In this document: one piece after another, positions 1-64,000 of the stretch
Position numbering within the stretch: the first letter of the stretch is position 1
Layout: every line of letters begins with the position of its first letter
DNA from: an uncultured Methylomirabilota bacterium
GTDB lineage: Bacteria > Methylomirabilota > Methylomirabilia > Methylomirabilales > 2-02-FULL-66-22
Assembly (NCBI GenBank): GCA_963845565.1
Contig: CAWJSJ010000002.1
Coordinates: forward strand, 1,248,001 to 1,312,000
Direction of reading: 5' to 3'
Length of the DNA stretch: 64,000 nt
Program-made: the position numbers and the translations under genes
Notes under the pieces: generated by a model
The model's database searches: none
Seen by the model: the letters and a program-made list of their open reading frames with translations, nothing else
Told to the model about the DNA's origin: nothing

Positions 1-1519
1 CCTCGGTCTTCTGCTGCATGGCTTCGGAACGGTTCTCTCCGGATACAACATTATCGCGTTGGTCCTGGGCTCGTTCTTCGGCATCATCATCGGCGCCATT
101 CCGGGACTCACCGCCACCATGGGCATCGCCATCCTGGTGCCGTTCACCTTCGGCATGACCCCCATCACGGGGATCGTGATGCTGCTCGGAATTTACACGG
201 GGGCAATTTACGGGGGCGGCATCGCTTCCATCTTGATCAAGACACCGGGAACCCCTGCGGCGGCGGCCACCGTGTTTGACGGCTACCCGATGGCGCAACA
301 GGGGCTTGCCGGGAGGGCGATCGGTATCGCCACCATCTCTTCCGGAGTCGGCGGAACGTTCACGGCGCTCTGCCTGGCCTTCTTCGCCCCCATCCTCGCC
401 ACGTTCGCCCTGCGCTTTTCCGCCCCGGAGTACTTCGCCCTAGCGTGTTTCGGCCTGGCGGTCACAATCACGCTGTCGGGTCGGTCGCCGGTCAAGGGGG
501 TCATCTCGGGGCTGCTGGGCCTGCTTCTGGCGATGGTCGGCCTCGACCCGATGGGGGGCTTTCAGCGATTCACGTTCGGCTTCGCGGAGCTCACCGGCGG
601 CCTGTCCTTTGTCCCCATGCTCATCGGCCTGTTTGCCCTCTCCGAGGGCTTCCGCCAGGTGGAGATCATCCTCACGGCCCCCAAGGTCAGTGCCGTCCTC
701 AAGAACATCCTCCCGTCGCTGCAGGATCTCAAGAAGTGCCTCCCCGCCTTCCTGCGGGCCTGCCCCATCGGACTCATCGTGGGTATCACGCCCGCCATCG
801 GGGCGGACACGGCCGCCTTCTTGAGCTACGCCGAAACCAAGCGGGCGTCGAAGGAGCCGGAGAGTTTCGGGAAGGGTAACCCGGCTGGTGTGGCTGCCGC
901 TCAGTGCGGCGAGAACGCCAGCACGGGTGGCGACGTCCTGCCCATGATCACCCTTGGAATCCCGGGCGATGCCGCCACGGCCGTTCTGATGGGAGCGCTC
1001 ACCATCCATAACCTGCAACCCGGCCCCATGCTCTTTCAGGGCCATCCCGAAGTCGTCCACCAGATCTTCGCCGGCATGATCGCCGCGAATGTCGTGTTCG
1101 TGATCCTGGGGCTCATCTTCGCCCGGTTCTTTGCCCAGGTGATCAACATCGATCGAAAGTTCCTGGTGCCTCTCATCTTCGTCACCTGCATGGTGGGCTC
1201 CTACGCCATCAACAACGTGCTCTACGATCTGGCGACCTGCGCCATTTTCGGGTTTCTCGGCTACCTCATGATCCGCTACGACTTCCCGGTCGCCCCCATG
1301 GTCCTGGCCCAGATCCTTGGCGGGATGATGGAGTCGAACTATCGCCGTGCCGTCGTCATGTTCCAAGGGGATGTCTCGATGTTCTTGACGCGGCCGATCG
1401 CCCTGACGATCTTGGCCCTGGCGGCCTTTACAACCATCGTGGCCGTTCGCCGTCAGCGCGCTGCCCTCAAGCAGGAAGCCGCGCAGCTCGCCGCGTTGGA
1501 GCAGTCGAGCGGTCAATGA
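1..1519 (+). CDS. tctA: Tripartite tricarboxylate transporter large permease TctA (5' end runs off the window)
   Basis: GAIPGLTATMGIAIL, YGGGIASILIKTPGTPAAA and PMITLGIPG motifs; the frame is open from position 2. Confidence 0.92.
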   Translation, partial: LGLLLHGFGTVLSGYNIIALVLGSFFGIIIGAIPGLTATMGIAILVPFTFGMTPITGIVMLLGIYTGAIYGGGIASILIKTPGTPAAAATVFDGYPMAQQGLAGRAIGIATISSGVGGTFTALCLAFFAPILATFALRFSAPEYFALACFGLAVTITLSGRSPVKGVISGLLGLLLAMVGLDPMGGFQRFTFGFAELTGGLSFVPMLIGLFALSEGFRQVEIILTAPKVSAVLKNILPSLQDLKKCLPAFLRACPIGLIVGITPAIGADTAAFLSYAETKRASKEPESFGKGNPAGVAAAQCGENASTGGDVLPMITLGIPGDAATAVLMGALTIHNLQPGPMLFQGHPEVVHQIFAGMIAANVVFVILGLIFARFFAQVINIDRKFLVPLIFVTCMVGSYAINNVLYDLATCAIFGFLGYLMIRYDFPVAPMVLAQILGGMMESNYRRAVVMFQGDVSMFLTRPIALTILALAAFTTIVAVRRQRAALKQEAAQLAALEQSSGQ

Positions 1520-1590
1520 GTCCATCAGTCGACTCGGAGTGGCCGCATGCAGGTCATGACACAAATTGACCAGTTGACAAGGGGCAACCG

Positions 1591-2553
1591 ATGAAGCTCG
1601 TCACCTTTGACCTATGCGGTCGGGACCGTGTCGGCGCCGTGCTGGACGGTCGGCTGATTGACCTGAATGCCGCCCTCGCCGCCGCGCTGGTCGAGGCCGG
1701 AGAGGGCGAGCCGGCGGCCGTGGCCGACCGGACGCTGCCGCCTGACATGCTTGGCTTTCTGCGGGGTGGCCACGAGGCCATGGCGGCTGCGCGGCGTGCG
1801 CTGCAGTACGCCGTTGACCTCAAATATGACCTGCCCGGCGCCGTATTCGGTTTCGACCAGCTCCCCCTGCGCGCCCCGGTCCCCCGTCCTCCCAAGATCG
1901 TGTGCACCGGCGTAAATTACGAGGACTACCGTCAAGTCATCGGTCTGGCCAAATCGGCCGTTCCGCTGATCTTTCTCAAGGCGCCGTCCTGCGTGGTGGG
2001 TCCGGACGATCCGGTGCGGATTCCCGGGGGCTACGGCGAGGCCTATCACGAGTACGAATTCTCGTGCGTGATCGGCAAGCGGTGCAAGGCCGTGCCGAAG
2101 GAGCGTGCGCTGGAAGTCATCGCAGGCTACACGATCTTCCATGACATCACCGGACGGACCCTGGAGGCCACAAGCCGCGAGTACCAGCCGTGGGGCAAGT
2201 CCATCGATACCTACGGGCCGATGGGGCCGTGGATCGTGACCCCCGACGAGATGCCCAAGGATCTCTACAATCTACGCATCTTGCGACGCCGGAACGGGAA
2301 GGTCGAGGCGGAGTCCAATACCTCAAACATGATCTTCCGTTTCGACGACATCGTGGCCTTCGTCTCGACGTTCTGGACGCTGGAACCGGGGGACCTCATC
2401 ACCACGGCGAGCCCCATGGCGGGTCCGATCTTCCCCGGCGACGTCATCGAGTCGGAGATCGAGGGGATCGGCATCCTGCGGAACCCGGTCGAGTCCGTGG
2501 CGGTTGACCGCACGTACGCCGAGCGGATCGGGATCGGGGAGCCGGGAGGTTAG
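1591..2553 (+). CDS. Fumarylacetoacetate (FAH) hydrolase family protein
   Basis: KIVCTGVNY, FLKAPS, HEYE, HDITGR, WGKSIDTYGPMGPWIVT, TLEPGDLI. Confidence 0.9.
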   Translation: MKLVTFDLCGRDRVGAVLDGRLIDLNAALAAALVEAGEGEPAAVADRTLPPDMLGFLRGGHEAMAAARRALQYAVDLKYDLPGAVFGFDQLPLRAPVPRPPKIVCTGVNYEDYRQVIGLAKSAVPLIFLKAPSCVVGPDDPVRIPGGYGEAYHEYEFSCVIGKRCKAVPKERALEVIAGYTIFHDITGRTLEATSREYQPWGKSIDTYGPMGPWIVTPDEMPKDLYNLRILRRRNGKVEAESNTSNMIFRFDDIVAFVSTFWTLEPGDLITTASPMAGPIFPGDVIESEIEGIGILRNPVESVAVDRTYAERIGIGEPGG

Positions 2554-2647
2554 CGCCGAGAGCCGAGAGCGGAGTGGAGGCGCCTCGAGCCCTGGCGCAG
2601 GGCTCTTCAATCGGGTGCACCCCAACACAACCAGAGAGGAGCGCGCG

Positions 2648-2962
2648 ATGATCTACGAACTGCGTACCTATCAACTTGCCGTGGGCGGGATGGGGGATTA
2701 CCTGGACCTCATCCGGACAAAACTTCTACCCCTGCTCGCCGAGCACGGGATCAAACCGGTCGGCTTCTGGACCACCGACATCGGGACGCTGAACGAGGTC
2801 GTGCATCTGTGGGCGTTCAACGATCTCAACGAGCGTCAGGCGAAGTGGGGGGCATGGTTCAAGGACCCCCGCCGCGCCGAGATCGTGCCGCGCCTGCGCG
2901 CCGCGATCGTCAGCCAGAGCAACAAGATCCTCTCGCCGACCGAGTTTTCGCAGTTGAAATAG
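2648..2962 (+). CDS. NIPSNAP family protein
   Basis: MIYELRTY...NEVVHLW...ILSPTEFS; GAGGAG RBS before ATG 2648. Confidence 0.9.
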   Translation: MIYELRTYQLAVGGMGDYLDLIRTKLLPLLAEHGIKPVGFWTTDIGTLNEVVHLWAFNDLNERQAKWGAWFKDPRRAEIVPRLRAAIVSQSNKILSPTEFSQLK

Positions 2963-3015
2963 AGTACCGAGGAACGGTCGGGCGGATCCCGAATCCAGGT
3001 TGCAGCCACAGATAC

Positions 3016-3048
3016 GAAGAGCCCAGGCCCCCGGGGCTCTTCGTGTTT
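3016..3048. terminator. Probable intrinsic terminator between convergent genes
   Basis: GAAGAGCCC...GGGCTCTTC 9-bp stem followed by GTGTTTT. Confidence 0.6.
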
Positions 3049-3060
3049 TCGGTCCGGATT

Positions 3061-3945
3061 TCAGGCCGCCCGTCGTCGCCCGAGATTCCGCAGAAGCGCG
3101 GCCAGATCCCGAGCCGCCGTCGCGCGCTCGATCCGGGCCACCAGGGCAGCGATCTTCTCGGCGTGAGCGGTCGTCGTGACGGTCGTGGCGAGCTTCAGGT
3201 ACTTCTGATGGATCTCCTCGGGCGTGAGGGGGTTCTCCATCGTGCCCTTGGCGTGATCCACGCGGCAGGCGAGGCGCCGGCCGTCGGTCGTGGTCACCTC
3301 GACGATAGAGGCGTAACGTTCGGGCCAGTGTTTCTCCAACTCCGGGTCGGCTGCCATCCGGGTGTTTTCGCTCAAACGTGCGACTTCGGGGTTCTTCTTC
3401 CGATCCTGCAGGATGTCGTCAATCATCACCTGGCCGAAGACCAGGCCGATGGGGAGGATGTATTGGGCGCAATGGGACTTCAGTTCGTTGTTGTCAATCA
3501 TGTGCTTTCCGGAGGTTGGGAAGCGCAACACGATCTCCCGCACGTCGGCAGCCTTGAGGCTGTGCTCTCGCGCCAAGCTGAGAAGCGCGTCCAGGCCAGG
3601 GTGGGTGAAGGAGCAGCTCGAGTACAGCTTGTACGCGAATTCCGGCAGATAGAAATGGGTTCCCCAGTCGGACAGCGGCGCCTCGGGGTGCCGCTCGCCC
3701 GAGAAGGCGGTAAAGGCGTCGTACTTGCCTTCGAAGGGCGTCGGAGGGCCGCCGAAGCCGAGGGAGGCCGGGTAGGCCGCGGTCGCGCCGTTTCGCGCCG
3801 CCAGGCCCGGATTGAACGGACGGGAGTTCTCCGTGTGATCGCTCGCCCAGGCCAGGAGACCGCACGCCTGCTGCATGGCGAGGCCCAGGGCGATGCCGAA
3901 CTTCGGGGCCTCGAGACGGAACAGATGGCCGGCGGCCGCCGCGGG
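3061..3945 (-). pseudogene. MmgE/PrpD family protein, C-terminal fragment; N-terminal third missing
   Basis: GLAARNGATAA...GFGG, YKLYSSCSFTH and HAKGTMENPLT motifs; similarity ends abruptly next to the element end at ~3950. Confidence 0.8.
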
Positions 3946-3990
3946 GACCGCGCGTGCTGATCTGCGGCCGAGCCGCGGTCCCGCCTCTTT

Positions 3991-4136
3991 CCTGTTGACA
4001 CCCAAGTCCAGGCCGTCGGATACTTCCCATCATCCTGGAGGCGCGGCCTCTCACCTGAAGAGCGCTTCCGGGGCTGACTTCGAGCGGCGGGCCGGGTCCC
4101 TGCCGGCGTTGCGGCGCGGATCGTCGCGCGACTCCC
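3991..4136 (+). mobile_element. IS91-like 3' end (oriIS-like) copy A with outward promoter; terminal motif degenerate
   Basis: TTGACA 3995, GATACT 4019 (18-nt spacer), GATCGTCGCGC 4119. Confidence 0.55.
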
Positions 4137-4173
4137 GGCGGACGGAACCAAATGAATAGCGGAAAGGTGTGTT

Positions 4174-4956
4174 ATGGCTCCTCGGCCTGACGTCGAAAAG
4201 CTTACCGACTACGTGGTCGCCTCCATCGAGGCCGGCAAGGCGGTCGAGAAGCCGTTTTTTCACCTTGAGTTCGATCGCATCTTTCCCGAGGACATCTATG
4301 CCTCGATCATCCGCCTGATGCCGGTTGCGGCTGACTACCGGCCGCTGCCCGGCCGTCGCGGCGCCAACCTGCTGCCCGATGGCTCATCCACCCGCGTCAA
4401 GATCGACCTGTTTCCGGAATACACCCGGCACCTTCAGGGCGAGAAGCGTGCGCTGTGGGACCTCGTCGGCCGTGCGCTCTGCTCCGCAGCGGTGCAGAAT
4501 GCCTTTGTCCGTCGACTCACGCCGGGGCTGGAGCGGCGCTTCGGCGCAGGCTGCGCCGACGTCGGCATGTACCCGATTCCGGTGCTCACACGCGACATTC
4601 CCGGCTACCGCATCACGCCGCATACCGATACGCACTGGAAGGGAATTACGGTGCAGTTCTATCTGCCGCCCGATGCCGCCAACACGAATATCGGCACGAT
4701 CTTCCACGACGTTCTGCCCGACGGCAGCATGCCCAAGGCGACGCAGATGAGGTTCGCGCCCAACTCGGGCTATGCCTTCGCGGTCGGCGACAACACCTGG
4801 CATTCGGCCGACCCGGTCGGCGGCCAAGTGAAGACGCGCGATTCAATCTTGCTGACCTATTTCGTCGATGCCGGCCTGCTGCGCTTCCTGCGCAACCGCG
4901 GCAAGCGCGTCGGCAATTTCGTGCTCAACGAGGTCAAGCACGTCGCGAGGCGGTGA
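4174..4956 (+). CDS. 2OG-Fe(II) oxygenase-like protein
   Basis: HTD...WHS facial triad and downstream RxS (TRDSILL). Confidence 0.7.
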   Translation: MAPRPDVEKLTDYVVASIEAGKAVEKPFFHLEFDRIFPEDIYASIIRLMPVAADYRPLPGRRGANLLPDGSSTRVKIDLFPEYTRHLQGEKRALWDLVGRALCSAAVQNAFVRRLTPGLERRFGAGCADVGMYPIPVLTRDIPGYRITPHTDTHWKGITVQFYLPPDAANTNIGTIFHDVLPDGSMPKATQMRFAPNSGYAFAVGDNTWHSADPVGGQVKTRDSILLTYFVDAGLLRFLRNRGKRVGNFVLNEVKHVARR

Positions 4957-5170
4957 GGCGGCGCTTCGAAACACGCAGGCGATTGGAGATGCGCCGCACC
5001 CGACTTGCTCGCGTTGCGCGCTTGCACGTCGACCTCTCCCCGCAAGCGATAATCCGGGACGGCATGCCTTCTGTCTCCTGGTCCCCTCGTGGTGCCCTCC
5101 GAGTCGTTACGCCTCGTCAGCCGCGTCCCGATGCGCCGGACACCCTCCACCATGGGTGACCCCAGTTTGG

Positions 5171-5330
5171 CCTTGACACCAGCCTCCTGCGCGCCTGATA
5201 CTCCCGCCCGGTGTCCGGGGGGACACCGGGCGGGGCGCGCGGAGGGCAGGGGTCGCGCGACTCCGACGGGCCCGCGGGGCGCCGACAGCCGCATCGTCCC
5301 GCGGCCCCAAAGGCGAACTCCGATCACTCA
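5171..5330 (+). mobile_element. IS91-like 3' end copy B with outward promoter
   Basis: TTGACA 5173, GATACT 5197, perfect 14-bp hairpin 5203-5234, terminal CCCCAAAGGCGAACTCCGATCAC. Confidence 0.65.
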
Positions 5331-5349
5331 TTCCCTTTCTCTTCATGCC

Positions 5350-5538
5350 ATGACACTTATCGGCATCAACCGCTCGATCATCCTGCCCGCGAGCGATTAC
5401 GAATTCCCTGAAACGACGCGCGATCTCGACGATGGTCCGAAGGAGTCCCGTCGGAAGGGTCACCGCAGGGCCCGCTCGAACTCGTTCGGTCTCGGCGGTC
5501 AGAGCACCTGTCTGTGGATAGGCGGATATGATGAGTAA
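5350..5538 (+). pseudogene. Degenerate C-terminal fragment of a beta-ketoacyl synthase
   Basis: ILPASDYEFPE...DLD...SNSFGLGGQSTCL matches the FabF C-terminus. Confidence 0.7.
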
Positions 5539-5568
5539 ACCATCGTCCCTTCGGTCGCTGCGGGGCGT

Positions 5569-6852
5569 GTGATGACCGACCCTGTCGTCATAACGAGCGC
5601 CGGAGTCGTCTGCTCCCTTGGCATCGGCCAGGACGCGGTGTGGGATGCGCTCATCTCAGGAAAGAGTGGCGTCCGCTCCATCGCGGGCTTCGATGCCCGA
5701 GGATTCCGGTGTGCTGCCGCCCAGGTGGTTGACCTGAATAAGGACGAGTCCGGCATCGACCCCCGTGATACCCGTATCATGCGGACCCACTCGTACATGC
5801 TCGGCAAGGCCACGCGCGACGCTTTTACCAATGCCGGGCTTCCCTCCCCGTCTCTCCCGTCGGAGGCAATCGGGTTTTTCGCTGGAATGGGTATGGTCGA
5901 TTATGAGGTCAACGACCTTCTTCCGGCAGTGCTCAAGTCGCTCAACCCCGACCGCAGCATCGACTACGACACCTTTTTTTCGGAGGGATTCCAGGAAATC
6001 CACCCCCTCTGGCCATTGTCGATGCTGAACAACGTCAGTTTCTGCCTGGTTGCGATCGGTCTCGATATTCAGGGCGACAATACGGTGTTCTCCCCCCATG
6101 CGGACTCGGGCGGCCTGAGCGTGAGAGAGGCAATGCTGTCGGTCCGCGAACGGCGATCAGGCATCGCCTTCGCCGCGGGAGTCAGCGAGACCATAAGCCC
6201 CCTCAGCCTCGCGCGCATGAGCCTCGCCGGACTGCTGGCGTCCGGCGACGGGAGCGAGGAGCAGCTTCCTCGGCCGTTCGATGCCGAGCGCACGGGAACC
6301 GTCCTGGGCGAGGGCTGCGGTGTCGTCGGCCTCGAACTCCTGTCGAGCGCGCGCGCCCGCGGTGCCGCGCCGCTGGCGGAACTCTCCGGCGTCGGCGCGG
6401 CCTGTCAACACCAGGACGGTGCGACGAGCCCGACGGCGACGGCAATCGCCGTAGCGATGGAGCAGGCCCTCCGGTCGGCCGGTGTGATCCCGCAGCAGAT
6501 CGACGCGGTCATCGCCCACGGAGATGGCTCACGCGAAGGGGACGCCCGTGAAATCGAGGCGCTCCAGATGGTGTTCTCCGGCGAGATCGGCCGACTTCCC
6601 GTGTTTTCATCCAAGGGATCGCTGGGGCATCTGCTGGCCGCTGCGCCTGTCGTGGACCTGATCACCGGGATCTCGATGTTGACGCACAACACCGTCCCGG
6701 CGACGCTGCATACCCGGCGCCCCGACGCCTCGGTGCGTTTCAATCTGGTGCTCGGCTCCGCATTGCATGCGCCTCTCCACAGGATCATGATCAACTGCCG
6801 GAGTTCGGAGGGCCAGGCAGTCTCGCTGATCATCGAGAAGAGCCTGCGGTGA
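5569..6852 (+). CDS. Ketosynthase-like protein lacking the catalytic Cys (chain-length-factor / FabF-mut type)
   Basis: KS fold motifs (RPFD, LGEG, IAHGDG, SSKGSLGH); PHADSG in place of TACAS. Confidence 0.85.
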   Translation: MMTDPVVITSAGVVCSLGIGQDAVWDALISGKSGVRSIAGFDARGFRCAAAQVVDLNKDESGIDPRDTRIMRTHSYMLGKATRDAFTNAGLPSPSLPSEAIGFFAGMGMVDYEVNDLLPAVLKSLNPDRSIDYDTFFSEGFQEIHPLWPLSMLNNVSFCLVAIGLDIQGDNTVFSPHADSGGLSVREAMLSVRERRSGIAFAAGVSETISPLSLARMSLAGLLASGDGSEEQLPRPFDAERTGTVLGEGCGVVGLELLSSARARGAAPLAELSGVGAACQHQDGATSPTATAIAVAMEQALRSAGVIPQQIDAVIAHGDGSREGDAREIEALQMVFSGEIGRLPVFSSKGSLGHLLAAAPVVDLITGISMLTHNTVPATLHTRRPDASVRFNLVLGSALHAPLHRIMINCRSSEGQAVSLIIEKSLR

Positions 6853-6859
6853 GAATGCC

Positions 6860-7309
6860 ATGAGATTCCTGCTCTTCGATTCAGTCGCGCAGATCACGAA
6901 GGGAAAATCGATCGTCGGTGTCAAGTGTTTTTCCCTGACCGAGGAGTTCCTCAACCGGCATTTCGCACAAACTCCCTCCGTGCCCGGTCCGCTCCTCATC
7001 GAGGCGATGGCGCAGCTCGTCGGGTGGCTGATCATCTACTCCTACGACTTCCGGCTTTCCACTTTCCTTGCACTCGTCGAGGATGTGCGCATCACTCCCC
7101 GGCTGCGTCCCGGTTTCAGCGCCGAGATCCACGGCGAGCTGATCTCTACTTCGAAACGCGATTCGCTCGGAAGGGCGCGCATGGTCTCTGCCGGCAGGGA
7201 GATCGCCTCCGTGGGCCGGATCATCTATGGCCACAGCGACCGGGTCGACCCCGAGGAGCTTGCGAGGCGATTCGCCTATTACAGCGGAATGAGGACTGAC
7301 CAGCAATGA
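6860..7309 (+). CDS. FabZ-like hotdog dehydratase
   Basis: MRFLLFD...HF...PGPLLIEAMAQ. Confidence 0.85.
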   Translation: MRFLLFDSVAQITKGKSIVGVKCFSLTEEFLNRHFAQTPSVPGPLLIEAMAQLVGWLIIYSYDFRLSTFLALVEDVRITPRLRPGFSAEIHGELISTSKRDSLGRARMVSAGREIASVGRIIYGHSDRVDPEELARRFAYYSGMRTDQQ

Positions 7310-8595
7310 ACCGGCGGAAGGTCGTCATCACCGGCCTCGGTCTTGCCACCTGCCTTGGACTCTCGGTCAACGGGAACTGGCGACGCCTGATGAACGGCGA
7401 ATCAGGCATCCGAAGGCTCTCGCATCCTGCTACCGACAGCTCTCTGATCCGCGCTGCGGGTGCGCTCCGTGGCGAGGACTGGCGGACGATCGAAGAGACG
7501 TTTCGGGACGACGCCGCTGCCGGCGAAGAGCGCATGACCCTCCTTGCGCTCTGGGCGGCGCAGGAGGCGCACCAGGATGCCGCCTTGTCCGACGGCACGA
7601 TCGAGCATGGCCGGGCCGGCGTGGCCCTGGCCTCGGAAATCGGCGTCAGCCGCCTGGAGGATGTCGGTCGCTGGGTTGACCCAGACCGCACATTCAACCT
7701 GCTGCGCTTCAGCAGGGAACTGTCAGCCGTGCATCCGGAATCCCTCATGCGGCACGTGTCGCATCGCCCTGCGTCGCTGATTGCAACGAAGTATCGTTTC
7801 TCAGGCATGAACGCGACGGTGACCGCCGCCTGCGCGTCCGCGAACCAGGCGATCGGCATCGGGTACCGTGCGATCCAGCGCGGCGATGCGGACATCATGG
7901 CGGTCGGCGGCACAGCGACGATGATGAATCCCCTCGGGCTGGTCTTCTTCCTCCTGGTCACGGCGGCCTCGACGTCCCGAGACGAACCTGCCGCCATCTG
8001 CCGCCCTTTCGACCGGAAGCGATCGGGTCTGGTCATGGCGGAAGGTGCTGCGGTCGTGATGCTCGAAGAGGAGTCGCATGCCCTGAGGCGCAACGCGAAG
8101 GTCTATGCCGAGGTGGCCGGATACGGCGCGTCGCTCGACGCCTACCGGCTGACCCGGCCGCATCCCGACGGACGGGGGGCCGCGCAGTCCATGATCGCCG
8201 CCCTCCGCGACGCAGGCCTCGGCATCGACGCGATCGATTACATCAACGCCCATGGGACCAGCACGAAGCTGAACGACGTCGTCGAAACGCTCGCGATCAA
8301 GAACGTTTTCGGCGAACGCGCATACCAGATCCCGGTCAGCTCGAGCAAGTCCATGATCGGCCACACGCTCGCGGCGTCCGGCGCTCCCGAGTTCGTGTAT
8401 ACCATCCTGAGCGTTCAGCGCGACGAGATCCACCCGACGATCAATCTCAGCCAGCCGGATCAGAAGTGCGACCTCGATTACGTGCCGAACGTCGGCAGGC
8501 GGCACATCGTGAACGCAGCCCTGACCAATTCATTCGGATTCGGCGGCCAGAACGCGACGATCATCGTGAAGAAATACCGGAAGGAGGACGCATGA
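7306..8595 (+). CDS. fabF: Beta-ketoacyl-ACP synthase II-like (FabF family), catalytic triad intact
   Basis: TAACAS, INAHGTST, KSMIGHT, NSFGFGGQN. Confidence 0.9.
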   Translation: MNRRKVVITGLGLATCLGLSVNGNWRRLMNGESGIRRLSHPATDSSLIRAAGALRGEDWRTIEETFRDDAAAGEERMTLLALWAAQEAHQDAALSDGTIEHGRAGVALASEIGVSRLEDVGRWVDPDRTFNLLRFSRELSAVHPESLMRHVSHRPASLIATKYRFSGMNATVTAACASANQAIGIGYRAIQRGDADIMAVGGTATMMNPLGLVFFLLVTAASTSRDEPAAICRPFDRKRSGLVMAEGAAVVMLEEESHALRRNAKVYAEVAGYGASLDAYRLTRPHPDGRGAAQSMIAALRDAGLGIDAIDYINAHGTSTKLNDVVETLAIKNVFGERAYQIPVSSSKSMIGHTLAASGAPEFVYTILSVQRDEIHPTINLSQPDQKCDLDYVPNVGRRHIVNAALTNSFGFGGQNATIIVKKYRKEDA

Positions 8596-9344
8596 AACTG
8601 GACCTGACCGGGAAGACCGCCCTCGTGACCGGGGGGTCGCGCGGCATCGGGCGGGAGACCGGCATTTTCCTGGCGCAGGCCGGAGCGCGGGTGATCATCA
8701 ACTTCCACCGATCGCGCGACGAAGCCGTCAAGATTCAGGAGGAGATTATCGCCGCCGGCGGTGCAGCCGAGATCGTCCAGGCGGATATCGGGGACCCCCA
8801 GGGAGTCGAGGCGCTCTTCGGTTACGTCAGGAAGGTCTGCAAGCGGCTCGACATCCTCGTAAACAATGCCGGCGTCATCAAGGACAACCTGTTGCTGAGC
8901 ATGGGACTCCCTGATTGGGAAAAGGTTCTCGGCCTCAACCTCCGGGGGGCGTTCCTCTGCACCAAGTTCGCCGCTGAGATGATGTTGCCGAACCATGCGG
9001 GGAAGATCATCAACATCTCGTCTGTGAGCGCGATCAAGGGCGGACGCGGACAGGTCAATTACGCCGCAGCGAAGGGCGGACTCGTCTCGTTTACGCGGGC
9101 ATGCGCCGTGGAACTTGCCGGAAAGGGCATCCAGGTCAATGCGGTCCTCCCCGGCGTGATCGAGACAGAGATGACCGTGCGCGTGCGGAAGCGCGCAGGG
9201 GAGCTGCTGCTCAATGCAATCCCGATGAGAAGATTCGGCACTCCCGCGGATGTCGCCAATCTCGTGGTCTTCCTGGCTTCCGACAAGGCCGATTACATCA
9301 CCGGTCAGACGTTCGTGGTGGACGGCGGCCTAACCGCCGCATGA
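8592..9344 (+). CDS. fabG: 3-oxoacyl-ACP reductase (SDR)
   Basis: TGGSRGIG, NNAG, YAAAK; AGGAGG RBS and ATGA overlap with fabF. Confidence 0.9.
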   Translation: MKLDLTGKTALVTGGSRGIGRETGIFLAQAGARVIINFHRSRDEAVKIQEEIIAAGGAAEIVQADIGDPQGVEALFGYVRKVCKRLDILVNNAGVIKDNLLLSMGLPDWEKVLGLNLRGAFLCTKFAAEMMLPNHAGKIINISSVSAIKGGRGQVNYAAAKGGLVSFTRACAVELAGKGIQVNAVLPGVIETEMTVRVRKRAGELLLNAIPMRRFGTPADVANLVVFLASDKADYITGQTFVVDGGLTAA

Positions 9345-9362
9345 TCATCACCCGACTGGCAC

Positions 9363-11306
9363 TCACCGGCGTCGGCGTTTGGGGGCGCCGGTCTTCGGCT
9401 TTGGGGCAAAGGTCAAGAGCCAGCGGTCGGCCCCTGGCGTCAGCCGCCAGGCCTCGCCCAGGTCGTCCGCGCACAGCATCGCCTCTTCTGCGCTGCCGAA
9501 GGCGTAGGAATCCGGGAGCATTTCGGGCATCTCGGCCCTGCCGGTCAGATACTTGGGGACGTGCCGGTTGATCTTGATCGCTTCGCGCAACCGCTCCTGG
9601 GCCGCCGGGCTATCCCCTTTCTGCCGGAATGTCCACAGGGCCCATCCATACTTCCATATCGCGCTCGCGTCGTCCGCATATTGATCGAGCAGGGCGCCCG
9701 CCTCGGTGTTGTGCCCTGTGATGAGCAGTAACGGGAGCAGGACATCCCGGACGCCTTGGTTATCATTGGGATTGAGGCGGAGTAGTTCCTGGTAGTGGCC
9801 GATCGCGTCGTCCGCCCGTTCCATCTCTTGCAGACAGTGCGCAAGCCCCATCCTTGCCCGCATGTAGGGCCGCGTCGTTCCGATTTCCCAGAAATGGCCG
9901 ACCTGATCCCGCATGATGTCTGGTCCGATGGCACGCTCGCCGGCAGCGATCGCCTGCCGGTAAAGATCGAGTGAGGCTTCGGGGGTGACCGCCTCTTCGG
10001 CCAGCAGAACGTAGGCGTCGGCGCAGTCCGGCGACACCTGCAACGCCTTCCGGGCGAGCTGGATCCGCCGTCGCCCGCGCGAATCGAATGCGCGGTACAT
10101 GAGCTCCTGCGCCTTCTCCAGCGGCGTCGTGGCGGTGGACGGCATCGCGTCCGCGGGGCGTCCGACGAAGCGCTCCTGGATCGCCGCGTTCGCCTCCTCC
10201 ACACTCCGGAAATTGGATGCGGCCATGAACCGCTCGATGTCGGTTGTCACGCGTTCCATGGCCCGCCGGTCGGGGATGCGGCCCGGCCGCGTCTTTGGTG
10301 GTGCGTCGAACGGTTCGAGAAGCTCGGGGAGACACAGCGTGACCGTCTTTGGCCCGTCGGAGGTCCGGACCTCCTTGGACCAGCGGCCCTGGTCCATCTC
10401 GTCCTCGCCGGTCGCCGCCAGGGCCAGCAAGAGGCCCTCCAGATCGGCGAGGGTTCCGGCGTCGGGTCGACGGATCTCTCCGCCGGGGCCGAACCAGACC
10501 GCCACGGGATACGCCTGATCGCCGGCCGCCGGGAGGGCGTGTTCCTCCCACAGGTCAGCGTCATGGAGCGACAGATCCATGATGGGGCCGTACAGAACCG
10601 CCCACTTGCCCCGCTGCTCGAAATACTCTTCGGGATCGCGCGCATCGAAGAGGCTTTCGAAGTCTTCCGGCGTCTCGTAAAAACCCAGCCCGAAGGTCTC
10701 CCCTGCACCGCCGAGTACCGTCAGATGGCGGAGGCCCGCGGCGACCGGACTCTCGACATGGACCAGGTCCTCGTCGGACAGATGCCGCCACGGCGCGGCG
10801 CGATAAAAGTCGCTCGCGGCGGCCGCAAAAGCCCGCACGCGGTCAACCGTCACGCCGGCCCCGTCCATCGCGCCCGGCGGGAGCGGCTTTCCGCTCATGT
10901 GTTCGGCGAGGTGAGCCAGGACGTCCTTGAGGGCGGCGAGGTCCTTGGTCACGGACACGGCGATCCCTGCGTTTACCAGTGCGCCGCGCAAGTACGTGGC
11001 CAGCGCCTCGTCGGCGACCTCGATGCGACTCGGCCGGCACCCGGCCAGTTCTCGCTTGAGGCCGAATTCCAGCAGTCCCTCCAACATCAAGGCGGGCGCC
11101 GGAATGCCACCGCTGGAATCCGACTTCTCGTGCACGATCCCTGTACGCAGGCTGACCCAAAAAGCGCCCCAGGGGCGGTACGGCTTCCCGTCCGGTCCAT
11201 TCTCGACCCAGGCAGGGATTCGAACAGCGCCACCCTGCCACACCTCGGCAGGATTCCGGGGGAGTCGAGCGAATCGGGCGAGCATTTCAGGAGGGATAGG
11301 GCTCAT
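9363..11306 (-). CDS. Conserved hypothetical protein with C-terminal TPR region
   Basis: Long ORF with strong coding bias; LARKAL.SPDCADAY...TRPYMRAR...LNPNDNQGVR TPR-like block. Confidence 0.75.
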   Translation of the reverse strand: MSPIPPEMLARFARLPRNPAEVWQGGAVRIPAWVENGPDGKPYRPWGAFWVSLRTGIVHEKSDSSGGIPAPALMLEGLLEFGLKRELAGCRPSRIEVADEALATYLRGALVNAGIAVSVTKDLAALKDVLAHLAEHMSGKPLPPGAMDGAGVTVDRVRAFAAAASDFYRAAPWRHLSDEDLVHVESPVAAGLRHLTVLGGAGETFGLGFYETPEDFESLFDARDPEEYFEQRGKWAVLYGPIMDLSLHDADLWEEHALPAAGDQAYPVAVWFGPGGEIRRPDAGTLADLEGLLLALAATGEDEMDQGRWSKEVRTSDGPKTVTLCLPELLEPFDAPPKTRPGRIPDRRAMERVTTDIERFMAASNFRSVEEANAAIQERFVGRPADAMPSTATTPLEKAQELMYRAFDSRGRRRIQLARKALQVSPDCADAYVLLAEEAVTPEASLDLYRQAIAAGERAIGPDIMRDQVGHFWEIGTTRPYMRARMGLAHCLQEMERADDAIGHYQELLRLNPNDNQGVRDVLLPLLLITGHNTEAGALLDQYADDASAIWKYGWALWTFRQKGDSPAAQERLREAIKINRHVPKYLTGRAEMPEMLPDSYAFGSAEEAMLCADDLGEAWRLTPGADRWLLTFAPKPKTGAPKRRRR

Positions 11307-11384
11307 GGCTGGGCCTCGCATCTGAGTGAGAGAAATCGGCGACCATTCAACGCGCACATATTCCCCGAGCGGAGAGGATTGGGG

Positions 11385-11627
11385 CTACCGCTCGGTGGAG
11401 CCGATGGGGAGGAATCGGATGCGGTAGCGGGACTCTTCGAGCGAAATCACCGCCCCTCGCGCCGGTGCCACGGTTGATTGCGCAAGGACGGTAGCGAGTC
11501 GATCGATGACGTGCAATGCGCGTGTAATACGAAGACGAAAAACGATCACCTGGACAGCATCATGGCCGCCATCGCGAAGCCATCGGACGACGCGAATATC
11601 AACACCCATGTCCGCCAGAAACCTCAT
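11385..11627 (-). pseudogene. DUF5615 / PIN-like toxin with in-frame internal deletion
   Basis: MRFLADM...GHDAV joined directly to VIVFRL; the central LTxDxDF segment is absent; only 80 aa. Confidence 0.75.
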
Positions 11628-11636
11628 GAACTACCC

Positions 11637-11849
11637 TCAGGATACCCGGAGTTCTTCCTGTGCCGGCCAGGTTGCGTATTCAAGGGCTTGTTGGACATCC
11701 TCATGTTCAAGATCCGGGAATCCTAACAGAATCTCCTCGAGTGGTGCCCTGTGGGCCACCTGCCCAACAATAACCGACACAGGGATCCGCATCCCTCGAA
11801 TGCACGCCCGCCCAAAAATCTGTGGGTCAAATGTTATTCGATCAAACAC
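11637..11849 (-). CDS. DUF433 family antitoxin
   Basis: RITFDPQIFGRACIRGMRIPV...FPDLEHEDVQQALEYA. Confidence 0.85.
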   Translation of the reverse strand: MFDRITFDPQIFGRACIRGMRIPVSVIVGQVAHRAPLEEILLGFPDLEHEDVQQALEYATWPAQEELRVS

Positions 11850-12187
11850 CGTAACCCCCTCTTAACGCCTAGGCATGATGACGGCGGCGCGAAGGAGTAT
11901 ACCATAGTGACCTCTCTCCGTCGTACGCTCCGTCTCTGCCGGCGTCAAAGTTCCCTCGAGCCCTTTCGCGAGCAGAAAAGAACCGCAACGCTACCTGGCC
12001 CAACACCTGCTTTGAGTTGCATCGCGGAGCCCCCTGAGCACGCCTCGCCTCCTTCGGTGCAGTGGGCAACCCAAAACGGAGATGCCGTCGCACGCCCTGG
12101 CTAGCGCTGGGGGGTGGGTGTGCCGTATGCTCAGAGCCCTCGCTTGGCACCCTCCGTGAATAGTTTGCTTCCACCACGGGGGCGGGG

Positions 12188-12430
12188 ATGGTCACCGGGG
12201 CGTACAAGCCGCGCAACCCCAAGGCATCAGCCCTCTACCAGTGCGTGCAGACGCATTTCGCCGCATTCGAGGCGAACTACGCCCGCGGTATCAGGCGCAG
12301 TACGGTTTCTATCGCCCAGTGATCAGCCGGTTCGTCGAGAGATTCCTCACCTGTGGTGATTTCACCAAGGGATTCGCGAGGTTCCGCTGCGACACCTGGC
12401 GCCGGCGCCAAAGAACGAATTCCTTTCACC
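12188..12430 (+). mobile_element. IS91-family transposase N-terminal (zinc-binding) fragment, frameshifted, fused directly to element terminus copy C
   Basis: MVTGAYKPRNPKASALYQCV...RYQAQYGFYRPVI...FLTCGDFTKGFARFRCDT, then GCGCCGGCGCCAAAGAACGAATTCCTTTCAC. Confidence 0.85.
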
Positions 12431-12556
12431 CACCTGATCACCCTGATCGCTTTGGAAGCCGCCCTCGCCGCCGAGCAGGTGAAGCTCCCCCGCGGTTCCG
12501 GCGTGGACGCGGCCGCGGCGGTATATTGCGAGGCGGAGAAGTCCTGTAGATCGTAA
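12431..12556 (+). pseudogene. Probable C-terminal fragment of a class V (serine/alanine-glyoxylate) aminotransferase
   Basis: LIALEAAL...PRGSGVDAAAAVY; no start codon. Confidence 0.45.
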
Positions 12557-12857
12557 GAAGGGCGTACGCCGACAGCCACAGCCTGCAAGGAATTGTGGCT
12601 CTATTGGACATGAGGCGCTGAAAGCCACAGCCGGCCTCACCCGCCGTATTCAACAACAGGGTTCGCGAGTACTGCGGGAATGGCCACATCCCAATGCGCA
12701 ATGCCCAAGGCTGTTGCCACCGGGAAACCACAAGAGCGACAGAGCGTCAGGCGTCGCCAGTCGGTTTGGCCATTTGTACCTTGGCATTCGTCGTGCGTTC
12801 CAGGTGCTTCCCGGATCGTGCGTGAACAGTCCGAGCCAATTGCGTCCGAGCCACCTG

Positions 12858-13010
12858 GCCCTTGACATTGTGTTCCTAAGCGTCAGATACTCCCCCCAGC
12901 ACGTTGGGGACCGCCCGCAAGGCGCGGAACGGCCCTTAGTCAGGCTCCCGAAGCGGTGAATCGACCCCGCGTGGCGCCGGCACCCATTGGCAGCTTCGAT
13001 CACCGTTCAC
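12858..13010 (+). mobile_element. IS91-like 3' end copy G with outward promoter, upstream of the Usp gene
   Basis: TTGACA 12862, GATACT 12886 (18-nt spacer), GGCGCCGGCACCC...TTCGATCAC 13003. Confidence 0.6.
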
Positions 13011-13076
13011 GTGCGATCGGTATGTGATCGGATTCTGCCGGGAGAAGCGCACTAGTAGGCAAGAGGAGGGTCCATC

Positions 13077-13568
13077 GTGTACAGGAATATCTTGCTGCCA
13101 ACTGACGGATTGGGAAAATGTAAGTTCGGAACCTGTCACGGTATAGTCCTGGCCAATGAGCTCGGCGCCAAGCTGACAGCGGTTCACATCACAGGCAGGC
13201 TCAGCGCCCGCGAACTCATGGAGGCCTATCACCCGGACGTACTCTCGAAGCCTTCGGAAGGCAAAGCGGCAAAGGCGGCGCTCGCCGAGGCTGAGGAGGC
13301 GAAACGGGAGGTTTCCGAGAGAGCGCTCGAAGTGGCGAAAGAGATGTGCGCTGCATTCAATGTTCCGTGCGAAACGGTGCGAATCGAGGGCGAATCTCCT
13401 GTGGACGGCATCCTTCGCGTCGCGAAGGAGAAGGGTTGCGACCTCATCTTCATTTCAACGCACGGGAAACCCGGTATCGTTGGAAACCTGTTTGGCACCA
13501 TCGCCACGAAGGTGCTCTCAAAATCGAAGATCCCAGTCCTGATTCACCATTGCGGGGGGCCGAACTGA
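13077..13568 (+). CDS. Universal stress protein (Usp family)
   Basis: YRNILLPTDG...CDLIFISTHG...LFGTIATKVL..SKIPVLI; GAGGAGG RBS. Confidence 0.9.
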   Translation: MYRNILLPTDGLGKCKFGTCHGIVLANELGAKLTAVHITGRLSARELMEAYHPDVLSKPSEGKAAKAALAEAEEAKREVSERALEVAKEMCAAFNVPCETVRIEGESPVDGILRVAKEKGCDLIFISTHGKPGIVGNLFGTIATKVLSKSKIPVLIHHCGGPN

Positions 13569-13599
13569 GGGATCGATCCTTCCCATTCTCCCGAGAGAG

Positions 13600-14072
13600 C
13601 GGGTGGGCGCAGGACCCGGGCCAATCCACCGAAGTCTCGGGCGCTGCCGCAAAGCGTGCCTGGGCGCGCCTGATCACGCAGGTGCACGAAGTGGATCCCC
13701 TGGTCTGCCCGCGCTGCGCGGGGGCGATGTGCTCATCGCGTTCGTCGAACAACCCGACGTCATCGCGAAGATCCTGACCCCCTCGGGCTCTGGCCTGCGC
13801 GCAGGCATAGCCCACCCCTCGCCTTGCTCGCCGCGTAGAGGTAGTTCCTGCTGTTCGGCATCCTCCTCGCCGCGGGCGTTCGCTCCCCGTCGCCCCGGCT
13901 CCCTCCGTTCGCCCTTGACACCCGTCCCCGGTGCACCCGATACTCCCGCCCGGCGGCCAAGGATGCGCGCGCGAGTCGCGATTCGGCACCGCCGGCGAGC
14001 TCACGGGACGGCGAGAGCGCAATCCTCGCGCCGGCGCCAAAAGCGAATTCCTTTCACCAATATCCTATCACC
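13600..14072 (+). mobile_element. IS91-family transposase C-terminal remnant plus 3' end copy D
   Basis: WARLITQVHEVDPLVCPRCAGAM.LIAFVEQPDVIAKIL..LGLW (frameshifted); TTGACA 13915, GATACT 13939; CGCGCCGGCGCCAAAAGCGAATTCCTTTCAC 14057. Confidence 0.88.
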
Positions 14073-14211
14073 GTCCGTGATTTCCACGTCGAAGGCGTCG
14101 CCGCCTCCAAACCGGAAGCCGACCCGCCATTGATCGTTGATGCGGATGCTCCACTTCACCGCAAGTTCGGTCGGTTACTTTGACCGATACACTTCAAGCG
14201 AGGGAATTATC

Positions 14212-15330
14212 ATGGACAGGAAGTCAATAGGGGTTCTGTGCGGAATTTTCGTGGCATTTACATTCTTGACGGCTTCACCATCCTTGACTCAAGTTACTCC
14301 GTCAGGCCTGGTTCTCCCCTACAAAGCGGAATACGGGGGAGGCGACGCTTTCACAATCTCCACCTACGCCGGCAGGGCAGGAGTATTCTCAGCAATAAAC
14401 GCGAGAGACGGAAACAACCCATCCGACGCTCTGCTGGCTCAGAGCTATGGCACGGGCAGGGCAGGACTCTTCCAGGTGAATAATGCAGCCAGTTCAGCCG
14501 CAGCGCTGAGTGCTTCCACCGACGGGAAGGGTCCAGCCATACAGGCTAACGGGGCGTTAGCCGGAGCATTCAACGGGATGGTGTATATGAGTGGCCCCCT
14601 GGGAATAGGAACAATGAGACCCCCAGAGATGTTGAGTGTGCAGGGGGGCATGAGTCTGCAATCAGGCATCAAAATTGATCAGGGAAACACGAATAACGGT
14701 ACTCTTGGTCTGGGCGCGATCGTTTTTGGCGCAGGACAAGAGGGAATTTCATCGAAGCGTTCGGCAGGCGGCAACCAGAACGGAATTGATTTCTATACGC
14801 GCAATACGGCTCGCTTGTCGATCACCCCTTCCGGCCATGTGGGCATTGGGACGTCCAGCCCGAATTCCACTTTGGATGTCGCTGGGACGATAACTGTGCC
14901 ATATCTGATAGTAACTCGTGGCATAAGTAAGCCAAGCGGACACTTCAAAATAGATCATCCCCTGGATCCGCTCAACAAGAACCTGTTTCACTCGTTTGTT
15001 GAGAGTCCGGATATGAAGAACATCTATGATGGAATAGCGACCCTGGATTCCAAAGGAGAGGCGGTTGTTGTCCTGCCGGAGTGGTTCGAGGCACTGAACA
15101 GGGATTTTCGATACCAGCTCACCTGTATTGGAGGCAGCGCATTGGTCTTTATTTCGGAGGAAATCAAAAATAATAGCTTTTCCATAGCCGGAGGCAAAGA
15201 GGGCTTGAAAGTATCCTGGCAAGTTACTGGCATCCGAAAGGACCCTTACGCCAATAAGTACAGGGTACAGGTGGAAGAGGAGAAATCCTCTGGTGAGAAA
15301 GGGCGCTATCTCTATCCCGACGCATACTAG
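14212..15330 (+). CDS. Secreted, AT-richer hypothetical protein with tail-fibre-like GIGT repeats and a C-terminal FKIDHP domain
   Basis: N-terminal signal-like segment; GIGT..P...L.V.G repeats; FKIDHPLDP.NK.L.HSFVESPDMKNIYDG. Confidence 0.75.
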   Translation: MDRKSIGVLCGIFVAFTFLTASPSLTQVTPSGLVLPYKAEYGGGDAFTISTYAGRAGVFSAINARDGNNPSDALLAQSYGTGRAGLFQVNNAASSAAALSASTDGKGPAIQANGALAGAFNGMVYMSGPLGIGTMRPPEMLSVQGGMSLQSGIKIDQGNTNNGTLGLGAIVFGAGQEGISSKRSAGGNQNGIDFYTRNTARLSITPSGHVGIGTSSPNSTLDVAGTITVPYLIVTRGISKPSGHFKIDHPLDPLNKNLFHSFVESPDMKNIYDGIATLDSKGEAVVVLPEWFEALNRDFRYQLTCIGGSALVFISEEIKNNSFSIAGGKEGLKVSWQVTGIRKDPYANKYRVQVEEEKSSGEKGRYLYPDAY

Positions 15331-15417
15331 AAAACGGGGCATGGCTGACATCTGTGGATCTTCATAACGCAATACGTCGCATGATCTGTCCGATCATGGT
15401 AAGGCTTTTCGCTATCA

Positions 15418-15660
15418 TGCCCCGCCAGGCCCGGTTGGATGCCCCGGAGACCCTGCACCATGTGATGGTGTGGGGGCCGGAGCGCCACGTCATCTTCCGG
15501 GGTGACATAGACCGGGAGGACAGCCGTCGCTCGGCGTCCACTCGAGTGCGATCCCGAAGGCGGTCCGACGACGGGCACTGGCCGCCGGAGAGTTGCGGTG
15601 CCTCCTCTCGAATGGCGAGGCGTCATAGGATGCAACGTCCCGTATTCCGTCCCGTATTCT
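15418..15660 (+). mobile_element. Internally deleted RAYT / IS200-like Y1 transposase (MITE-like remnant)
   Basis: MPRQARLDAPETLHHVMV.G.ER..IF..D.DRED joined to a C-terminal LGVHSSAIPKAVRR segment; ends ACGTCCCGTATTCC. Confidence 0.75.
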
Positions 15661-15981
15661 GTCGGGAGAAATCGGACTCATGAGTGCTCCTTGCGAGGAC
15701 GGTGGCGTGGCAGTATGAAGCAGTCGTTTCGGATAGGCACGCAACACGCGCGGGCCAAACGACGCCCCCGCGTCGTCTCGACCTTACTCGTCCGATAGGC
15801 CGGACGACTTCGGTGGGCTATGGACTTGCCGCCGTCTTACCAGCTTTCGCGATTTAGAATACAGGAGTGCTTACCCGTACGCCAGTCCTTCACCAGCGGG
15901 AGGGTTGTCCGAACGTAGCGCACCCATCCCCGTCTGACTACGCGCAGTGTTTGGTGAAGAGCACCTCTTCGCCGTTGGCGT

Positions 15982-16293
15982 TTACGGCCAGATCTGCTCC
16001 CAGGCGGAGCGCTGGCGGTCCAGGACGGTGGCCCACCGAGCGTCGATCTTGTCGCTGATCTGCTTACGGTAGTCGGAGTCCAGGAAGCGCTGGAGGGCGG
16101 CCTCGTCCTTGAACTCTATGGCGGAGAGGAGTTGGAAATGGTCCTCACCCAGAATCGCGCGGTAGCGGCGGAAGCTTACCGCCCCAGGGAAGGCGAGGAC
16201 GTCGGGAACGTGGACCTCCTCGTAGAATTTGTTGAACTCCACCTCGATTTCCTTCGGGAGCCGGATCTTCACCATGAAGAGCACAGTGGCCAT
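15982..16293 (-). CDS. EthD / DUF4286-like dimeric alpha-beta barrel protein
   Basis: EFNKFYEEVHVPDVLAFPG..SFRRY. Confidence 0.75.
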   Translation of the reverse strand: MATVLFMVKIRLPKEIEVEFNKFYEEVHVPDVLAFPGAVSFRRYRAILGEDHFQLLSAIEFKDEAALQRFLDSDYRKQISDKIDARWATVLDRQRSAWEQIWP

Positions 16294-16435
16294 TGTTTCG
16301 CCCCTTTCTTCGTTGCCGCTCGCACGTCCGGGCGCGCGGCGGTTTAGAACAGCCGCGCCGGCGCGCGCACTTCAGCTTCTTGGCGATCTCTTCGACCTCG
16401 GCTGGGGTTTTGGCGATGTGGGTACCGACCTTAGG

Positions 16436-17407
16436 CTACTGCGTCTCGAGGCCGAATTCCTTGATCAGTTTCCCGTACTGTTCGAAGGCCGCCTTGGCCC
16501 AGACACGGTATTCCTCGGACGGAAGATACAGGACGGGCTGACCGATGTCCTTCAGGATCTTCACGAACTCGGCGTCCTCGGCGACCTCTTTGAGCTTCTT
16601 GTCCCAATAGGTCACGATCTCCTTCGGCGTGCCCTTGGGAAAGGCCACGCCCTTGACGGAGCCGGCCGTCACCACGTTGTAGCCGAGCTCGCGGAAGGTC
16701 GGCACCTCGGGCAGGGCTGGGTCGCGCCGATCCAGCGCCACGGCCAGGACCCGGAGCCGGTTCGCCTTGATGTGGGGCAGGACGTCGGAGGGCAGCTGGC
16801 CGCTACAGTCGACATGGCCGCCCAGGATCTTGTTGAGGGCATCCGCGCTGCCGGAGCCAGGGATGCTGGTCAGCTTGAAACCGGCCGCCTTGGCGAACAT
16901 CTGCATGGTGATGTCCACGGAGGCCCCCTTGGTGGAGACCGACGCCGTGACGTACTCCTTGGTTTTGGCCCAGGTCACGAACTCGGCCAGCGTCTTGTGG
17001 GGCGAGCTGGCGGGCACCGTCATGATGACCGAATGGATGGAGAGCCGGGGGCCGACCTCGAAATCGTTGAAGACGTCGTAGGGCAGCTTCCGCTGGTGGG
17101 GCACCACCAAGTCTTCCCCCGAGCCCCAGCCGAAGAGCACCGTGTAGCCGTCGGGTCGGGCCCTCACCACGTCCACGCGGCCGGGGATCGCGCCGCCCCC
17201 CGCCTTGTTCACCACCACCAGGGGTTGTGGAAAATACTTCGGGCCGAACTGCGCCAGGGCCCGGGCCAAGAGGTCAGTCGAGCCGCCCGCCGCGTACGGC
17301 ATGATGAGCTGAATCGGCTTGTCGGGGTACGCGGCCTCCGCAGAGGCGGGAACTACCCCCGCAACGGCCAGGATAACGAAACCGAGCGCCCAGATCGTGC
17401 GCTTCAT
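16436..17407 (-). CDS. tctC: Tripartite tricarboxylate transporter substrate-binding protein (Bug/TctC)
   Basis: Signal peptide, YPDKPIQLIMPYAAGGSTDLLAR, PDGYT, LPEVPTFRELG. Confidence 0.92.
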   Translation of the reverse strand: MKRTIWALGFVILAVAGVVPASAEAAYPDKPIQLIMPYAAGGSTDLLARALAQFGPKYFPQPLVVVNKAGGGAIPGRVDVVRARPDGYTVLFGWGSGEDLVVPHQRKLPYDVFNDFEVGPRLSIHSVIMTVPASSPHKTLAEFVTWAKTKEYVTASVSTKGASVDITMQMFAKAAGFKLTSIPGSGSADALNKILGGHVDCSGQLPSDVLPHIKANRLRVLAVALDRRDPALPEVPTFRELGYNVVTAGSVKGVAFPKGTPKEIVTYWDKKLKEVAEDAEFVKILKDIGQPVLYLPSEEYRVWAKAAFEQYGKLIKEFGLETQ

Positions 17408-17468
17408 GACTCTTCCTCCGTGTGGCGGGTATTTGCGAAGGGTGCAGCCCCTTCCACAGCATGCAGGT

Positions 17469-18353
17469 CTATGCCGACGCTCCCGACAGCCGGCGCGCCA
17501 GCGTACCGATCTCGGCGGGGATCTTGGCGATGAGGGCGCCGGCCTTCTCCAGGGCGGCGACCTTGCTCTGGACGCTGCCCATGCCGCGCTGGACGATCGC
17601 CCCGGCGTGGCCCATACGTTTGCCTTCCGGGGTGTTGCGCCCGGCGATGTAGGCGATGACGGGCTTCTTGAAGTCCTTTGCGATGTAGTCCGCCGCCAGT
17701 TCTTCCTGGATGCCGCCCACCTCGCCGACGATCGTGACGAAGTCGGTTCCCGGATCGGCGGCGAAGAACTTCAGGATGTCCGCCAGATCGGTCAGGACAA
17801 CGGGGTCCGCGCCCATGCCGACGACTGTGCTGGGCGCCGTCCCGGCTTTGGCCAGGATTCCGCCGACCTCATAGGCCAGGGTGCCGCTGCGCGAAATGAC
17901 GCCGGCCCGGCCGCCTACCTTGGGGAATAGGTTCCCCGGGATGATGCCCATCTTGGCCTCGCCCACGGTCAGGATGCCGGGGGTGGTAGGGCCGAGGAGC
18001 GTGGCCCCGACCTTCCGCGCCTCGGCCCGCATCTCCATGGTGTCATGAACGGGGACGTGCTCGGTTACCACTACGACCAGCTTGATCCCGGCTTCCAGCG
18101 TCTCGAAGACCGTGTCCTTGACGGCGCGGGCCGGGACGAAGAAGACGGAGGCCTCCGCCCCGGTCTCCTTCACCGCCTCGGCCACGCCGTCGAAGACGGG
18201 GACGCCCTCGACGGTGGCGCCGCCCCGCCCGGGGGTGACGCCGGCCACGATGGTCGTGCCGTATTCTTTCATCCACTTGGTCTGGGCCTGGCCGATCTTT
18301 CCGGTGATGCCCTGGACCAGGACGCGGGTGGTCTTGTTCAGAAGGATACTCAT
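17469..18353 (-). CDS. sucD: Succinate-CoA ligase-like (ADP-forming acyl-CoA synthetase) alpha subunit
   Basis: VLVQGITG, VAGVTPG, SRSGTL, GKRMGHAGA phospho-His motif. Confidence 0.88.
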   Translation of the reverse strand: MSILLNKTTRVLVQGITGKIGQAQTKWMKEYGTTIVAGVTPGRGGATVEGVPVFDGVAEAVKETGAEASVFFVPARAVKDTVFETLEAGIKLVVVVTEHVPVHDTMEMRAEARKVGATLLGPTTPGILTVGEAKMGIIPGNLFPKVGGRAGVISRSGTLAYEVGGILAKAGTAPSTVVGMGADPVVLTDLADILKFFAADPGTDFVTIVGEVGGIQEELAADYIAKDFKKPVIAYIAGRNTPEGKRMGHAGAIVQRGMGSVQSKVAALEKAGALIAKIPAEIGTLARRLSGASA

Positions 18354-18438
18354 GAGCCATTCCTTCCAGTGAGGGCGATGATGGACGATGGAGGATAGAC
18401 CATGAAGGGCCGCTGATTTCGTCTATCATCCACCATGG

Positions 18439-19581
18439 TCAATGGACTGCACCCAGCGCGGCGCAGAGCGCGTCCACGGCCGCCTCGGTGGTGATGTCGG
18501 TCACGATGATGACGCCGGCTTCCTTCAGCGTGGCCCAGGTCTCTTCCTGGCGATTCCCCAGGGCCTTGGCCACGACCGGGAACGTCACCTGCTGCTCCTT
18601 GAGGACCCGGACGATGCCCTTGGCGCCCTCGTGGATGGGATTGATCCCGCCGTAGAGGTTGATGAGGAGGCCGCGCAGGCCCGGCTTCTGGAGGACCAGG
18701 GAGGTGGTCTTGTACATCAGTTCCTCGGTGATCCCGCCGCCGGTCTCGAGGAAGTTGGCCGGCTTGAGGCGCTGGCCGACCACATCCATGGTGGCCATGC
18801 CGAGGCCTGCGCCGCTGCTGATGATGGCGATGTCGCCGTCCAGGTCCACATACGAGACGCCGATCTGCTTGGCCGCCCGCTCCAGCGGGTGCTCGATCCG
18901 GGCCAGCGTGTCCTTGGGCATCTCGGGGTGGCGGAAGAGGGCCGAGTCGTCAACCTCCAGGACCGCGTCCACGGCCCAGAGGGCCTCGTCTGCCGTGACG
19001 GCCAGCGGGTTCACCTCGGCGATCAGGGCGTCGCTCTTGCGGAAGACGCGATACAGCGCCACCAGGACGTCGGCGATCTTGACCATCAGGTCGCCGCGGA
19101 AGCCCGCCTCGCGCGCCAGGGCGCGCCCCTCGTGGCCGCGCAACTCGGCGGGTGGGACCACGCTCTTCCGGAAGAGGGCCTCGGGCTGCTCCTTGGCGAC
19201 CGTCTCGACGTCAATCCCCCCGGCCGTCCCCAGGATCACGGTGACGGCCCCGGCGACGGCGTCCACGGTGACGCCGACGTAGAGCTCCCGCGCGATAGGC
19301 ACCGCCTTCGCGACCATGACGGACTCGACGGCGAGGCCGCGGACCGTTTTGGCGAGGAGAGCCGCCGCCTTCTCGCGGACCTCCTCCGGCGTGCTCGCCA
19401 GGAGTATGCCGCCGTGTTTCCCGCGGGACCCGACCAGGACCTGGGCCTTCAGGACGACCGGAAGGCCCACCTGCCCGAGCGCTGCCACCGCCTCGTCCGC
19501 GGTGCGGGCCACGGCAAATGGGGGCACCGGGACGCCCGCCTGCTGGAAGAATCTCGCCGCTTCGTGTTCATGCAGTCGCAT
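18439..19581 (-). CDS. sucC: Succinate-CoA ligase-like beta subunit
   Basis: MRLHEH, KAQVLVGSRGKHGG, EVNPL, GAGLGMATMD, PANFLETGGG. Confidence 0.88.
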   Translation of the reverse strand: MRLHEHEAARFFQQAGVPVPPFAVARTADEAVAALGQVGLPVVLKAQVLVGSRGKHGGILLASTPEEVREKAAALLAKTVRGLAVESVMVAKAVPIARELYVGVTVDAVAGAVTVILGTAGGIDVETVAKEQPEALFRKSVVPPAELRGHEGRALAREAGFRGDLMVKIADVLVALYRVFRKSDALIAEVNPLAVTADEALWAVDAVLEVDDSALFRHPEMPKDTLARIEHPLERAAKQIGVSYVDLDGDIAIISSGAGLGMATMDVVGQRLKPANFLETGGGITEELMYKTTSLVLQKPGLRGLLINLYGGINPIHEGAKGIVRVLKEQQVTFPVVAKALGNRQEETWATLKEAGVIIVTDITTEAAVDALCAALGAVH

Positions 19582-20140
19582 GGTTTGCCGGCTCCTCTAT
19601 CTGCGTCTGCGCCGCGAGCTCGAGGCCCTTGCGGAACGCCTTGAGATTGAGGTCAATCGTCTTGGGGGGGACGTTCGCCCGGATGGCCGCCTCCATCCCC
19701 TCGACGCTCACGACCCCCGTCTTGGCCGTGAAGACCCCCATCATGATGATGTTGGCCACGATCGTCCGGCCCAGCTCCTGAGTGGCCAGGTTGGAGACCG
19801 GGAGCCCGACGCGCCGCACGTCGTCGCGGCCGACGGTCTTCACCAAGTCGCTGTCGATGAAAAGGAGGGCGCCCGGCCGCATGTCCGCCCCGTATTTCTT
19901 CATGGCTTCCTCCGACATCGCCACCATGATGTCGGGGTGGGTGACGCGCGGGTAACCGATGGGCTCGTCCGAGATAACGACCTCGGAGCGGGCGCCGCCG
20001 CCCCGGGCGGCCGCGCCGTACGACTGGGTCTGGACCGCCCGGCGCCCATCGGAGACAGCCGCGGCCGTTCCGATCAGCACACCGGACAGGACCACGCCCT
20101 GACCGCCGAATCCCGCAATCCGAATCTCCGTCCGTTTCAC
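19568..20140 (-). CDS. korC: 2-oxoacid:ferredoxin oxidoreductase gamma subunit
   Basis: IRIAGFGGQG, QTQSYG..ARGG. Confidence 0.88.
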   Translation of the reverse strand: MKRTEIRIAGFGGQGVVLSGVLIGTAAAVSDGRRAVQTQSYGAAARGGGARSEVVISDEPIGYPRVTHPDIMVAMSEEAMKKYGADMRPGALLFIDSDLVKTVGRDDVRRVGLPVSNLATQELGRTIVANIIMMGVFTAKTGVVSVEGMEAAIRANVPPKTIDLNLKAFRKGLELAAQTQIEEPANHATA

Positions 20141-20161
20141 GTCGCTCCTCCGATTTCACTT

Positions 20162-20258
20162 AACCACAGATTTCACAGATTACACAGATAATGGGGACGG
20201 ATATGAAACGGCCGGCTCCAATCCTCAAGAATCTGTGAAATCTGCGTAATCTGTGGTT
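20162..20258. repeat. Inverted repeat with 9-nt periodic arms
   Basis: AACCACAGATTTCACAGATTACACAGAT ... ATCTGTGAAATCTGCGTAATCTGTGGTT (25/28 complementary). Confidence 0.85.
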
Positions 20259-20284
20259 CCGGTTTCCCTCGGCGTCTTTGCGGT

Positions 20285-21124
20285 CTACTTCGCGCTGGCC
20301 ATGGCCTTGGCGCGCACCTTCGCCATGGTTTCGATGAGTTCGGGTTTGTCAGTGTCGAGGAATTCGCCGACCACGATCTTCCCCAGGAGCTCCTCCGCCG
20401 ATAGGGTCTTGGCCTTGGCGATGGCCACCGAATTCTGCTTGTAGTGTTCCATCATCTGCACCGAGTTCCCCATGCCCGTCTTGCGGCCGAACTCCACCGG
20501 GCACTGGGAGACCACCTCGACGAAGGCGAAGCCCTTCTTCTGGATCGCCTTCTTCATCGTTTTGACGATCTGACGCGGCTGGTAGGTCGTCCAGCGTGCG
20601 ATGAAGGAGGCGCCGGCCCCTTCCACCAGCCTGCAGATGTCGAAGGGATTCTCGGCGTTGCCGAACGGGGTGGTGACGGTCGAGAGGCCAAGGGGGGTGG
20701 TGGGTGCCACCTGGCCGCCGGTCATTCCGTAGATCCCGTTGTTCACGCAGACGACGGTCATGGCGATGTTCCGGCGCGCGGCGTGGATCAGGTGGTTCCC
20801 GCCGATGGCCGTCAGATCCCCGTCGCCGCTCACCACCATGACGTGCTTGCCGGGCATAGCCGCCTTGATCCCGGTGGCGAAGGCGATGGGCCGGCCGTGG
20901 GTCGTGTGGAGGACGTCGGCGAAGAAGCTCGGGCTGGGAATCCACGCCGAACAGCCGATCCCCGAGACGAACACGAAGTCGTCCAGGGAGAGTCCCAGCT
21001 CGTCGATCGCCTGGAGGATCCCCTGGGCCAGAATCCCGTTGCCGCACCCTGGGCAGTTGGCCGTGCTCTTGGCCGACGGCCGGATGTACTTCGCCAGGGG
21101 GTGGTCGAATGTCGCGAGGCTCAT
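20285..21124 (-). CDS. korB: 2-oxoacid:ferredoxin oxidoreductase beta subunit (TPP-binding)
   Basis: CPGCG, SGIGCS, HTTHGR, GDGD, NNGIYGMTGGQ. Confidence 0.92.
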   Translation of the reverse strand: MSLATFDHPLAKYIRPSAKSTANCPGCGNGILAQGILQAIDELGLSLDDFVFVSGIGCSAWIPSPSFFADVLHTTHGRPIAFATGIKAAMPGKHVMVVSGDGDLTAIGGNHLIHAARRNIAMTVVCVNNGIYGMTGGQVAPTTPLGLSTVTTPFGNAENPFDICRLVEGAGASFIARWTTYQPRQIVKTMKKAIQKKGFAFVEVVSQCPVEFGRKTGMGNSVQMMEHYKQNSVAIAKAKTLSAEELLGKIVVGEFLDTDKPELIETMAKVRAKAMASAK

Positions 21125-22275
21125 GCGCGCACCTCTTTCACCGCCGCGAGGACGTCCGCGATCTCGTGCATCTCACCGAGGACGCGGGGCGGAAGGAAGC
21201 TGACGGGGGCCAGGCCTGCCGCCGCGGCCTGCACATAGTGGAACAGCTGGCCGAGGTTGTTCTCCAGGACGATCAGCCGCTTCGCCCGCTCCGCCACGGC
21301 CCGAATCTCCTTGTCCGCGAACGGCCAGAGGGTCCCCAGCTTCAGCCAGCCCAGGTTGAGCCCCTGGGCTCGGCCCGCCTCCACGACCGCCTGGGCGCAG
21401 CGGAAGATGGAGCCGTAACTCACCAGGATCGTCTCGGCCCCGTCCACATCCTGCGTGACCCGGACGATCTCGTCCCGGTGGGATTCGATCTTGTTGTGGA
21501 GCTTCTTGATGAACACATCCAGGGCGGAAGCGTCAACCACGTTTCGCCGGCCGTAGGCGTCGTGGCAGGAGCAGGTCACGTGGGCCTTGTGGCCGAGGCC
21601 GAAGACGGGCATAGGGGCCACGTCCTCGTCCAGGAAGCCCGGAAGGCTTTCCGTGTCCACACCCTTCGGGAAGAGCCGCCGATCGGCGATGGGGATGGCG
21701 GCCGGTTCGGGAATGAGCAACTCCTCCCGCATGTGGCCCAGGAAGGCATCGGTCAGGACGAAGACCGGGGTCCGGAAGCGCTCCGCCAGGTTGAAGGCCT
21801 CCACGGTGTAGTCGAAGCACTCCTGCACCGATGAAGGGGCGAGGGCGATGATCTGGTAGTCCCCGTGGGAGCCGCGCCGGACCTGGATCACGTCGCCCTG
21901 CAGTTCCACGGTGGGGATGCCGGTGGTCGGGCCGCCCCGCATCACGTTGACGATGACGCACGGCGTCTCGGTGCCGACGGCGAACCCGATGTTCTCCAGC
22001 ATCAGGCTGACGCCGGGGCCCGAGGTGGCGGTCAGCGTCTTCATCCCACCCCAGGAGGCCCCGATGATGGCGGCCATGGAGGCGATCTCGTCCTCCATCT
22101 GCAGGAAGGTGCCGCCAACGGCCGGCAGCCGTTCGGCCAGCCGCTCGGCCACCTCGGTGGCCGGGGTGATCGGGTAGCCGGCGGCGAAGCGGCAGCCGGC
22201 GGCGAGCGCCCCTTCGGCGCAGGCGAAATTGCCCATCATGAAGTGTCGCCCGGTCAGAACTGCGGAATTCGCCAT
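21121..22275 (-). CDS. korA: 2-oxoacid:ferredoxin oxidoreductase alpha subunit
   Basis: AGYPITPATE, QMEDE, TATSGPG, MRGGP. Confidence 0.92.
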   Translation of the reverse strand: MANSAVLTGRHFMMGNFACAEGALAAGCRFAAGYPITPATEVAERLAERLPAVGGTFLQMEDEIASMAAIIGASWGGMKTLTATSGPGVSLMLENIGFAVGTETPCVIVNVMRGGPTTGIPTVELQGDVIQVRRGSHGDYQIIALAPSSVQECFDYTVEAFNLAERFRTPVFVLTDAFLGHMREELLIPEPAAIPIADRRLFPKGVDTESLPGFLDEDVAPMPVFGLGHKAHVTCSCHDAYGRRNVVDASALDVFIKKLHNKIESHRDEIVRVTQDVDGAETILVSYGSIFRCAQAVVEAGRAQGLNLGWLKLGTLWPFADKEIRAVAERAKRLIVLENNLGQLFHYVQAAAAGLAPVSFLPPRVLGEMHEIADVLAAVKEVRA

Positions 22276-22303
22276 CAAGACCTCCGCGCCAAGAGCCAAT
22301 GGA

Positions 22304-22370
22304 AAACCGACAACCGACAACCGACAACCGGCCAATGCAAATCCGATGGCCCATTGTCGGTTGTCGGTTT
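22304..22370. repeat. Inverted repeat with 7-nt periodic arms (ACAACCG)n
   Basis: AAACCGACAACCGACAA / TTGTCGGTTGTCGGTTT, 17/17 complementary. Confidence 0.85.
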
Positions 22371-22378
22371 GAGGATAT

Positions 22379-22648
22379 TCATTCCGCCGCCTGCGCCGCC
22401 GCCGCTGCCTCCGGCACCTCCTCCAGACGAACGACAATCGCCATGTCCGGGCAGTAGATCATGCAGTTGCCGCAATTGGTGCAGGCCGTGATCTTGTCGA
22501 TCTGCGGCGGACGGATTCCGCGAGAGGTCAGCCGCTCGGCGACCTTGAAGACGTCCTTGGGGCACAGGGCCAGGCAGATGCCGCAACCGTCGGCGCCCTT
22601 GCACAGCGTATCGTTGATCGAGATGATCACCGGCTTCTCTTTTGCCAT
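22379..22648 (-). CDS. korD: 2x[4Fe-4S] ferredoxin, oxidoreductase delta subunit
   Basis: CKGADGCGICLALCP and CTNCGNCMIYCP. Confidence 0.88.
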   Translation of the reverse strand: MAKEKPVIISINDTLCKGADGCGICLALCPKDVFKVAERLTSRGIRPPQIDKITACTNCGNCMIYCPDMAIVVRLEEVPEAAAAAQAAE

Positions 22649-22732
22649 CGCGTCCTTTTCTCCCGTGTATCTCGCCGCCGACCCTCAACCGTCCACCGCG
22701 CTGCGGCGGCCTCGATCGGCGATCGGCGATCG

Positions 22733-23965
22733 CTAGAACGGTCGAATCCGTCCCGCTGCGTCGAACTCCACCTCCCGCGCCTCGCCTAAGATCGTCAATC
22801 CGATCTTGCGGGCGTCGGGAAGCAAGGCTTCAGAAATCTCCAACTCCTCCAGGTGCAGGGTGTTCTTGATCCGGACAACGCGAAGCTGGTCGGCCGGGGT
22901 ATCGCCGACCGCCAACTCGATCGCCTCCCTGTCGGTGTCCATGATCAGCGGCAGCCGCCCCCCGGCCCACAGGCGCGTCGTGATGACGTTGGTATAGGTG
23001 GATTTATAATCGATAGAATCCACCAGGCGGCGGGTGGTAAGGTCCGCCAGGCCAATGCCGGTGGCATTGCCGTGGGCCTCCAGTGTGAGGCCCAGCACGA
23101 CCACGGTCGCGACCGCCGGCGTCCCCATCGTCATCTTGCCGCCCATGCGCCCACCGATCCCGATGACGTTGGTGTCCATCCCGGTTCCGCTGATATTCTT
23201 TCCCATCTCGTCCACGATGAGCGCGTCCAGAGGATCGAAGGGCACCCGCGGGAAGACCTGCCAGGCCCGCTTCAGGAGGGCGGTGTCGGTGGCTTCGAAT
23301 TGTTCCGGGGGCACCACATGGATCTCCATGGTCTCGTCGCGCGAGTTCTCCAGGACGGCCACGCCGGCGAGGACCGGGGCCTTGTCCAGGATGACCCGGG
23401 CAGTCTCGACCAGGATCGGCGCCACCCCAATCCGGTGGATCTGCTGGGCCCCCTTGTGTTTCCCGAGACCGACGGCGAGGATCTTGCACAGGCCGCTTTC
23501 CACGTCGCCGCGGAAGATGGTGTGGAGCTTGACCCGGTTAATCGCGATGATACCGTCCGCGTGCAGGGCATTCTTGTCCAGATAGACCGGAACGCCGGCG
23601 GGGGTGTGGCCGATCTCCTCGACGGCGACCGACGAGAGGACCGGACAGCCCATGGTGGCCTCGGAAATACCGAGATCGGCCAGCAGGCTCTTCTGGCCGT
23701 CATCCGTCGCCCCACCGTGGCTCCCCATGGCCGGAACGATGAAGGGCCGGCCACCCAGGGCCTTCACCGTGTCCACTGCGGCGCGGGTCATCTTGACCAG
23801 ATTCTGAATGCCGCGGCTTCCCGCCGTGATGGCGATACGGGCGCCCGGCCGGATCTTCTTCTCGATGCCCATGCGCCTGAGGCCGGTGGCCACAACCTCC
23901 GCGGCGTCCTCGAGCCTGGTCTTGTCGAAGACTTGCTGCACCCGAATCAATTTGGGTAGAGACAT
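22733..23965 (-). CDS. Lactate racemase (LarA) N-terminal domain / DUF362-like protein
   Basis: IAITAGSRGI, PAMGSHGG, NRVKLHT, ESGLCK...GLGK, GKNISGTGMDTN. Confidence 0.8.
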   Translation of the reverse strand: MSLPKLIRVQQVFDKTRLEDAAEVVATGLRRMGIEKKIRPGARIAITAGSRGIQNLVKMTRAAVDTVKALGGRPFIVPAMGSHGGATDDGQKSLLADLGISEATMGCPVLSSVAVEEIGHTPAGVPVYLDKNALHADGIIAINRVKLHTIFRGDVESGLCKILAVGLGKHKGAQQIHRIGVAPILVETARVILDKAPVLAGVAVLENSRDETMEIHVVPPEQFEATDTALLKRAWQVFPRVPFDPLDALIVDEMGKNISGTGMDTNVIGIGGRMGGKMTMGTPAVATVVVLGLTLEAHGNATGIGLADLTTRRLVDSIDYKSTYTNVITTRLWAGGRLPLIMDTDREAIELAVGDTPADQLRVVRIKNTLHLEELEISEALLPDARKIGLTILGEAREVEFDAAGRIRPF

Positions 23966-24315
23966 TCGTGCGCTCCTCTCTGCGAAACCTCCCGACCTGT
24001 GCACGATACGGCAGATTGCGGAAAAACGGCAGACCGAACTGCATCCTTGGCTACATTATCGGACAATCGGTATGTGACAGGCGGGCTCATCGATGCGCCC
24101 TTGGGTTTCGCAGCACCCGCAGATGTCTCCGGGCGTTCTCGTTCCACGGCATCTTGGCAATCCGCGGTTTCCGGACGACCGCGACCCCCGGCAGACGTTC
24201 GGTCGAACAGTCAAATGGCGATTCGGGCTAGCCCGGTCCGGCGCCATGATGGATAGTTTAGCCGACGAGCGGCGTCGTCGCGCCGTCCGACGGGACGATC
24301 AGGAAAGGGGACATC

Positions 24316-24951
24316 ATGGATCTCGAGGCACTCAAGGAAGCGGTGATCGCGGGAGATGTGAAGGGGTGTAATCTGCTGACGGAAGTGGCGATCCAGGCCG
24401 GCCACTCGCCGCAAAAGATTCTGACCGAGGCCCTGGTGCCGGCTATGCAGATCGTCGGCGACAAGTTCCGCTGCAACGAGGTGTATGTGCCCGAAGTTCT
24501 GGTAGCGGCCCGGGCGATGAAGAAGTCGCTGGCCATGCTGAAGCCGCTCCTCACGCAGACCGGGGTCAAGCCTGTGGGGACCGCCGTGATCGGCACGGTG
24601 AAAGGGGACCTCCACGACATCGGGAAGAACCTGGTGGGCATGATGCTGGAAGGTGCGGGATTCGAGGTGGTGGACCTGGGGTCCGATGTGGCGCCTGAGA
24701 AGTTCGTCCAAGCGGTGAAGGATACCGGGGCGCAGATCGTCGGCGTCTCCACCTTGCTCACGACCACCATGCTGGGGATGAAGGACGTCCTGCGCGCCTT
24801 GGAGCAGGCCGATCTCCGGAAGAAGGTGAAGGTCATGGTGGGCGGAGCGCCCGTGACCCAGGCCTTCGCCGACGAGGTCGGCGCCGACGCCTACGGCGAG
24901 AGCGCGGCGACGGCGGTGGACAGGGCCAAGGAACTTCTGGGGATCGGATAA
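24316..24951 (+). CDS. Corrinoid (cobalamin-binding) protein of a methyltransferase system
   Basis: GDLHDIGKNLV, STLLTTT, VMVGGAP. Confidence 0.93.
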   Translation: MDLEALKEAVIAGDVKGCNLLTEVAIQAGHSPQKILTEALVPAMQIVGDKFRCNEVYVPEVLVAARAMKKSLAMLKPLLTQTGVKPVGTAVIGTVKGDLHDIGKNLVGMMLEGAGFEVVDLGSDVAPEKFVQAVKDTGAQIVGVSTLLTTTMLGMKDVLRALEQADLRKKVKVMVGGAPVTQAFADEVGADAYGESAATAVDRAKELLGIG

Positions 24952-25059
24952 GAGCGACGGACCGTTCGGCCGTTCGGCAGTTCGTTGGTTCGGCTGCTCC
25001 GAGAACCGCCGCACCGCCGCACCGCAGAACCTTCGAACGCCCTTCTGTCGGAGGACGCC

Positions 25060-26193
25060 ATGACCCATCGAGAGCGGGTCCTGACGGCATTGAGGCGCCA
25101 GCCGCCTGACCGGGTTCCGGTAGACCTCGGCGGGACGCTGGCCAGCACGATCAACGTGCATACCTACCGTCGGCTGATGGCCCGCCTGGGATTCGGCGAG
25201 GAGCCGGCCGTCGCCTTTGTCTCCCGCCGTTCCAGCAGTGTGCTGCCGGACGAGCGGCTGCTCCGGCATCTCGACGTGGACTGCCGCGCCGTGATCCTGG
25301 GTAGCCCCGACGTCAACCCGGAGCGGGAACTCCCGGACGGATCGCTGTCCGACGAGTGGCAGACCCTCTGGAAACACGTTGGGGAGGGCCAGCACTTCAT
25401 CAATGTGCGTGGGCCGTTCGTGGGCAAGGAGCCGGACCCTGCGCTGGTCGAGGCATTCCCCTGGCCGAACCCGCGCGATCCCGGCCGTTTCCGCGCCCTC
25501 CGTAGCCAGGCCCAGACGCTGCGGGCGGCGTCGGACGCGGCCCTCATTCTGGTGCTCGGCGTCGGAGCCGTCCACCAGATCCAGTTCATGCGGGGCTACG
25601 CGGCCGCACTGGAAGATCTCCTCGCCGCCCCAGATTTCGTCCAAGCCTTCCTGGAGCGATATGCGGACTTCTGGACCTGCATGACCGAACGCGCCCTGGA
25701 GACGGTCGGCGACCTGGTGGATCTGACCATGTTCGGGGACGACCTGGGGACGCAGCAGGGGCCGGTGATGAGCCCGGCGCTCTATCGGCGGCTGATCAAA
25801 CCCACGCATGCCCGCATGGTGCACGCGATCAAGAAGTTCGGCAAGCCGGTGCTGCTGCATAGCTGCGGGTCGGTGGCGGCGTTCATCCCGGATTTGGTCG
25901 AGATCGGCATCGACGCCTTGCATCCCGTCCAGGTCACGGCCCGAGACATGGACACGGCCCGCCTGAAGAAGGAGTTCGGCCGGGACATCACGTTTTGGGG
26001 CGGCATCGACACGCATCGTGTCCTGCCGCGCGGCACCACGGCGGAGGTGCGAGAAGAGGTCCGGAAGCGCATTGCGGATCTGGCGCCGGGCGGCGGCTAT
26101 GTCCTGGGGGCGGTCCACAACATCCAGGCCGAGGTGCCGGTGGAAAACATCTTGGCGATGGTCGAGGCGGCGAAGGAGTTCGGGAGGTATTAG
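25060..26193 (+). CDS. Uroporphyrinogen decarboxylase family (MtaA/CmuA-like) protein
   Basis: MTHRERV...PDRVP, GDDLG, LHSCG, FWGGID, HNIQ. Confidence 0.88.
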   Translation: MTHRERVLTALRRQPPDRVPVDLGGTLASTINVHTYRRLMARLGFGEEPAVAFVSRRSSSVLPDERLLRHLDVDCRAVILGSPDVNPERELPDGSLSDEWQTLWKHVGEGQHFINVRGPFVGKEPDPALVEAFPWPNPRDPGRFRALRSQAQTLRAASDAALILVLGVGAVHQIQFMRGYAAALEDLLAAPDFVQAFLERYADFWTCMTERALETVGDLVDLTMFGDDLGTQQGPVMSPALYRRLIKPTHARMVHAIKKFGKPVLLHSCGSVAAFIPDLVEIGIDALHPVQVTARDMDTARLKKEFGRDITFWGGIDTHRVLPRGTTAEVREEVRKRIADLAPGGGYVLGAVHNIQAEVPVENILAMVEAAKEFGRY

Positions 26194-26252
26194 CCATCAG
26201 CAGTCAGCTATCAGCAATCAGCCATTTTCCGACGACGGGCAAGAGGCATCTC

Positions 26253-26918
26253 GTGGCCTGCGAGGTGTTTCGGGACGAGTTCGAGGCGGTGACCCCGGCC
26301 GAGATGCCGCGCACGTATCTCCCCCAGGGGCTGCACCGGACGCCGGGGAAGATGCCGGCGGCGATCCAGGAGGTGGTGGATGTCCTGCCCGCGGACATCG
26401 AAACGGTGATTCTGGGCTACGGCCTGTGCAGTAACGGGGTGGTGGGCGTGACCGCCCGTCAGGCCGCGCTCGTCATGCCGAAGGTCCATGATTGCATCGC
26501 GGTGCTCCTCGGATCGGTCAAACGCTACGAGTCCGAGATGGAGGCCTGTGCGGGCACCTATTACATCACACCGGGATGGGCGAAGTACGGGACGACGTCG
26601 TACTCCGCCTACCGGGACGAGTACCTTGCGAAGTACGGGGAGGAAGACGCCCGCTACATCGTGGAGGAATGTCTCAAGCATTACACGCGTATCGCGTTCA
26701 TCGACCACGGCGCCGGGGATGTCGAGGCGGGACGCGCTCACGCCAAGACGTTCGCCGAGACTTTCGCCAAGCGCTACGAGGAGATTCCCGGCGACCTCGA
26801 CTATCTCCGCCGCCTCGTGTCCGGCCCGTGGGATGGCGAAGAGTTCCTGGTCATCCCCCCCGGCACGGTGATCGACCAGGCGCCCTTCCTCGGGCTCCAT
26901 TCCATCAGCCTGCCCTGA
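26253..26918 (+). CDS. DUF1638 domain protein (start codon uncertain)
   Basis: ACEVF, GLH..P, LGYGLCSNG, HDCI, YYITPGW. Confidence 0.82.
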   Translation: MACEVFRDEFEAVTPAEMPRTYLPQGLHRTPGKMPAAIQEVVDVLPADIETVILGYGLCSNGVVGVTARQAALVMPKVHDCIAVLLGSVKRYESEMEACAGTYYITPGWAKYGTTSYSAYRDEYLAKYGEEDARYIVEECLKHYTRIAFIDHGAGDVEAGRAHAKTFAETFAKRYEEIPGDLDYLRRLVSGPWDGEEFLVIPPGTVIDQAPFLGLHSISLP

Positions 26919-26934
26919 GCCCCCAGGGAAACCC

Positions 26935-27183
26935 ATGGCTACCGCCGATCTGCTCCGCGGTCTCGCGCTTCTGGAATCCGGCGACTGGAACGGCGCTCAC
27001 GCCATTGCCCAGGCCGACCCCAGCGCCCTGGGCTCGTGGCTGCACGGGATCGTCCACATGATCGAGCCGGACCAGGGCAACGGCATGTACTGGTACCGCC
27101 GCGCCGGCCGCCCCTTCCCGGGGATGGGCGCCGCCGCTTCCGAGTTCGCCGCCATTCGTGCCGAATTGACCGCGCTCGGGTAG
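26935..27183 (+). CDS. Small conserved hypothetical protein
   Basis: W..AH.IAQ...WLHGIVH.IE.D..N..YWYRRAGRP. Confidence 0.75.
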   Translation: MATADLLRGLALLESGDWNGAHAIAQADPSALGSWLHGIVHMIEPDQGNGMYWYRRAGRPFPGMGAAASEFAAIRAELTALG

Positions 27184-27305
27184 GGCCGCACCTGGCGCCG
27201 CGAAACCCACGCTGCGCCCTGCGTGATCCGCGAAAGGCAAACGGCCGAGGCAGGAACACGCCTCGGCCGTTTGCGCACACGCGTTGTGTGTCCAAATTCC
27301 CCGTC

Positions 27306-28274
27306 TTACGCCAGGGCGAAAGCGTAGCTTGCGCCGTCCTTGACGATCCTGCCCGCCGCCGGGAACGGGAAGTGGTAACCGGTGACCATGGTCTTGTCCG
27401 CGACCGCCCGGTCAAGGAGTTTCCGGCGGGTCGCCTCGGCGGTCGGCGCATCCTGATCGAAGGCCGCCTGCCAGCCCGGGTTCTTCACGAACAGAGCGGG
27501 GATGTTGGTCACGTCGCCCAGCACGATGAGTTGGTCGTTTCCAGAGCTGACATGGAATGCGGTGTGGCCCGGGGTGTGGCCGGGCGCGGCGATCGCCCGG
27601 ATGCCGGGAACGACTTCCTTATCCCCCTCGAACACCTGCACCTTGTCCTTCATCAGCGGGAACATCTCCTGGACGCGCCTGGCGAGAGGACGGCGCGCTT
27701 CGGGTAACTTCTCGATTCCGGAGGGATCCATCCAGAAGCCGTACTCGACCGACGGCACATGGACGACCGCGTTCGGGAAGACCACCTTGTTCTCCGGGGC
27801 CTTGGTCATCAGCCCGAAGATGTGGTCCGGGTGGAAATGCGAGATCACGATATGGTTGACCGAGGCCGGATCGACACCGGCGGCCGCCAGGTTCTTCATG
27901 AACACGCCAGCCTTGGGACCTCCCGTCTGTCCCCCGGTGCCCGTGTCGATCAGCACGACCTGGCCGCCGGTCTTGACCAGATTCGGCGTGAAGGGGATCG
28001 GAACGAAGTCGGTCGGAAGGCTGGCAGCGGCGAGGGCGGCCTTGGTCTCGTCCACCGAAGCGTTCTTGATGAAGGCGGGATCGTGCGCCTTCTCCCAGAT
28101 ACCGTCAGAGAGCGCAGTGACTTCGATGCTGCCCACGTTGTACCGATGGAAGCCTCGCTCCATCGCTGTCTGGGCCTGTGCGGGTCCAAGAAATGCCATC
28201 CGACGGTCGAGCCCTAGCACAGCGGCCGCTGCCGCTGAAGAAAGGATCAATTTTCGACGGCTGATCTCGTACAT
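27306..28274 (-). CDS. Tat-exported MBL-fold metallo-hydrolase
   Basis: SRRKLI twin-Arg signal; HFHPDH, GHTPGH, GD, GYHF. Confidence 0.9.
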   Translation of the reverse strand: MYEISRRKLILSSAAAAAVLGLDRRMAFLGPAQAQTAMERGFHRYNVGSIEVTALSDGIWEKAHDPAFIKNASVDETKAALAAASLPTDFVPIPFTPNLVKTGGQVVLIDTGTGGQTGGPKAGVFMKNLAAAGVDPASVNHIVISHFHPDHIFGLMTKAPENKVVFPNAVVHVPSVEYGFWMDPSGIEKLPEARRPLARRVQEMFPLMKDKVQVFEGDKEVVPGIRAIAAPGHTPGHTAFHVSSGNDQLIVLGDVTNIPALFVKNPGWQAAFDQDAPTAEATRRKLLDRAVADKTMVTGYHFPFPAAGRIVKDGASYAFALA

Positions 28275-28695
28275 GCTGACACTCCTTTTTTCTGGCGTCC
28301 TGGGAGAACCCCCAAGACCACTTAGGCGAACGCCGCAGAAACCAAAAGATACGCTCAACAACCGGACACCGACGCTGTAATCCAGGCCGTCAGTCCTTCT
28401 ACCATTGGCAATCAGGACCGCACGACCTCGCGTCCTCCTCACCGTTACTAAACACAAACAGGAGTAAATTGGTTCCCAATAATTTGGAAGTTAACAAGGC
28501 AAGAAGTGCTGGTCAATAATAATGCAGACATCATCACTTCGGTTTGCGCAGACAGACAAGGAAATAGAGCCGATATTCGGAGAGGGAAACCGGGCGAGAG
28601 GGGAACGGCCCGGCGTCTCAGGGGGTTGGCAAGCACCCGGGGGTAGAAAACCGCGCGCGGGAGCCGCTGGGCGAGGGGTGCGATGATGCCGAGGC

Positions 28696-29619
28696 TTATC
28701 GGCCGGGCTGGGGGCGCTCGATCTTGCCGGCCCGCACCAGGATCGACCCGATGATGATCCCTCCGGCGCCGGTGGCTTGGAGCGCGGTTGGCACTTCCCC
28801 CAACGCCGGCCAGGCAACTAGCAGAGCGACGACCGGTGTGAAGTTCGTGTACACGGCGGTGCGAGTACTGCCGATCTGACGGATACAGAAATACCAGAGG
28901 AAGTACGCGGTGGCGATGGCAAATGCCCCGCTGTACAGGACCGCAAGCCACGAGATGGCGCGGACGGCTGCCCAGTCTTGCCCCAAAAGCGCCGGCAGAG
29001 ACGCGATCAGCAAACCTGCGGTTCCGACCCACATGGTCGCGGCGGTCACCGGGACGACGCCGTACCGGTGCACCAAGGGAACCGAGCCGACGGTGTACAC
29101 CGACCAGGCCATGGCCGCCACAAGCACGGCCAGGTCGCCTCTCAGGGTTCCGGCGCCAAAGCTCACCCCCGCGGTTCCGCCCAGGACGACAAGCGCGATC
29201 CCCAGCACCGAGAGTCCGACGCCGAACACGGCGGTTGGGCTACTTCGTTCCTGGCGGAAGATCAGCGAGAGCATCGTGGTGAACACGGGCGTCGTCGCCA
29301 GGATCAGACTGGCGTTGCCGGCCAGCGTCCAGGCGATCCCGTAAATGAACAGCACCTGGTATACTGTGGTTCCGACGAGACCCAGCCCGATCACCGCCGA
29401 CCAGTGAAGCCGACTGATCCGTACGCGATCACCCCCCGCCTTGAGGAACACCCACAGCACGCCGGACGCGAGAAGAAAGCGCAGTGAGGTGAAGGCGAGC
29501 GGCGTCAGGTCGCGCAACGCCAGCTTGACCAGCGAGAAATTGACGCCCCAGAACAGGACGAGCGCCAGGAGCGCGACACGGGTGCGACGGTGCGCGGAGC
29601 TCGGTGGTGGGTTCGTCAC
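28696..29619 (-). CDS. DMT (EamA) family transporter
   Basis: FWGVNF, about 10 hydrophobic segments, two EamA halves; start uncertain. Confidence 0.88.
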   Translation of the reverse strand: MTNPPPSSAHRRTRVALLALVLFWGVNFSLVKLALRDLTPLAFTSLRFLLASGVLWVFLKAGGDRVRISRLHWSAVIGLGLVGTTVYQVLFIYGIAWTLAGNASLILATTPVFTTMLSLIFRQERSSPTAVFGVGLSVLGIALVVLGGTAGVSFGAGTLRGDLAVLVAAMAWSVYTVGSVPLVHRYGVVPVTAATMWVGTAGLLIASLPALLGQDWAAVRAISWLAVLYSGAFAIATAYFLWYFCIRQIGSTRTAVYTNFTPVVALLVAWPALGEVPTALQATGAGGIIIGSILVRAGKIERPQPGR

Positions 29620-29734
29620 AGCCCGTCGCCATCTCGTTCGTCGGGGTGGACCATCTCTACCCGCAAAAACCCTTCCGGGGGACCGCGTCAATCCGCGACC
29701 CCCGGAAGCTCAACCGACGCGTTGTGGGGACAAG

Positions 29735-29764
29735 AGAATCCCTTGGAAGGCCCCCCGGTGTCAA
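29735..29764 (-). promoter_or_regulatory. Sigma70-type promoter upstream of the DMT gene
   Basis: TTGACA-N18-GATTCT on the minus strand. Confidence 0.5.
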
Positions 29765-29949
29765 GCGGAAGGCCGCGATCGCAGTGCCTCTAAAAGTACG
29801 CCATGCGTACCCCACCGGAGGGGTGTGCGATCGGTGCTTGGTTCCTTCACGATCTCTGTGGTAAGGTGGACACCAACGTGGAAAGGCATCAAGGATCTGA
29901 CACTGGATGGACCACGTCACCCCGCCGTCCTGCAACAAGAGGAGGAGCC

Positions 29950-30408
29950 ATGCGTATCGAACAGGATCTGGAGAAGATGGGGTTCGTCCTTCCCACGCCG
30001 AAACCACTGGCGGCGTACGTGCCCGCCGTCCGGACGGGCAACCTGGTATTCACCGCAGGTCAGGGCCCGAACCTCGACGGGAAGGCGCTGTTCACCGGGA
30101 AGCTGGGCCGGGAGTTGACTGAAGAGCAGGGGTACAAGGCGGCGCAGATCTGTATTGTAAATTGCCTGGCCTGCGTGAAGAGCCTCATCGGAGACCTGGA
30201 CAAAATCGAGCGCGTGGTGAAGATCCTGGGATTTGTTGCCTCGGTGGATGGCTTCACCCGTCAGCCGTGGGTGATGAACGGAGCCTCGGAACTGCTTGTA
30301 AAGCTCTTCGGCGACAAGGGGCAGCATGCGCGCTCGGCCATCGGGACCAATCAGCTTCCGCTCGACATCCCGGTGGAAGTCGAAATGATCGTCCAGGTAC
30401 GGGACTAG
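29950..30408 (+). CDS. RidA / YjgF family protein
   Basis: AYVPAVRTGNLVFTAGQ...NGAS...HARSAIG...PVEVE; GGAGGAG RBS. Confidence 0.9.
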   Translation: MRIEQDLEKMGFVLPTPKPLAAYVPAVRTGNLVFTAGQGPNLDGKALFTGKLGRELTEEQGYKAAQICIVNCLACVKSLIGDLDKIERVVKILGFVASVDGFTRQPWVMNGASELLVKLFGDKGQHARSAIGTNQLPLDIPVEVEMIVQVRD

Positions 30409-30526
30409 GGCGAAGGCGCAACCGGGCGGCACTCCACAGGCCGAGGAATCCCCGCGCTGCCGAGCCGCGACGGCATAACGAGCGCGCCAGGTTCGAACGG
30501 CGCGGGGCGTTGGGCCGAGAGGGTTC

Positions 30527-31798
30527 ATGGTTCGCGATTACGCTCCCGACAGTGAGACGCAGAACGTCCAGCGGCGACGGCGACGCCGAAGGGTATTGAT
30601 CGCAGGCGGTGCGGCCTGCCTGGCGCTACTCGGCGTCGCCGTGTTCGTGGGGGTCGGGTCGCGTCCGGTGCCGCCTCCGGTGACTGCGACTCCGCCGGCT
30701 CCCCCCGCGCCGCCGCCGGCGCCGGTCGTCGGGGCCTTCGGCAAGGGGCGGACCTTCCAGGATGTGCTGAGCGCCCTCGGTGTCGCCAAGGACCGCGCCA
30801 TCCAGATTGTCCAGGCCTTGCGCCCGCACCTCGACTTCCGACGACTGAAGCCCCAGGACGAACTGGAACTCCACCACGACTCTTCCGGGGATTTGGCCAA
30901 GTTGGTGTACCGGCAGAGCCCCATCGACATCGTGGAGGCGACGCGGGCAGGGGATCAGTGGACCGGCGCCCGGCTCGACGTACCCGTGGACCGGCGGGTG
31001 GTCCTGGTCGCGGGTGTCCTCAAGGACAACCTGTTCGAGAGCATAGAACGGGCGGGGGAGCGGCCGCAGATCGTCATGGATTTTGCCGAGATCTTCGCCT
31101 GGGACTTCGACTTTGCCGCCGACTCCCAGCCCGGGGACCGGTTCCGGATGCTCGTGGAGAAAGTGTTCACCGGAGACCAGTTTGTCAAATACGGCCGAAT
31201 TCTGGCGGCCGAGTACGAGAGCGAGGGACAGGTTCACGCCGGCGTGTACTTCAAGGACAAGGACGGGAGCGGCTATTACACGCCGAAGGGTGAATCGCTC
31301 CGGCGGGCGTTCCTGAAATCGCCGCTGGAGTTCACACGGATCAGCTCCACCTTCAGCCGGGGGCGACGGCACCCGATCCTGGGAGGTGTCCGGCCCCACT
31401 TAGCGGTGGACTACGCCGCCCCGCTGGGGACGCCGATCTTCGCCGTGGCGGATGGGACGATCGAGTCCGCGGGCTGGTCCGGTGGCGGCGGCAACACCAT
31501 CGTCCTGCGGCATCGGGCCAACTTCAAGACCATGTACAACCACCTGTCGCACTTCGCCAAGGGAATTCGTGCGGGTACGACGGTCCGCCAGCGACAGGTG
31601 ATCGGCTATGTCGGTTCGACCGGATTGTCCACCGGACCGCACCTGGATTACCGCGTGATGAAAGATGGTCGCTTCGTGAATCCCTTGAAGCAGACCTTCC
31701 TGCCCGGCCAACCCATCTCGCCGTCGAATCACACCACATTTGCACAGACGAGCGCTGCGCTGCTCGCCCAGCTGCGCGGGACGCCCGCCGCGAATTGA
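30527..31798 (+). CDS. M23 family peptidoglycan DD-endopeptidase (Csd3/MepM-like)
   Basis: N-terminal TM segment; HLAVD, YNHL, STGPHLDY. Confidence 0.9.
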   Translation: MVRDYAPDSETQNVQRRRRRRRVLIAGGAACLALLGVAVFVGVGSRPVPPPVTATPPAPPAPPPAPVVGAFGKGRTFQDVLSALGVAKDRAIQIVQALRPHLDFRRLKPQDELELHHDSSGDLAKLVYRQSPIDIVEATRAGDQWTGARLDVPVDRRVVLVAGVLKDNLFESIERAGERPQIVMDFAEIFAWDFDFAADSQPGDRFRMLVEKVFTGDQFVKYGRILAAEYESEGQVHAGVYFKDKDGSGYYTPKGESLRRAFLKSPLEFTRISSTFSRGRRHPILGGVRPHLAVDYAAPLGTPIFAVADGTIESAGWSGGGGNTIVLRHRANFKTMYNHLSHFAKGIRAGTTVRQRQVIGYVGSTGLSTGPHLDYRVMKDGRFVNPLKQTFLPGQPISPSNHTTFAQTSAALLAQLRGTPAAN

Positions 31799-31974
31799 GC
31801 GCGCGCCGGACACCCGGCAGAGGCGCGGGTTGTGGGTCAGGCGTCGAGGCGCGTCGCGTCTCGCCCCCGCAAGACCGCGATGAGGCCTTGTGAGGTTTCG
31901 AGCGCGGCGAGCCGGCGGCGGAGGTCCGTCGGATGTGCGATTCCTCCCTCCCCGTCGAGCCGGTGAGGAGTGTT

Positions 31975-33474
31975 TCAGCGGTCCGGGTCGCCGGACTCCA
32001 CGGTTCGATGTCGCCGGGCCGGGCCGCTCTCGCCGGGGTGCGAATCCGCCGCGGTGTTGGGTTCTCGCTTCCGCCGCCGGGCGGCGATGGCCTTCAACGC
32101 CGCGTGGCGGTACAGATCGGACAGGGTGGGATAGTTGAACATGGTCTCGGCCATCTGCCAAGCGTCCGCCGCATTCCGCAGATATGCCTGGCCGATGTGC
32201 ACCAGCTCGCTGGCGCCGGTTCCGATCACGTGCACGCCCCGCAGGCGGAGGGAGTCGGTCTCGCAGAGCAGCTTCAGGACGCCGTCGGTGTCGCCGAGAA
32301 TCTGCCCCCGGGGGTTCATCTCGTAGAGGCCGTGGCCCGCGACGTAATCCACGCCCTGGCGCTGCAGTTCCTCCTCCGTCTCCCCGATGAAGCTCACCTC
32401 GGGAATGGCGTAGATCGCGAACGGCAGGATCTCGGTGCGGCCCCGCGGACCCGGCACATTGAAGGCGTGGCGGATGGCCTGCCGGCCTTGCTCTGCCGAC
32501 GTGCTGGCGAGGGCGGGGTAGCCGATCACGTCGCCGACAGCGTAGATGTGGGGGTGGGTCGTCTGGAAGAACTCATTGGCCTCCAGAAGCCCCCGCGCGT
32601 TCGGCCGGATCCCGATCTGCTCCAGCCCGAGGTCGCCCGTGTTCCCGTCCCGCCCCACGCAATAGAGCAGGGTGTCCGCCTCGAGGACGTTTCCGTTCCG
32701 CGTGTGACACCGGACCGACGGTCGCGGCCCGGAGATCTCCTCGATCCGCTGATATTGGTCCTGCTGGATGATGAGGATCCGGAGCTTCTTCAGGCTCCGC
32801 ATGAGGAGATCGGCCATCTCCCGGTCGAGGTACGGCAGGAGGCGGTCCCGCGTATCCACCAGCGTCACCTGGATGTCGAGGGACGCGAAGATCGTCGCAT
32901 ATTCGACGCCGACGACGCCGGCGCCGAGGATGATCATCGACTCGGGGACGCGGGTCAGGCGGAGGATGGTGCTGCTGTCGAAGACGGTCTCCCCATCGAA
33001 ACGGATGTCGGTGGGCCGGTTCGGCCGCGAACCCGTGCCGATGACGATGACCTCGCCCCGGACACGGAGGCGCTCCCGACCGTCCCGGCCCGTCACCGCG
33101 ACGGTGTGGGGGTCGAGGAAGCGTCCGTGGCCTTCGATCACCTCGATCGCGTACCGGTCCAGAGTTTGGTTGATCAGTTCCAACTCGCGCTGCACCACGA
33201 CCCGTTCGCGATGCATGAAGTCGGCCATGGTGATGCGCTCCGCGATGTCACAGCGGATGCCTTCGATCTTTCGGGTGGTGAGGCCCAGGACGAACACGGC
33301 GCTCTCGCGGAGGGTCTTGCTGGGGATGGTGCCCCAGTTCACACACGTCCCGCCGACCACGTGCTCGCGCTCGATCAGAGCGACCCGTTTTCCGATGCGG
33401 GCGGCCTGGACGGCCGCCCGCTCGCCCGCCGGCCCACCGCCCAGGATCACCACGTCGTATTGGTTGGTTCCCAT
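31975..33474 (-). CDS. sthA: Soluble pyridine nucleotide transhydrogenase
   Basis: GGGPAG, GGTCVNWGTIPSKTLRE (CxxxxT), GDVIGYPALAS, FNYPTL. Confidence 0.88.
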   Translation of the reverse strand: MGTNQYDVVILGGGPAGERAAVQAARIGKRVALIEREHVVGGTCVNWGTIPSKTLRESAVFVLGLTTRKIEGIRCDIAERITMADFMHRERVVVQRELELINQTLDRYAIEVIEGHGRFLDPHTVAVTGRDGRERLRVRGEVIVIGTGSRPNRPTDIRFDGETVFDSSTILRLTRVPESMIILGAGVVGVEYATIFASLDIQVTLVDTRDRLLPYLDREMADLLMRSLKKLRILIIQQDQYQRIEEISGPRPSVRCHTRNGNVLEADTLLYCVGRDGNTGDLGLEQIGIRPNARGLLEANEFFQTTHPHIYAVGDVIGYPALASTSAEQGRQAIRHAFNVPGPRGRTEILPFAIYAIPEVSFIGETEEELQRQGVDYVAGHGLYEMNPRGQILGDTDGVLKLLCETDSLRLRGVHVIGTGASELVHIGQAYLRNAADAWQMAETMFNYPTLSDLYRHAALKAIAARRRKREPNTAADSHPGESGPARRHRTVESGDPDR

Positions 33475-33538
33475 GCGCCTCTCCCGCACCTCCGACGAAA
33501 GGGAAGTGGTCAGCGGCTACCGGGACTCGGTGCGCCGG

Positions 33539-33595
33539 TTAGGAGCCGTTACGAAATAACTTGTCCATCTGTTGTCATTTCGTTACGGCTCCTTA
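33539..33595. mobile_element. Minimal MITE-like remnant with terminal inverted repeats
   Basis: AGGAGCCGTTACGAAATAAC / GTCATTTCGTTACGGCTCCT (18/20), flanked by a TTA direct repeat. Confidence 0.55.
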
Positions 33596-33640
33596 TGCCG
33601 TTCCCGAAATTCTCCGGTCAAGTCATTCTTTGACAACGGC

Positions 33641-34756
33641 TCATGCGCCGAGGAGATCCAGCGCTTTCACCAGAGCCTCGACGAAGAAATACTCGCCCCA
33701 CATCACCGACTCGTTGACGCCGAGCCCCTTCCGGATGTGGTAGGCGCCGCGCTTCAAGACCCCCTCCCAGCCGGGCGTGCTGCGGCCCAAATACTCGTCG
33801 CCGGTCAGCGTGTCAAGGATCTGCAGCGCCGTGTCGCGGTACAGCCGGGATTTGGCCCGGAGCGGCGTGAAGGACGCCAGATCCAACAGGCCCGAGGCGG
33901 CGATGGCCGCCGCGCTGCTCTCCGGCTGCCGGTGCGGACCCGTGGCGGCCTCGAAGTCGTTGGGCGGCACGCCGTGGAGCGGTGTGCTGTCAATGTAGTA
34001 GTCCGCGTTCAGTTCGGCCGTCTCCAGGAACCGGCGGTCGCGCGTGTACCGGTAGGCGGTTCCGAAGCCGTAGAGCGACCAGGCCAGTCCCCGGGCCCAG
34101 GAGGAGTCGCCGCGAAGTCCCTGGTGCGTACTCTCGCGCAGAAACTCCCCGGACTCCAGGTCGAAGATGCCCTCGTGGACCGTGGAGCCGTCCCCGCGCA
34201 CCAGGTATCGGCGCGTAGTCAGGCAGTGCTCCATGACGCGGTGTTGCAGATCGGCGTCCTGGGTCTCGCGGGCCGCATAGAACATGATCCCCACATTCAT
34301 CATGATGTCGATGAAGGTGGATTCGGGTCCGATGAAGGAGCTGAGGTATCGCCCCTTCTCCTTGAAGCGGAGGCCCATGGTCTTCCCCGCCTGGATCAAC
34401 ACCGCACGGAGAGTCGCGTCCCGGGTCAGGCGGTACCAGTGGTGGTAGGTGGACATGAAGACGAAGCCGAGGTCGTGCACCTCCCGATCGTGTTGTCGCG
34501 GCTCCAGCGGCCGGGAGTACCGCTCGGCCTGCTGGCGGAACCACGGGTCCCCGGTGCGGATGTGGATCAACCACATCATGCCGGGGAAGAAGCCGTCGCA
34601 CCAGTGCGTCCAGGCTTCGCCCTGATGCTTCCATTTCCCGTCCCGCGTGTACATCGGGTAGAAATCGGGGTATCGCTCGACGGTGTTTCGCACTTGGCGC
34701 CCGGCGAAGTCGAGCGCGTCCTTGAGCGTCGGAATCAGGACAGCCGTGTCGATCAT
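33641..34756 (-). CDS. Glycoside hydrolase family 88 (unsaturated glucuronyl hydrolase-like)
   Basis: [23 protein letters not shown]...SWARG.AW..YG, WGEYFF.EAL. Confidence 0.9.
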
Positions 34757-34884
34757 GGGCGACTCCTTCTCGACAATGCGGGAGTGACCGGAACGGAGAT
34801 GGGGACCTCGCGAGGGTCACGCAACGGGCGACCGGACCGAGGGTAGCAGACCACCCGAGGGAGGGTCAAGGAACGGCTTCTGGC

Positions 34885-34913
34885 TTGACGCGGCTCCGGT
34901 TCTGGGCGATGCT
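34885..34913 (+). promoter_or_regulatory. Candidate sigma70 promoter for tdh-kbl
   Basis: TTGACG-N17-GATGCT. Confidence 0.4.
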
Positions 34914-35013
34914 TTCCTCGGGCACGCCGGGCCCGCGCTTCGATCACGGCCACCGGGTCGGCCGGTGGCGACGCGGACGGGTCGGCGCTGCACCATTGCT
35001 CGAGGGGGTGTCC

Positions 35014-36057
35014 ATGGGCAGCACAATGAAAGCCCTGGTGAAGAGCCGGCCGGAGGTCGGCCTCCGGATGGAAGAGGTGCCCGTCCCCGAGCCGGGAATC
35101 AACGACGTCCTGATCCGCATCCTCAAGACGGGCATCTGCGGCACCGACCTCCACATCTACGCCTGGGATGCTTGGGCGCAACAGACGATCCCGGTGCCGA
35201 TGGTCGTGGGGCACGAGTTCGTGGGACGCGTGGAGCGGGTGGGGAGCAACGTCACCGGATTCCAGCCGGGGGATCTGGTCAGCGGCGAGGGGCATCTCGT
35301 CTGCGGCCGGTGCCGGAACTGCATGGCGGGCCGGCGCCACCTCTGCCCGCACACCCAGGGGGTGGGAGTCAACCGCCCGGGAGCGTTCGCGGACTATCTC
35401 TGCATCCCGATGACCAACGTCTGGGGGGCGAGTCGTCAGATTCCGCTGGACGTTCTGGCGTGTTTCGATCCCCTCGGCAACGCCGTGCACACGGCGCTGA
35501 GCTTCGACCTCCTCGGCGAGGATGTGCTGATCACGGGCGCCGGTCCGATCGGCTTGATGGCCACCGCGGTGGTGCGCCATGCAGGCGCGCGCCACGTGGT
35601 GGTCACCGACCTGAACCCGGGGCGACTCGGGCTCGCTCGCCGGATGGGCGCGACGGTTGCGGTGGACCCGCGCGCCACGCCGCTCGCCGAGGTGCAGAAG
35701 CACCTGCGGATGAAGGAGGGCTTCGACGTCGGCCTCGAGATGTCGGGGAGCGAGGCCGCGTTCGGCGACATGCTGGCAAATCTGTGCCACGGCGGCCGGG
35801 TGGCTTTGCTGGGGATTCCCGATCGGCCCATGTCGGTGAACTGGAACCTGATCATCTTCAACGGACTGACGATCAAGGGAATCTACGGTCGCGAGATGTA
35901 CGAGACCTGGTACAAGATGACGGTGATGATCCAGAGCGGCCTCGACATCACACCCGTGATCACGCACCGCTTTCCTGCGGATCGGTACGAGGAGGCGTTC
36001 GCTGCCGTCCGATCGGGACAGGCCGGCAAGGTGGTCTTGACCTGGAACGAGGAGTAG
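35014..36057 (+). CDS. tdh: L-threonine 3-dehydrogenase
   Basis: [40 protein letters not shown]; adjacent to kbl. Confidence 0.96.
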
Positions 36058-36060
36058 GCC

Positions 36061-37242
36061 ATGTTCTCGTCGCTACGCGCGCATCTTGCGTCCCAGCTGG
36101 AAACCATCCGCACCGAAGGCTTGTGGAAGGGGGAGCGCCTTCTGGCGAGCGCCCAGGGGGCCCGGATTGCCGTCCAGGGACGGGAGGTGTTGAATCTCTG
36201 CGCGAACAACTACCTGGGCCTGGCCAATCACCCGGAGATCGTCGCCGCAGCCAAGGCGGGCCTGGACCGATGGGGGTACGGACTCTCGTCCGTCCGATTC
36301 ATTTGCGGGACGCAGGACATCCACAAGGAGCTGGAGCGAACGCTCAGCGAGTTCCTGGGAACCGAGGACACGATTCTCTACTCGTCGTGCTTCGACGCCA
36401 ACGGCGGTTTCTTCGAGGCCCTGCTCTCGGAACAGGACGCCATCGTGAGCGACGAGTTGAACCACGCCAGTATCATCGATGGGGTGCGGTTGTGCCGCGC
36501 CCAGCGTTTCCGGTATCGCAACGGAGACCTCGCCGACCTGGAAGCGCGGCTGTCCGAGGCCCGCAGTGCCCGCTTCCGCGTCATCGCCACCGACGGCGTC
36601 TTCTCCATGGATGGCGCCATGGCGCCCCTGGCCGGAATCTGCGCCCTGGCCGAGCGATACGAGGCCCTCGTGCTGGTGGACGATTCCCACGCGACCGGTT
36701 TCGTCGGCCCGGGCGGACGCGGAACCCACGAGCAGGCGGGTGTGATGGGGCGCGTGGACGTGCTGACCGGGACGCTGGGCAAGGCGTTGGGCGGCGCCAG
36801 CGGAGGGTACGTGAGCGGCCGTCGGGAGATCATCGAGTTCCTGCGGCAGCGCTCGCGCCCCTACCTCTTCTCCAACACGGTGCCGCCGGCCGTCGTGGCC
36901 GGGGCGCTCAAGGCCATTGAACTGGTCGAACGCGAGCCCGCGCTCCGGGCGCGCCTGTGGGAGAACACGCGGTATTGTCGCGGACGCATCGCCTCGCTGG
37001 GCTTCACGGTCACGCCGGGCGACCACCCGATCATCCCGATCATGATCGGCGACGCTGCCCTTGCCCACCGGATGGCAGCCCGTCTGCTCGAGAAGGGAAT
37101 CTACGTGGTCGGTTTCGCCTACCCGGTGGTCCCGAGGGGGACAGCCCGGATCCGGGTTCAGATGAGCGCTGCCCTGTCGCGAGAGGAGCTGGACTTCGCC
37201 CTGCGCGCCTTCGCCGACGTCAAGGCCGAGCTTGGGGTCTGA
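36061..37242 (+). CDS. kbl: Glycine C-acetyltransferase (2-amino-3-ketobutyrate CoA ligase)
   Basis: [41 protein letters not shown]. Confidence 0.96.
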
Positions 37243-37295
37243 CCGGTGGGATGATCCGTGCACCACACGACGACCAGAAACGGAGGAGGACATTC

Positions 37296-38441
37296 ATGGC
37301 AGAGATGACATCTCGCGAACGTGTGCTGGCGGCCCTCTCGCACCGGCAACCGGACCGCGTTCCGCTTGACCTGGGCGGCACCAGGAACTCCACCATGGTG
37401 GTGGAGGGTTACGAACGGCTCAAGGCGCATTGCGGGATCGTGGCGCCGACGAAGATCATCGAGCGAATGATGCGGGTGGTCGAGGCGGACGAAGGGGTCC
37501 TCAGGACCCTTGCCATCGATACGCGGGGTGTGTTCCCGGGGGGGCCGACCCGGGGATTGGCCGCCGACCTGGGGCCGAACCGCTACCGGGACATGTGGGG
37601 AGTCGAGCGGACCCAGCCGGCGGGGAGCCTCTACTACGACCTGGCGGGATCGCCGCTGGCCGGCGACATCGCGATCGCCGACGTCCTGAAGTACCCGTGG
37701 CCCGATCCGGATGATCCCGGCTTCACCGACGGGCTCAAGGACCGCGTGCGCTGGATCCGATCCCACACGGATGCGGCCGCCGTGCTGGCCCTCCCCGCCG
37801 CGTTCGTCCATATCAGCCAGTACCTGCGGGGCTTCGAGGACTGGTTCTGCGATTTTGTGGTTGATGCGAAGCGACTGGAGGTCCTGTTCGACGCCATCAT
37901 GGACGTCACCATGGCCATTGCCCGACGGCAACTCCTGGAAGTCGGCCGAGAGGTGGATGTGGTGCTCACCTCGGATGATCTGGGGTCTCAGAGCGCCTTC
38001 CTGGTGAGTCGGGAGCACTACCTCAAGTACCTCAAGCCGCGCCAGCAGCGGTTCTTCCGGCAGATCAAGGAGTTGACCGACGCCAAGGTCGTGTTCCATT
38101 CCTGTGGCGCGGTGGCCTCGATCATCGACGACCTGATCGAGATGGGCGTGGATGGTCTGAACCCCGTCCAGCCGCAGGCCTCGGGGATGAATCCGGCGGC
38201 GCTGAAGAAGGCGTACCGTGGCCGGATGGCTTTCTGGGGCGGGACGGACGCGCAGGGCATTGTCCCGCGCGGGAGCGTGGCCGACGTCAAGCGGATGGTC
38301 GAGCAGTTGATCGACGATGTGGGCGAGGGGGGTGGCTACGTCTTCTCCAACTGTCACAACATTCAGCCGGACGTCCCGCTCGAGAACGTGCTAGCGATGT
38401 TCCAGCACGCGCGAGAGTACATGCCTTCGTACGCCAGGTGA
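37296..38441 (+). CDS. Uroporphyrinogen decarboxylase family protein
   Basis: MTSRERV...PDRVP, DDLG, FHSCG, CHNIQ. Confidence 0.88.
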   Translation: MAEMTSRERVLAALSHRQPDRVPLDLGGTRNSTMVVEGYERLKAHCGIVAPTKIIERMMRVVEADEGVLRTLAIDTRGVFPGGPTRGLAADLGPNRYRDMWGVERTQPAGSLYYDLAGSPLAGDIAIADVLKYPWPDPDDPGFTDGLKDRVRWIRSHTDAAAVLALPAAFVHISQYLRGFEDWFCDFVVDAKRLEVLFDAIMDVTMAIARRQLLEVGREVDVVLTSDDLGSQSAFLVSREHYLKYLKPRQQRFFRQIKELTDAKVVFHSCGAVASIIDDLIEMGVDGLNPVQPQASGMNPAALKKAYRGRMAFWGGTDAQGIVPRGSVADVKRMVEQLIDDVGEGGGYVFSNCHNIQPDVPLENVLAMFQHAREYMPSYAR

Positions 38442-38512
38442 CGGGGGCTTGAGGACTCGGCGGGCGGCGGAGGCCCTAACCCCCGCCGCAGTGAGACCCG
38501 CAGGAGCGCCAC

Positions 38513-39130
38513 ATGACGATGTTGCCACGCACAGCATGGCTGATCGCAGCAGCGACACTGATCCTCTCCGCCTGCGCCTCGACAAGTCTCGACATGACCT
38601 GGCGGGATCCCGCCTACCGGGGGCGACCCTTCAGCAAGGTCCTGGTGGTGGGGGCCACGGACGACGCGGCGAATCGTCGGATCTACGAAGACGCGCTCGT
38701 CGGCGTGCTCAAGGGGCGTGGCGTGGACGCCGTGGCGAGCCACACCTTGATCCCCGCCGAGAGCCCTGTGACACGGGACCACGTCGTTGAGGCGGTCAAG
38801 ACCTGGGGTGCCGACAGCGTGATCTCCACGAGGTTGATCGGCATCGAGACCAGGGCGACCCAGATGCCCATGCGGGCCGTGGGGCAAACCGGTGCGGATC
38901 CCTCCCAGGATACGGACCTGTTCGGCTACTACTCGTCGATGGGGTCCCAGCCAACCGTGCTGCAGGACTACGGCGTCGCCAGCCTGGACAGCAATCTCTT
39001 CGACGCCAGGACGGGAAAGATGGTCTGGTGGGGCCGGAGCAGCGCCTTCCCGACCGAGGACATTGCCGTCCTCAGCCGCGAACTGGCCGAGAACGTGACC
39101 AAGTCCCTGAAATCCGCCGCGCTGCTGTGA
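38513..39130 (+). CDS. Putative lipoprotein (DUF4136-like)
   Basis: LSAC lipobox; W.DP.Y, NLFDA..GKMVW. Confidence 0.75.
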   Translation: MTMLPRTAWLIAAATLILSACASTSLDMTWRDPAYRGRPFSKVLVVGATDDAANRRIYEDALVGVLKGRGVDAVASHTLIPAESPVTRDHVVEAVKTWGADSVISTRLIGIETRATQMPMRAVGQTGADPSQDTDLFGYYSSMGSQPTVLQDYGVASLDSNLFDARTGKMVWWGRSSAFPTEDIAVLSRELAENVTKSLKSAALL

Positions 39131-39160
39131 CCCACCGCCACCCGCCCCGTCACGCGTCGC

Positions 39161-40447
39161 CTATCGCCGGTGCGCTTGCGGCAGATACCCGGGCAGCTTC
39201 TGCGCAGCGAATATCTTTCGGAGGCGCGCGAACCGCTGGCGCCCGTCCACCAGCGGGACGGCCGGCCAATGGTCGCCGATGAGCGGTCGGGCATAGCGGA
39301 CGAACTCGTCGGTCACGTCAATGCGGCTCTGGGTGATCCAGGCTTGCGGGAAGGCCCGCTCGGAGTTGGCGACCTGCACCAGGGGCACCTTGTCGTAGCG
39401 GACATTGTAGACGGGGCCCGGATCGCGCAGGATCGTGCTCATGTAACCCGAGCCGTCTTCCACGGCGATGAGCGCGGCCTTCTGCCCCAGCTTGTAAGCC
39501 TCCTCCAGGTCCACCGTCGAGGCATACATCATCACCGTGCGCTGGTCCGTGCCCATGACGTTGGCACGGGCCGCGCCGTGCGCCTTGAGGCCGACGCGGT
39601 TCAGGTGGTTCACCACGATCTGGGCGACCGTCATTTCCGAGGCCGAGAACATGGTGTGGCCGAAACTGTCCTTCCGCTCCCCCAGGCTTCCGACGGGGAA
39701 TCCCTCGCTGACGACGACCAGGCAGCGCCCGCTGCGCTTGAGTTCGTCGTTCACCAGATCGGGCATCGCTTCCAGTGTCAGCCCCGATTCGGCCAGGTAA
39801 ATCTGCAGGGGCATCTCCCGGTCCGGATCGGCGAGCCGAGCCGCCGCGGGGATGAAACCGATCTTTCGCCCCATGGCCTGGATCACCAGCACCGGATCGG
39901 CGGGGGACGAGCCGGCATTTTCCTCATTCGCCCCCTGGACATTCAGCGCCCAGTAGCGCGCCACGCTGCCGTAGCCGGGGGTGTGATCGATCAGTCGGAA
40001 CTCGGCGTCTCCCACATCGTTGTCGATGGTCTTCGGGCCGCCCACGGCGATGACGTCCAGGCCGCGTTCCCGAGCCAGGACGGCGACCTTGTTGGCCGTG
40101 TCCATCGAGTCATTGCCGCCGATGTAAAAGAAATAGCCGATGTCGTGCGCGCGCAGCACGGCGATGACGCGGTCAAAATCCTCCGTCTGCTTGCTCTTCA
40201 GCTTGTAACGGCAGGTCCCGATGCTGCCCGCGGCGGGGGTGACGCCCAGGAGCGCGATCTCCTCGGCGGGCTGAGCGGACAGGTCGAGCAACTCCTCCTT
40301 CAGGACGCCCTCGATGCCGTGAAAGCCGGCGTAGACGGTGCCGAATCGCTCGGGCATCCCCCGGCAGGTGTCCAGGATACCCCGCAGCGTGTTGTTGATG
40401 ACCGCACTGGGTCCGCCGGATTGGGCGACGATGACGTTCTTGGCCAT
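39161..40447 (-). CDS. pfp: Pyrophosphate-dependent phosphofructokinase
   Basis: AQSGGP, IGGNDSMDT (GGND is the PPi-type motif), PKTIDND, MGR. Confidence 0.88.
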   Translation of the reverse strand: MAKNVIVAQSGGPSAVINNTLRGILDTCRGMPERFGTVYAGFHGIEGVLKEELLDLSAQPAEEIALLGVTPAAGSIGTCRYKLKSKQTEDFDRVIAVLRAHDIGYFFYIGGNDSMDTANKVAVLARERGLDVIAVGGPKTIDNDVGDAEFRLIDHTPGYGSVARYWALNVQGANEENAGSSPADPVLVIQAMGRKIGFIPAAARLADPDREMPLQIYLAESGLTLEAMPDLVNDELKRSGRCLVVVSEGFPVGSLGERKDSFGHTMFSASEMTVAQIVVNHLNRVGLKAHGAARANVMGTDQRTVMMYASTVDLEEAYKLGQKAALIAVEDGSGYMSTILRDPGPVYNVRYDKVPLVQVANSERAFPQAWITQSRIDVTDEFVRYARPLIGDHWPAVPLVDGRQRFARLRKIFAAQKLPGYLPQAHRR

Positions 40448-40555
40448 GGCAACACTCCGGTTCGCGTCCTCGTGCACAGGAAGTGGGACGCCGGCGCGCG
40501 ATGCGCCGGCGTCGTGTCCACTGGGCCGGTCAAGAACCACTTCCGCCCAGGCTGC

Positions 40556-42025
40556 CTAGCTCTTCTTCCAGACCGTCGAGGTCACATCGCCGCCGCGCCC
40601 GGTCCAGTTGGTGTGGAAGTACTCGCCCCGCGGCTTGTCCACGCGCTGGTAGGTGTGCGCGCCGAAGTAGTCGCGCTGCGCCTGAAGCAGGTTGGCCGGC
40701 AGGCGCTCGCGGCGGTAGCCGTCGTAGAACGCCAGGGCGCTGGACATGGCCGGCACCGGGATGCCCTTCTGCACCGCCTTGGCCACCACCTGCCGCCAGC
40801 CCGCCTGCGCCGCCCCGATCTGCCGCTTGAAATAGGGGTCGAGCAGCAGGTTGGTGAGGCCGGGGTTCTTGTCGAAGGCGTCCTTGATCTTGCCCAGGAA
40901 GGCGGAGCGGATGATGCAGCCGCCGCGCCACATGAGCGCAATGCCGCCGTAGTTCAGGTTCCAGCGGTACTCCTTGGCCGCCGCCCGCATGAGCATGTAG
41001 CCCTGCGTGTAGGAGATGATCTTGCAGGCGTAGACCGCGTCCTGCAGGTCGTCCACGAACCGCTGCTTGTCGCCCGCGATCTTGGAGGCGGGGACCCGAC
41101 AGCACCTTGGCGGCCGCCACACGCTCGTCCTTCAACGCCGACAGCGCCCGCCCAAGCACCGCCTCGACGATCATGGTCAGCGGAATCCCCATGTCCAGGG
41201 CCGAGATGCCCGTCCACTTGCCGGTGCCCTTCTGCTCGGCGGCGTCCAGGATCTTGTCCACCAGCGGCTGAGCCGTCCGCGTCCTTGACCGCCAGGATGT
41301 CGCGGGTGATCTCGATCAGGTAGGAGTCGAGCTTGCCCTTGTTCCACTTGGCGAAGACCTTGTGCATCTCGTCGGCGCTCATGCCCAAGCCGTCGCGCAT
41401 CAAGTGGTAGGCCTCGCAGATCAGCTGCATGTCGCCGTACTCGATGCCGTTGTGCACCATCTTGACATAGTGCCCGGCGCCGTTCTCCCCCACCCACTCG
41501 CAGCAGGCATCCTCCCCGCCGTCGGCCCGCTTCACCTTGGCGGCGATGGCCTGGAAGATGGGCTTGACGTGCGGCCAGGCCGCCGGGGATCCGCCGGGCA
41601 TGATGGAGGGGCCGTGCCGCGCCCCCTCCTCGCCGCCCGACACGCCGGTGCCGATGTACAGCAGCCCCTTGGACTCCACGTAGGCGGTGCGGCGGATGGT
41701 GTCCTGGTAGTTCGAGTTGCCGCCGTCGATGAGGATGTCTCCCGGCTCCAGATGGGGCAGAAGCTGCTCGATGAACTCGTCCACCGGCTTGCCCGCTCTG
41801 GACCATCAGCATGATCCGGCGGGGCGGCTTCAGCGCGGCGACCAGCTCCTCGAGCGAGTGCGCGCCGATGACCTGGGTGCCCTTGGCCTCCTTGGCCAGG
41901 AACTCGTCCACCTTGGAGGTGGTGCGGTTGTACACCGCCACCGTGAATCCGTGGTCGTTCATGTTCAGGACCAGGTTCTGACCCATGACGGCCAGGCCGA
42001 TCAGTCCGATGTCCGCTGTGCTCAT
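40556..42025 (-). pseudogene. gnd: NADP-dependent 6-phosphogluconate dehydrogenase with three +1 frameshifts (pseudogene or sequencing error)
   Basis: [30 protein letters not shown] and QAQRDYFGAH distributed over three frames. Confidence 0.9.
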
Positions 42026-42102
42026 GGTGCGATCCTTTCCTGTGCGTTGCCCCAAGCCGAAGAAGCCATCCAACCGTCCAGGCGGAACCGGAGACTCAGG
42101 AC

Positions 42103-42184
42103 AGCCACAAGAAGCACAAGAGGAACTACACAGGGGGTCTTCCGACTCAGGGCTTTGTCGTGAAATCTTGTGCCTCTTGTGGCT
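42103..42184. repeat. Inverted repeat with 9-nt periodic arms
   Basis: AGCCACAAGAAGCACAAGA / TCTTGTGCCTCTTGTGGCT (18/19). Confidence 0.8.
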
Positions 42185-42204
42185 AACCGAGCCCCTGGCC
42201 CTGG

Positions 42205-43101
42205 CTATTTCTTCCAGGGCGGCGTACTCGGCAGAAACGTCTCGAACTCGGCGATGAGGGCGGCCTCGTACTCGCCCGCGTACCTGCTGGCCGTGAAGCG
42301 GGCCAGGCCTTCCTGGTAGAAGCGCTCCCAGGACTTCTCCTCCTGGCCGGGGTTGATCGGGAAAAAGAGCACGCCATTCGCCTTGGCCGCGTCCATGTCG
42401 CCGGGGGCGTCGCCCACCATCAGGATACGATCAGCCGGGTACTTGTCCTTGGCGGCCCATGCCAGGTGCTGCTTCTTGCTGCCCATCTCCTGGCCGGCGA
42501 TGACCCGCACGTACTTGGCGATGTCGTGTTCTTCCCACTCGCGGACGAGGGCTTCGGTGGGTGTGGCCGAGACGACGACGACGTCGGCCTGACTTTGGAG
42601 GGACTGCAGGCTCTCCCGCATGTAGGGGAACGGGGGCACGCCGTGGACCATGTCGGCGACGGAGGCGTTGACGGCCTTGCTCCAGCCGAGCGCCTTGTCC
42701 AGCTCGGGATCCGGGTGCTCGGCCATGTACGCCGTGAGCCCGGCGTCGCTCAAGGGCTTCCCGGAGGCCATGAACTCGCGCACCCGCTTGGCCTCGGTGA
42801 TCCGGGCCCCGCGCGCCTTGACCTCGGCCCGCTCCTGCAGAAGGTCAAAGACCATCGTCAAGGCCGGCCAGCGATTGATGCCGCGCCACTTGCTGTACAG
42901 GTTGACGAACTCGGCCGCCTCGCGGGCGTATTTGGAGACCGACTGGAGGTCCCACCACTTGATCGTGTTGGGGCAGAAACACTCCTTGTGTTTGATCTCC
43001 ATCGAGTCGAACGCACAGCCGTCCGAATCAATCCCGACGAAGAAGGGGCGTTGCGGCCGAAGATCGGCCAGCGGCTTGGCCGCAGCGGGGACGTTGCTCA
43101 T
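42205..43101 (-). CDS. HAD family hydrolase
   Basis: DSDGC motif I, VVSAT, MVGDAPGD. Confidence 0.85.
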   Translation of the reverse strand: MSNVPAAAKPLADLRPQRPFFVGIDSDGCAFDSMEIKHKECFCPNTIKWWDLQSVSKYAREAAEFVNLYSKWRGINRWPALTMVFDLLQERAEVKARGARITEAKRVREFMASGKPLSDAGLTAYMAEHPDPELDKALGWSKAVNASVADMVHGVPPFPYMRESLQSLQSQADVVVVSATPTEALVREWEEHDIAKYVRVIAGQEMGSKKQHLAWAAKDKYPADRILMVGDAPGDMDAAKANGVLFFPINPGQEEKSWERFYQEGLARFTASRYAGEYEAALIAEFETFLPSTPPWKK

Positions 43102-43232
43102 GTGGGTTTCTCCTTGTCGTGGTTGGTGCCGTGCAGAAACACGTCGGGCTAGGTGATCGGGACCGTTCCGGGGATGTGCGCGGCGCTCGCAACCGCGTCA
43201 CGACCGGCTCTCACCGAACTGCATCGGTTCCG

Positions 43233-43262
43233 AGGATGCCGCAAGGGCGCCCGCGGTGTCAA
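43233..43262 (-). promoter_or_regulatory. Candidate sigma70 promoter for HAD-gnd-pfp
   Basis: TTGACA-N18-CATCCT on the minus strand. Confidence 0.4.
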
Positions 43263-43411
43263 GCAGAAACCCGGACGGCACGCCCCGGAAAACGCGTGGG
43301 GAAAGCACGTGGAGCCTGGGCGCGGAGGAGCTCCGCGACAGGCGCCGGGGTGCCGGTGGCACCCCACACCGCCAGCGGCGGATCGCCCGCCATGCGACGG
43401 CGACCCGCCGG

Positions 43412-44989
43412 CTAGCCCTGCAGGTACGCCTGCAAGGTGCGTCGAACGCTCCCCGGCCCCACCAGCATCCGCCCCACCAGCGCCTGCAGACGGTTACCGG
43501 TATCGCCATGGCCGAACAGGTCCGCTCCCATCACCGTCCGGCACGCGATCAGGTCGGCGAAGGCCGCAGCGCTCCCCGGGTCGCCCAGCGCAGCGCGCGC
43601 GCCGGCCGCAGCCAGGAGGGGCTTGACGGGGTCGTCTTCGAGCGGATAGGCCGTTCCGTGATCGTCGACCCCCAGGGTGTACCGGAGGAACCCTGCCACC
43701 GGAAGCAGGACGAGATCCAGGCGTGCGGGATCCAGACCCCGTGCGTGGCCGGCGAAGTAGGTATCCAAGAACCGCGGCAACATCTTGGTAGAGCCGTTCA
43801 GGGCGGCCCGCATGGGGTCATCGGGAATGTTGGGGTTTGAGAGGCGAGCCAGCGCGTGGCGGGCGAAGGCGCGAGGATCCATCTTGCGCGGAGCGCTCAT
43901 GGTCTCGATCGCGATGTCCATGATGCGTCGCATCAGCTCGAGCAGGTCCCGGTCCTGCATGGCGCGACAGACGCCGTACTGACCCCGGTAACCCAGGAGA
44001 ACGCCCAATCCGCCGATGGTCGAGTTCTCCATGTTGAGGAGGCGGATCTTCATGTCCTCGTACTTCTTGACCTCGGCATAGCTTGCTTCCAGGATGACGC
44101 CTTCCGCCCGGTCGAACACCGGCCGGCCCGCCGGGAAGCAGTCCTCCACCACCCAGTACCGGGTTCGCTCGGTGACTACCAGGGGCGACCGGAGGCCGAG
44201 CCGATCGAGGACCGCCAATGCCTGCTCGTCGGGCGCGACGGCGGTTCGGTCAATCATGGCGTTCGGAAAGGCAAACCGGGTGGGATCGGTGAGGTAGGCG
44301 ACGAAGCCCTTCGGCGCAAAACCGGCGGCCTCCCAGGCCTGGGCCATGGTCCGGAAGACGGCGCTCGTCACGTGCCCGTTGCTGGAAAAGTTGGTGCAGC
44401 TCACGACGGCGAAGGGGAGGCCGGCAACACATCGTTCCCGCGCGAAGGCCGTCCATTTGCCTGCGTCCGACGTGACGGTGCCCTCCCGCATGTCCTGCTT
44501 TACGGCGTCGCTGACCGGTTCGGCAAGCGTGCCGCCCGTGTACGCCATGCCGTACGCCCCTTCCGGGGCGTTGATGGTGGCGAACTGGAGGCGCGGATCG
44601 CGAGCCAATTCCATGAGCCGGTGCCAGGTCAGGCTGGCGGTGTTCCCGTCCACGAAGAGAACGGACTGGATCGCGCCCTGGATCTTCGGCGTCACGGCGC
44701 CGCGCGCGTCTTCGTAGATGAGCTGGGTCATGAGGTAATCGGTCGCCGCAAGTTCCGCGACGGAGCGCGCGGCATGCGTTTCGACGCCCACCATCAGTCC
44801 GGTGTCCGGGTGCTCCGCCAGGAGATCCTGCAGGATGTCCCCGCTGTGGCCGTAGGCCATGCGGCCTGCCGAAAACGAGAGGGACCGAACCGGGAGCGCC
44901 CGCCGGTCGTGGCGGGGGAGCAGCACGTTCTTACCGCGCCAGAAGGCGGCATCGTCGAGAAGGGCCTGGGTAAGCGTCCGCGCGATCAT
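43412..44989 (-). CDS. Mannitol dehydrogenase family (UxuB/UxaB-like) oxidoreductase, divergent
   Basis: VSCTNFSSNG, FPNAMIDR, WVVED, YEDMKIRLLN, RLSNP.I.D, NGSTK. Confidence 0.8.
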   Translation of the reverse strand: MIARTLTQALLDDAAFWRGKNVLLPRHDRRALPVRSLSFSAGRMAYGHSGDILQDLLAEHPDTGLMVGVETHAARSVAELAATDYLMTQLIYEDARGAVTPKIQGAIQSVLFVDGNTASLTWHRLMELARDPRLQFATINAPEGAYGMAYTGGTLAEPVSDAVKQDMREGTVTSDAGKWTAFARERCVAGLPFAVVSCTNFSSNGHVTSAVFRTMAQAWEAAGFAPKGFVAYLTDPTRFAFPNAMIDRTAVAPDEQALAVLDRLGLRSPLVVTERTRYWVVEDCFPAGRPVFDRAEGVILEASYAEVKKYEDMKIRLLNMENSTIGGLGVLLGYRGQYGVCRAMQDRDLLELMRRIMDIAIETMSAPRKMDPRAFARHALARLSNPNIPDDPMRAALNGSTKMLPRFLDTYFAGHARGLDPARLDLVLLPVAGFLRYTLGVDDHGTAYPLEDDPVKPLLAAAGARAALGDPGSAAAFADLIACRTVMGADLFGHGDTGNRLQALVGRMLVGPGSVRRTLQAYLQG

Positions 44990-45060
44990 GGCAACGTCCT
45001 CGCGAGTGCGATCCGGTCTGACACTACACCCCGATGCGGCGCGGCCTCCGGCCCGCGCCT

Positions 45061-46245
45061 CTATCGCGTCCCCCAACCGAACAGGCGAGCGGCGAGGCCG
45101 GCCGACACGCGGATGGCCCCCTCGGGGCACATCTCCTGGCAACAGAAACAGGCGATGCACTGGTCGCGATCGATCATCACCGGCGGCACGGACGGGGCGC
45201 CGTCGGGAGTGAGTGCGATGGCGTGGGCGGCGCAGACGCGGGCGCATTCTCCGCACGCCACGCAGGCGCCACGGTCGATCTCGGGCCGCACGGTCATCAG
45301 GCGTTCCAGAAACGCCGAGAGCCACGCCGGCCCGCCAAAACCCCGAAGCGGAGCGGGCCGCGCGAGGCGCCAGGTCGGGCGCGGACGCAGATCGTCGGGC
45401 GGCGGGCCGACGATCTCGATCCCGTCGAATGACGGCAGCAGGTGGAGGCCGTGCGCAACGGCCAGCGTGAAGACCTGGGGCAGGTCGAGTCCCCAGATCC
45501 GGGCCAGCACTGCGTCCAGGGCGTGCGCGTCTGCGGACGCGATCACGAGACCAAGCGGCCGCGGGTCGCCGGCGCTGGGGCCGTTCCCCTCCATCCCGAT
45601 GACGGCATCCAGGATGGAGAGCCGTGGCGCGATCAGGGCGTGGACGTGCAGGAGGAGGCGCGCGAAGTCCGCCGGGTTCTTCCCCGCGCGAAAGTGCCAT
45701 TGCGCCTTTTCCATGCCGACCACGGCTCCGAAGCTGTTCTTGACCGCCGCCGTCACGACCATCTGCCCGTGCGTCTTGGCCTTGGGCAGGTTGATCACCA
45801 GGTCCGCGTCGCGGAGGCGCCGGATCAGCCGGAGGCGATGAAAGCCGGTGCCGGCAGGCGCCACATCGACCCCCTCGTCCGCGTCGTGGACGACGAAGGG
45901 TTCGTCGTCGCCGAGACCCAGATGCCGGGCGCATCGCCGGGCGGATCCCACGCCCGGGCTGTCGGTGACCTCGACCACGGCGGCCCCGACCTCTCGGGCC
46001 AGACGGGCGACGGCGCGGATGATCTCCGGGTGGGTGCAGACGGCCCGTTCGGGGGCGCTCGGCATGAGCAAGTTCGGCTTGAGGACCACGCGCGCGCCGG
46101 GCATGACGAAGGCGCCGATGCCGCCCAAGGGCTCGAGGACGGCCCGGACGGCCCGCTCGACCGCCGCCGGCTCGTACGTGGCGAGCCGCTGAATGGAGAC
46201 ACGACGGGCGGCCGCCGGCCGCGGTCCAAGGCTGTTCTCAGGCAT
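45061..46245 (-). CDS. DUF362 domain protein with C-terminal 2x[4Fe-4S]
   Basis: VVLKPNL, CTHP, NLPKAKTH, VKNSFG, GMEGNGP; two CxxCxxCxxxC motifs. Confidence 0.9.
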   Translation of the reverse strand: MPENSLGPRPAAARRVSIQRLATYEPAAVERAVRAVLEPLGGIGAFVMPGARVVLKPNLLMPSAPERAVCTHPEIIRAVARLAREVGAAVVEVTDSPGVGSARRCARHLGLGDDEPFVVHDADEGVDVAPAGTGFHRLRLIRRLRDADLVINLPKAKTHGQMVVTAAVKNSFGAVVGMEKAQWHFRAGKNPADFARLLLHVHALIAPRLSILDAVIGMEGNGPSAGDPRPLGLVIASADAHALDAVLARIWGLDLPQVFTLAVAHGLHLLPSFDGIEIVGPPPDDLRPRPTWRLARPAPLRGFGGPAWLSAFLERLMTVRPEIDRGACVACGECARVCAAHAIALTPDGAPSVPPVMIDRDQCIACFCCQEMCPEGAIRVSAGLAARLFGWGTR

Positions 46246-46475
46246 GGCACCCTGCAGGTTCCGGTTTGGGGACTGTCCGCCGGGAAGGCGGTTGCAGTGC
46301 CGCATATACAATACTCTCCTGACCCCGAGAGGGCAAATCCTCCCCGACGGGACACGGTGGTGGCCCGGACGATCGCTCTTTGGCGCCGGGTCGCACAAAA
46401 GAATTGCCGAGTCTATCGCGAGTGGCATATGCTCGCGGCGTTTCGGGGTGCCGCGGAGGAGACGGGGGATCCGAA

Positions 46476-47846
46476 ATGGTCGCCAATCGAAAAACGATTC
46501 TTATCGTCGACGACGACGAAGTGATCCTGCGCGTGCTCGAGCGTGACCTGGAGCAGGCAGGCTTTGCCGTCGTGAAAGCGGGAAACGGCAAGGAGGCGCT
46601 GGAGATCGTCTCGCGCGACACCGTGGACATCGTCATTTCCGATATCTCCATGCCGGAGATGGACGGGCTGGCATTTTGCGAGCAGCTCCGGCGGCGCCCC
46701 GCCTGCGCGGACATCCCTTTCATCTTCCTCACGGTTCACGGGGGAGAGCAGGCCAAGATCCGGGGTCTGCGATCGGGGGCGGACGATTACGTGGTCAAGC
46801 CCTTCAACACGGGCGATCTCATCGCGCGCGCGGAGATCCTCTACGACCGCATCCAGCGAAAACGCTCAGGGGACACCTTGAAGGGCAACCTGCGAGAGGT
46901 GGGCCTGTGCGAGATCCTGCAGTTGTTCGAGTTGACGCGGAAACGCGGCGTGCTCCACGTGGACACGGATGCGGGGAAGGGGACCATCGCGTTCGCCGAC
47001 GGCACATTGATGGACGCCACCTGGAACGATCTTCAGGGAGAGGACGCGGTGCTCGAGATGTTCGCCCTGGCGGCCGGCAATTTCCGCTTCCAGTCGCAAG
47101 AGGTGTCCTCCGGCACGATCGGACAATCCATCAGTTTCATGCTCATGGAGGCGGCGCGGTTGACCGACGAGTTGGCGGCCTTCGCGGACCATATCCCTTC
47201 CGCCACGACACTCCTGCGCCTCCAGAAGCCGTTCGAAGGGGACGACGCGGACGCGCACTCGGCGAGCCGAGCGATCACCGATGGGTGCGCCGACCTCGCC
47301 GCCCTCCAGCGAGCGCTACGGATGTCCGCCGTCAGGCTTGGGCTCGCGGTCGGGAAATTGATCGCGGGGGGATTCGTCACGATGGGCGGCGCACCCCCCG
47401 CCGACGAGGCCGGCCAGGCCGTCGCGGGGGTGGCGAGGCCGGTCAAGATCCTGGTCGCGTTCACGGATGATCGGATGCTGTCCAGATGTCTGTCGCTGAT
47501 GGGCGAACCCGGAGACCATCCGTTGAAAAGAAGCGGCCTATCGGAATCCTCGCGCGTGACGGTCGGTTCGCAGGTCTACGACCTCTTCTGTTTGCGAGGA
47601 GAGAAGCGGTTCTCGTTCATGTGGGAGCTGGTCTTGCGAACCTCGACGGGCGCGCTCTATTTGCTCACCACCGACGACGATGCGGAGCATGCGGCCTTCT
47701 TCTCGGCGAAGGCGACATCGCTGCGCAAGCCAGTGGTTCGCGTGAGCTTGGGGACCACGCTGCGCCACAGCGACGGCGTCCGGGTGGTCGCCACCCCCGA
47801 CGATATGCGCCAGGCGCTCGAGGCCGTGCGGACGTCCGCCGCGTGA
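46476..47846 (+). CDS. Response regulator: REC + DUF4388 + C-terminal small-GTPase-like region
   Basis: IVDDD, SDISMP, KPF; LKGNL....L.EILQL...RKRG.L; GEKRFSFMW. Confidence 0.85.
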   Translation: MVANRKTILIVDDDEVILRVLERDLEQAGFAVVKAGNGKEALEIVSRDTVDIVISDISMPEMDGLAFCEQLRRRPACADIPFIFLTVHGGEQAKIRGLRSGADDYVVKPFNTGDLIARAEILYDRIQRKRSGDTLKGNLREVGLCEILQLFELTRKRGVLHVDTDAGKGTIAFADGTLMDATWNDLQGEDAVLEMFALAAGNFRFQSQEVSSGTIGQSISFMLMEAARLTDELAAFADHIPSATTLLRLQKPFEGDDADAHSASRAITDGCADLAALQRALRMSAVRLGLAVGKLIAGGFVTMGGAPPADEAGQAVAGVARPVKILVAFTDDRMLSRCLSLMGEPGDHPLKRSGLSESSRVTVGSQVYDLFCLRGEKRFSFMWELVLRTSTGALYLLTTDDDAEHAAFFSAKATSLRKPVVRVSLGTTLRHSDGVRVVATPDDMRQALEAVRTSAA

Positions 47847-48022
47847 CCCGAGTGCGGCGTGGCAGTGGACGGATCCGGGCCGGCGGCGGACAGACGCCAA
47901 GCCTCTCGCCGGTAGCCGCCGCGCCGCGGTTCCCGACTGGGCTCGGGGAGGGGTTTGAAAGGCCCGGAGGGTTGTGTTAGGGTGTTGGCCCGCACGTCGT
48001 TCCAGCACAGGAGGGGGTACCA

Positions 48023-49831
48023 GTGTCCGTCCATGTTCAGGAAACCGTCCGCTTGCTTTCCGGGAACGAAGCCATCGCCCGGGGCGCCTTCGAGGCGGGG
48101 GTACGGGTCGCCGCAGCGTATCCAGGGACACCCAGCACCGAGATTCTGGAGTACCTGGTAGAATACGAGGGGGTCCACGCGGAATGGGCGCCCAACGAGA
48201 AGGTGGCGGTCGAGGTCGCGTTGGGGGCCTCGATGGCCGGCGCGCGCGCCTTGGCGGCCATGAAGCACGTCGGGGTCAATGTGGCGGCGGATCCGATCTT
48301 CACGGCTGCCTACACGGGTGTGCGAGGCGGTCTGGTCATCGTCACCGCCGACGATCCGGAGATGCACTCCTCCCAGAACGAGCAGGACAATCGGCACTAC
48401 GCGCAGGCGGCCAAGATTCCGATGCTGGAGCCCGCGGACTCGGCCGAGACCAAGATCTACACGAAGCTCGCCTTCGAATTATCCGAGCGGTTCGACACGC
48501 CGGTGTTCCTGCGGACGACCACGCGCATCTCCCACGCCACGGGGCCCGTGCCGCTGGGCGAGGTGGAGCCATCGGCCGTGCCCCTCGGGTTTGTGGAGGA
48601 GCCGGCGAAGTGGGTCATGCTTCCGGTCAACGCCCGCAAGCGGCACGTGGTGGTGGAAAACCGGATGCGGGCGCTCCGCGAGTTCGCCGAGAGCTTCGAC
48701 GGCAACCGGATCGAGTGGGGCGACCGGTCCCTGGGCATCATCACGGCCGGTGTGGCGTACCAGTACGTCCGGGAGGCGTTCCCGCACGCCTCGGTTCTGA
48801 AGCTGGGGATGGCCCACCCCCTTCCCGAGCGTCTCATCCGCGAGTTCGCCGCGGGGGTGACGCGGCTGGTGGTGGTGGAAGAACTGGACCCGATCATCGA
48901 GACCCATGTGAAGGCGATGGGGATTCGGGTCGAAGGGAAGGACCGGGTGCCGGCCCTGGGGGAGCTCAACCCGCGGATCGTGCGGCAGGCGATCAGCGGC
49001 GAAGCGGCGCCGCTGCGCGAACCCGCAGCCGTGCCCAGCCGTCCGCCGAATCTCTGCGCCGGCTGCCCGCACCGGAGCCTCTTTGTCGCGCTCAACAAGT
49101 GCCGGGTGACGGTGACGGGGGACATCGGGTGCTACACCCTCTCCGCACTGCCGCCCCTCAAGAGCATGGATACCTGCGTGTGCATGGGCGCCTCCATCGG
49201 CAACGCCCTGGGCATCGAGAAGGCGCTCGGCGCGGCCGCCCGCGGCAAGGTGGTGGCGGTCATCGGCGATTCCACGTTCGTCCATTCGGGGATCACCGGA
49301 CTCATCAACGTGGTGTACAACGGGGGCTGTTCCACGGTGATCATCCTGGACAACGGGACGACCGCGATGACGGGCGCCCAAGATCACCCCGGGACGGGGA
49401 AGACGCTGCAGGGGGAGCGCGTACACCGGTTGGACCTGGCCGCGCTCTGCCGGGCCATCGGGGTGGAGCACGTGTACACGGTGAATCCGCACGACCAGGT
49501 CGAGACCGAGGCGGTCCTCCGGCGGGAACTGGACCGCGACGCGCCCTCCGTGATCATCGCCCGGGCCGCCTGCGTCCTGCTCCCCGAGCACCGCGCCGAG
49601 AAGCGTCCCGGTTACGAGGTGATCGCCGAACTCTGCAACGGCTGCAACGCGTGCGGCAAGTTGGGGTGCCCCGCCATCGAGTGGCTGCCCCTGACGCCGG
49701 AGGAGGCGGTCGCCGTGGGCAAGAAACCGACACAGAAGGGGATCGTCCGAATCAACCGTCTCATGTGCGACGGGTGTGATCTCTGCCCGTCGGTCTGCAA
49801 GATGCGCGCGATGGTCGAGGCGGCGTCATGA
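48023..49831 (+). CDS. iorA: Indolepyruvate:ferredoxin oxidoreductase alpha subunit
   Basis: GNEAIARG, YPGTPSTE, MKHVGVN, SSQNEQD, CAGCPH, GDIGCY; C-terminal Fe-S motifs. Confidence 0.95.
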   Translation: MSVHVQETVRLLSGNEAIARGAFEAGVRVAAAYPGTPSTEILEYLVEYEGVHAEWAPNEKVAVEVALGASMAGARALAAMKHVGVNVAADPIFTAAYTGVRGGLVIVTADDPEMHSSQNEQDNRHYAQAAKIPMLEPADSAETKIYTKLAFELSERFDTPVFLRTTTRISHATGPVPLGEVEPSAVPLGFVEEPAKWVMLPVNARKRHVVVENRMRALREFAESFDGNRIEWGDRSLGIITAGVAYQYVREAFPHASVLKLGMAHPLPERLIREFAAGVTRLVVVEELDPIIETHVKAMGIRVEGKDRVPALGELNPRIVRQAISGEAAPLREPAAVPSRPPNLCAGCPHRSLFVALNKCRVTVTGDIGCYTLSALPPLKSMDTCVCMGASIGNALGIEKALGAAARGKVVAVIGDSTFVHSGITGLINVVYNGGCSTVIILDNGTTAMTGAQDHPGTGKTLQGERVHRLDLAALCRAIGVEHVYTVNPHDQVETEAVLRRELDRDAPSVIIARAACVLLPEHRAEKRPGYEVIAELCNGCNACGKLGCPAIEWLPLTPEEAVAVGKKPTQKGIVRINRLMCDGCDLCPSVCKMRAMVEAAS

Positions 49832-50430
49832 GCCTCCCCTGCGGCAATATCTTTCTGGCCGGTGTGGGCGGGCAGGGGATCCTGCTGGCCTCGGAGGTCC
49901 TCGGAGAGGCCTTCCTGCGTGGCGGTTACGACGTGAAGAAGAGCGAGGTGCACGGGATGGCCCAGCGGGGCGGCGCCGTGACCACCCACCTCCGCTTCGG
50001 ACCCAAGGTCTTTTCTCCGTTGATCGAGCCGGGCGCCGCCGATCTGCTCATCGCCTTCGAGAAGATGGAGGCGCTGCGATTCATTCATTATCTCGCGCTG
50101 GACGGCGTTGCCGTGGTGAATACCCAGGAGATTCCCCCGGCCCCGGTGAGTTCCGGCCAGGAGCGGTACCCGGAGCGGATCGAGGAACGGTTGCGCGACA
50201 CTACGCCGCGCGTCCACATGGTGGACGCATTGACGGCAGCGATGGCGCTCCACGAGGTCCGCGCGGTGAACATGGTGATGACCGGGGCCGCCTCGCATTT
50301 CTTGCCGTTGCCGGAGGGGGCGTACCTGGAGGCACTGAAGAGCCGCTTGCCGGCCCGAGTGGTGGAGGTGAACGCGCAGGCGTTCCGCGCCGGCCGCGCG
50401 CTGGTCCACCCGGCTGGCGAGCGCGGGTGA
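49828..50430 (+). CDS. iorB: Indolepyruvate:ferredoxin oxidoreductase beta subunit
   Basis: GVGGQG, SEVHGMAQRGG. Confidence 0.95.
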   Translation: MSLPCGNIFLAGVGGQGILLASEVLGEAFLRGGYDVKKSEVHGMAQRGGAVTTHLRFGPKVFSPLIEPGAADLLIAFEKMEALRFIHYLALDGVAVVNTQEIPPAPVSSGQERYPERIEERLRDTTPRVHMVDALTAAMALHEVRAVNMVMTGAASHFLPLPEGAYLEALKSRLPARVVEVNAQAFRAGRALVHPAGERG

Positions 50431-50482
50431 GGCCGAGCCGCCGAGATCGAGGATGGGGGTACCTACCTAGAGAGGGGGACCG

Positions 50483-51784
50483 ATGATCTGGAACGACGAG
50501 TACGAGACGCTGCCGCGCGAGGCCTTGGAAGCGCTCCAGCTCAAGCGGTTGCGGGACCTGGTGGATCGGATGTATGCCCGGGTGCCCTTCTACCGGCAGA
50601 AGCTGACGGAGGCCGGGTACAAGTCAGGCGACATTCGGACGCTGGGCGATCTTGCTCGCCTGCCCTTCACCACCAAGGACGATCTCCGAGACAACTACCC
50701 CTTCGGCCTGTTTGCCGTGCCCATGGATCGGGTCGTCCGGATCCACGCCTCGTCGGGGACGACGGGCAAACCCACCGTGGTGGGGTACACCCGGCGAGAC
50801 ATCGACACCTGGTCGGAGTTGATGGCCCGAACGCTCTCCGCCGGGGGTACCACCAGCCGGGACATCGTCCACAACGCCTACGGGTACGGCCTCTTCACCG
50901 GGGGGCTGGGGGCGCACTACGGCGCCGAGAAGATCGGGGCGGCCGTCATCCCCATGTCCGGCGGGAACACCAAGCGGCAGATCCTGATCATGAAGGACTT
51001 CGGCTCCACCATTCTCCTCAGCACGCCCTCTTACGCCCTGAACATCGCCGAGGTGATGACGGAGGAGGGTGTGAGCCCGGCCGCGCTTCGACTGAAGTGT
51101 GGCCTCTTCGGGGCCGAGCCCTGGACCGAGGGGATGCGCCGGGAGATCGAGCGGAAGCTCAAGATCAGCGCGCTGGACATTTACGGCCTGTCCGAGGTCA
51201 TCGGACCGGGCGTCGCCTCGGAGTGTATCGAGGAAAAGCGCGGGCTCCACGTCTTCGAAGATCACTTTATCCCCGAGATCATCGATCCCGACACCGGGAA
51301 AGTGCTGCCGCACGGGGAAGCCGGCGAGCTGGTCTTCACCACGCTCACCAAAGAGGCCTTTCCCGTTCTGCGGTATCGAACGCGGGATATCTCGCGGCTC
51401 AACCCCACGCCCTGCGGTTGCGGGCGGACACTCCTCCGGATGGAGCGCATCTCTGGCCGGACGGACGACATGCTGATCATCCGGGGTGTCAACGTCTTCC
51501 CGTCCCAGATCGAGGCCGTGCTCATGGAGGTGGAAGGGGTCGAGCCCCATTACCAGCTCATCGTCACGCGCGAGGGCAACCTGGACGTCCTGGAGGTGCA
51601 GGTCGAGATCAACGAGTCGGTCTTCACCGATGCCATCAAGGGTCTGGAGCGGCTGGCGCGGCGCGTGGAGACGGACATCAAGGATCTGCTGGGGGTGTCC
51701 TGCAAGGTGCGACTGGTGGAGCCGAAGACGATCCAGCGCAGCGAGGGAAAGGCGAAGCGGGTGATCGACCATCGGAAAGCCTGA
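50483..51784 (+). CDS. paaK: Phenylacetate-CoA ligase
   Basis: [44 protein letters not shown]. Confidence 0.95.
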
Positions 51785-51868
51785 CGCCGCGGCTGGCGGA
51801 CGAACGACGATGCGGTTGGCCCGGACTCTCCGGTGTCGTCGCCCGGCGGGCTCTCCCCCGTGGGTCGC

Positions 51869-53143
51869 ATGACCTCCGCCCGCATGCACTACGGGTTCGT
51901 GGTGTTGGTGTTGATCGTCCTTGCCGTCTTCGGGTCGCTCGGCCTGGGGCGGTTCGGCTACACCAGCATCCTCCCGGCGATGCAGGCGGGCCTCGCGCTC
52001 ACCAACACCCAGACGGGCGTGCTGCAGTCCTGGAACCTGGCCGGCTACATGCTTGCGGCGGTGTTTGCCGGCCTCCTCGCCGCGCGGTACGGCCCGCGCG
52101 TGGTGATCTCTACGGCGCTGTTCGTGACGGCGTTAGGGATGGTGCTGACAGGGCTCCTGCCCAGCTTCGAGGGCGCACGAGTGGGACGTTTCCTGGCGGG
52201 TGTGGGCGGCGCCGGGGGAAACGTGCCCGGAATGGGATTGGTTTCGGCGTGGTTCGGCGCGAGGCGGCGAGGCATCGCTGCGGGTGCCGCCGTGAGCGGA
52301 TCGAGCCTGGGACTGATCGTGACCGGCCCGCTGGTCCCGCTCATCCTGGCTCGGTACGGTGCTGACGGGTGGCGCGTATGCTGGCACATCCTGGGGGCCA
52401 TGGCGCTGGGCGTGTTCGTGCTGTGCGCCTGGCTGCTCCGCGATCGTCCGGCAGAGCACGGGCTGACGGCGGTCGGTGAGGCGGAATCGGATCGCCTTCT
52501 GGACGGCGCGGGGACCGGGACGCCGTCGTTCGCCTGGGGGTCGGTGTGGCGATCCCGTGTGGTGTGGCATCTGGCGGCCGTCTATTTCGCGTTCGGGTTC
52601 TCCTACGTCATCTACGCCACGTTCTTCATCCGATTCCTGGTCGGCGAGGGGGGGTTCTCGGCGCAGGAGGCCGGCCTGCTCTGGCTGGGGATCGGCCTGG
52701 TGTCGGTCGTCAGCGGCTTCATCTGGGGCGCCATCTCGGATCGTTGGGGGCGGCGAGTCGCCCTGATGGGCGTGTTCGCGCTGCAGGGGGCCGCATTTCT
52801 GGTGTTTGGGGCAACCCACGCCGTGGCGGCGGTCTATCTGTCGGCAGGCCTGTTTGCCGTCACCGCCTGGAGTGTCCCGGCCCTGATGGCCGCATCGGCC
52901 GGCGACCTGTTCGGCGCACGGCTGGCGCCGGCGGCCATCGGGTTGATGACGGTCGTCATGAGCCTGGGGCAAGTGTGCGGCCCGTATCTCGCGGGGCGCA
53001 TCGCGGACGCGGCGCGCTCTTTCGCGCCGGCCTTTCTGACCGCCGGGTGCGTGGCGCTGGTGCTGGGCGGCGGAGGATCGTTCCTGTTGCGCCCCCGTGA
53101 GGGTGGGGTATGCGTCGTTGATCGGAAGGAGCGGACGCCATGA
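51869..53143 (+). CDS. MFS transporter (YbfB/YjiJ-like)
   Basis: [13 protein letters not shown], about 12 TM segments, SDRWGRR. Confidence 0.88.
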
Positions 53144-53572
53144 AGGTGGAACAGATCTCGATCTTTCTGGAGAACAAGTCGGGGCGCCTCGCCGAGGTGG
53201 CGGGGGTTCTGGCTGCCACGGGAGTCAACATCCGAGCGCTCTCGCTGGCCGACACGACCGACTTCGGCATCCTGCGCCTGATCGTGGATCAGAATCGACC
53301 GAGCCAAGCAGGCGCTGAAGGAGAACGGCTTTACGGTCGGCAAGACCGAGGTCATCGCCGTGGAGGTCCCCGACCGGCCGGGTGGCCTGGCCCAGATCCT
53401 GCGGACGCTGGACGCCGCCACCATCAATGTGGAATACATGTACGCCTTCGTCCAACGCTCGGGGGACAACGCCATCCTGATCTTCCGCTTCGACGACCTG
53501 GACAAAGCCATCCAGGTGCTGACGCAGGATGGAATTCGCGTCCTGAAGGGACAAGAGGTGTACGCGCTGTAG
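53140..53572 (+). pseudogene. Tandem ACT-domain protein with one +1 frameshift near 53292
   Basis: [17 protein letters not shown]...ILRLIVD in one frame; EVPDRPGGL...NVEYMYAF in the next. Confidence 0.88.
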
Positions 53573-53620
53573 GCGCCGTACGCGTGTGGAACCGAAGCGC
53601 CCGACGCGTGTCCCGTTCGA

Positions 53621-53815
53621 GGAATAGGGACGTAGGTTCTAAGGCGCTTTCAGGATTTCCCGAAATCTGCGGTTCGGGAGACTCCGCCAACCGATTGACC
53701 GCGGAGGACCTCACCCCTACGAAGGGCGCCACCTTCGCCCCCGAATGGTCCCTGCCCTGGACGGCCAGTTGACACAAGAGGCGCCGGGCCTGCCTCACCC
53801 TCCTCGTCCAACGCG
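53621..53815 (-). mobile_element. 3' remnant of a RAYT / Y1 transposase (C-terminal HTH) with its end motif
   Basis: [10 protein letters not shown]...[20 protein letters not shown], then ACGTCCCTATTCC, matching the end at 15635. Confidence 0.65.
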
Positions 53816-53904
53816 TGGATCCGACCGCCTTTCCATTCTTCGGAAAGTTGTTTTGGAACCTATTCCGGGATCCGTCTGGGTTACCCCAGAGCCGTCCCAC
53901 CTTT

Positions 53905-54086
53905 CCCCTTGACGCCTGCGTCCGGAGTGTCGGATAGTCTGCCCCAGCCTTGGCGCCCCCTTGGGGGGCGGGCGAGGCGCGGCGCCGGTGGCCCCCAGGG
54001 GTGGCGGCGCGGCCGCCGCCCGAATGGTCGCGCCGCCCCGAAAAGCCAATTCCTATCACCATCACCCCGATTCCTATCACCTCACC
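53905..54086 (+). mobile_element. IS91-like 3' end copy E with outward promoter
   Basis: TTGACG 53909, GATAGT 53933 (18-nt spacer); CGCGCCGCCCCGAAAAGCCAATTCCTATCAC 54059. Confidence 0.75.
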
Positions 54087-54502
54087 TTGATCGCATCAAC
54101 GTCCAGGCGGGACTCGCACTGGTGCTGCCGATGCTGCTGGTGGGGGCTGCTTTCGTCATTTATTGGCGTGGGACGAAGCGGGCGGGCGTCAGCAACGTCG
54201 TTCCCTATGCAGTGCTCCAGGGGTACTCGGTGGTAATTCTGCTGGTGATCGCGCTGCTGCAGTCGTCGCGGTACACGCGCGGCAACGATATCTACTGGGT
54301 GTTCGCGGCCTATGTGGTCGCCAAGCTCCTGGAACTGTTCGACAGGGAGATACTGGCGATCGGGCACCTCGTCGGCGGCCACGCGCTCAAACATCTCGCT
54401 GCTGCCGCGGCAGGCTTCTTGGTTTGTCGCATGTTGATGCTGCGGACGATGAAAGAACCGGAAGCGCGGCAAAGGTCGGCTGGCGCCCAGGAGAGCGCAT
54501 GA
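54087..54502 (+). pseudogene. 5'-truncated alkaline (phyto)ceramidase-like membrane protein
   Basis: PYAVLQ...SRYT...YVVAKLLELFD...GHALKHLAAA; no start codon, begins at the element end. Confidence 0.75.
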
Positions 54503-55746
54503 ACTTCCTCGGACAACCCCGGCTGGATCCTCTTCTGCTCGGCTCCCCGCTGCGTAGCACGCCGGTTGCTGTCGCGATAGCCGGTGGGCTGCTCGTTTTG
54601 CTTGCCACCGTCGCGGAGACGCTCCTCGCCTTTCTCGGGTCGCTGCGCGGCGATGTCGCCAATGTGTTCATCGGGGCGATCGCGCTGTCAACGCTGATGT
54701 CGGTGGTGCCGCTCGCGATACTGTGGTACCTCGACCGGCGCGAGCGAGAAACCCCTTGGCTGTTTGCGGCCGCGTTTCTGTGGGGAGCGGTCATGGCGAC
54801 GGGTCTCGCGCTGCCCATCAACAGCGCGATCCTGTCGAGCGTCGCGGAATGGGTGGCGCGTCACCCAGTCGTACTCGAGATCCTCGGCCCGGAGGCTCCG
54901 ACGCTCCTCGGCGCGCCGCTCGCGGGGCCGCTCGTGGAGGAGGTGACGAAGGGCGTCGGATTGCTCCTGCTGTTTTTCCTGCTGCGCGCCGAGTACGACA
55001 ACATGCGCGATGGAATCGTGTACGGCGCCCTCATCGGCCTCGGCTTCACCTGGTTCGAGGCGTCGCTCTACGTGGCGCAGGGGTATGCGGAGTTCGGCGT
55101 CCCGCCGTGGGGCGCGCAGCTTGGCTGGCGCTATGCGCTCTTCGGACTGGGCGGCCACACGATGTTCACCGCGATCCTTGGTGTTTCCCTGGGGCTCGCG
55201 GTGCAAACGCGGCGGCGCTGGCTGAAGCTGCTTGCTCCTGTCGTCGGGCTCGCGGCTGCGATCGGCGCGCATGCACTCAACAATGCGCTGCCGCTCTACT
55301 CTGCGATCCAGAGCGCCGCTGCGGGCGAGCCCCCTCCCGCGAACGAGGCCCCGCCCGACATCGGCTTTGTCGCAGCGTGGCTGCAAGGAAGCTTGATGGA
55401 GCTCACCCTGTTCCTGCCGTTCCTGGTCCTCATGGCCTTTGCGCTGTGGTGGAGCGGCGCCTGGGAGCGGCGCGTAATCCGCGACGAGCTTGCCGAAGAG
55501 GTAGGCCGGGCGGTGAGCCCGACCGAGTACGAGATGATCCTGCACGACGGGATGTTCCGCACACGGCGCATCGACCGGCTCAATTCCGCGCTCTCAGCGG
55601 CAATCGTGAATGCGCAAAACGAACTCGCCTTCCGCAAACGGCGCGCGCGCGACGAGGGCCGCAATCCGGAGGGCGACCGGCTGGTCGCCGCGTGGCGCGA
55701 GGAGATCCGGCTTCTGCGCGAGCTCGAGTGGGGCGCCGCTCAATAG
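54499..55746 (+). CDS. PrsW family glutamic-type intramembrane protease
   Basis: LDRRERE.PW, PLVEEVTK, DGIVYG, GF..FE, H..FT, HALNN. Confidence 0.9.
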   Translation: MNFLGQPRLDPLLLGSPLRSTPVAVAIAGGLLVLLATVAETLLAFLGSLRGDVANVFIGAIALSTLMSVVPLAILWYLDRRERETPWLFAAAFLWGAVMATGLALPINSAILSSVAEWVARHPVVLEILGPEAPTLLGAPLAGPLVEEVTKGVGLLLLFFLLRAEYDNMRDGIVYGALIGLGFTWFEASLYVAQGYAEFGVPPWGAQLGWRYALFGLGGHTMFTAILGVSLGLAVQTRRRWLKLLAPVVGLAAAIGAHALNNALPLYSAIQSAAAGEPPPANEAPPDIGFVAAWLQGSLMELTLFLPFLVLMAFALWWSGAWERRVIRDELAEEVGRAVSPTEYEMILHDGMFRTRRIDRLNSALSAAIVNAQNELAFRKRRARDEGRNPEGDRLVAAWREEIRLLRELEWGAAQ

Positions 55747-55864
55747 TGCAGCCGCCCTGCCGGCTCGCCCAGGTGCGGCCGGCCCGGTAGCGGTGTGCTG
55801 ATCAGTCGGAGCACAGCAGGCGTACCCGGCGCTCCGCTATTTAATTCACCTTCGGCAAGCGGCC

Positions 55865-55950
55865 AGCGGCCTCGCCACCACCACCGATCCCCTCGGCCAC
55901 ACCACGACCTCCACCTATGATGCGCGGAACCGCCGGACCACCGAGCGCGC
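55865..55950 (+). pseudogene. Isolated RHS/YD repeat fragment
   Basis: TTTDPLGHTTTSTYDARNRRTTE. Confidence 0.6.
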
Positions 55951-55967
55951 CGCCCGATGCTTCACCG

Positions 55968-55991
55968 TTGACAGTATGTCGGATGTGACAT
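55968..55991 (+). promoter_or_regulatory. -35 box with overlapping palindromic operator of the TA operon
   Basis: TTGACA followed by ATGTC-N6-GACAT. Confidence 0.5.
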
Positions 55992-56008
55992 CTCTTCTGG
56001 CCATTCGC

Positions 56009-56099
56009 GTGCCCGACAAACCGCTGGTCTGGCTCCACGACGCCGCAGCGCGTCCTTGACGCCTGCCGACAGCGCCTCGGAGCCTACGAGGCCGAATAG
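56009..56099 (+). pseudogene. RelE/HigB (Gp49-like) toxin reduced to its first ~10 and last ~20 codons
   Basis: MPDKPLVWLH joined out of frame to TTPQRVLDACRQRLGAYEAE*. Confidence 0.75.
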
Positions 56100-56111
56100 G
56101 GGAAACCCGTC

Positions 56112-56501
56112 ATGAACCGAACCAAACAGACGACGCTTGCGACGCGGGGCTGGACCGTCGGCACCGTGGCGGACTTTCTCGCCCTCACCCCCGACGAGGC
56201 CGCGTTCGTGGAAATCAAGCTCGCCTTGAGCGACGCCTTGCGCACCCAGCGCCAGAAAGCCAAGCGCTCCCAGGCGCAGGTGGCCAAGCGGTTGGGGTCC
56301 AGCCAATCCCGCGTCGCCACGATGGACGCCGGCGATCCGTCCGTCACCCTCGACCTGCTGATCCGGGCGCTCCTCGCGCTTGGGGCCACCAAGAAGACCG
56401 TCGCCCGCCCCATCGGGACCGCACGCCTCCCTCAGGCGGCCTGCTGTCCCACTGCTGCGCCCATCGAGCCGCCCAAGTATGTTACAATGCACAAGTCGTG
56501 A
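56112..56501 (+). CDS. HigA-like HTH antitoxin
   Basis: GWTVGTVADFL.L...E, SQAQVAKRLGSSQSRVA.M.AGDPSVTLDLL. Confidence 0.85.
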   Translation: MNRTKQTTLATRGWTVGTVADFLALTPDEAAFVEIKLALSDALRTQRQKAKRSQAQVAKRLGSSQSRVATMDAGDPSVTLDLLIRALLALGATKKTVARPIGTARLPQAACCPTAAPIEPPKYVTMHKS

Positions 56502-56523
56502 GACACGCGATGGGAGGCGCCTC

Positions 56524-56736
56524 GTGGAAACGCCCTCGATGCCGCGCATGGACAAGACGGTCTTTTCGGCCACTTCTCTGAGCAACGAGTCAGATGAACC
56601 GGCCTACTGGCGCGATCAATCGCCGGTGGCGCGGCTGCACGCCCTTGAACTCATGCGCCGGGTGATGTATGGCTACGATCCTGCTGCCGCCCGACTTCAA
56701 AGAATTCTTGCAGTTGTTACACGACCACCACGTTGA
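56524..56736 (+). CDS. Small conserved hypothetical protein, partner of the nucleotidyltransferase
   Basis: RMDKTVFS...YW..QSP..RL.ALELMRR..YGYD....RLQR; GGAGG RBS. Confidence 0.65.
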   Translation: METPSMPRMDKTVFSATSLSNESDEPAYWRDQSPVARLHALELMRRVMYGYDPAAARLQRILAVVTRPPR

Positions 56737-57118
56737 CTACTTGCTGATCGGTGGATATGCGGTCGGTTACCATGGTTATCCGCGGGCAACCGGTGATATG
56801 GATATCTGGGTTGCCATCAACTCTGCGAATGCTGAGAAGCTGGTTGCCGTCCTCACGGCATTTGGCTTTGAGGCGAGCAATATCTCCGCCGATCTCTTCC
56901 TCCAACCCAACAACGTCATCCGCATGGGGAATCCACCCTTGCGCCTCGAACTGCTGACCACGGTTTCGGGAATAGAGTTTGCGGATGCGTATGCGCAGCG
57001 CGTCACCGATACCCTTGACGGAGTGCCAGTCACCATCATCAGTCTGGAACAGTTGAAGATCAACAAACGGGCCAGTGGGCGCCTCAAAGATCTGAGCGAT
57101 GTCGAGAACTTGCCGTAA
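56669..57118 (+). CDS. Minimal nucleotidyltransferase-like protein
   Basis: DFKEFL, YLLIGGYAV..HG.PRATGDMDI, NKRASGR.KDL.D. Confidence 0.82.
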   Translation: MATILLPPDFKEFLQLLHDHHVDYLLIGGYAVGYHGYPRATGDMDIWVAINSANAEKLVAVLTAFGFEASNISADLFLQPNNVIRMGNPPLRLELLTTVSGIEFADAYAQRVTDTLDGVPVTIISLEQLKINKRASGRLKDLSDVENLP

Positions 57119-57194
57119 CGTTTTCCGAGTGCGCTACCATCCGAATGCCCCGTCAACTCGCCTTACCCCTCAGAGAACGCAGGCCACCGGGATC

Positions 57195-57310
57195 AGGACG
57201 ATACGCTCCGAGGGCCGCCCGATGTGGTCCCCACTGTAGAGGACAGCGCCGAAGGGGCGCTTGGCGGCTCGATCGTCGCGCCGCCTCCAAAAGCAAATTG
57301 ACCCATCACT
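57195..57310 (+). mobile_element. IS91-like 3' end copy F (degenerate -35)
   Basis: GATACG 57200; GATCGTCGCGCCGCCTCCAAAAGCAAATTGACCCATCAC 57309. Confidence 0.6.
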
Positions 57311-58708
57311 TCATTCACTCACCCGGAACGAGCGCTGCGAAGACGGCGGTGCCAGCCGTTCGATGACCCGCATTTCCTTCCATTGTCCTCCCCGGAACCG
57401 GAGATAGAACGACACGCCGAGGAGCGAGACATAGGCCGTGGCGATGGTCCACCCGATCAAGATGCCTCCGCCGAACCCCTCGATAGCGATATACGTCGGC
57501 AGAATCAGCACACCGCCGGAGAGCCCAGCCATCATCAACATGACAAATCGGGTATCACCGGCGCCTTTGAGGGCGGCGGCGTAGACGATCGACAGGACGT
57601 CGAACAAGGAATATAGCGCGACGAACCGGAGGAGCACCGTCGCCAGGCTGCGGATCTCGTCGAAGCTTCCGGGATCGGCCCACAGGGCGTACGGCGCCAG
57701 GAAGACGCCGGGTGCCAGCACGTACAGGAGGGCGACGACCCCCATGTACAACACCGTGATCCGTAGGCCGGAGGTCACGCATCGCTCTGCGAGGCGCGGG
57801 TTCTCTCGACCCAGGTGCTGTCCGACGAGAATCGTGATGGCCATACCCAGGCCCATCATGGGCATGAACGCCAAAGTGTTGATGTTGAACGCAATGTTGG
57901 TGGCCGCCAAACTCGCGGTGCCCAGGCGCCCGACGATCAGGAGGAAGATAGTGAATCCGGCGAGATCCACGAAGAACTGGACACCGCTGGGAAGGCCGAA
58001 GCGGAGGATGCGGGAGAACAACGCCGGATCGAATCGCCAGCCCCGTATAACGTGGAAGCGGCGGTCCTGGTTCTGGCGAAACATGAGCCCGCCGTATACC
58101 AGGAGAGCGGCGACCATTGAGAGGTTGGTGGCGATCGCAGCGCCTCCGATCCCCATCTCCGGGAATGGGCCGGCGCCGAAGATCAACAGATAATCGAGGA
58201 CGATGTTGACGGCAGTGGCGACCAGGTTGGCCCACATGACCGGCCATGTCTCGCCGCGTCCGGAGAAGAAGCCGCTCAGCGCGGAGGCGGCGATGGCCGG
58301 GAACGCCCCCAGGCAGAGGACGTGGAAGTAGATCACTTCATGGCCCTGGATCTCAGGATCGTGTCCGATGAGTCGGAAGAACGGTCCGGCGAGAGGGATG
58401 AGGAGCACCATGAAGATCGTGCCGGCCAGCGCGACATAGAGACCCTGCCACACGGTCGGGCCGATCCGCTCATCCCGCCCCGCTCCGATGTACTGCGCGA
58501 CGAAGGTGCTCACGTAGCCCGCCGTTCCGATGAAAAGGCTCATCAGGGTGTAGTTCAGGATGCCGGCGGGCGTCGAGGCGGCAAGGGCCACGGGGGAGTA
58601 CCAGGCGAGAAAAATACGATCCACGAAATGCTGGAGTGACCACGAGCCGGTACTCAGGATCAACGGGAACGCGATGAGCAGGATCTGCCGGTAGCCACCC
58701 TCGGCCAT
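57311..58708 (-). CDS. MATE family efflux transporter
   Basis: IAFPLIL...VDRIF, AQYIGA, GLPSG, LKGAGDT. Confidence 0.92.
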   Translation of the reverse strand: MAEGGYRQILLIAFPLILSTGSWSLQHFVDRIFLAWYSPVALAASTPAGILNYTLMSLFIGTAGYVSTFVAQYIGAGRDERIGPTVWQGLYVALAGTIFMVLLIPLAGPFFRLIGHDPEIQGHEVIYFHVLCLGAFPAIAASALSGFFSGRGETWPVMWANLVATAVNIVLDYLLIFGAGPFPEMGIGGAAIATNLSMVAALLVYGGLMFRQNQDRRFHVIRGWRFDPALFSRILRFGLPSGVQFFVDLAGFTIFLLIVGRLGTASLAATNIAFNINTLAFMPMMGLGMAITILVGQHLGRENPRLAERCVTSGLRITVLYMGVVALLYVLAPGVFLAPYALWADPGSFDEIRSLATVLLRFVALYSLFDVLSIVYAAALKGAGDTRFVMLMMAGLSGGVLILPTYIAIEGFGGGILIGWTIATAYVSLLGVSFYLRFRGGQWKEMRVIERLAPPSSQRSFRVSE

Positions 58709-58938
58709 CCGGGGACCACTCTGGGTTGTCTGCAAGCTCTCCGTCAATGGTCGACTCCGAGCCCGGATCGGTCGTGCCGCGACCGTTCGGCGGCGCGTGG
58801 ACGCTGCGTTCTCCTGACCCGGGTAAAGCATTGTACCATGCGTTCTCGGGCAGCTCGAAGCCTACTTCCGCGCAAGCGCGCATACGCGGTTGCGTAGAGG
58901 CACTGATGGGTTATACTAAAGTTTGGGGAGGGGGAAGA

Positions 58939-59970
58939 ATGTCCGCCAATACCGCCACCGTCGCGCCCGAGGCGCCCGGGACGAACTTGCTTCGCGCGCT
59001 TTCGAAGTACGAGCGACCAAATCTCCGAAAAGCCGTCTGGCAACTCGTCAATACCCTTACGCCCTACGTCGCGCTCTGGGCGCTGATGGCTTATCTGGTG
59101 CGCCAGGGGTATTCCTACTGGTTTACTCTGGCGTTGGCCGTAGTGGCAGCGGCACTGCTCGTCCGCATCTTCATCGTCTTCCACGATTGCGGTCACGGCT
59201 CCTTCTTTGTGTCCCGTCGCGCGAACCGGATTGTGGGCTACCTTACGGGCATCCTGACCTGCACGCCCTACGAGGATTGGCGTCACGTCCACGCGGCGCA
59301 TCACGCCACGACGGGGGACCTGGATCGCCGAGGCAAAGGGGACGTATGGACGCTGACGGTCAGGGAGTATCTGGCGGCGCCGAAACTCACGCAATTGGCC
59401 TACCGGTTCATCCGGAATCGCTTCGTCCTGTTGGGGTTGGTTCCGGCGTGCCTGTCCGTGGTCAAGCAGCGGTTTCCTCACCCCGGGGCCGGGAGGCGTG
59501 AGCGCAACAGTGTGACCTTCACGAACGTGGCGGTCCTGGCGATCTTGGCACTGGCCACGCTGACGATCGGTCTTGGCACGTTTGTCTTGGTTCAGCTGCC
59601 CATCACGCTGATCGCGGGGACGGTTGGGGTGTGGTTATTCTATGTCCAGCACCAGTACGAGGGGGTGTATTGGGCCCGCCATGCGGACTGGGACCCGATG
59701 CGGGCGGCGTTGGAGGGGAGTTCGTACTACCAGCTGCCGCGGGTCCTGCAGTGGGCCACGGGCAATATCGGCTTGCACCACATCCATCATATCCGCCCGC
59801 GTATTCCCAACTACAACCTGCAGCAGTGCTACGACGATCTGCCGGCCATGCGGGCGGTGACGCCGCTGACGATCCGCGGAAGTCTCAAATCGCTCCGGAT
59901 GAACCTTTGGGACGAAGACGCGAAGGAGTTAGTGAGCTTTCGATCCGCGAGGAAGCGCCTGAGACCGTAG
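58939..59970 (+). CDS. Membrane fatty acid desaturase
   Basis: His boxes HDCGH, HAAHH, HHIHH; LFYVQHQ. Confidence 0.92.
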   Translation: MSANTATVAPEAPGTNLLRALSKYERPNLRKAVWQLVNTLTPYVALWALMAYLVRQGYSYWFTLALAVVAAALLVRIFIVFHDCGHGSFFVSRRANRIVGYLTGILTCTPYEDWRHVHAAHHATTGDLDRRGKGDVWTLTVREYLAAPKLTQLAYRFIRNRFVLLGLVPACLSVVKQRFPHPGAGRRERNSVTFTNVAVLAILALATLTIGLGTFVLVQLPITLIAGTVGVWLFYVQHQYEGVYWARHADWDPMRAALEGSSYYQLPRVLQWATGNIGLHHIHHIRPRIPNYNLQQCYDDLPAMRAVTPLTIRGSLKSLRMNLWDEDAKELVSFRSARKRLRP

Positions 59971-60091
59971 ATCGCGGGTACGGGCGGCCCGACACACGGC
60001 CCGGTTCGCGGCGGAAACCGTAGAGCCCCGAGGGGACGATGACACGACCTCGGGGCTTGGTGTTTTTCGGCGTGACGCGGACTCAGCCGAC

Positions 60092-61213
60092 CTAGCCCGC
60101 GCCCATGAGGGCAAGGATCACGCCGCCCGCCACCACGCTGGCGACCTGGCCGGCGGCGTTGGCGCCCATGGCGTGCATGAGGAGGAAATTCTCGAAGTCC
60201 TCCTCCTGTCCGACCCGCTGCACCACCCGCGCCGCCATCGGGAACGCGCTGATCCCCGCCGCGCCGATCAGTGGATTGAGTCCCCCGCGACTGACCCAAT
60301 TCAACCCCTTTGCGAACAGCAATCCCGCCGCCGTATCCAGCCCGAACGCCAGAATTCCCAGGACCAGGATCTTCAGGGTCTCCACCTTGAGGAAGAACTG
60401 CGCTTGCATGGTGGAGCCGATGGCCAACCCCAGAAACAGCGTCACGATGTTGGCGATCTCCTGGGCGGAGGCTTTGGTGAGCCGCTCTACCGCGCCGGAC
60501 TCCCGCATCAGATTGCCCAGCATCAGCATCCCGATGAGGGGCGTCGCGAAGGGCACCAGGATTCCGACGACCAGGGTCACGACGAGAGGGAACAAGATAC
60601 GGGTCCGGCGACTGATGACCCGCTGACTGTAGGGCATGCGGATCCGCCGCTCCTTCTTGGAGGTCAACAGACGCATGATGGGCGGCTGGATGATGGGCAC
60701 CAGGGACATGTAGCTGTATGCGCAGACGGTGATAGGGCCGAGCAGGTGCGGGGCCAGGATGTTACTCACGTAGATGGAGGTTGGCCCGTCGATGGCCCCG
60801 ATGATGCCGATGGACGCCGCCTCTTTGAGGTTGAACCCGAGGAACAGGGCCAGCATCAGCGTCCCGAAGATCCCGAACTGGCCCGCCGCCCCGATGAGCA
60901 CCATGCGCGGGTTCTCCAGCAGCGGCCCGAAGTCGGTGAGCGCGCCGATACCGATGAAAATGAGGAGGGGATACAGCTCGTTGTCCACGCCAAATTTCCC
61001 GAGCAGGGTAAGCAGGCCGCCTTCCGCCACGAGGGGAGAGAGGGGCAGGTTCGCCAGGATACAGCCCGCCCCGATGGGCAGGAGCAGCATCGGCTCGTAA
61101 TCCTTCTCGATGGCGAGATACAGCAGCACCCCGCCGACCCCGATCATCAGCAGGGCGCCCGGGGTGACATTCAGGAGGCCCTGGGAGAGGCGGGCAACGG
61201 CGGAGGCGTCCAT
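60092..61213 (-). CDS. Na+-translocating decarboxylase beta subunit (OadB/MmdB)
   Basis: EPMLLLPIG.G, TDFGPL, IIGAIDGPT, YSYMSLVPIIQP, SAFPMAAR. Confidence 0.95.
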   Translation of the reverse strand: MDASAVARLSQGLLNVTPGALLMIGVGGVLLYLAIEKDYEPMLLLPIGAGCILANLPLSPLVAEGGLLTLLGKFGVDNELYPLLIFIGIGALTDFGPLLENPRMVLIGAAGQFGIFGTLMLALFLGFNLKEAASIGIIGAIDGPTSIYVSNILAPHLLGPITVCAYSYMSLVPIIQPPIMRLLTSKKERRIRMPYSQRVISRRTRILFPLVVTLVVGILVPFATPLIGMLMLGNLMRESGAVERLTKASAQEIANIVTLFLGLAIGSTMQAQFFLKVETLKILVLGILAFGLDTAAGLLFAKGLNWVSRGGLNPLIGAAGISAFPMAARVVQRVGQEEDFENFLLMHAMGANAAGQVASVVAGGVILALMGAG

Positions 61214-61214
61214 G

Positions 61215-61715
61215 TCACTCCTCCCCCAATTGCACCAGAAGGTCGCCATGGGCGACCGTCTGGTCGGGCCGCACCCTGATCTCCAGTACCACGCCGTCGT
61301 ACGGGGATTTAATGGCGTTCTTCATCTTCATGGCTTCCAGAATGACCAGCGTCTGACCCCGGCTGACCCGGTCGCCGTGACGCACCTCGACCGACAGAAT
61401 CTTGCCGGGCATGGGGGCGGTCAGGGCGCCCACGACGTGGCCGTCGGTCGAGGTGCGCATCAAGGGGGGTGACGCGATCGTCGGTTCCGACGCGGACGGA
61501 ACGGCGACCCGGACCGCAGGGGCTGCCGCCGCGGTGTGGTTCGCGCGGGCGGGGACCATTGCGGGGGTGATCAACGCCTCAGCCAGATCCTCGTCGCTGG
61601 AGAGGCGCACCTCATACTCCTCTCCTCCCACCTGGACCGTGAATCGGTCCGCCGTGACCTCCTGCACATCAATAACATACGGCTTGCCGCCTACCTCCAG
61701 GGTGTACCGGCGCAT
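61215..61715 (-). CDS. Biotin carboxyl carrier subunit
   Basis: APMPG...EAMKMKN; Ala/Pro-rich linker. Confidence 0.93.
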   Translation of the reverse strand: MRRYTLEVGGKPYVIDVQEVTADRFTVQVGGEEYEVRLSSDEDLAEALITPAMVPARANHTAAAAPAVRVAVPSASEPTIASPPLMRTSTDGHVVGALTAPMPGKILSVEVRHGDRVSRGQTLVILEAMKMKNAIKSPYDGVVLEIRVRPDQTVAHGDLLVQLGEE

Positions 61716-61827
61716 GGCGCGTCTCCCTTATGACTTGCCGGACGACGAACACAACCGCAGGACGCCCACTGGCCCGGGCACGCGTCGGTTGACGCTCCGA
61801 GCCGGAACTGGTGCCGCCCCTTCGCCC

Positions 61828-62196
61828 CTACCGCTTGCCCGGACGCCAACTTTGCGTCTGTTGGTGGCGCCCCGCCGAGACCCAGCGGCTGGCGAAGAGA
61901 ATGCTCCCCGGCCAATGGCTTCGCATGGATGGGGCCGCCTGCTTTCTCAGGACCGATTGATGGGTGAGCACCGCGACGCCGATCGCGGCGAACAGTTCCG
62001 GCGCCATCCCGCGGGGGGTCGCGGCGACGGGCCGATCGATGGGCCCGCTCTCGGTGATATCGTCCGGCGGCGGCTCGCGGTCCAAGCGGAGCAGCACGGT
62101 CAGGAGGCCCCAGAGGAGGGCCAGGAGAAGGAAGACCAGGCCCATCCCCAGGATACTGATGTTGACTCCGGTCATCAGGCTTTCTGTGAGTGCCAT
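61828..62196 (-). CDS. OadG/MmdD family membrane anchor subunit
   Basis: LGMGLVF.LL.LL TM helix; AAI..AV; W...GR. Confidence 0.85.
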   Translation of the reverse strand: MALTESLMTGVNISILGMGLVFLLLALLWGLLTVLLRLDREPPPDDITESGPIDRPVAATPRGMAPELFAAIGVAVLTHQSVLRKQAAPSMRSHWPGSILFASRWVSAGRHQQTQSWRPGKR

Positions 62197-62259
62197 GGAC
62201 ACCCCGTTCCGAACTGCAGTGGCGCCGGGTGGGTACGCAACGCCCGGCCACCCGCGCGG

Positions 62260-63804
62260 CTACACCGGCATCAGGCCGTGTTTCTTGGTCGGATTCTGCT
62301 GCACCTTGGTGCGCAATACCTCCAGGGCGCGGATCAGGCGCGGCCGGGTCTCGCGCGGCTCGATCACCTCGTCGATCTGGCCAAGATCCGCCGCCCGGAA
62401 CGGATTGAAGAACATCTCGCGGTAATGCTCGATATACTTCCGCTCCAGCGCGGCCGGATCGTCCGCCTTGGACAGCTCCTGCCGGTACAGGATGCGAACC
62501 GCGCCTTCCGCGCCCATCACGGCGATCTGCGCGGTGGGCCAGGCGTAGGCGAGGTCGTTCCGCATCTGCTTGGAGCTCATGGCGACGTAGGAGCCGCCCA
62601 TCGCCTTCCGGGTGACGATCGAAATCTTCGGGACCGTGGCCTCGGTGTACGCGTAGATGATCTTGGCCCCGTGTCGGATGACCCCGTGGTACTCCTGGTC
62701 CACGCCGGGCAGGAAGCCGGGGCAGTCCACGAAGGTGATCAGCGGGATGCTGTAGGCATCGCAGATCCGGATGAAGCGCGAGATCTTGTCGCTGGCATCG
62801 ATGTCCAGCGCGCCGGCCATGTGGGCGGGCTGGTTGGCCACGATCCCTACGGAATAGCCGTCCAGGCGCGCGAAACCGACCACCGCGTTCGGGGCGTAAC
62901 AGGAGTGCACCTCCAGAAAGCTGTCGCGGTCGAAAACGGCGTCGATCACGAGGTGCATGTCGTAGGCTTCGCTTTCGCTGGCGGGCACCACGCTGTTCAG
63001 GGACTCCTCCATGCGGTCAGGTGGATCATAGGGCGCCACCTGGGGTGGGTCCTCGGTGTTGTTCTGGGGCAGGTAACTCAGCAGCAATTTCGCCATGGAG
63101 ATGGCGGCCTGCTCGTTGGCGGCGAGAAAGTGCGCCACGCCGCTCCGGCAGTTGTGGATCAGCGGGCCGCCCAGGTTGGCGACGCTCACGTCCTCGCCGG
63201 TCACCGCCTTGATCACCTCGGGCCCGGTCAAGAACATGAAGCTGGTGTCGCGGGTCATGATGACGAAATCGGTGAGCGCCGGAGAATAGACCGCACCGCC
63301 CGCGCAGGGGCCGAGCATCACCGAGATCTGCGGGACCACACCTGACGCCAGGACATTGCGCTGGAAGACCTCGCCGTACGCCGCCAGGCTCCGGACGCCC
63401 TCCTGGATGCGAGCGCCGCCCGAGTCGTTCAGGCCGATGAGGGGGATGCCGCTTTCCAGGGCCAGATCCTGGATCCGGCAGATCTTGTGCGATTGGACCT
63501 CGGAGAACGAGCCGCCCATCACCGTGAAGTCCTGGGCGAACACCGCCACCCGGCGCCCGTTGATCTTCCCCAGACCGGTGACGATCCCGTCGCCCGGATA
63601 GCGTTGATCCGCCATCCCGAAGTCGGTGATGTTATGGGTAGCCAGGGCGCCGAACTCCTGGAAGGAGTCCTCGTCCAGGAGGAACGCCAACCGCTCCCGG
63701 GCGGTGAGCTTCCCCCGCTCGTGTTGCTGCTCGATCCGCTTGGGACCGCCGCCCTTCAGGGCTTTTTCACGGAGCGCGCGTAACGTAGACAGATAGTCAC
63801 TCAT
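62260..63804 (-). CDS. Acyl-CoA carboxyltransferase (methylmalonyl-CoA decarboxylase alpha-like)
   Basis: GKLTARER, DSGGARIQEG, CAGGAVYSPA, DCPGFLPG, KKHGLMP. Confidence 0.93.
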   Translation of the reverse strand: MSDYLSTLRALREKALKGGGPKRIEQQHERGKLTARERLAFLLDEDSFQEFGALATHNITDFGMADQRYPGDGIVTGLGKINGRRVAVFAQDFTVMGGSFSEVQSHKICRIQDLALESGIPLIGLNDSGGARIQEGVRSLAAYGEVFQRNVLASGVVPQISVMLGPCAGGAVYSPALTDFVIMTRDTSFMFLTGPEVIKAVTGEDVSVANLGGPLIHNCRSGVAHFLAANEQAAISMAKLLLSYLPQNNTEDPPQVAPYDPPDRMEESLNSVVPASESEAYDMHLVIDAVFDRDSFLEVHSCYAPNAVVGFARLDGYSVGIVANQPAHMAGALDIDASDKISRFIRICDAYSIPLITFVDCPGFLPGVDQEYHGVIRHGAKIIYAYTEATVPKISIVTRKAMGGSYVAMSSKQMRNDLAYAWPTAQIAVMGAEGAVRILYRQELSKADDPAALERKYIEHYREMFFNPFRAADLGQIDEVIEPRETRPRLIRALEVLRTKVQQNPTKKHGLMPV

Positions 63805-63846
63805 GGGTCAGCTCCACTCTATTCCCTCCGCTCGGCAGGCTCCGTG

Positions 63847-64000
63847 TCATGCCTGCCCGGCCAGGGCCACGGTTGCCAACAGGATGTTCTTGACCCCCGT
63901 CGGGATCGGCCCGGTCTCGATGTACTCGTCCAGTCGGTGCTCGTTGGCCCCCTCGGTAATCGCGATGCAGACGCCGGGGAGTCCGACGCCGAGCGCCGCA
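63847..64000 (-). CDS. C-terminus of a probable M20-family peptidase (partial, runs off the window)
   Basis: GLPGVCIAITEGANEHRLDEYIE. Confidence 0.6.
   Translation of the reverse strand, partial: AALGVGLPGVCIAITEGANEHRLDEYIETGPIPTGVKNILLATVALAGQA

Follow-up and report, generated by a model that had tools for sequence, protein, structure and literature searches.

Comparison with described systems

Gene capture coupled to outward promoters is textbook behaviour of ISCR elements. The lineage analysed here resembles the described members (ISCR1, ISCR2/ISVsa3, ISCR27 and ISCR28) in its single-tyrosine HUH transposase, in an outward promoter, which is here predicted, in an oriIS that lies about 230-240 nt past the stop codon and ends in TTCCTAT plus 4 nt, and, for ISCR1, in the variable co-oriented genes that follow oriIS. 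Such genes were present in 84% of 1127 ISCR1 records (PMC6218425), the ISCR1 oriIS is given as ending in TTCCTATACCC (PMC13023784), and ori-gene-ori sandwiches are reported for ISCR28 (cited in PMC12772301). The lineage differs from ISCR in several respects. Its transposase is 24-25% identical to those of ISCR1 and ISCR2 and scores far below the clade Ia cut-off (NF052416, 125 bits against 925), its ends are here chromosomal, not integron-linked and 5-15 in a row, and they are followed by terminus-anchored suffix tails, for which we found no description. These tails are the new feature, capture and outward promoters being already known for ISCR.

Miniature right-end derivatives of IS801 and one-ended products of IS91, IS801 and IS1294 are similar in that variable-length, ori-anchored pieces move in trans, and these elements are likewise recorded as capturing upstream DNA (PMC3189936, PMC13181058). 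However, they have two tyrosines, their target tetranucleotide lies outside the element and their left ends begin at a similar tetranucleotide, whereas the left junctions compared in plasmid pIAE1 have no common motif. Replitron-1 likewise has "fuzzy" right ends with variable extra bases; these derive from DNA downstream of the donor (PMC10288648), whereas here the extra bases repeat those at the end of the element itself.

Identity of the element

Judged from sequence, the repeats in the window (the whole 64,000-nt stretch analysed) are leftover ori-side ends of a single-tyrosine, ISCR-type element of the IS91 family. The initial annotation had read them as IS91-family ends lying 3' of a transposase, and this is borne out: a relative (G009:C20) carries a transposase gene, frameshifted, with the same end, and the motif AAATTCCTAT lies 3' of the transposase there, in L048, in pIAE1 and in G447, and also in IS91 itself, whose canonical terminus is AAATTCCTATCGAT followed by GAAC. 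Proteins of the lineage carry PF14319 and PF04986 (Y2_Tnp plus zinc-binding HUH), and L048 scores 174 bits with NF033538 (cut-off 125). They have one catalytic tyrosine, aligned with that of ISCR2, and not the two of canonical IS91, IS801 and IS1294. The terminus, initially placed at TCAC, lies one base further, at TCAC+C; it reads AAATTCCTAT+CACC, with the general form TTCCTAT plus four bases. No base is conserved after CACC, and the CCCC terminal bases were not target-derived at the one junction tested, in a uvrB-like gene.

The window holds transposase fragments only, and no intact transposase was found in the source genome, which is 98.7% complete. The system is likely inactive in this genome, and we therefore infer the transposase activity in trans that had been proposed only as a past event.

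Element ends and cargo in the window

A profile built from 45 ends, four of them from the source genome, matched all seven ori-end copies initially noted, all on the + strand, some of these matches arising by construction because the four source-genome copies sit in the profile. The E-values were 9e-6 (3984-4134), 2e-14 (5154-5333), 9e-4 (12373-12435), 9e-4 (12855-12936), 6e-28 (13872-14064), 3e-16 (53885-54064) and 1e-6 (57254-57299). At E<0.1 the profile matched the genome 33 times and its reversed sequence not once. The source genome contains 24 ends, strongly clustered as the initial annotation had suggested: 13 have a neighbour within 6 kb, against a simulated mean of 1.2. Many others are solitary, so that dispersed ends exist beside clusters. 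Twenty of the 24 lie on the leading strand, but merging of clusters leaves 12 of 16, compared with 65% of genes, and co-orientation is therefore partly expected. The strand bias was rejected as proof of fork targeting, as it is not significant after merging.

Table 1. Features of the window discussed in the text.
Feature	Coordinates	Strand	Remarks
MmgE/PrpD gene, 5'-truncated	3061..3944	-	Pfam; ~170 codons missing, 10 nt before first end fragment
Ori-end fragment 1, degenerate, terminal motif lost	3954..4150	+	Promoter motif 3995-4024
Foreign gene, intact, putative 2OG-Fe(II) oxygenase-like	4174..4956	+	Start 23 nt past ori-end fragment 1
Ori end 2	5154..5328	+	Promoter motif 5173-5202; terminus ...CCGATCACT; then near-copy tail CATT
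Ketosynthase (KS) gene, 3' tail, cut	5333..5538	+	tblastx/blastn to fabF-like paralogues
KS, FabZ-like, KS, FabG-like cluster	5569..9344	+	No end on right side
TPR/DUF6930 gene, native	9363..11306	-	Family match; syntenic in relatives
DUF5615/DUF433 gene pair	11385..11849	-	Partly common to G004 and G013
Element left part with transposase N-terminus (ATG 12209), broken	11995..12399	+	74% to G004:C137; P0016
Ori tip, 31 nt, terminus 12430, plus tail CACC	12400..12434	+	
Putative aminotransferase-like gene, 3' tail, cut	12435..12550	+	74% to end of paralogue at C2:1377962
Ori end 4, degenerate terminus	12851..13004	+	Promoter motif 12862-12891
Usp gene, intact, 57% GC	13077..13568	+	PF00582
Transposase C-terminal remnant and full ori end 5	13570..14058	+	Promoter motif 13915-13944; terminus 14058
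Imperfect tail (14059-14072), then cut 3' HigB-like piece on minus strand	14059..14155	+	
Predicted secreted protein, foreign, 52% GC	14212..15330	+	No end on right side
TPR gene, second orphan start	15660..15682	-	Right edge of segment absent from G009
Ori end 6, terminus 54060	53885..54086	+	Tail in three units: 6, 15 (imperfect), 5 nt; then cut gene
Ori end 7, terminus 57310, no -35	57254..57323	+	Short tail units

The location and strand of the copies were as initially given; the copy at 3995 lacks the terminal motif and the terminus of that at 12862 is degenerate (Table 1). Their left extents range from 31 nt to over 450 nt. Pairwise identity is mostly 65-80%, so the copies do not derive from one element; the exception is the pair at 12430 and 14058, which have a rare variant in common (92% over 36 nt). 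The left edge of the first fragment recurs in fragments of G009:C32 and G018:C184. The two transposase remnants initially recognised were both recovered by comparison with the intact family protein P0016, the N-terminus at 12188-12402 with 88/79% identity and the C-terminus at about 13610-13817 with 58-80% over short pieces; the segment 13570..14058 and the element of G009:C20 are 73% identical over 460 nt.

A different gene or gene piece does follow each copy, and this cargo is foreign or cut mid-gene, in line with the unrelated genes and fragments initially noted. After 14058, however, the secreted protein, which had no match in family searches, is preceded by a cut fragment that we take to be HigB-like, 83% identical to a toxin-antitoxin pair that is intact in G005:C29. 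The gene at 4174..4956 had no match in Pfam or NCBIfam; Atlas clusters with PF13640 at 0.93-0.94 provide a lead only for the oxygenase label, and named relatives occur in Xanthobacteraceae (81%). For the KS/FabZ/KS/FabG cluster, 20 genus genomes give only 64-71% paralogues among the matches listed. Matches to the Usp gene at E<=1e-20 occur in 2/120 other phylum genomes and 0/6 genus genomes. The aminotransferase label is a reading of the paralogue and does not come from a library match. The truncated MmgE/PrpD gene is full length (ORFs of 447-551 aa) in all six relatives' loci examined, and the missing part had no tblastn match anywhere in the source genome. The TPR gene, which lies within the interval, is native.

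Several junctions are bridged by contigs from other studies and are thus not assembly breaks. Cover of 11212-15567 is low in X8 and that of the FAS genes is low in X3, and no contig joins across. A joint 5178>13931 in X1 and X3 was rejected as a unit loss and is read as another end copy, with a 25-letter side and 10 other letters between. Neither gain or loss of a unit nor an empty/filled allele pair exactly at the terminus was seen at the window locus in relatives or contigs. Variation in the MmgE-TPR-sucD interval is also seen in relatives without an end there, and the stack is likely a patchwork of several element variants at a site that was variable beforehand.

A young array on pIAE1

On sequence grounds, the array of pIAE1, a plasmid of the cultured Trichlorobacter lovleyi IAE, is a young version of the stack in the window. 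It comprises 15 co-oriented element copies with variable left ends, the copies sharing 458, 1673-1674, 1784, 1802, 2080, 2316, 2834 and 3418 nt leftward. These extents include captured genes, and the duplicated upstream flanks of variable length directly display, in this array, the one-ended mobilisation of adjacent DNA that had been proposed. The strain has ten full-length transposase genes, which are identical and fall under one protein accession. In otherwise identical pIAE1 copies the four bases after TTCCTAT are TCCT in 7 and TGAC in 4; two forms of terminal bases also fit a target-site model. Elsewhere, G447 has a transposase-bearing copy and, 4.2 kb beyond it, a 241-nt ori piece that is 99.6% identical, and neighbouring ends are 95% alike in G018 (119 nt) and G251 (60 nt).

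Origin of the stack

We consider it probable that a fixed start, a variable stop and co-oriented re-joining account for both the leftover ends and their pile-up. The transposase would start at the fixed ori end and stop at variable points, and the copy would be re-joined, with the orientation unchanged, either at an existing end or a few kb beyond it; it is likely for this reason that ends have piled up. Longer products would join the terminus to an interior position in unrelated genes, either as circles or once copies have recombined.

The divergence of the copies, the variability of the interval in end-less relatives and the lack of a right-hand end after the last cargo of each sub-island, together with the many solitary ends, tell against the dedicated cassette platform initially envisaged. 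Nor does the island resemble an integron-like array, its ORFs including no intact transposase or integrase, its cargo being cut mid-gene and its terminal cargo unbounded. The divergence of the copies, the variable interval and the missing right-hand ends also favour debris at a hotspot. In that case several unrelated ISCR-type elements would have inserted independently at a variable site that tolerates insertion, most would have been lost through deletions and recombination between copies, the foreign genes would have come by other routes and the ends would have survived as promoters. In the same direction, Bardaji 2011 attributes most IS801 genome fragments to reorganisation and not to one-ended transposition (PMC3189936). 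We regard this alternative as rather unlikely, since it leaves unexplained the terminus-anchored tails, the near-identical neighbours a few kb downstream and the captured left flanks of differing length in pIAE1.

Terminus-anchored suffix tails

Exact copies of the element's own last 4-15 bases directly follow 19 of 82 ends and are absent from the other 63. The control rates were 0.8% for 5000 random sites and 1.2% for 1245 ATCACC sites. Tail coverage is 242 nt at the terminus and at most 67 nt at 14 other offsets. Units measure 4 (n = 14), 5 (13), 6 (7), 7 (5) and 9-15 nt (4), and all share one right edge. Variant termini are reproduced in their own tails (L011, L165, L163). Among motif matches in the G251 phylum sample, tails are much rarer (3/29), and they occur in 1/30 rows of G251-G253. 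Tails of 7-37 nt also follow related elements in two other lineages, in pIAE1 at three of 11 identical ends (37, 28+13 and 22 nt) and in G447 (7, 7, 26, 21 and 7 nt).

These tails likely record abortive rolling-circle initiation and would fix the nick site. In the shortest products (4-37 nt), a bottom-strand nick at the terminus would leave a free 3'-OH, which would be extended by a few bases and re-ligated. It is improbable that the tails arose independently of the transposase, by replication slippage or from the order's heptamer repeats, seeded by the C/A/T-rich terminus. Some long tails are degenerate (L002, C2:786490) and TATCACC sites alone give 5.6% (4/72, some ends included), as slippage would allow, but unit lengths run from 4 to 15 with no peak at 7, the right edge is common to all units, and the two other lineages, whose terminal bases differ, have units of 13-37 nt.

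When viral contigs were scanned for the doubled motif, none of the 132 loci checked gave a transposase match. Multi-copy motif matches there were excluded: the repeat involved is another one, about 250 bp long and extending far beyond the motif, and the 700 nt upstream contain no transposase. Neither oriIS suffix duplications nor the pIAE1 array appeared in the titles and abstracts found by literature searches, a coverage that does not establish absence from print.

Predicted outward promoter

The motif TTGACA-N18-GATACT is present in four window ends (Table 1), with 6 promoter-like sites against 2.4+/-1.5 in shuffles. The outward promoter motif initially described is conserved among the copies, except that the copy at 57200 has no -35. 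It lies about 145 nt inside the terminus, whereas in pIAE1 the -35 is only about 60 nt from it. In the source genome, 11/22 ends have the start of a co-oriented gene no more than about 140 nt away, against 13% in controls; in the wider set only 20/69 ends have a near gene start. The promoter is predicted to drive transcription of the following gene, which would favour retention of ends before newly arrived genes. An RNA contig in X17 spans 12916-13892; such contigs cannot show a transcript start, and DNA may be present. A structured non-coding RNA transcribed from the end and guiding the transposase would suit a conserved promoter ahead of a GC-rich stretch, but is highly improbable and was rejected, given a mean folding z-score of -0.07 (27 ends) with no consensus structure, one chance Rfam match and the -35 position in pIAE1.

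Implications

ISCR elements are held responsible for gathering resistance and catabolic genes and for expressing them. ISCR transposition is described as not experimentally proven (PMC13393415), which makes pIAE1 a direct test case, and T. lovleyi IAE, cultured and with its ten identical transposase genes, a test substrate. As a signature in the sequence, the tails predict the nick site, and they offer an inexpensive measure of enzyme activity. More tentatively, a widespread ISCR-type lineage may build self-extending capture arrays through re-ligation of its origin end at existing ends or just beyond them, and pIAE1 would be a live 15-unit example with dehalogenase and cobalamin genes gathered; each abortive attempt would stamp a suffix copy, so that the tails would tally transposase activity and map the nick. 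The window itself represents a worn form of the end state, in which predicted promoters and foreign genes remain after loss of the enzyme.

Identity and distribution of the ends

All seven ends that the initial annotation placed in the window are present there, in one orientation (see the table). A DNA profile built from 45 ends, including four copies from the same genome (G000), found 33 places at E<0.1 in its 5.36 Mb and zero in the reversed genome. The terminal motif of the ends occurs in 16 of 20 other genomes of the genus and 5 of 230 others of the phylum, with zero occurrences in the reversed control. TTGACA-N18-GATACT was found in four window copies; this promoter motif is not diagnostic by itself, as several weaker matches in G000 consist of it only and may be ordinary promoters.

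The proposed location of the end 3' of an IS91-family transposase is borne out by the comparison contig G009:C20, where the same end follows a frameshifted transposase gene by ~240 nt, and by L048, a Deltaproteobacteria MAG locus with the same layout, whose protein exceeds the IS91 model cut-off (174 bits vs 125). Both transposase fragments recognized in the window match the intact lineage transposase P0016 (427 aa). No Y2_Tnp or Zn_Tnp_IS91 match was found in G000, in searches whose controls gave no match either; the same Y2_Tnp search was positive in 7 of 20 genus genomes. A tblastn search of G000 with four intact transposases returned only three fragments. The lineage is a member of the IS91 family but differs from canonical IS91: its transposases, as in ISCR2, have only one tyrosine at the catalytic position. 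Identity to ISCR1/ISCR2 is only 24-25%, and the lineage falls outside ISCR clade Ia.

The ends are clustered, with a neighbour within 6 kb for 13 of the 24 G000 ends at E<=1e-3 (simulated mean 1.2, maximum 9; 5000 simulations). The orientation bias holds only in part: 20/24 ends point along the fork, as judged by GC skew, but only 12/16 do so once clusters are merged, against 65% of long genes. Co-oriented neighbouring ends recur in seven comparison genomes (G004, G005, G009, G018, G251, G286 and G447), and G000 has one opposed pair, 5.9 kb apart. By crude gene calling, a co-oriented gene start with a ribosome site lies within ~140 nt of 11/22 G000 ends and 20/69 ends of a wider set, compared with 13% of 1500 control positions.

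The locus and its cargo

MmgE/PrpD, intact in the 6 relatives' loci examined, is cut in the window just before the first end fragment. Because the TPR gene is native, there are two sub-islands, each of which opens with an element remnant and closes with cargo lacking an end to its right. The 2OG-like gene has relatives in Xanthobacteraceae at 81%; the Usp and secreted-protein genes have 57% and 52% GC, against 64-67% in the flanks. The MmgE-TPR-sucD interval is different in every relative fetched, and among 9 relatives' loci a clear end was seen only in G009, with a weak promoter-only match in G004. Two different TPR gene starts in the window suggest that the locus is a hybrid formed from two of its alleles.

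Contigs from other studies span four of the intervals, so the junctions there are not assembly breaks. That objection therefore falls for these junctions; termini 12430 and 14058 are spanned by none of the pieces listed, beyond which there are 647 more.

Coordinates of features in the window
Feature	Position	Remark
Element ends	~3995, 5173, 12400, 12862, 13915, 53909, 57200	all +
MmgE/PrpD cut	3944	10 nt short of first end fragment
Termini running into cut genes	5328, 12430, 14058	
Terminus running into a cut gene	54060	
Sub-island	3954-9344	
Sub-island	11995-15659	
Segment absent from G009	11308-15659	
Spanned by X3 contigs	2911-5152	
Spanned by X8 contigs	5122-5805, 8907-10135	
Spanned by X17 contigs	12916-13892	
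TPR gene starts	11285-11307, 15660-15682	one G013-like, one G009-like
Short multi-copy remnant	15387-15521	island's right edge; no family match; presumably resembles start of REP-associated tyrosine transposase
High-copy element, ~105 bp	33539-33643	well over 100 further copies in G000
Intergenic hairpins	20162-20258, 22298-22383	made of short tandem units

Tails at the terminus

We examined 82 ends: of 89 motif matches, 4 rows were set aside as nested or doubtful and 3 as orthologous duplicates. Directly after the terminus, 19 carry an exact copy of at least their own last four bases, and 10 carry two or more such units, with 11 units at locus L023. Such copies follow 0.8% of 5000 random sites, 1.2% of 1245 ATCACC sites and 5.6% of 72 TATCACC sites, and tails are less frequent in other samples (3/29 ends; 1/30 rows). 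When the assumed terminus was shifted from -8 to +6, 242 bases were covered at TTCCTAT+4 and at most 67 at any other offset. This is where IS91 ends ahead of its GAAC target and where the ISCR1 oriIS ends (PMC13023784); PMC8894482 prints the ISCR27 oriIS one base shorter. Tail copying is local, because variant termini recur in their own tails. In G447, a transposase-bearing end is followed by a tail of 7, 7, 26, 21 and 7 nt, and by a 241-nt copy of that end 4.2 kb further on.

One toxin-antitoxin-like pair lies after two different end variants, at L018 (G000:C1:683842) and at L058; the two junctions are separated by 5-8 nt, which suggests that events recurred at a single site. Loci L071 (G014) and L156 (G020) have an end just upstream of the same gene, which we take to be katG-like; this is possibly a promoter kept for long. 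In IMG/VR contigs (L269-L274, L287-L290), a ~250-bp repeat between single genes of 35-39% GC arrays has a 17-mer of the ori end, yet runs past it to GTT-like motifs; presumably it resembles integron cassette repeats.

A young array in plasmid pIAE1

In plasmid pIAE1 of Trichlorobacter lovleyi IAE (NZ_CP058410), 15 matches to a 49%-identical relative lie at 162-253 kb, all in one orientation. The sequence up to AAAAAGCAAATTCCTAT is the same in eleven ends, and a TTGACG-type promoter motif lies just inside; three of these ends have tails (37, 28+13 and 22 nt). The copies share left flanks of 458 to 3418 nt, neighbouring genes included in several cases, and the left junctions of those compared have no motif in common; this is one-ended capture. 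Reductive dehalogenase, cobalamin, selA, tat and chromosomal-type genes lie between copies. At one junction in a uvrB-like gene, compared with one homologue, the four bases past TTCCTAT replace an expected conserved tyrosine codon, which argues that they came with the element; however, 7 copies carry TCCT there and 4 carry TGAC, which counts against this origin.

Across NZ_CP058410.1:162000-253000 (L192, L211, L212), the fifteen IS91-family copies split ~90 kb into blocks, which also hold yicC-gmk-nadD and uvrB pieces; class 1 integron remnants adjoin.

Mechanism and relation to known systems

The initial annotation's cassette-like platform is not supported; the array in the window is not an integron-like platform. 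The lineage works as in ISCR gene capture. PMC12772301 cites a report of ori-gene-ori sandwiches for ISCR28, so the stack alone is not new; neither oriIS tails nor the pIAE1 array had a match in the literature searched (listings and passages of PMC5737581, PMC10288648 and PMC13393415).

According to PMC13181058, IS91-family elements start at oriIS, frequently miss terIS and insert as a bottom-strand circle; PMC3189936 describes IS801 ori-side miniatures as mobile in trans. We propose that the transposase would nick at the terminus and that the 3'-OH would be extended by n bases and re-joined. The product of small n would be a tail. Larger n, together with circles or with recombination among the copies, would give units in one orientation and would leave termini joined to cut genes. 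We consider this mechanism fairly probable. Hotspot debris is a less likely explanation, though one of some weight, while slippage as the source of the tails appears improbable. A guide RNA can be set aside as highly implausible. Genes downstream of ISCR1 are expressed 13-15-fold more strongly through its oriIS promoters (PMC6218425), and under nick, extension and re-joining the promoter carried by each end may aid its persistence.

Follow-up and report, generated by a model that had tools for sequence, protein, structure and literature searches.

An IS91-family oriIS end with an outward promoter, worn down in the genome of an uncultured Methylomirabilota bacterium

Segment 5159-5324 of the window (the whole stretch of DNA analysed, 64,000 nt) is, judged by its homology to an intact element, the decayed oriIS (right) end of an IS91-family rolling-circle insertion sequence. 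Very probably this worn-down end still offers an outward promoter, and the 120-nt interval between promoter and terminus would be the unstructured leader of a read-through mRNA. What is conserved in the end is an outward sigma-70 promoter together with the terminal 16 bp, two features of the DNA level. An earlier note on this DNA had placed the segment inside the end of an IS91-family element, and this assignment is borne out, the end being the oriIS end. The parts of the focal end and its downstream neighbourhood are as follows.

5159..5324, + strand: decayed oriIS (right) end, with neither attached transposase nor recognisable terIS (identity to the intact element L184; profile match)
5173..5178, + strand: -35 box TTGACA of the outward promoter (motif search)
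5197..5202, + strand: -10 box GATACT after an 18-nt spacer (motif search); identical boxes stand upstream of a host tRNA-Gln
5203..5234, no strand: perfect 14-bp inverted repeat, private to the focal copy, its left arm beginning ahead of the expected start site (folding and inverted-repeat tests)
5309..5324, + strand: oriIS terminal 16 bp, with four mismatches to the family consensus
5325..5328, + strand: target tetranucleotide CACT adjoining oriIS (CACC or CACT in transposase-linked ends)
5350..5538, + strand: C-terminal 62 codons of a ketoacyl-synthase, the front missing at the element end (34% identity to the C-terminus of the synthase at 7306, E 8e-9)
5572..9344, + strand: co-oriented operon of FabF-like, FabZ-like, FabF-like and FabG genes, probably read from the focal promoter

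The preferred account runs through several steps. The transposase would nick at the terminus and move the element, sometimes together with neighbouring DNA, as is established for IS91 and ISCR. The elements would decay in this genome, leaving promoter-bearing ends behind, and the promoter would fire across spacer and terminus into the following gene, so that the interval of about 120 nt may simply be an unstructured 5' leader. Ends that point into a gene would be preferentially retained, a presumed cause for an orientation bias that is itself observed. The hairpin of the focal copy may be a private change, perhaps a quasi-palindrome perfected by template switching.

The end and its intact relatives

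Across 5159-5327 the focal end shares 70.5% identity with that of the intact element L184 (E 6e-10), and it is this identity, together with the transposase fragments in the window, that marks the segment as a decayed oriIS end. The match of the focal end to the iterated profile has an E-value of 1.9e-24, with weaker homology reaching leftward to 5136. Intact relatives were sought by scanning metagenomes with the transposase C-terminus, and the best 80 of 219 loci were taken, 57 of them with at least 350 nt to inspect. Among these best 80 loci, 47 carry the end within 600 nt downstream of an IS91 transposase match; 30 of the 47 ends fit the promoter pattern, and 26 of these are distinct (hereafter the transposase-linked ends). 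The intact transposases of L184 and L198 pass the NCBIfam IS91 model NF033538 (161-163 bits, cut-off 125) as well as PF04986 and PF14319, and the transposases of the metagenomic loci score 157-163 bits against NF052416 (ISCR clade Ia), below its cut-off of 925.

In the genome collection, the exact terminus occurs in 81 stretches from many phyla, and 14 of 86 ends have transposase similarity within 2.2 kb upstream. Of 20 same-genus genomes, 7 have a Y2_Tnp match, which in two of the genomes is directly followed by the same end. Within the genome studied here, an intact IS91 transposase was not found: Pfam gave no match, but the positive control also fell below cut-off, so the absence rests also on tblastn with intact relatives, which returned fragments only. 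Sister copies in the window have remnants of a transposase gene on their upstream side, and the focal copy has none.

Sequence comparison gives an intact element of about 1.8 kb, comprising a terIS leader, a single HUH transposase gene (about 425 codons), then some 130 nt, an outward sigma-70 promoter, a GC-rich spacer of 100-130 nt, the terminal 16 bp and a CACC or CACT target. The distance from terIS to the transposase start is about 150 nt and that from the transposase end to oriIS about 240-300 nt, flanks so short that they leave no room for a further gene. The left boundary of intact elements bears a TTTCGTG motif in 9 loci, unlike the right terminus; the two ends thus differ and lack terminal inverted repeats, and a palindrome in terIS is visible by eye. 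The fuller copies share the 16-bp terminus followed by CACC or CACT, and beside the oriIS of the 26 transposase-linked ends the target is CACC in 16, CACT in six and another tetranucleotide in four, a test that is only partly independent because the first two letters of the target form part of the search motif.

Several further observations concern these relatives. In L184, L187, L198 and their relatives, an inverted repeat in the leader seems, by eye, to cover the ribosome-binding site of the transposase gene, and this repeat could shield the transposase from read-through transcription. A further CAC-type motif occurs within the next 20 nt in 23 of 39 ends, as against 8 of 39 further away, and seven ends repeat the terminal CTATCA (window positions 14055-14075 and 54057-54090; metagenome loci L183-L262); these extra target or terminal letters may be traces left by repeated insertion. 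In a Verrucomicrobiota assembly an oriIS tip of 35 nt, lacking the promoter, is seen repeatedly, in L117 (four copies spaced 139-480 nt apart) and in L119, L129 and L078, and resembles the boundaries of captured pieces.

The window holds five exact matches to TTGACR-N18-GATAST, at 3995, 5173, 12862, 13915 and 53909, all on the + strand, as the earlier note had counted; the looser TTGACR-N17-19-GATAST has five matches as well, at the same places, and 100 shuffles gave none. Across the genome the pattern has 28 exact matches, and the iterated profile has 33 matches at E <= 0.01, 22 of them below 1e-12; this profile was seeded with promoter-bearing copies, and its weakest matches are promoter-only and could include native promoters. 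Scans of the 64-kb window for Rfam families and for tRNAs gave no match. The other ends and fragments in the window are listed below.

3984..4137, + strand: sister end that has lost its terminus (the profile match runs no further than 4137); a gene follows at 4174
12044..12426, + strand: internally deleted mini-element with a terIS leader, about 70 transposase codons and a 26-nt oriIS tip
12855..13004, + strand: strongly decayed sister end, followed by a universal stress protein gene
13612..14058, + strand: sister end with the broken 3' part of a transposase gene attached (79.7% over 436 nt to L184, E 2.5e-122; tblastn E 4e-19)
53896..54060, + strand: sister end (profile and comparison with the metagenomic loci)
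57248..57309, + strand: oriIS tip without promoter (profile match)

The mini-element at 12044-12426 carries the sole terIS found in the genome, as against some 22 strong oriIS ends: a terIS profile gave one real genome match, at window position 12044, and none fused to the focal copy. Between the first two ends of the window lies segment 4138-5046, with a gene (4174-4956) without Pfam or NCBIfam match and a repeat-like stretch; two RNA-run contigs, X5 and X7, carry this segment in other contexts, the junctions falling at 4138 and 5046, so that it resembles foreign DNA that has been captured. Relatives of the 3984-4137 end in RNA-run contigs either continue into a normal terminus or join other DNA there. 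Contigs of this kind from relatives of the 3995 copy span from upstream of the -35 box to past the terminus, but they carry no strand or start and may be DNA. Contigs from four RNA runs gave no coverage of 5047-5668, where the focal copy lies, which does not speak for silence there. Segments 33536-33641 and 55021-55643 match DNA that lies outside the end in transposase-bearing metagenome loci (L252, L191, L186).

The outward promoter and the genes it faces

The earlier note's claim of a promoter reading outward into the flanking DNA holds at the level of sequence, as a predicted sigma-70 promoter that points outward in most ends. In the focal copy it agrees with the sigma-70 consensus at 10 of 12 positions (four of six in the -10 box), and transcription would be expected to start near 5209-5210. 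Host tRNA genes carry the same promoter type, one of them with identical boxes and spacing. An independent sigma-70 scan placed an outward promoter in 26 of 41 distinct ends from transposase loci and an inward one in a single end, with 0.1 expected; in more distant ends the same scan found 23 outward and 13 inward among 74, with 9.7 expected, the outward promoters lying at other distances, 26-136 nt from the end. Mismatches in the 26 transposase-linked ends amount to 0.029 per base in the promoter boxes and 0.043 in the terminus, figures that overstate promoter conservation since the ends were picked with the promoter pattern. The focal copy itself has kept its boxes intact while 4 of its 16 terminal positions are mismatched.

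Downstream genes are mostly read in the promoter's own direction. For 29 of 33 profile matches, and for 20 of the 22 strongest, the next called gene runs the same way (null 0.50-0.56, P <= 5e-4), and between genes of the same strand the copies point along them in 15 cases and against them in two; given that the genes were called with a crude codon model of our own and that the profile was seeded with promoters, this bias is supportive and not clean. In the case of the focal copy, the promoter most likely drives a fab-like operon, the first gene of which is truncated where the element ends. A Pfam search of that gene fragment alone (5350-5538) gave no match.

The genes at 5572-9344, which follow this truncated synthase, comprise two further ketoacyl-synthase genes, a dehydratase and a reductase, and look like a horizontally acquired fatty-acid or polyketide cluster; a search of 20 same-genus genomes at E 1e-60 gave no match to the first of them. 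Elsewhere in the genome, promoter-only matches stand upstream of host genes with the element spacer kept and the terminus missing (C2:1979004, C3:118333, C5:343461, C5:734982, C2:684244 and C2:1059407), and these are candidates for fully domesticated element promoters.

Read-through into host genes would add another instance in which ends of the IS91 family lend promoters to adjacent genes, this time in an uncultured lineage, where some 20-30 of the leftover ends may act as promoter sources throughout a single chromosome. For annotation, such repeats would be marked as IS91 ends and not as regulatory RNAs; the analysis also maps an IS91 clade with a CACC/CACT target.

Read-through into host genes alone leaves the strong promoter conservation in transposase-bearing elements unexplained, which counts against the preferred account. 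One alternative, which we consider unlikely, is that the promoter's main use, and the reason for its conservation, lies in the element's own cycle, with the promoter either reading across the oriIS-terIS junction of a circle into the transposase gene or making an unstructured RNA that pairs with the bottom strand and primes or blocks the single-stranded intermediate. IS91 does form circles with such a junction, and only the bottom-strand single-stranded circle inserts, according to the accessible part of PMC13181058; the low mismatch rate of the boxes and the outward promoters retained at other distances in distant ends are also in keeping with this role. However, a search of 210 stretches downstream of ends gave no match to the terIS leader, as a circle or tandem junction would have done (the one 29-nt match was to a mis-picked query), the accessible parts of PMC13393415 and PMC13181058 give IS91 and ISCR transposases promoters of their own at terIS, and selection for the expression of neighbouring genes could account for the promoter conservation. 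A role in the element's own cycle requires no fixed RNA structure, and it adds to the read-through account more than it replaces it. If true, it would explain why the promoter is kept in intact elements of several phyla while the spacer drifts freely, and it would bear on how IS91 single-stranded circles are controlled and converted.

The interval between promoter and terminus

From conserved length and recurring hairpins in diverged interiors, the earlier note had proposed a structured small RNA or a folded single-strand origin between the -10 box and the terminus. The distances it gave (125, 112, 113 and 121 nt in four copies, counted from the -10 box up to the last letter of the terminal TCAC) are correct, but over 74 distinct ends the distance spans 43-154 nt, so length is not conserved. 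The interiors were said to have diverged almost completely; pairwise this stands, as the four window copies are 55-63% identical compared with 53-59% for shuffles, but profile and blastn searches still show homology, and the focal copy has relatives at 68-78% identity. The lengths cluster near 81, 105-111, 118-122 and 130 nt. A spacing by helical turns was considered and is not established, a period of 12 beating 10.5 once relatives are collapsed.

The perfect 14-bp hairpin at 5203-5234 is real, with a z-score of -2.7 as RNA and an equally long inverted repeat in none of 200 shuffles. It starts at the first base past the -10 box, so a transcript beginning 7 nt later keeps only 7 of its 14 pairs and has a z-score of -0.2. 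In the seven closest relatives, 48.7% of the corresponding cells pair, compared with 50.5% in shuffles. The set for comparison consisted of 48 promoter-plus-terminus copies from 94 candidate stretches of this genome and the genus, 46 of which have an interior of 70 nt or more. With the focal copy set aside, the longest perfect inverted repeat within the first 50 nt past the -10 box averages 4.9 bp in the remaining 45, with 4.9 bp expected, and the 7-bp hairpin at 53954 has a p of 0.2, so the recurrence of hairpins did not hold up. Folding of the 46 copies gave a mean z of 0.11 for the top strand as RNA and 0.19 for the bottom strand, the focal copy alone falling below -2, and DNA parameters gave similar values. 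Because many of the 46 are decayed, the folding test was repeated on the 26 transposase-linked ends, where the mean z was -0.06 and no end fell below -2.

Comparative tests of structure gave a similar picture. RNAalifold predicted no pairs for 31 copies, and for two subfamilies it returned weak structures that carry a covariation penalty and draw on bases preceding the start site. Our own covariation test, which takes the tree into account, was applied to alignments of 22, 12, 16, 26 and 64 (of 74) ends and yielded no significant pair in any of the five (none at E < 0.05; SCI 0-0.3), which is one half of what the earlier note had named in advance as refuting its proposal, the other half being the lack of a discrete transcript. 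The same code found 9-14 pairs, with an SCI of 1.1-1.2, in 12-36 tRNAs of like identity; the alignments were built by sequence only, and since tRNAs are easier to align than the ends studied here, the test could overlook a helix that is short or shifts its place. A terminator was sought at the focal end and none was found. Since the interval varies in length and shows neither excess folding (in RNA or DNA form, on top or bottom strand) nor a consensus structure, covariation or a terminator, neither form of the proposal was upheld. This leaves the fallback that the earlier note had itself allowed for, a read-through promoter at a DNA-level origin.

One variant of the origin idea holds that the promoter arm and a subterminal arm fold back on single-stranded DNA into a hairpin promoter, that is, a single-strand origin that would prime the second strand; we regard it as quite improbable. 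A spacer motif is loosely complementary to a subterminal motif, and in the 26 transposase-linked ends each end's own arms pair better than swapped arms by 0.8 kcal/mol (permutation p 0.02-0.03 as DNA), an effect that fades in 64 ends (p 0.06-0.13) and comes from eight tests on relatives that are not independent. Whole ends have a bottom-strand z below -2 in 4 of 26 cases, but the mean z is -0.28 and no covarying pair joins the arms. Imperfect subterminal palindromes in the oriIS of IS91 and IS801, described in the accessible part of bioRxiv 10.1101/2025.01.24.634351, would fit such a fold.

Two observations favour a structured small RNA encoded by the transposon, of the omega-RNA or bridge RNA kind: the promoter is conserved and its distance from the end varies within loose bounds (several lineages have a mode near 130 nt), and the focal copy folds well when the first base past the -10 box is taken as its start. 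Such an RNA is nevertheless highly improbable, given the weak fold from the expected start, the lack of hairpin conservation, RNAalifold pairs, covariation, Rfam match, terminator or constant length, and an intact element without space for a second, RNA-binding protein gene. No cognate RNA-guided protein (TnpB, IscB or IS110 recombinase) was found in the intact element, which has no room for one, and no description of an IS91-end RNA was found in the literature, searched by titles and the openings of abstracts with thin coverage of subscription papers.

Comparison with known systems

Insertion sequences of the IS200/IS605 group, with their omega-RNA, and of the IS110 group, with their bridge RNA, have a promoter-bearing non-coding end, as does the element described here. 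Unlike the omega-RNA and bridge RNA systems, this end has no conserved structure, covariation, fixed length or guide-like segment, and no RNA-guided protein accompanies it.

In the IS91 family, transposition starts at oriIS and often overruns terIS, a tetranucleotide serves as target, and the circle intermediates insert through their bottom single strand, according to the accessible parts of bioRxiv 10.1101/2025.01.24.634351 and PMC13181058. Like IS91, IS801 and IS1294, the present element has an HUH transposase with IS91 zinc-binding and Y2_Tnp domains, distinct terIS and oriIS, no terminal inverted repeats and a tetranucleotide beside oriIS. It differs from them in its target, which reads CACC/CACT on the top strand (GGTG/AGTG on the bottom strand) where theirs is CTTG/GTTC/GTCC, in having no space for orf121, and in an oriIS where weak arm complementarity only, and no conserved palindrome, was detected.

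The closest parallel is ISCR1, whose 232-bp oriIS region holds two functional outward promoters, PCR1-1 and PCR1-2 (POUT), and 84% of whose neighbours are co-oriented, as set out in the accessible text of PMC6218425 and restated in PMC13393415; a read-through promoter at a DNA-level origin is already published for ISCR1 (PMC6218425). The present element differs from ISCR1 in having one predicted near-consensus promoter instead of two, in belonging to another transposase clade (163 bits against a cut-off of 925), in lacking a tie to class 1 integrons and in having left many decayed solo ends in an environmental chromosome. As in ISCR1, an outward sigma-70 promoter lies between the transposase stop and the oriIS terminus, in a region of about 230 bp, and downstream genes are mostly co-oriented, in a proportion here (29 of 33) comparable to the one given in the available ISCR1 text. 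The ISCR1 right end, in the part of PMC13023784 that is accessible, has TTCCTAT just ahead of its end, in common with the terminus described here. By these comparisons the element appears to work as ISCR1 does through POUT, and it is a member of the IS91 family distinct from ISCR1.
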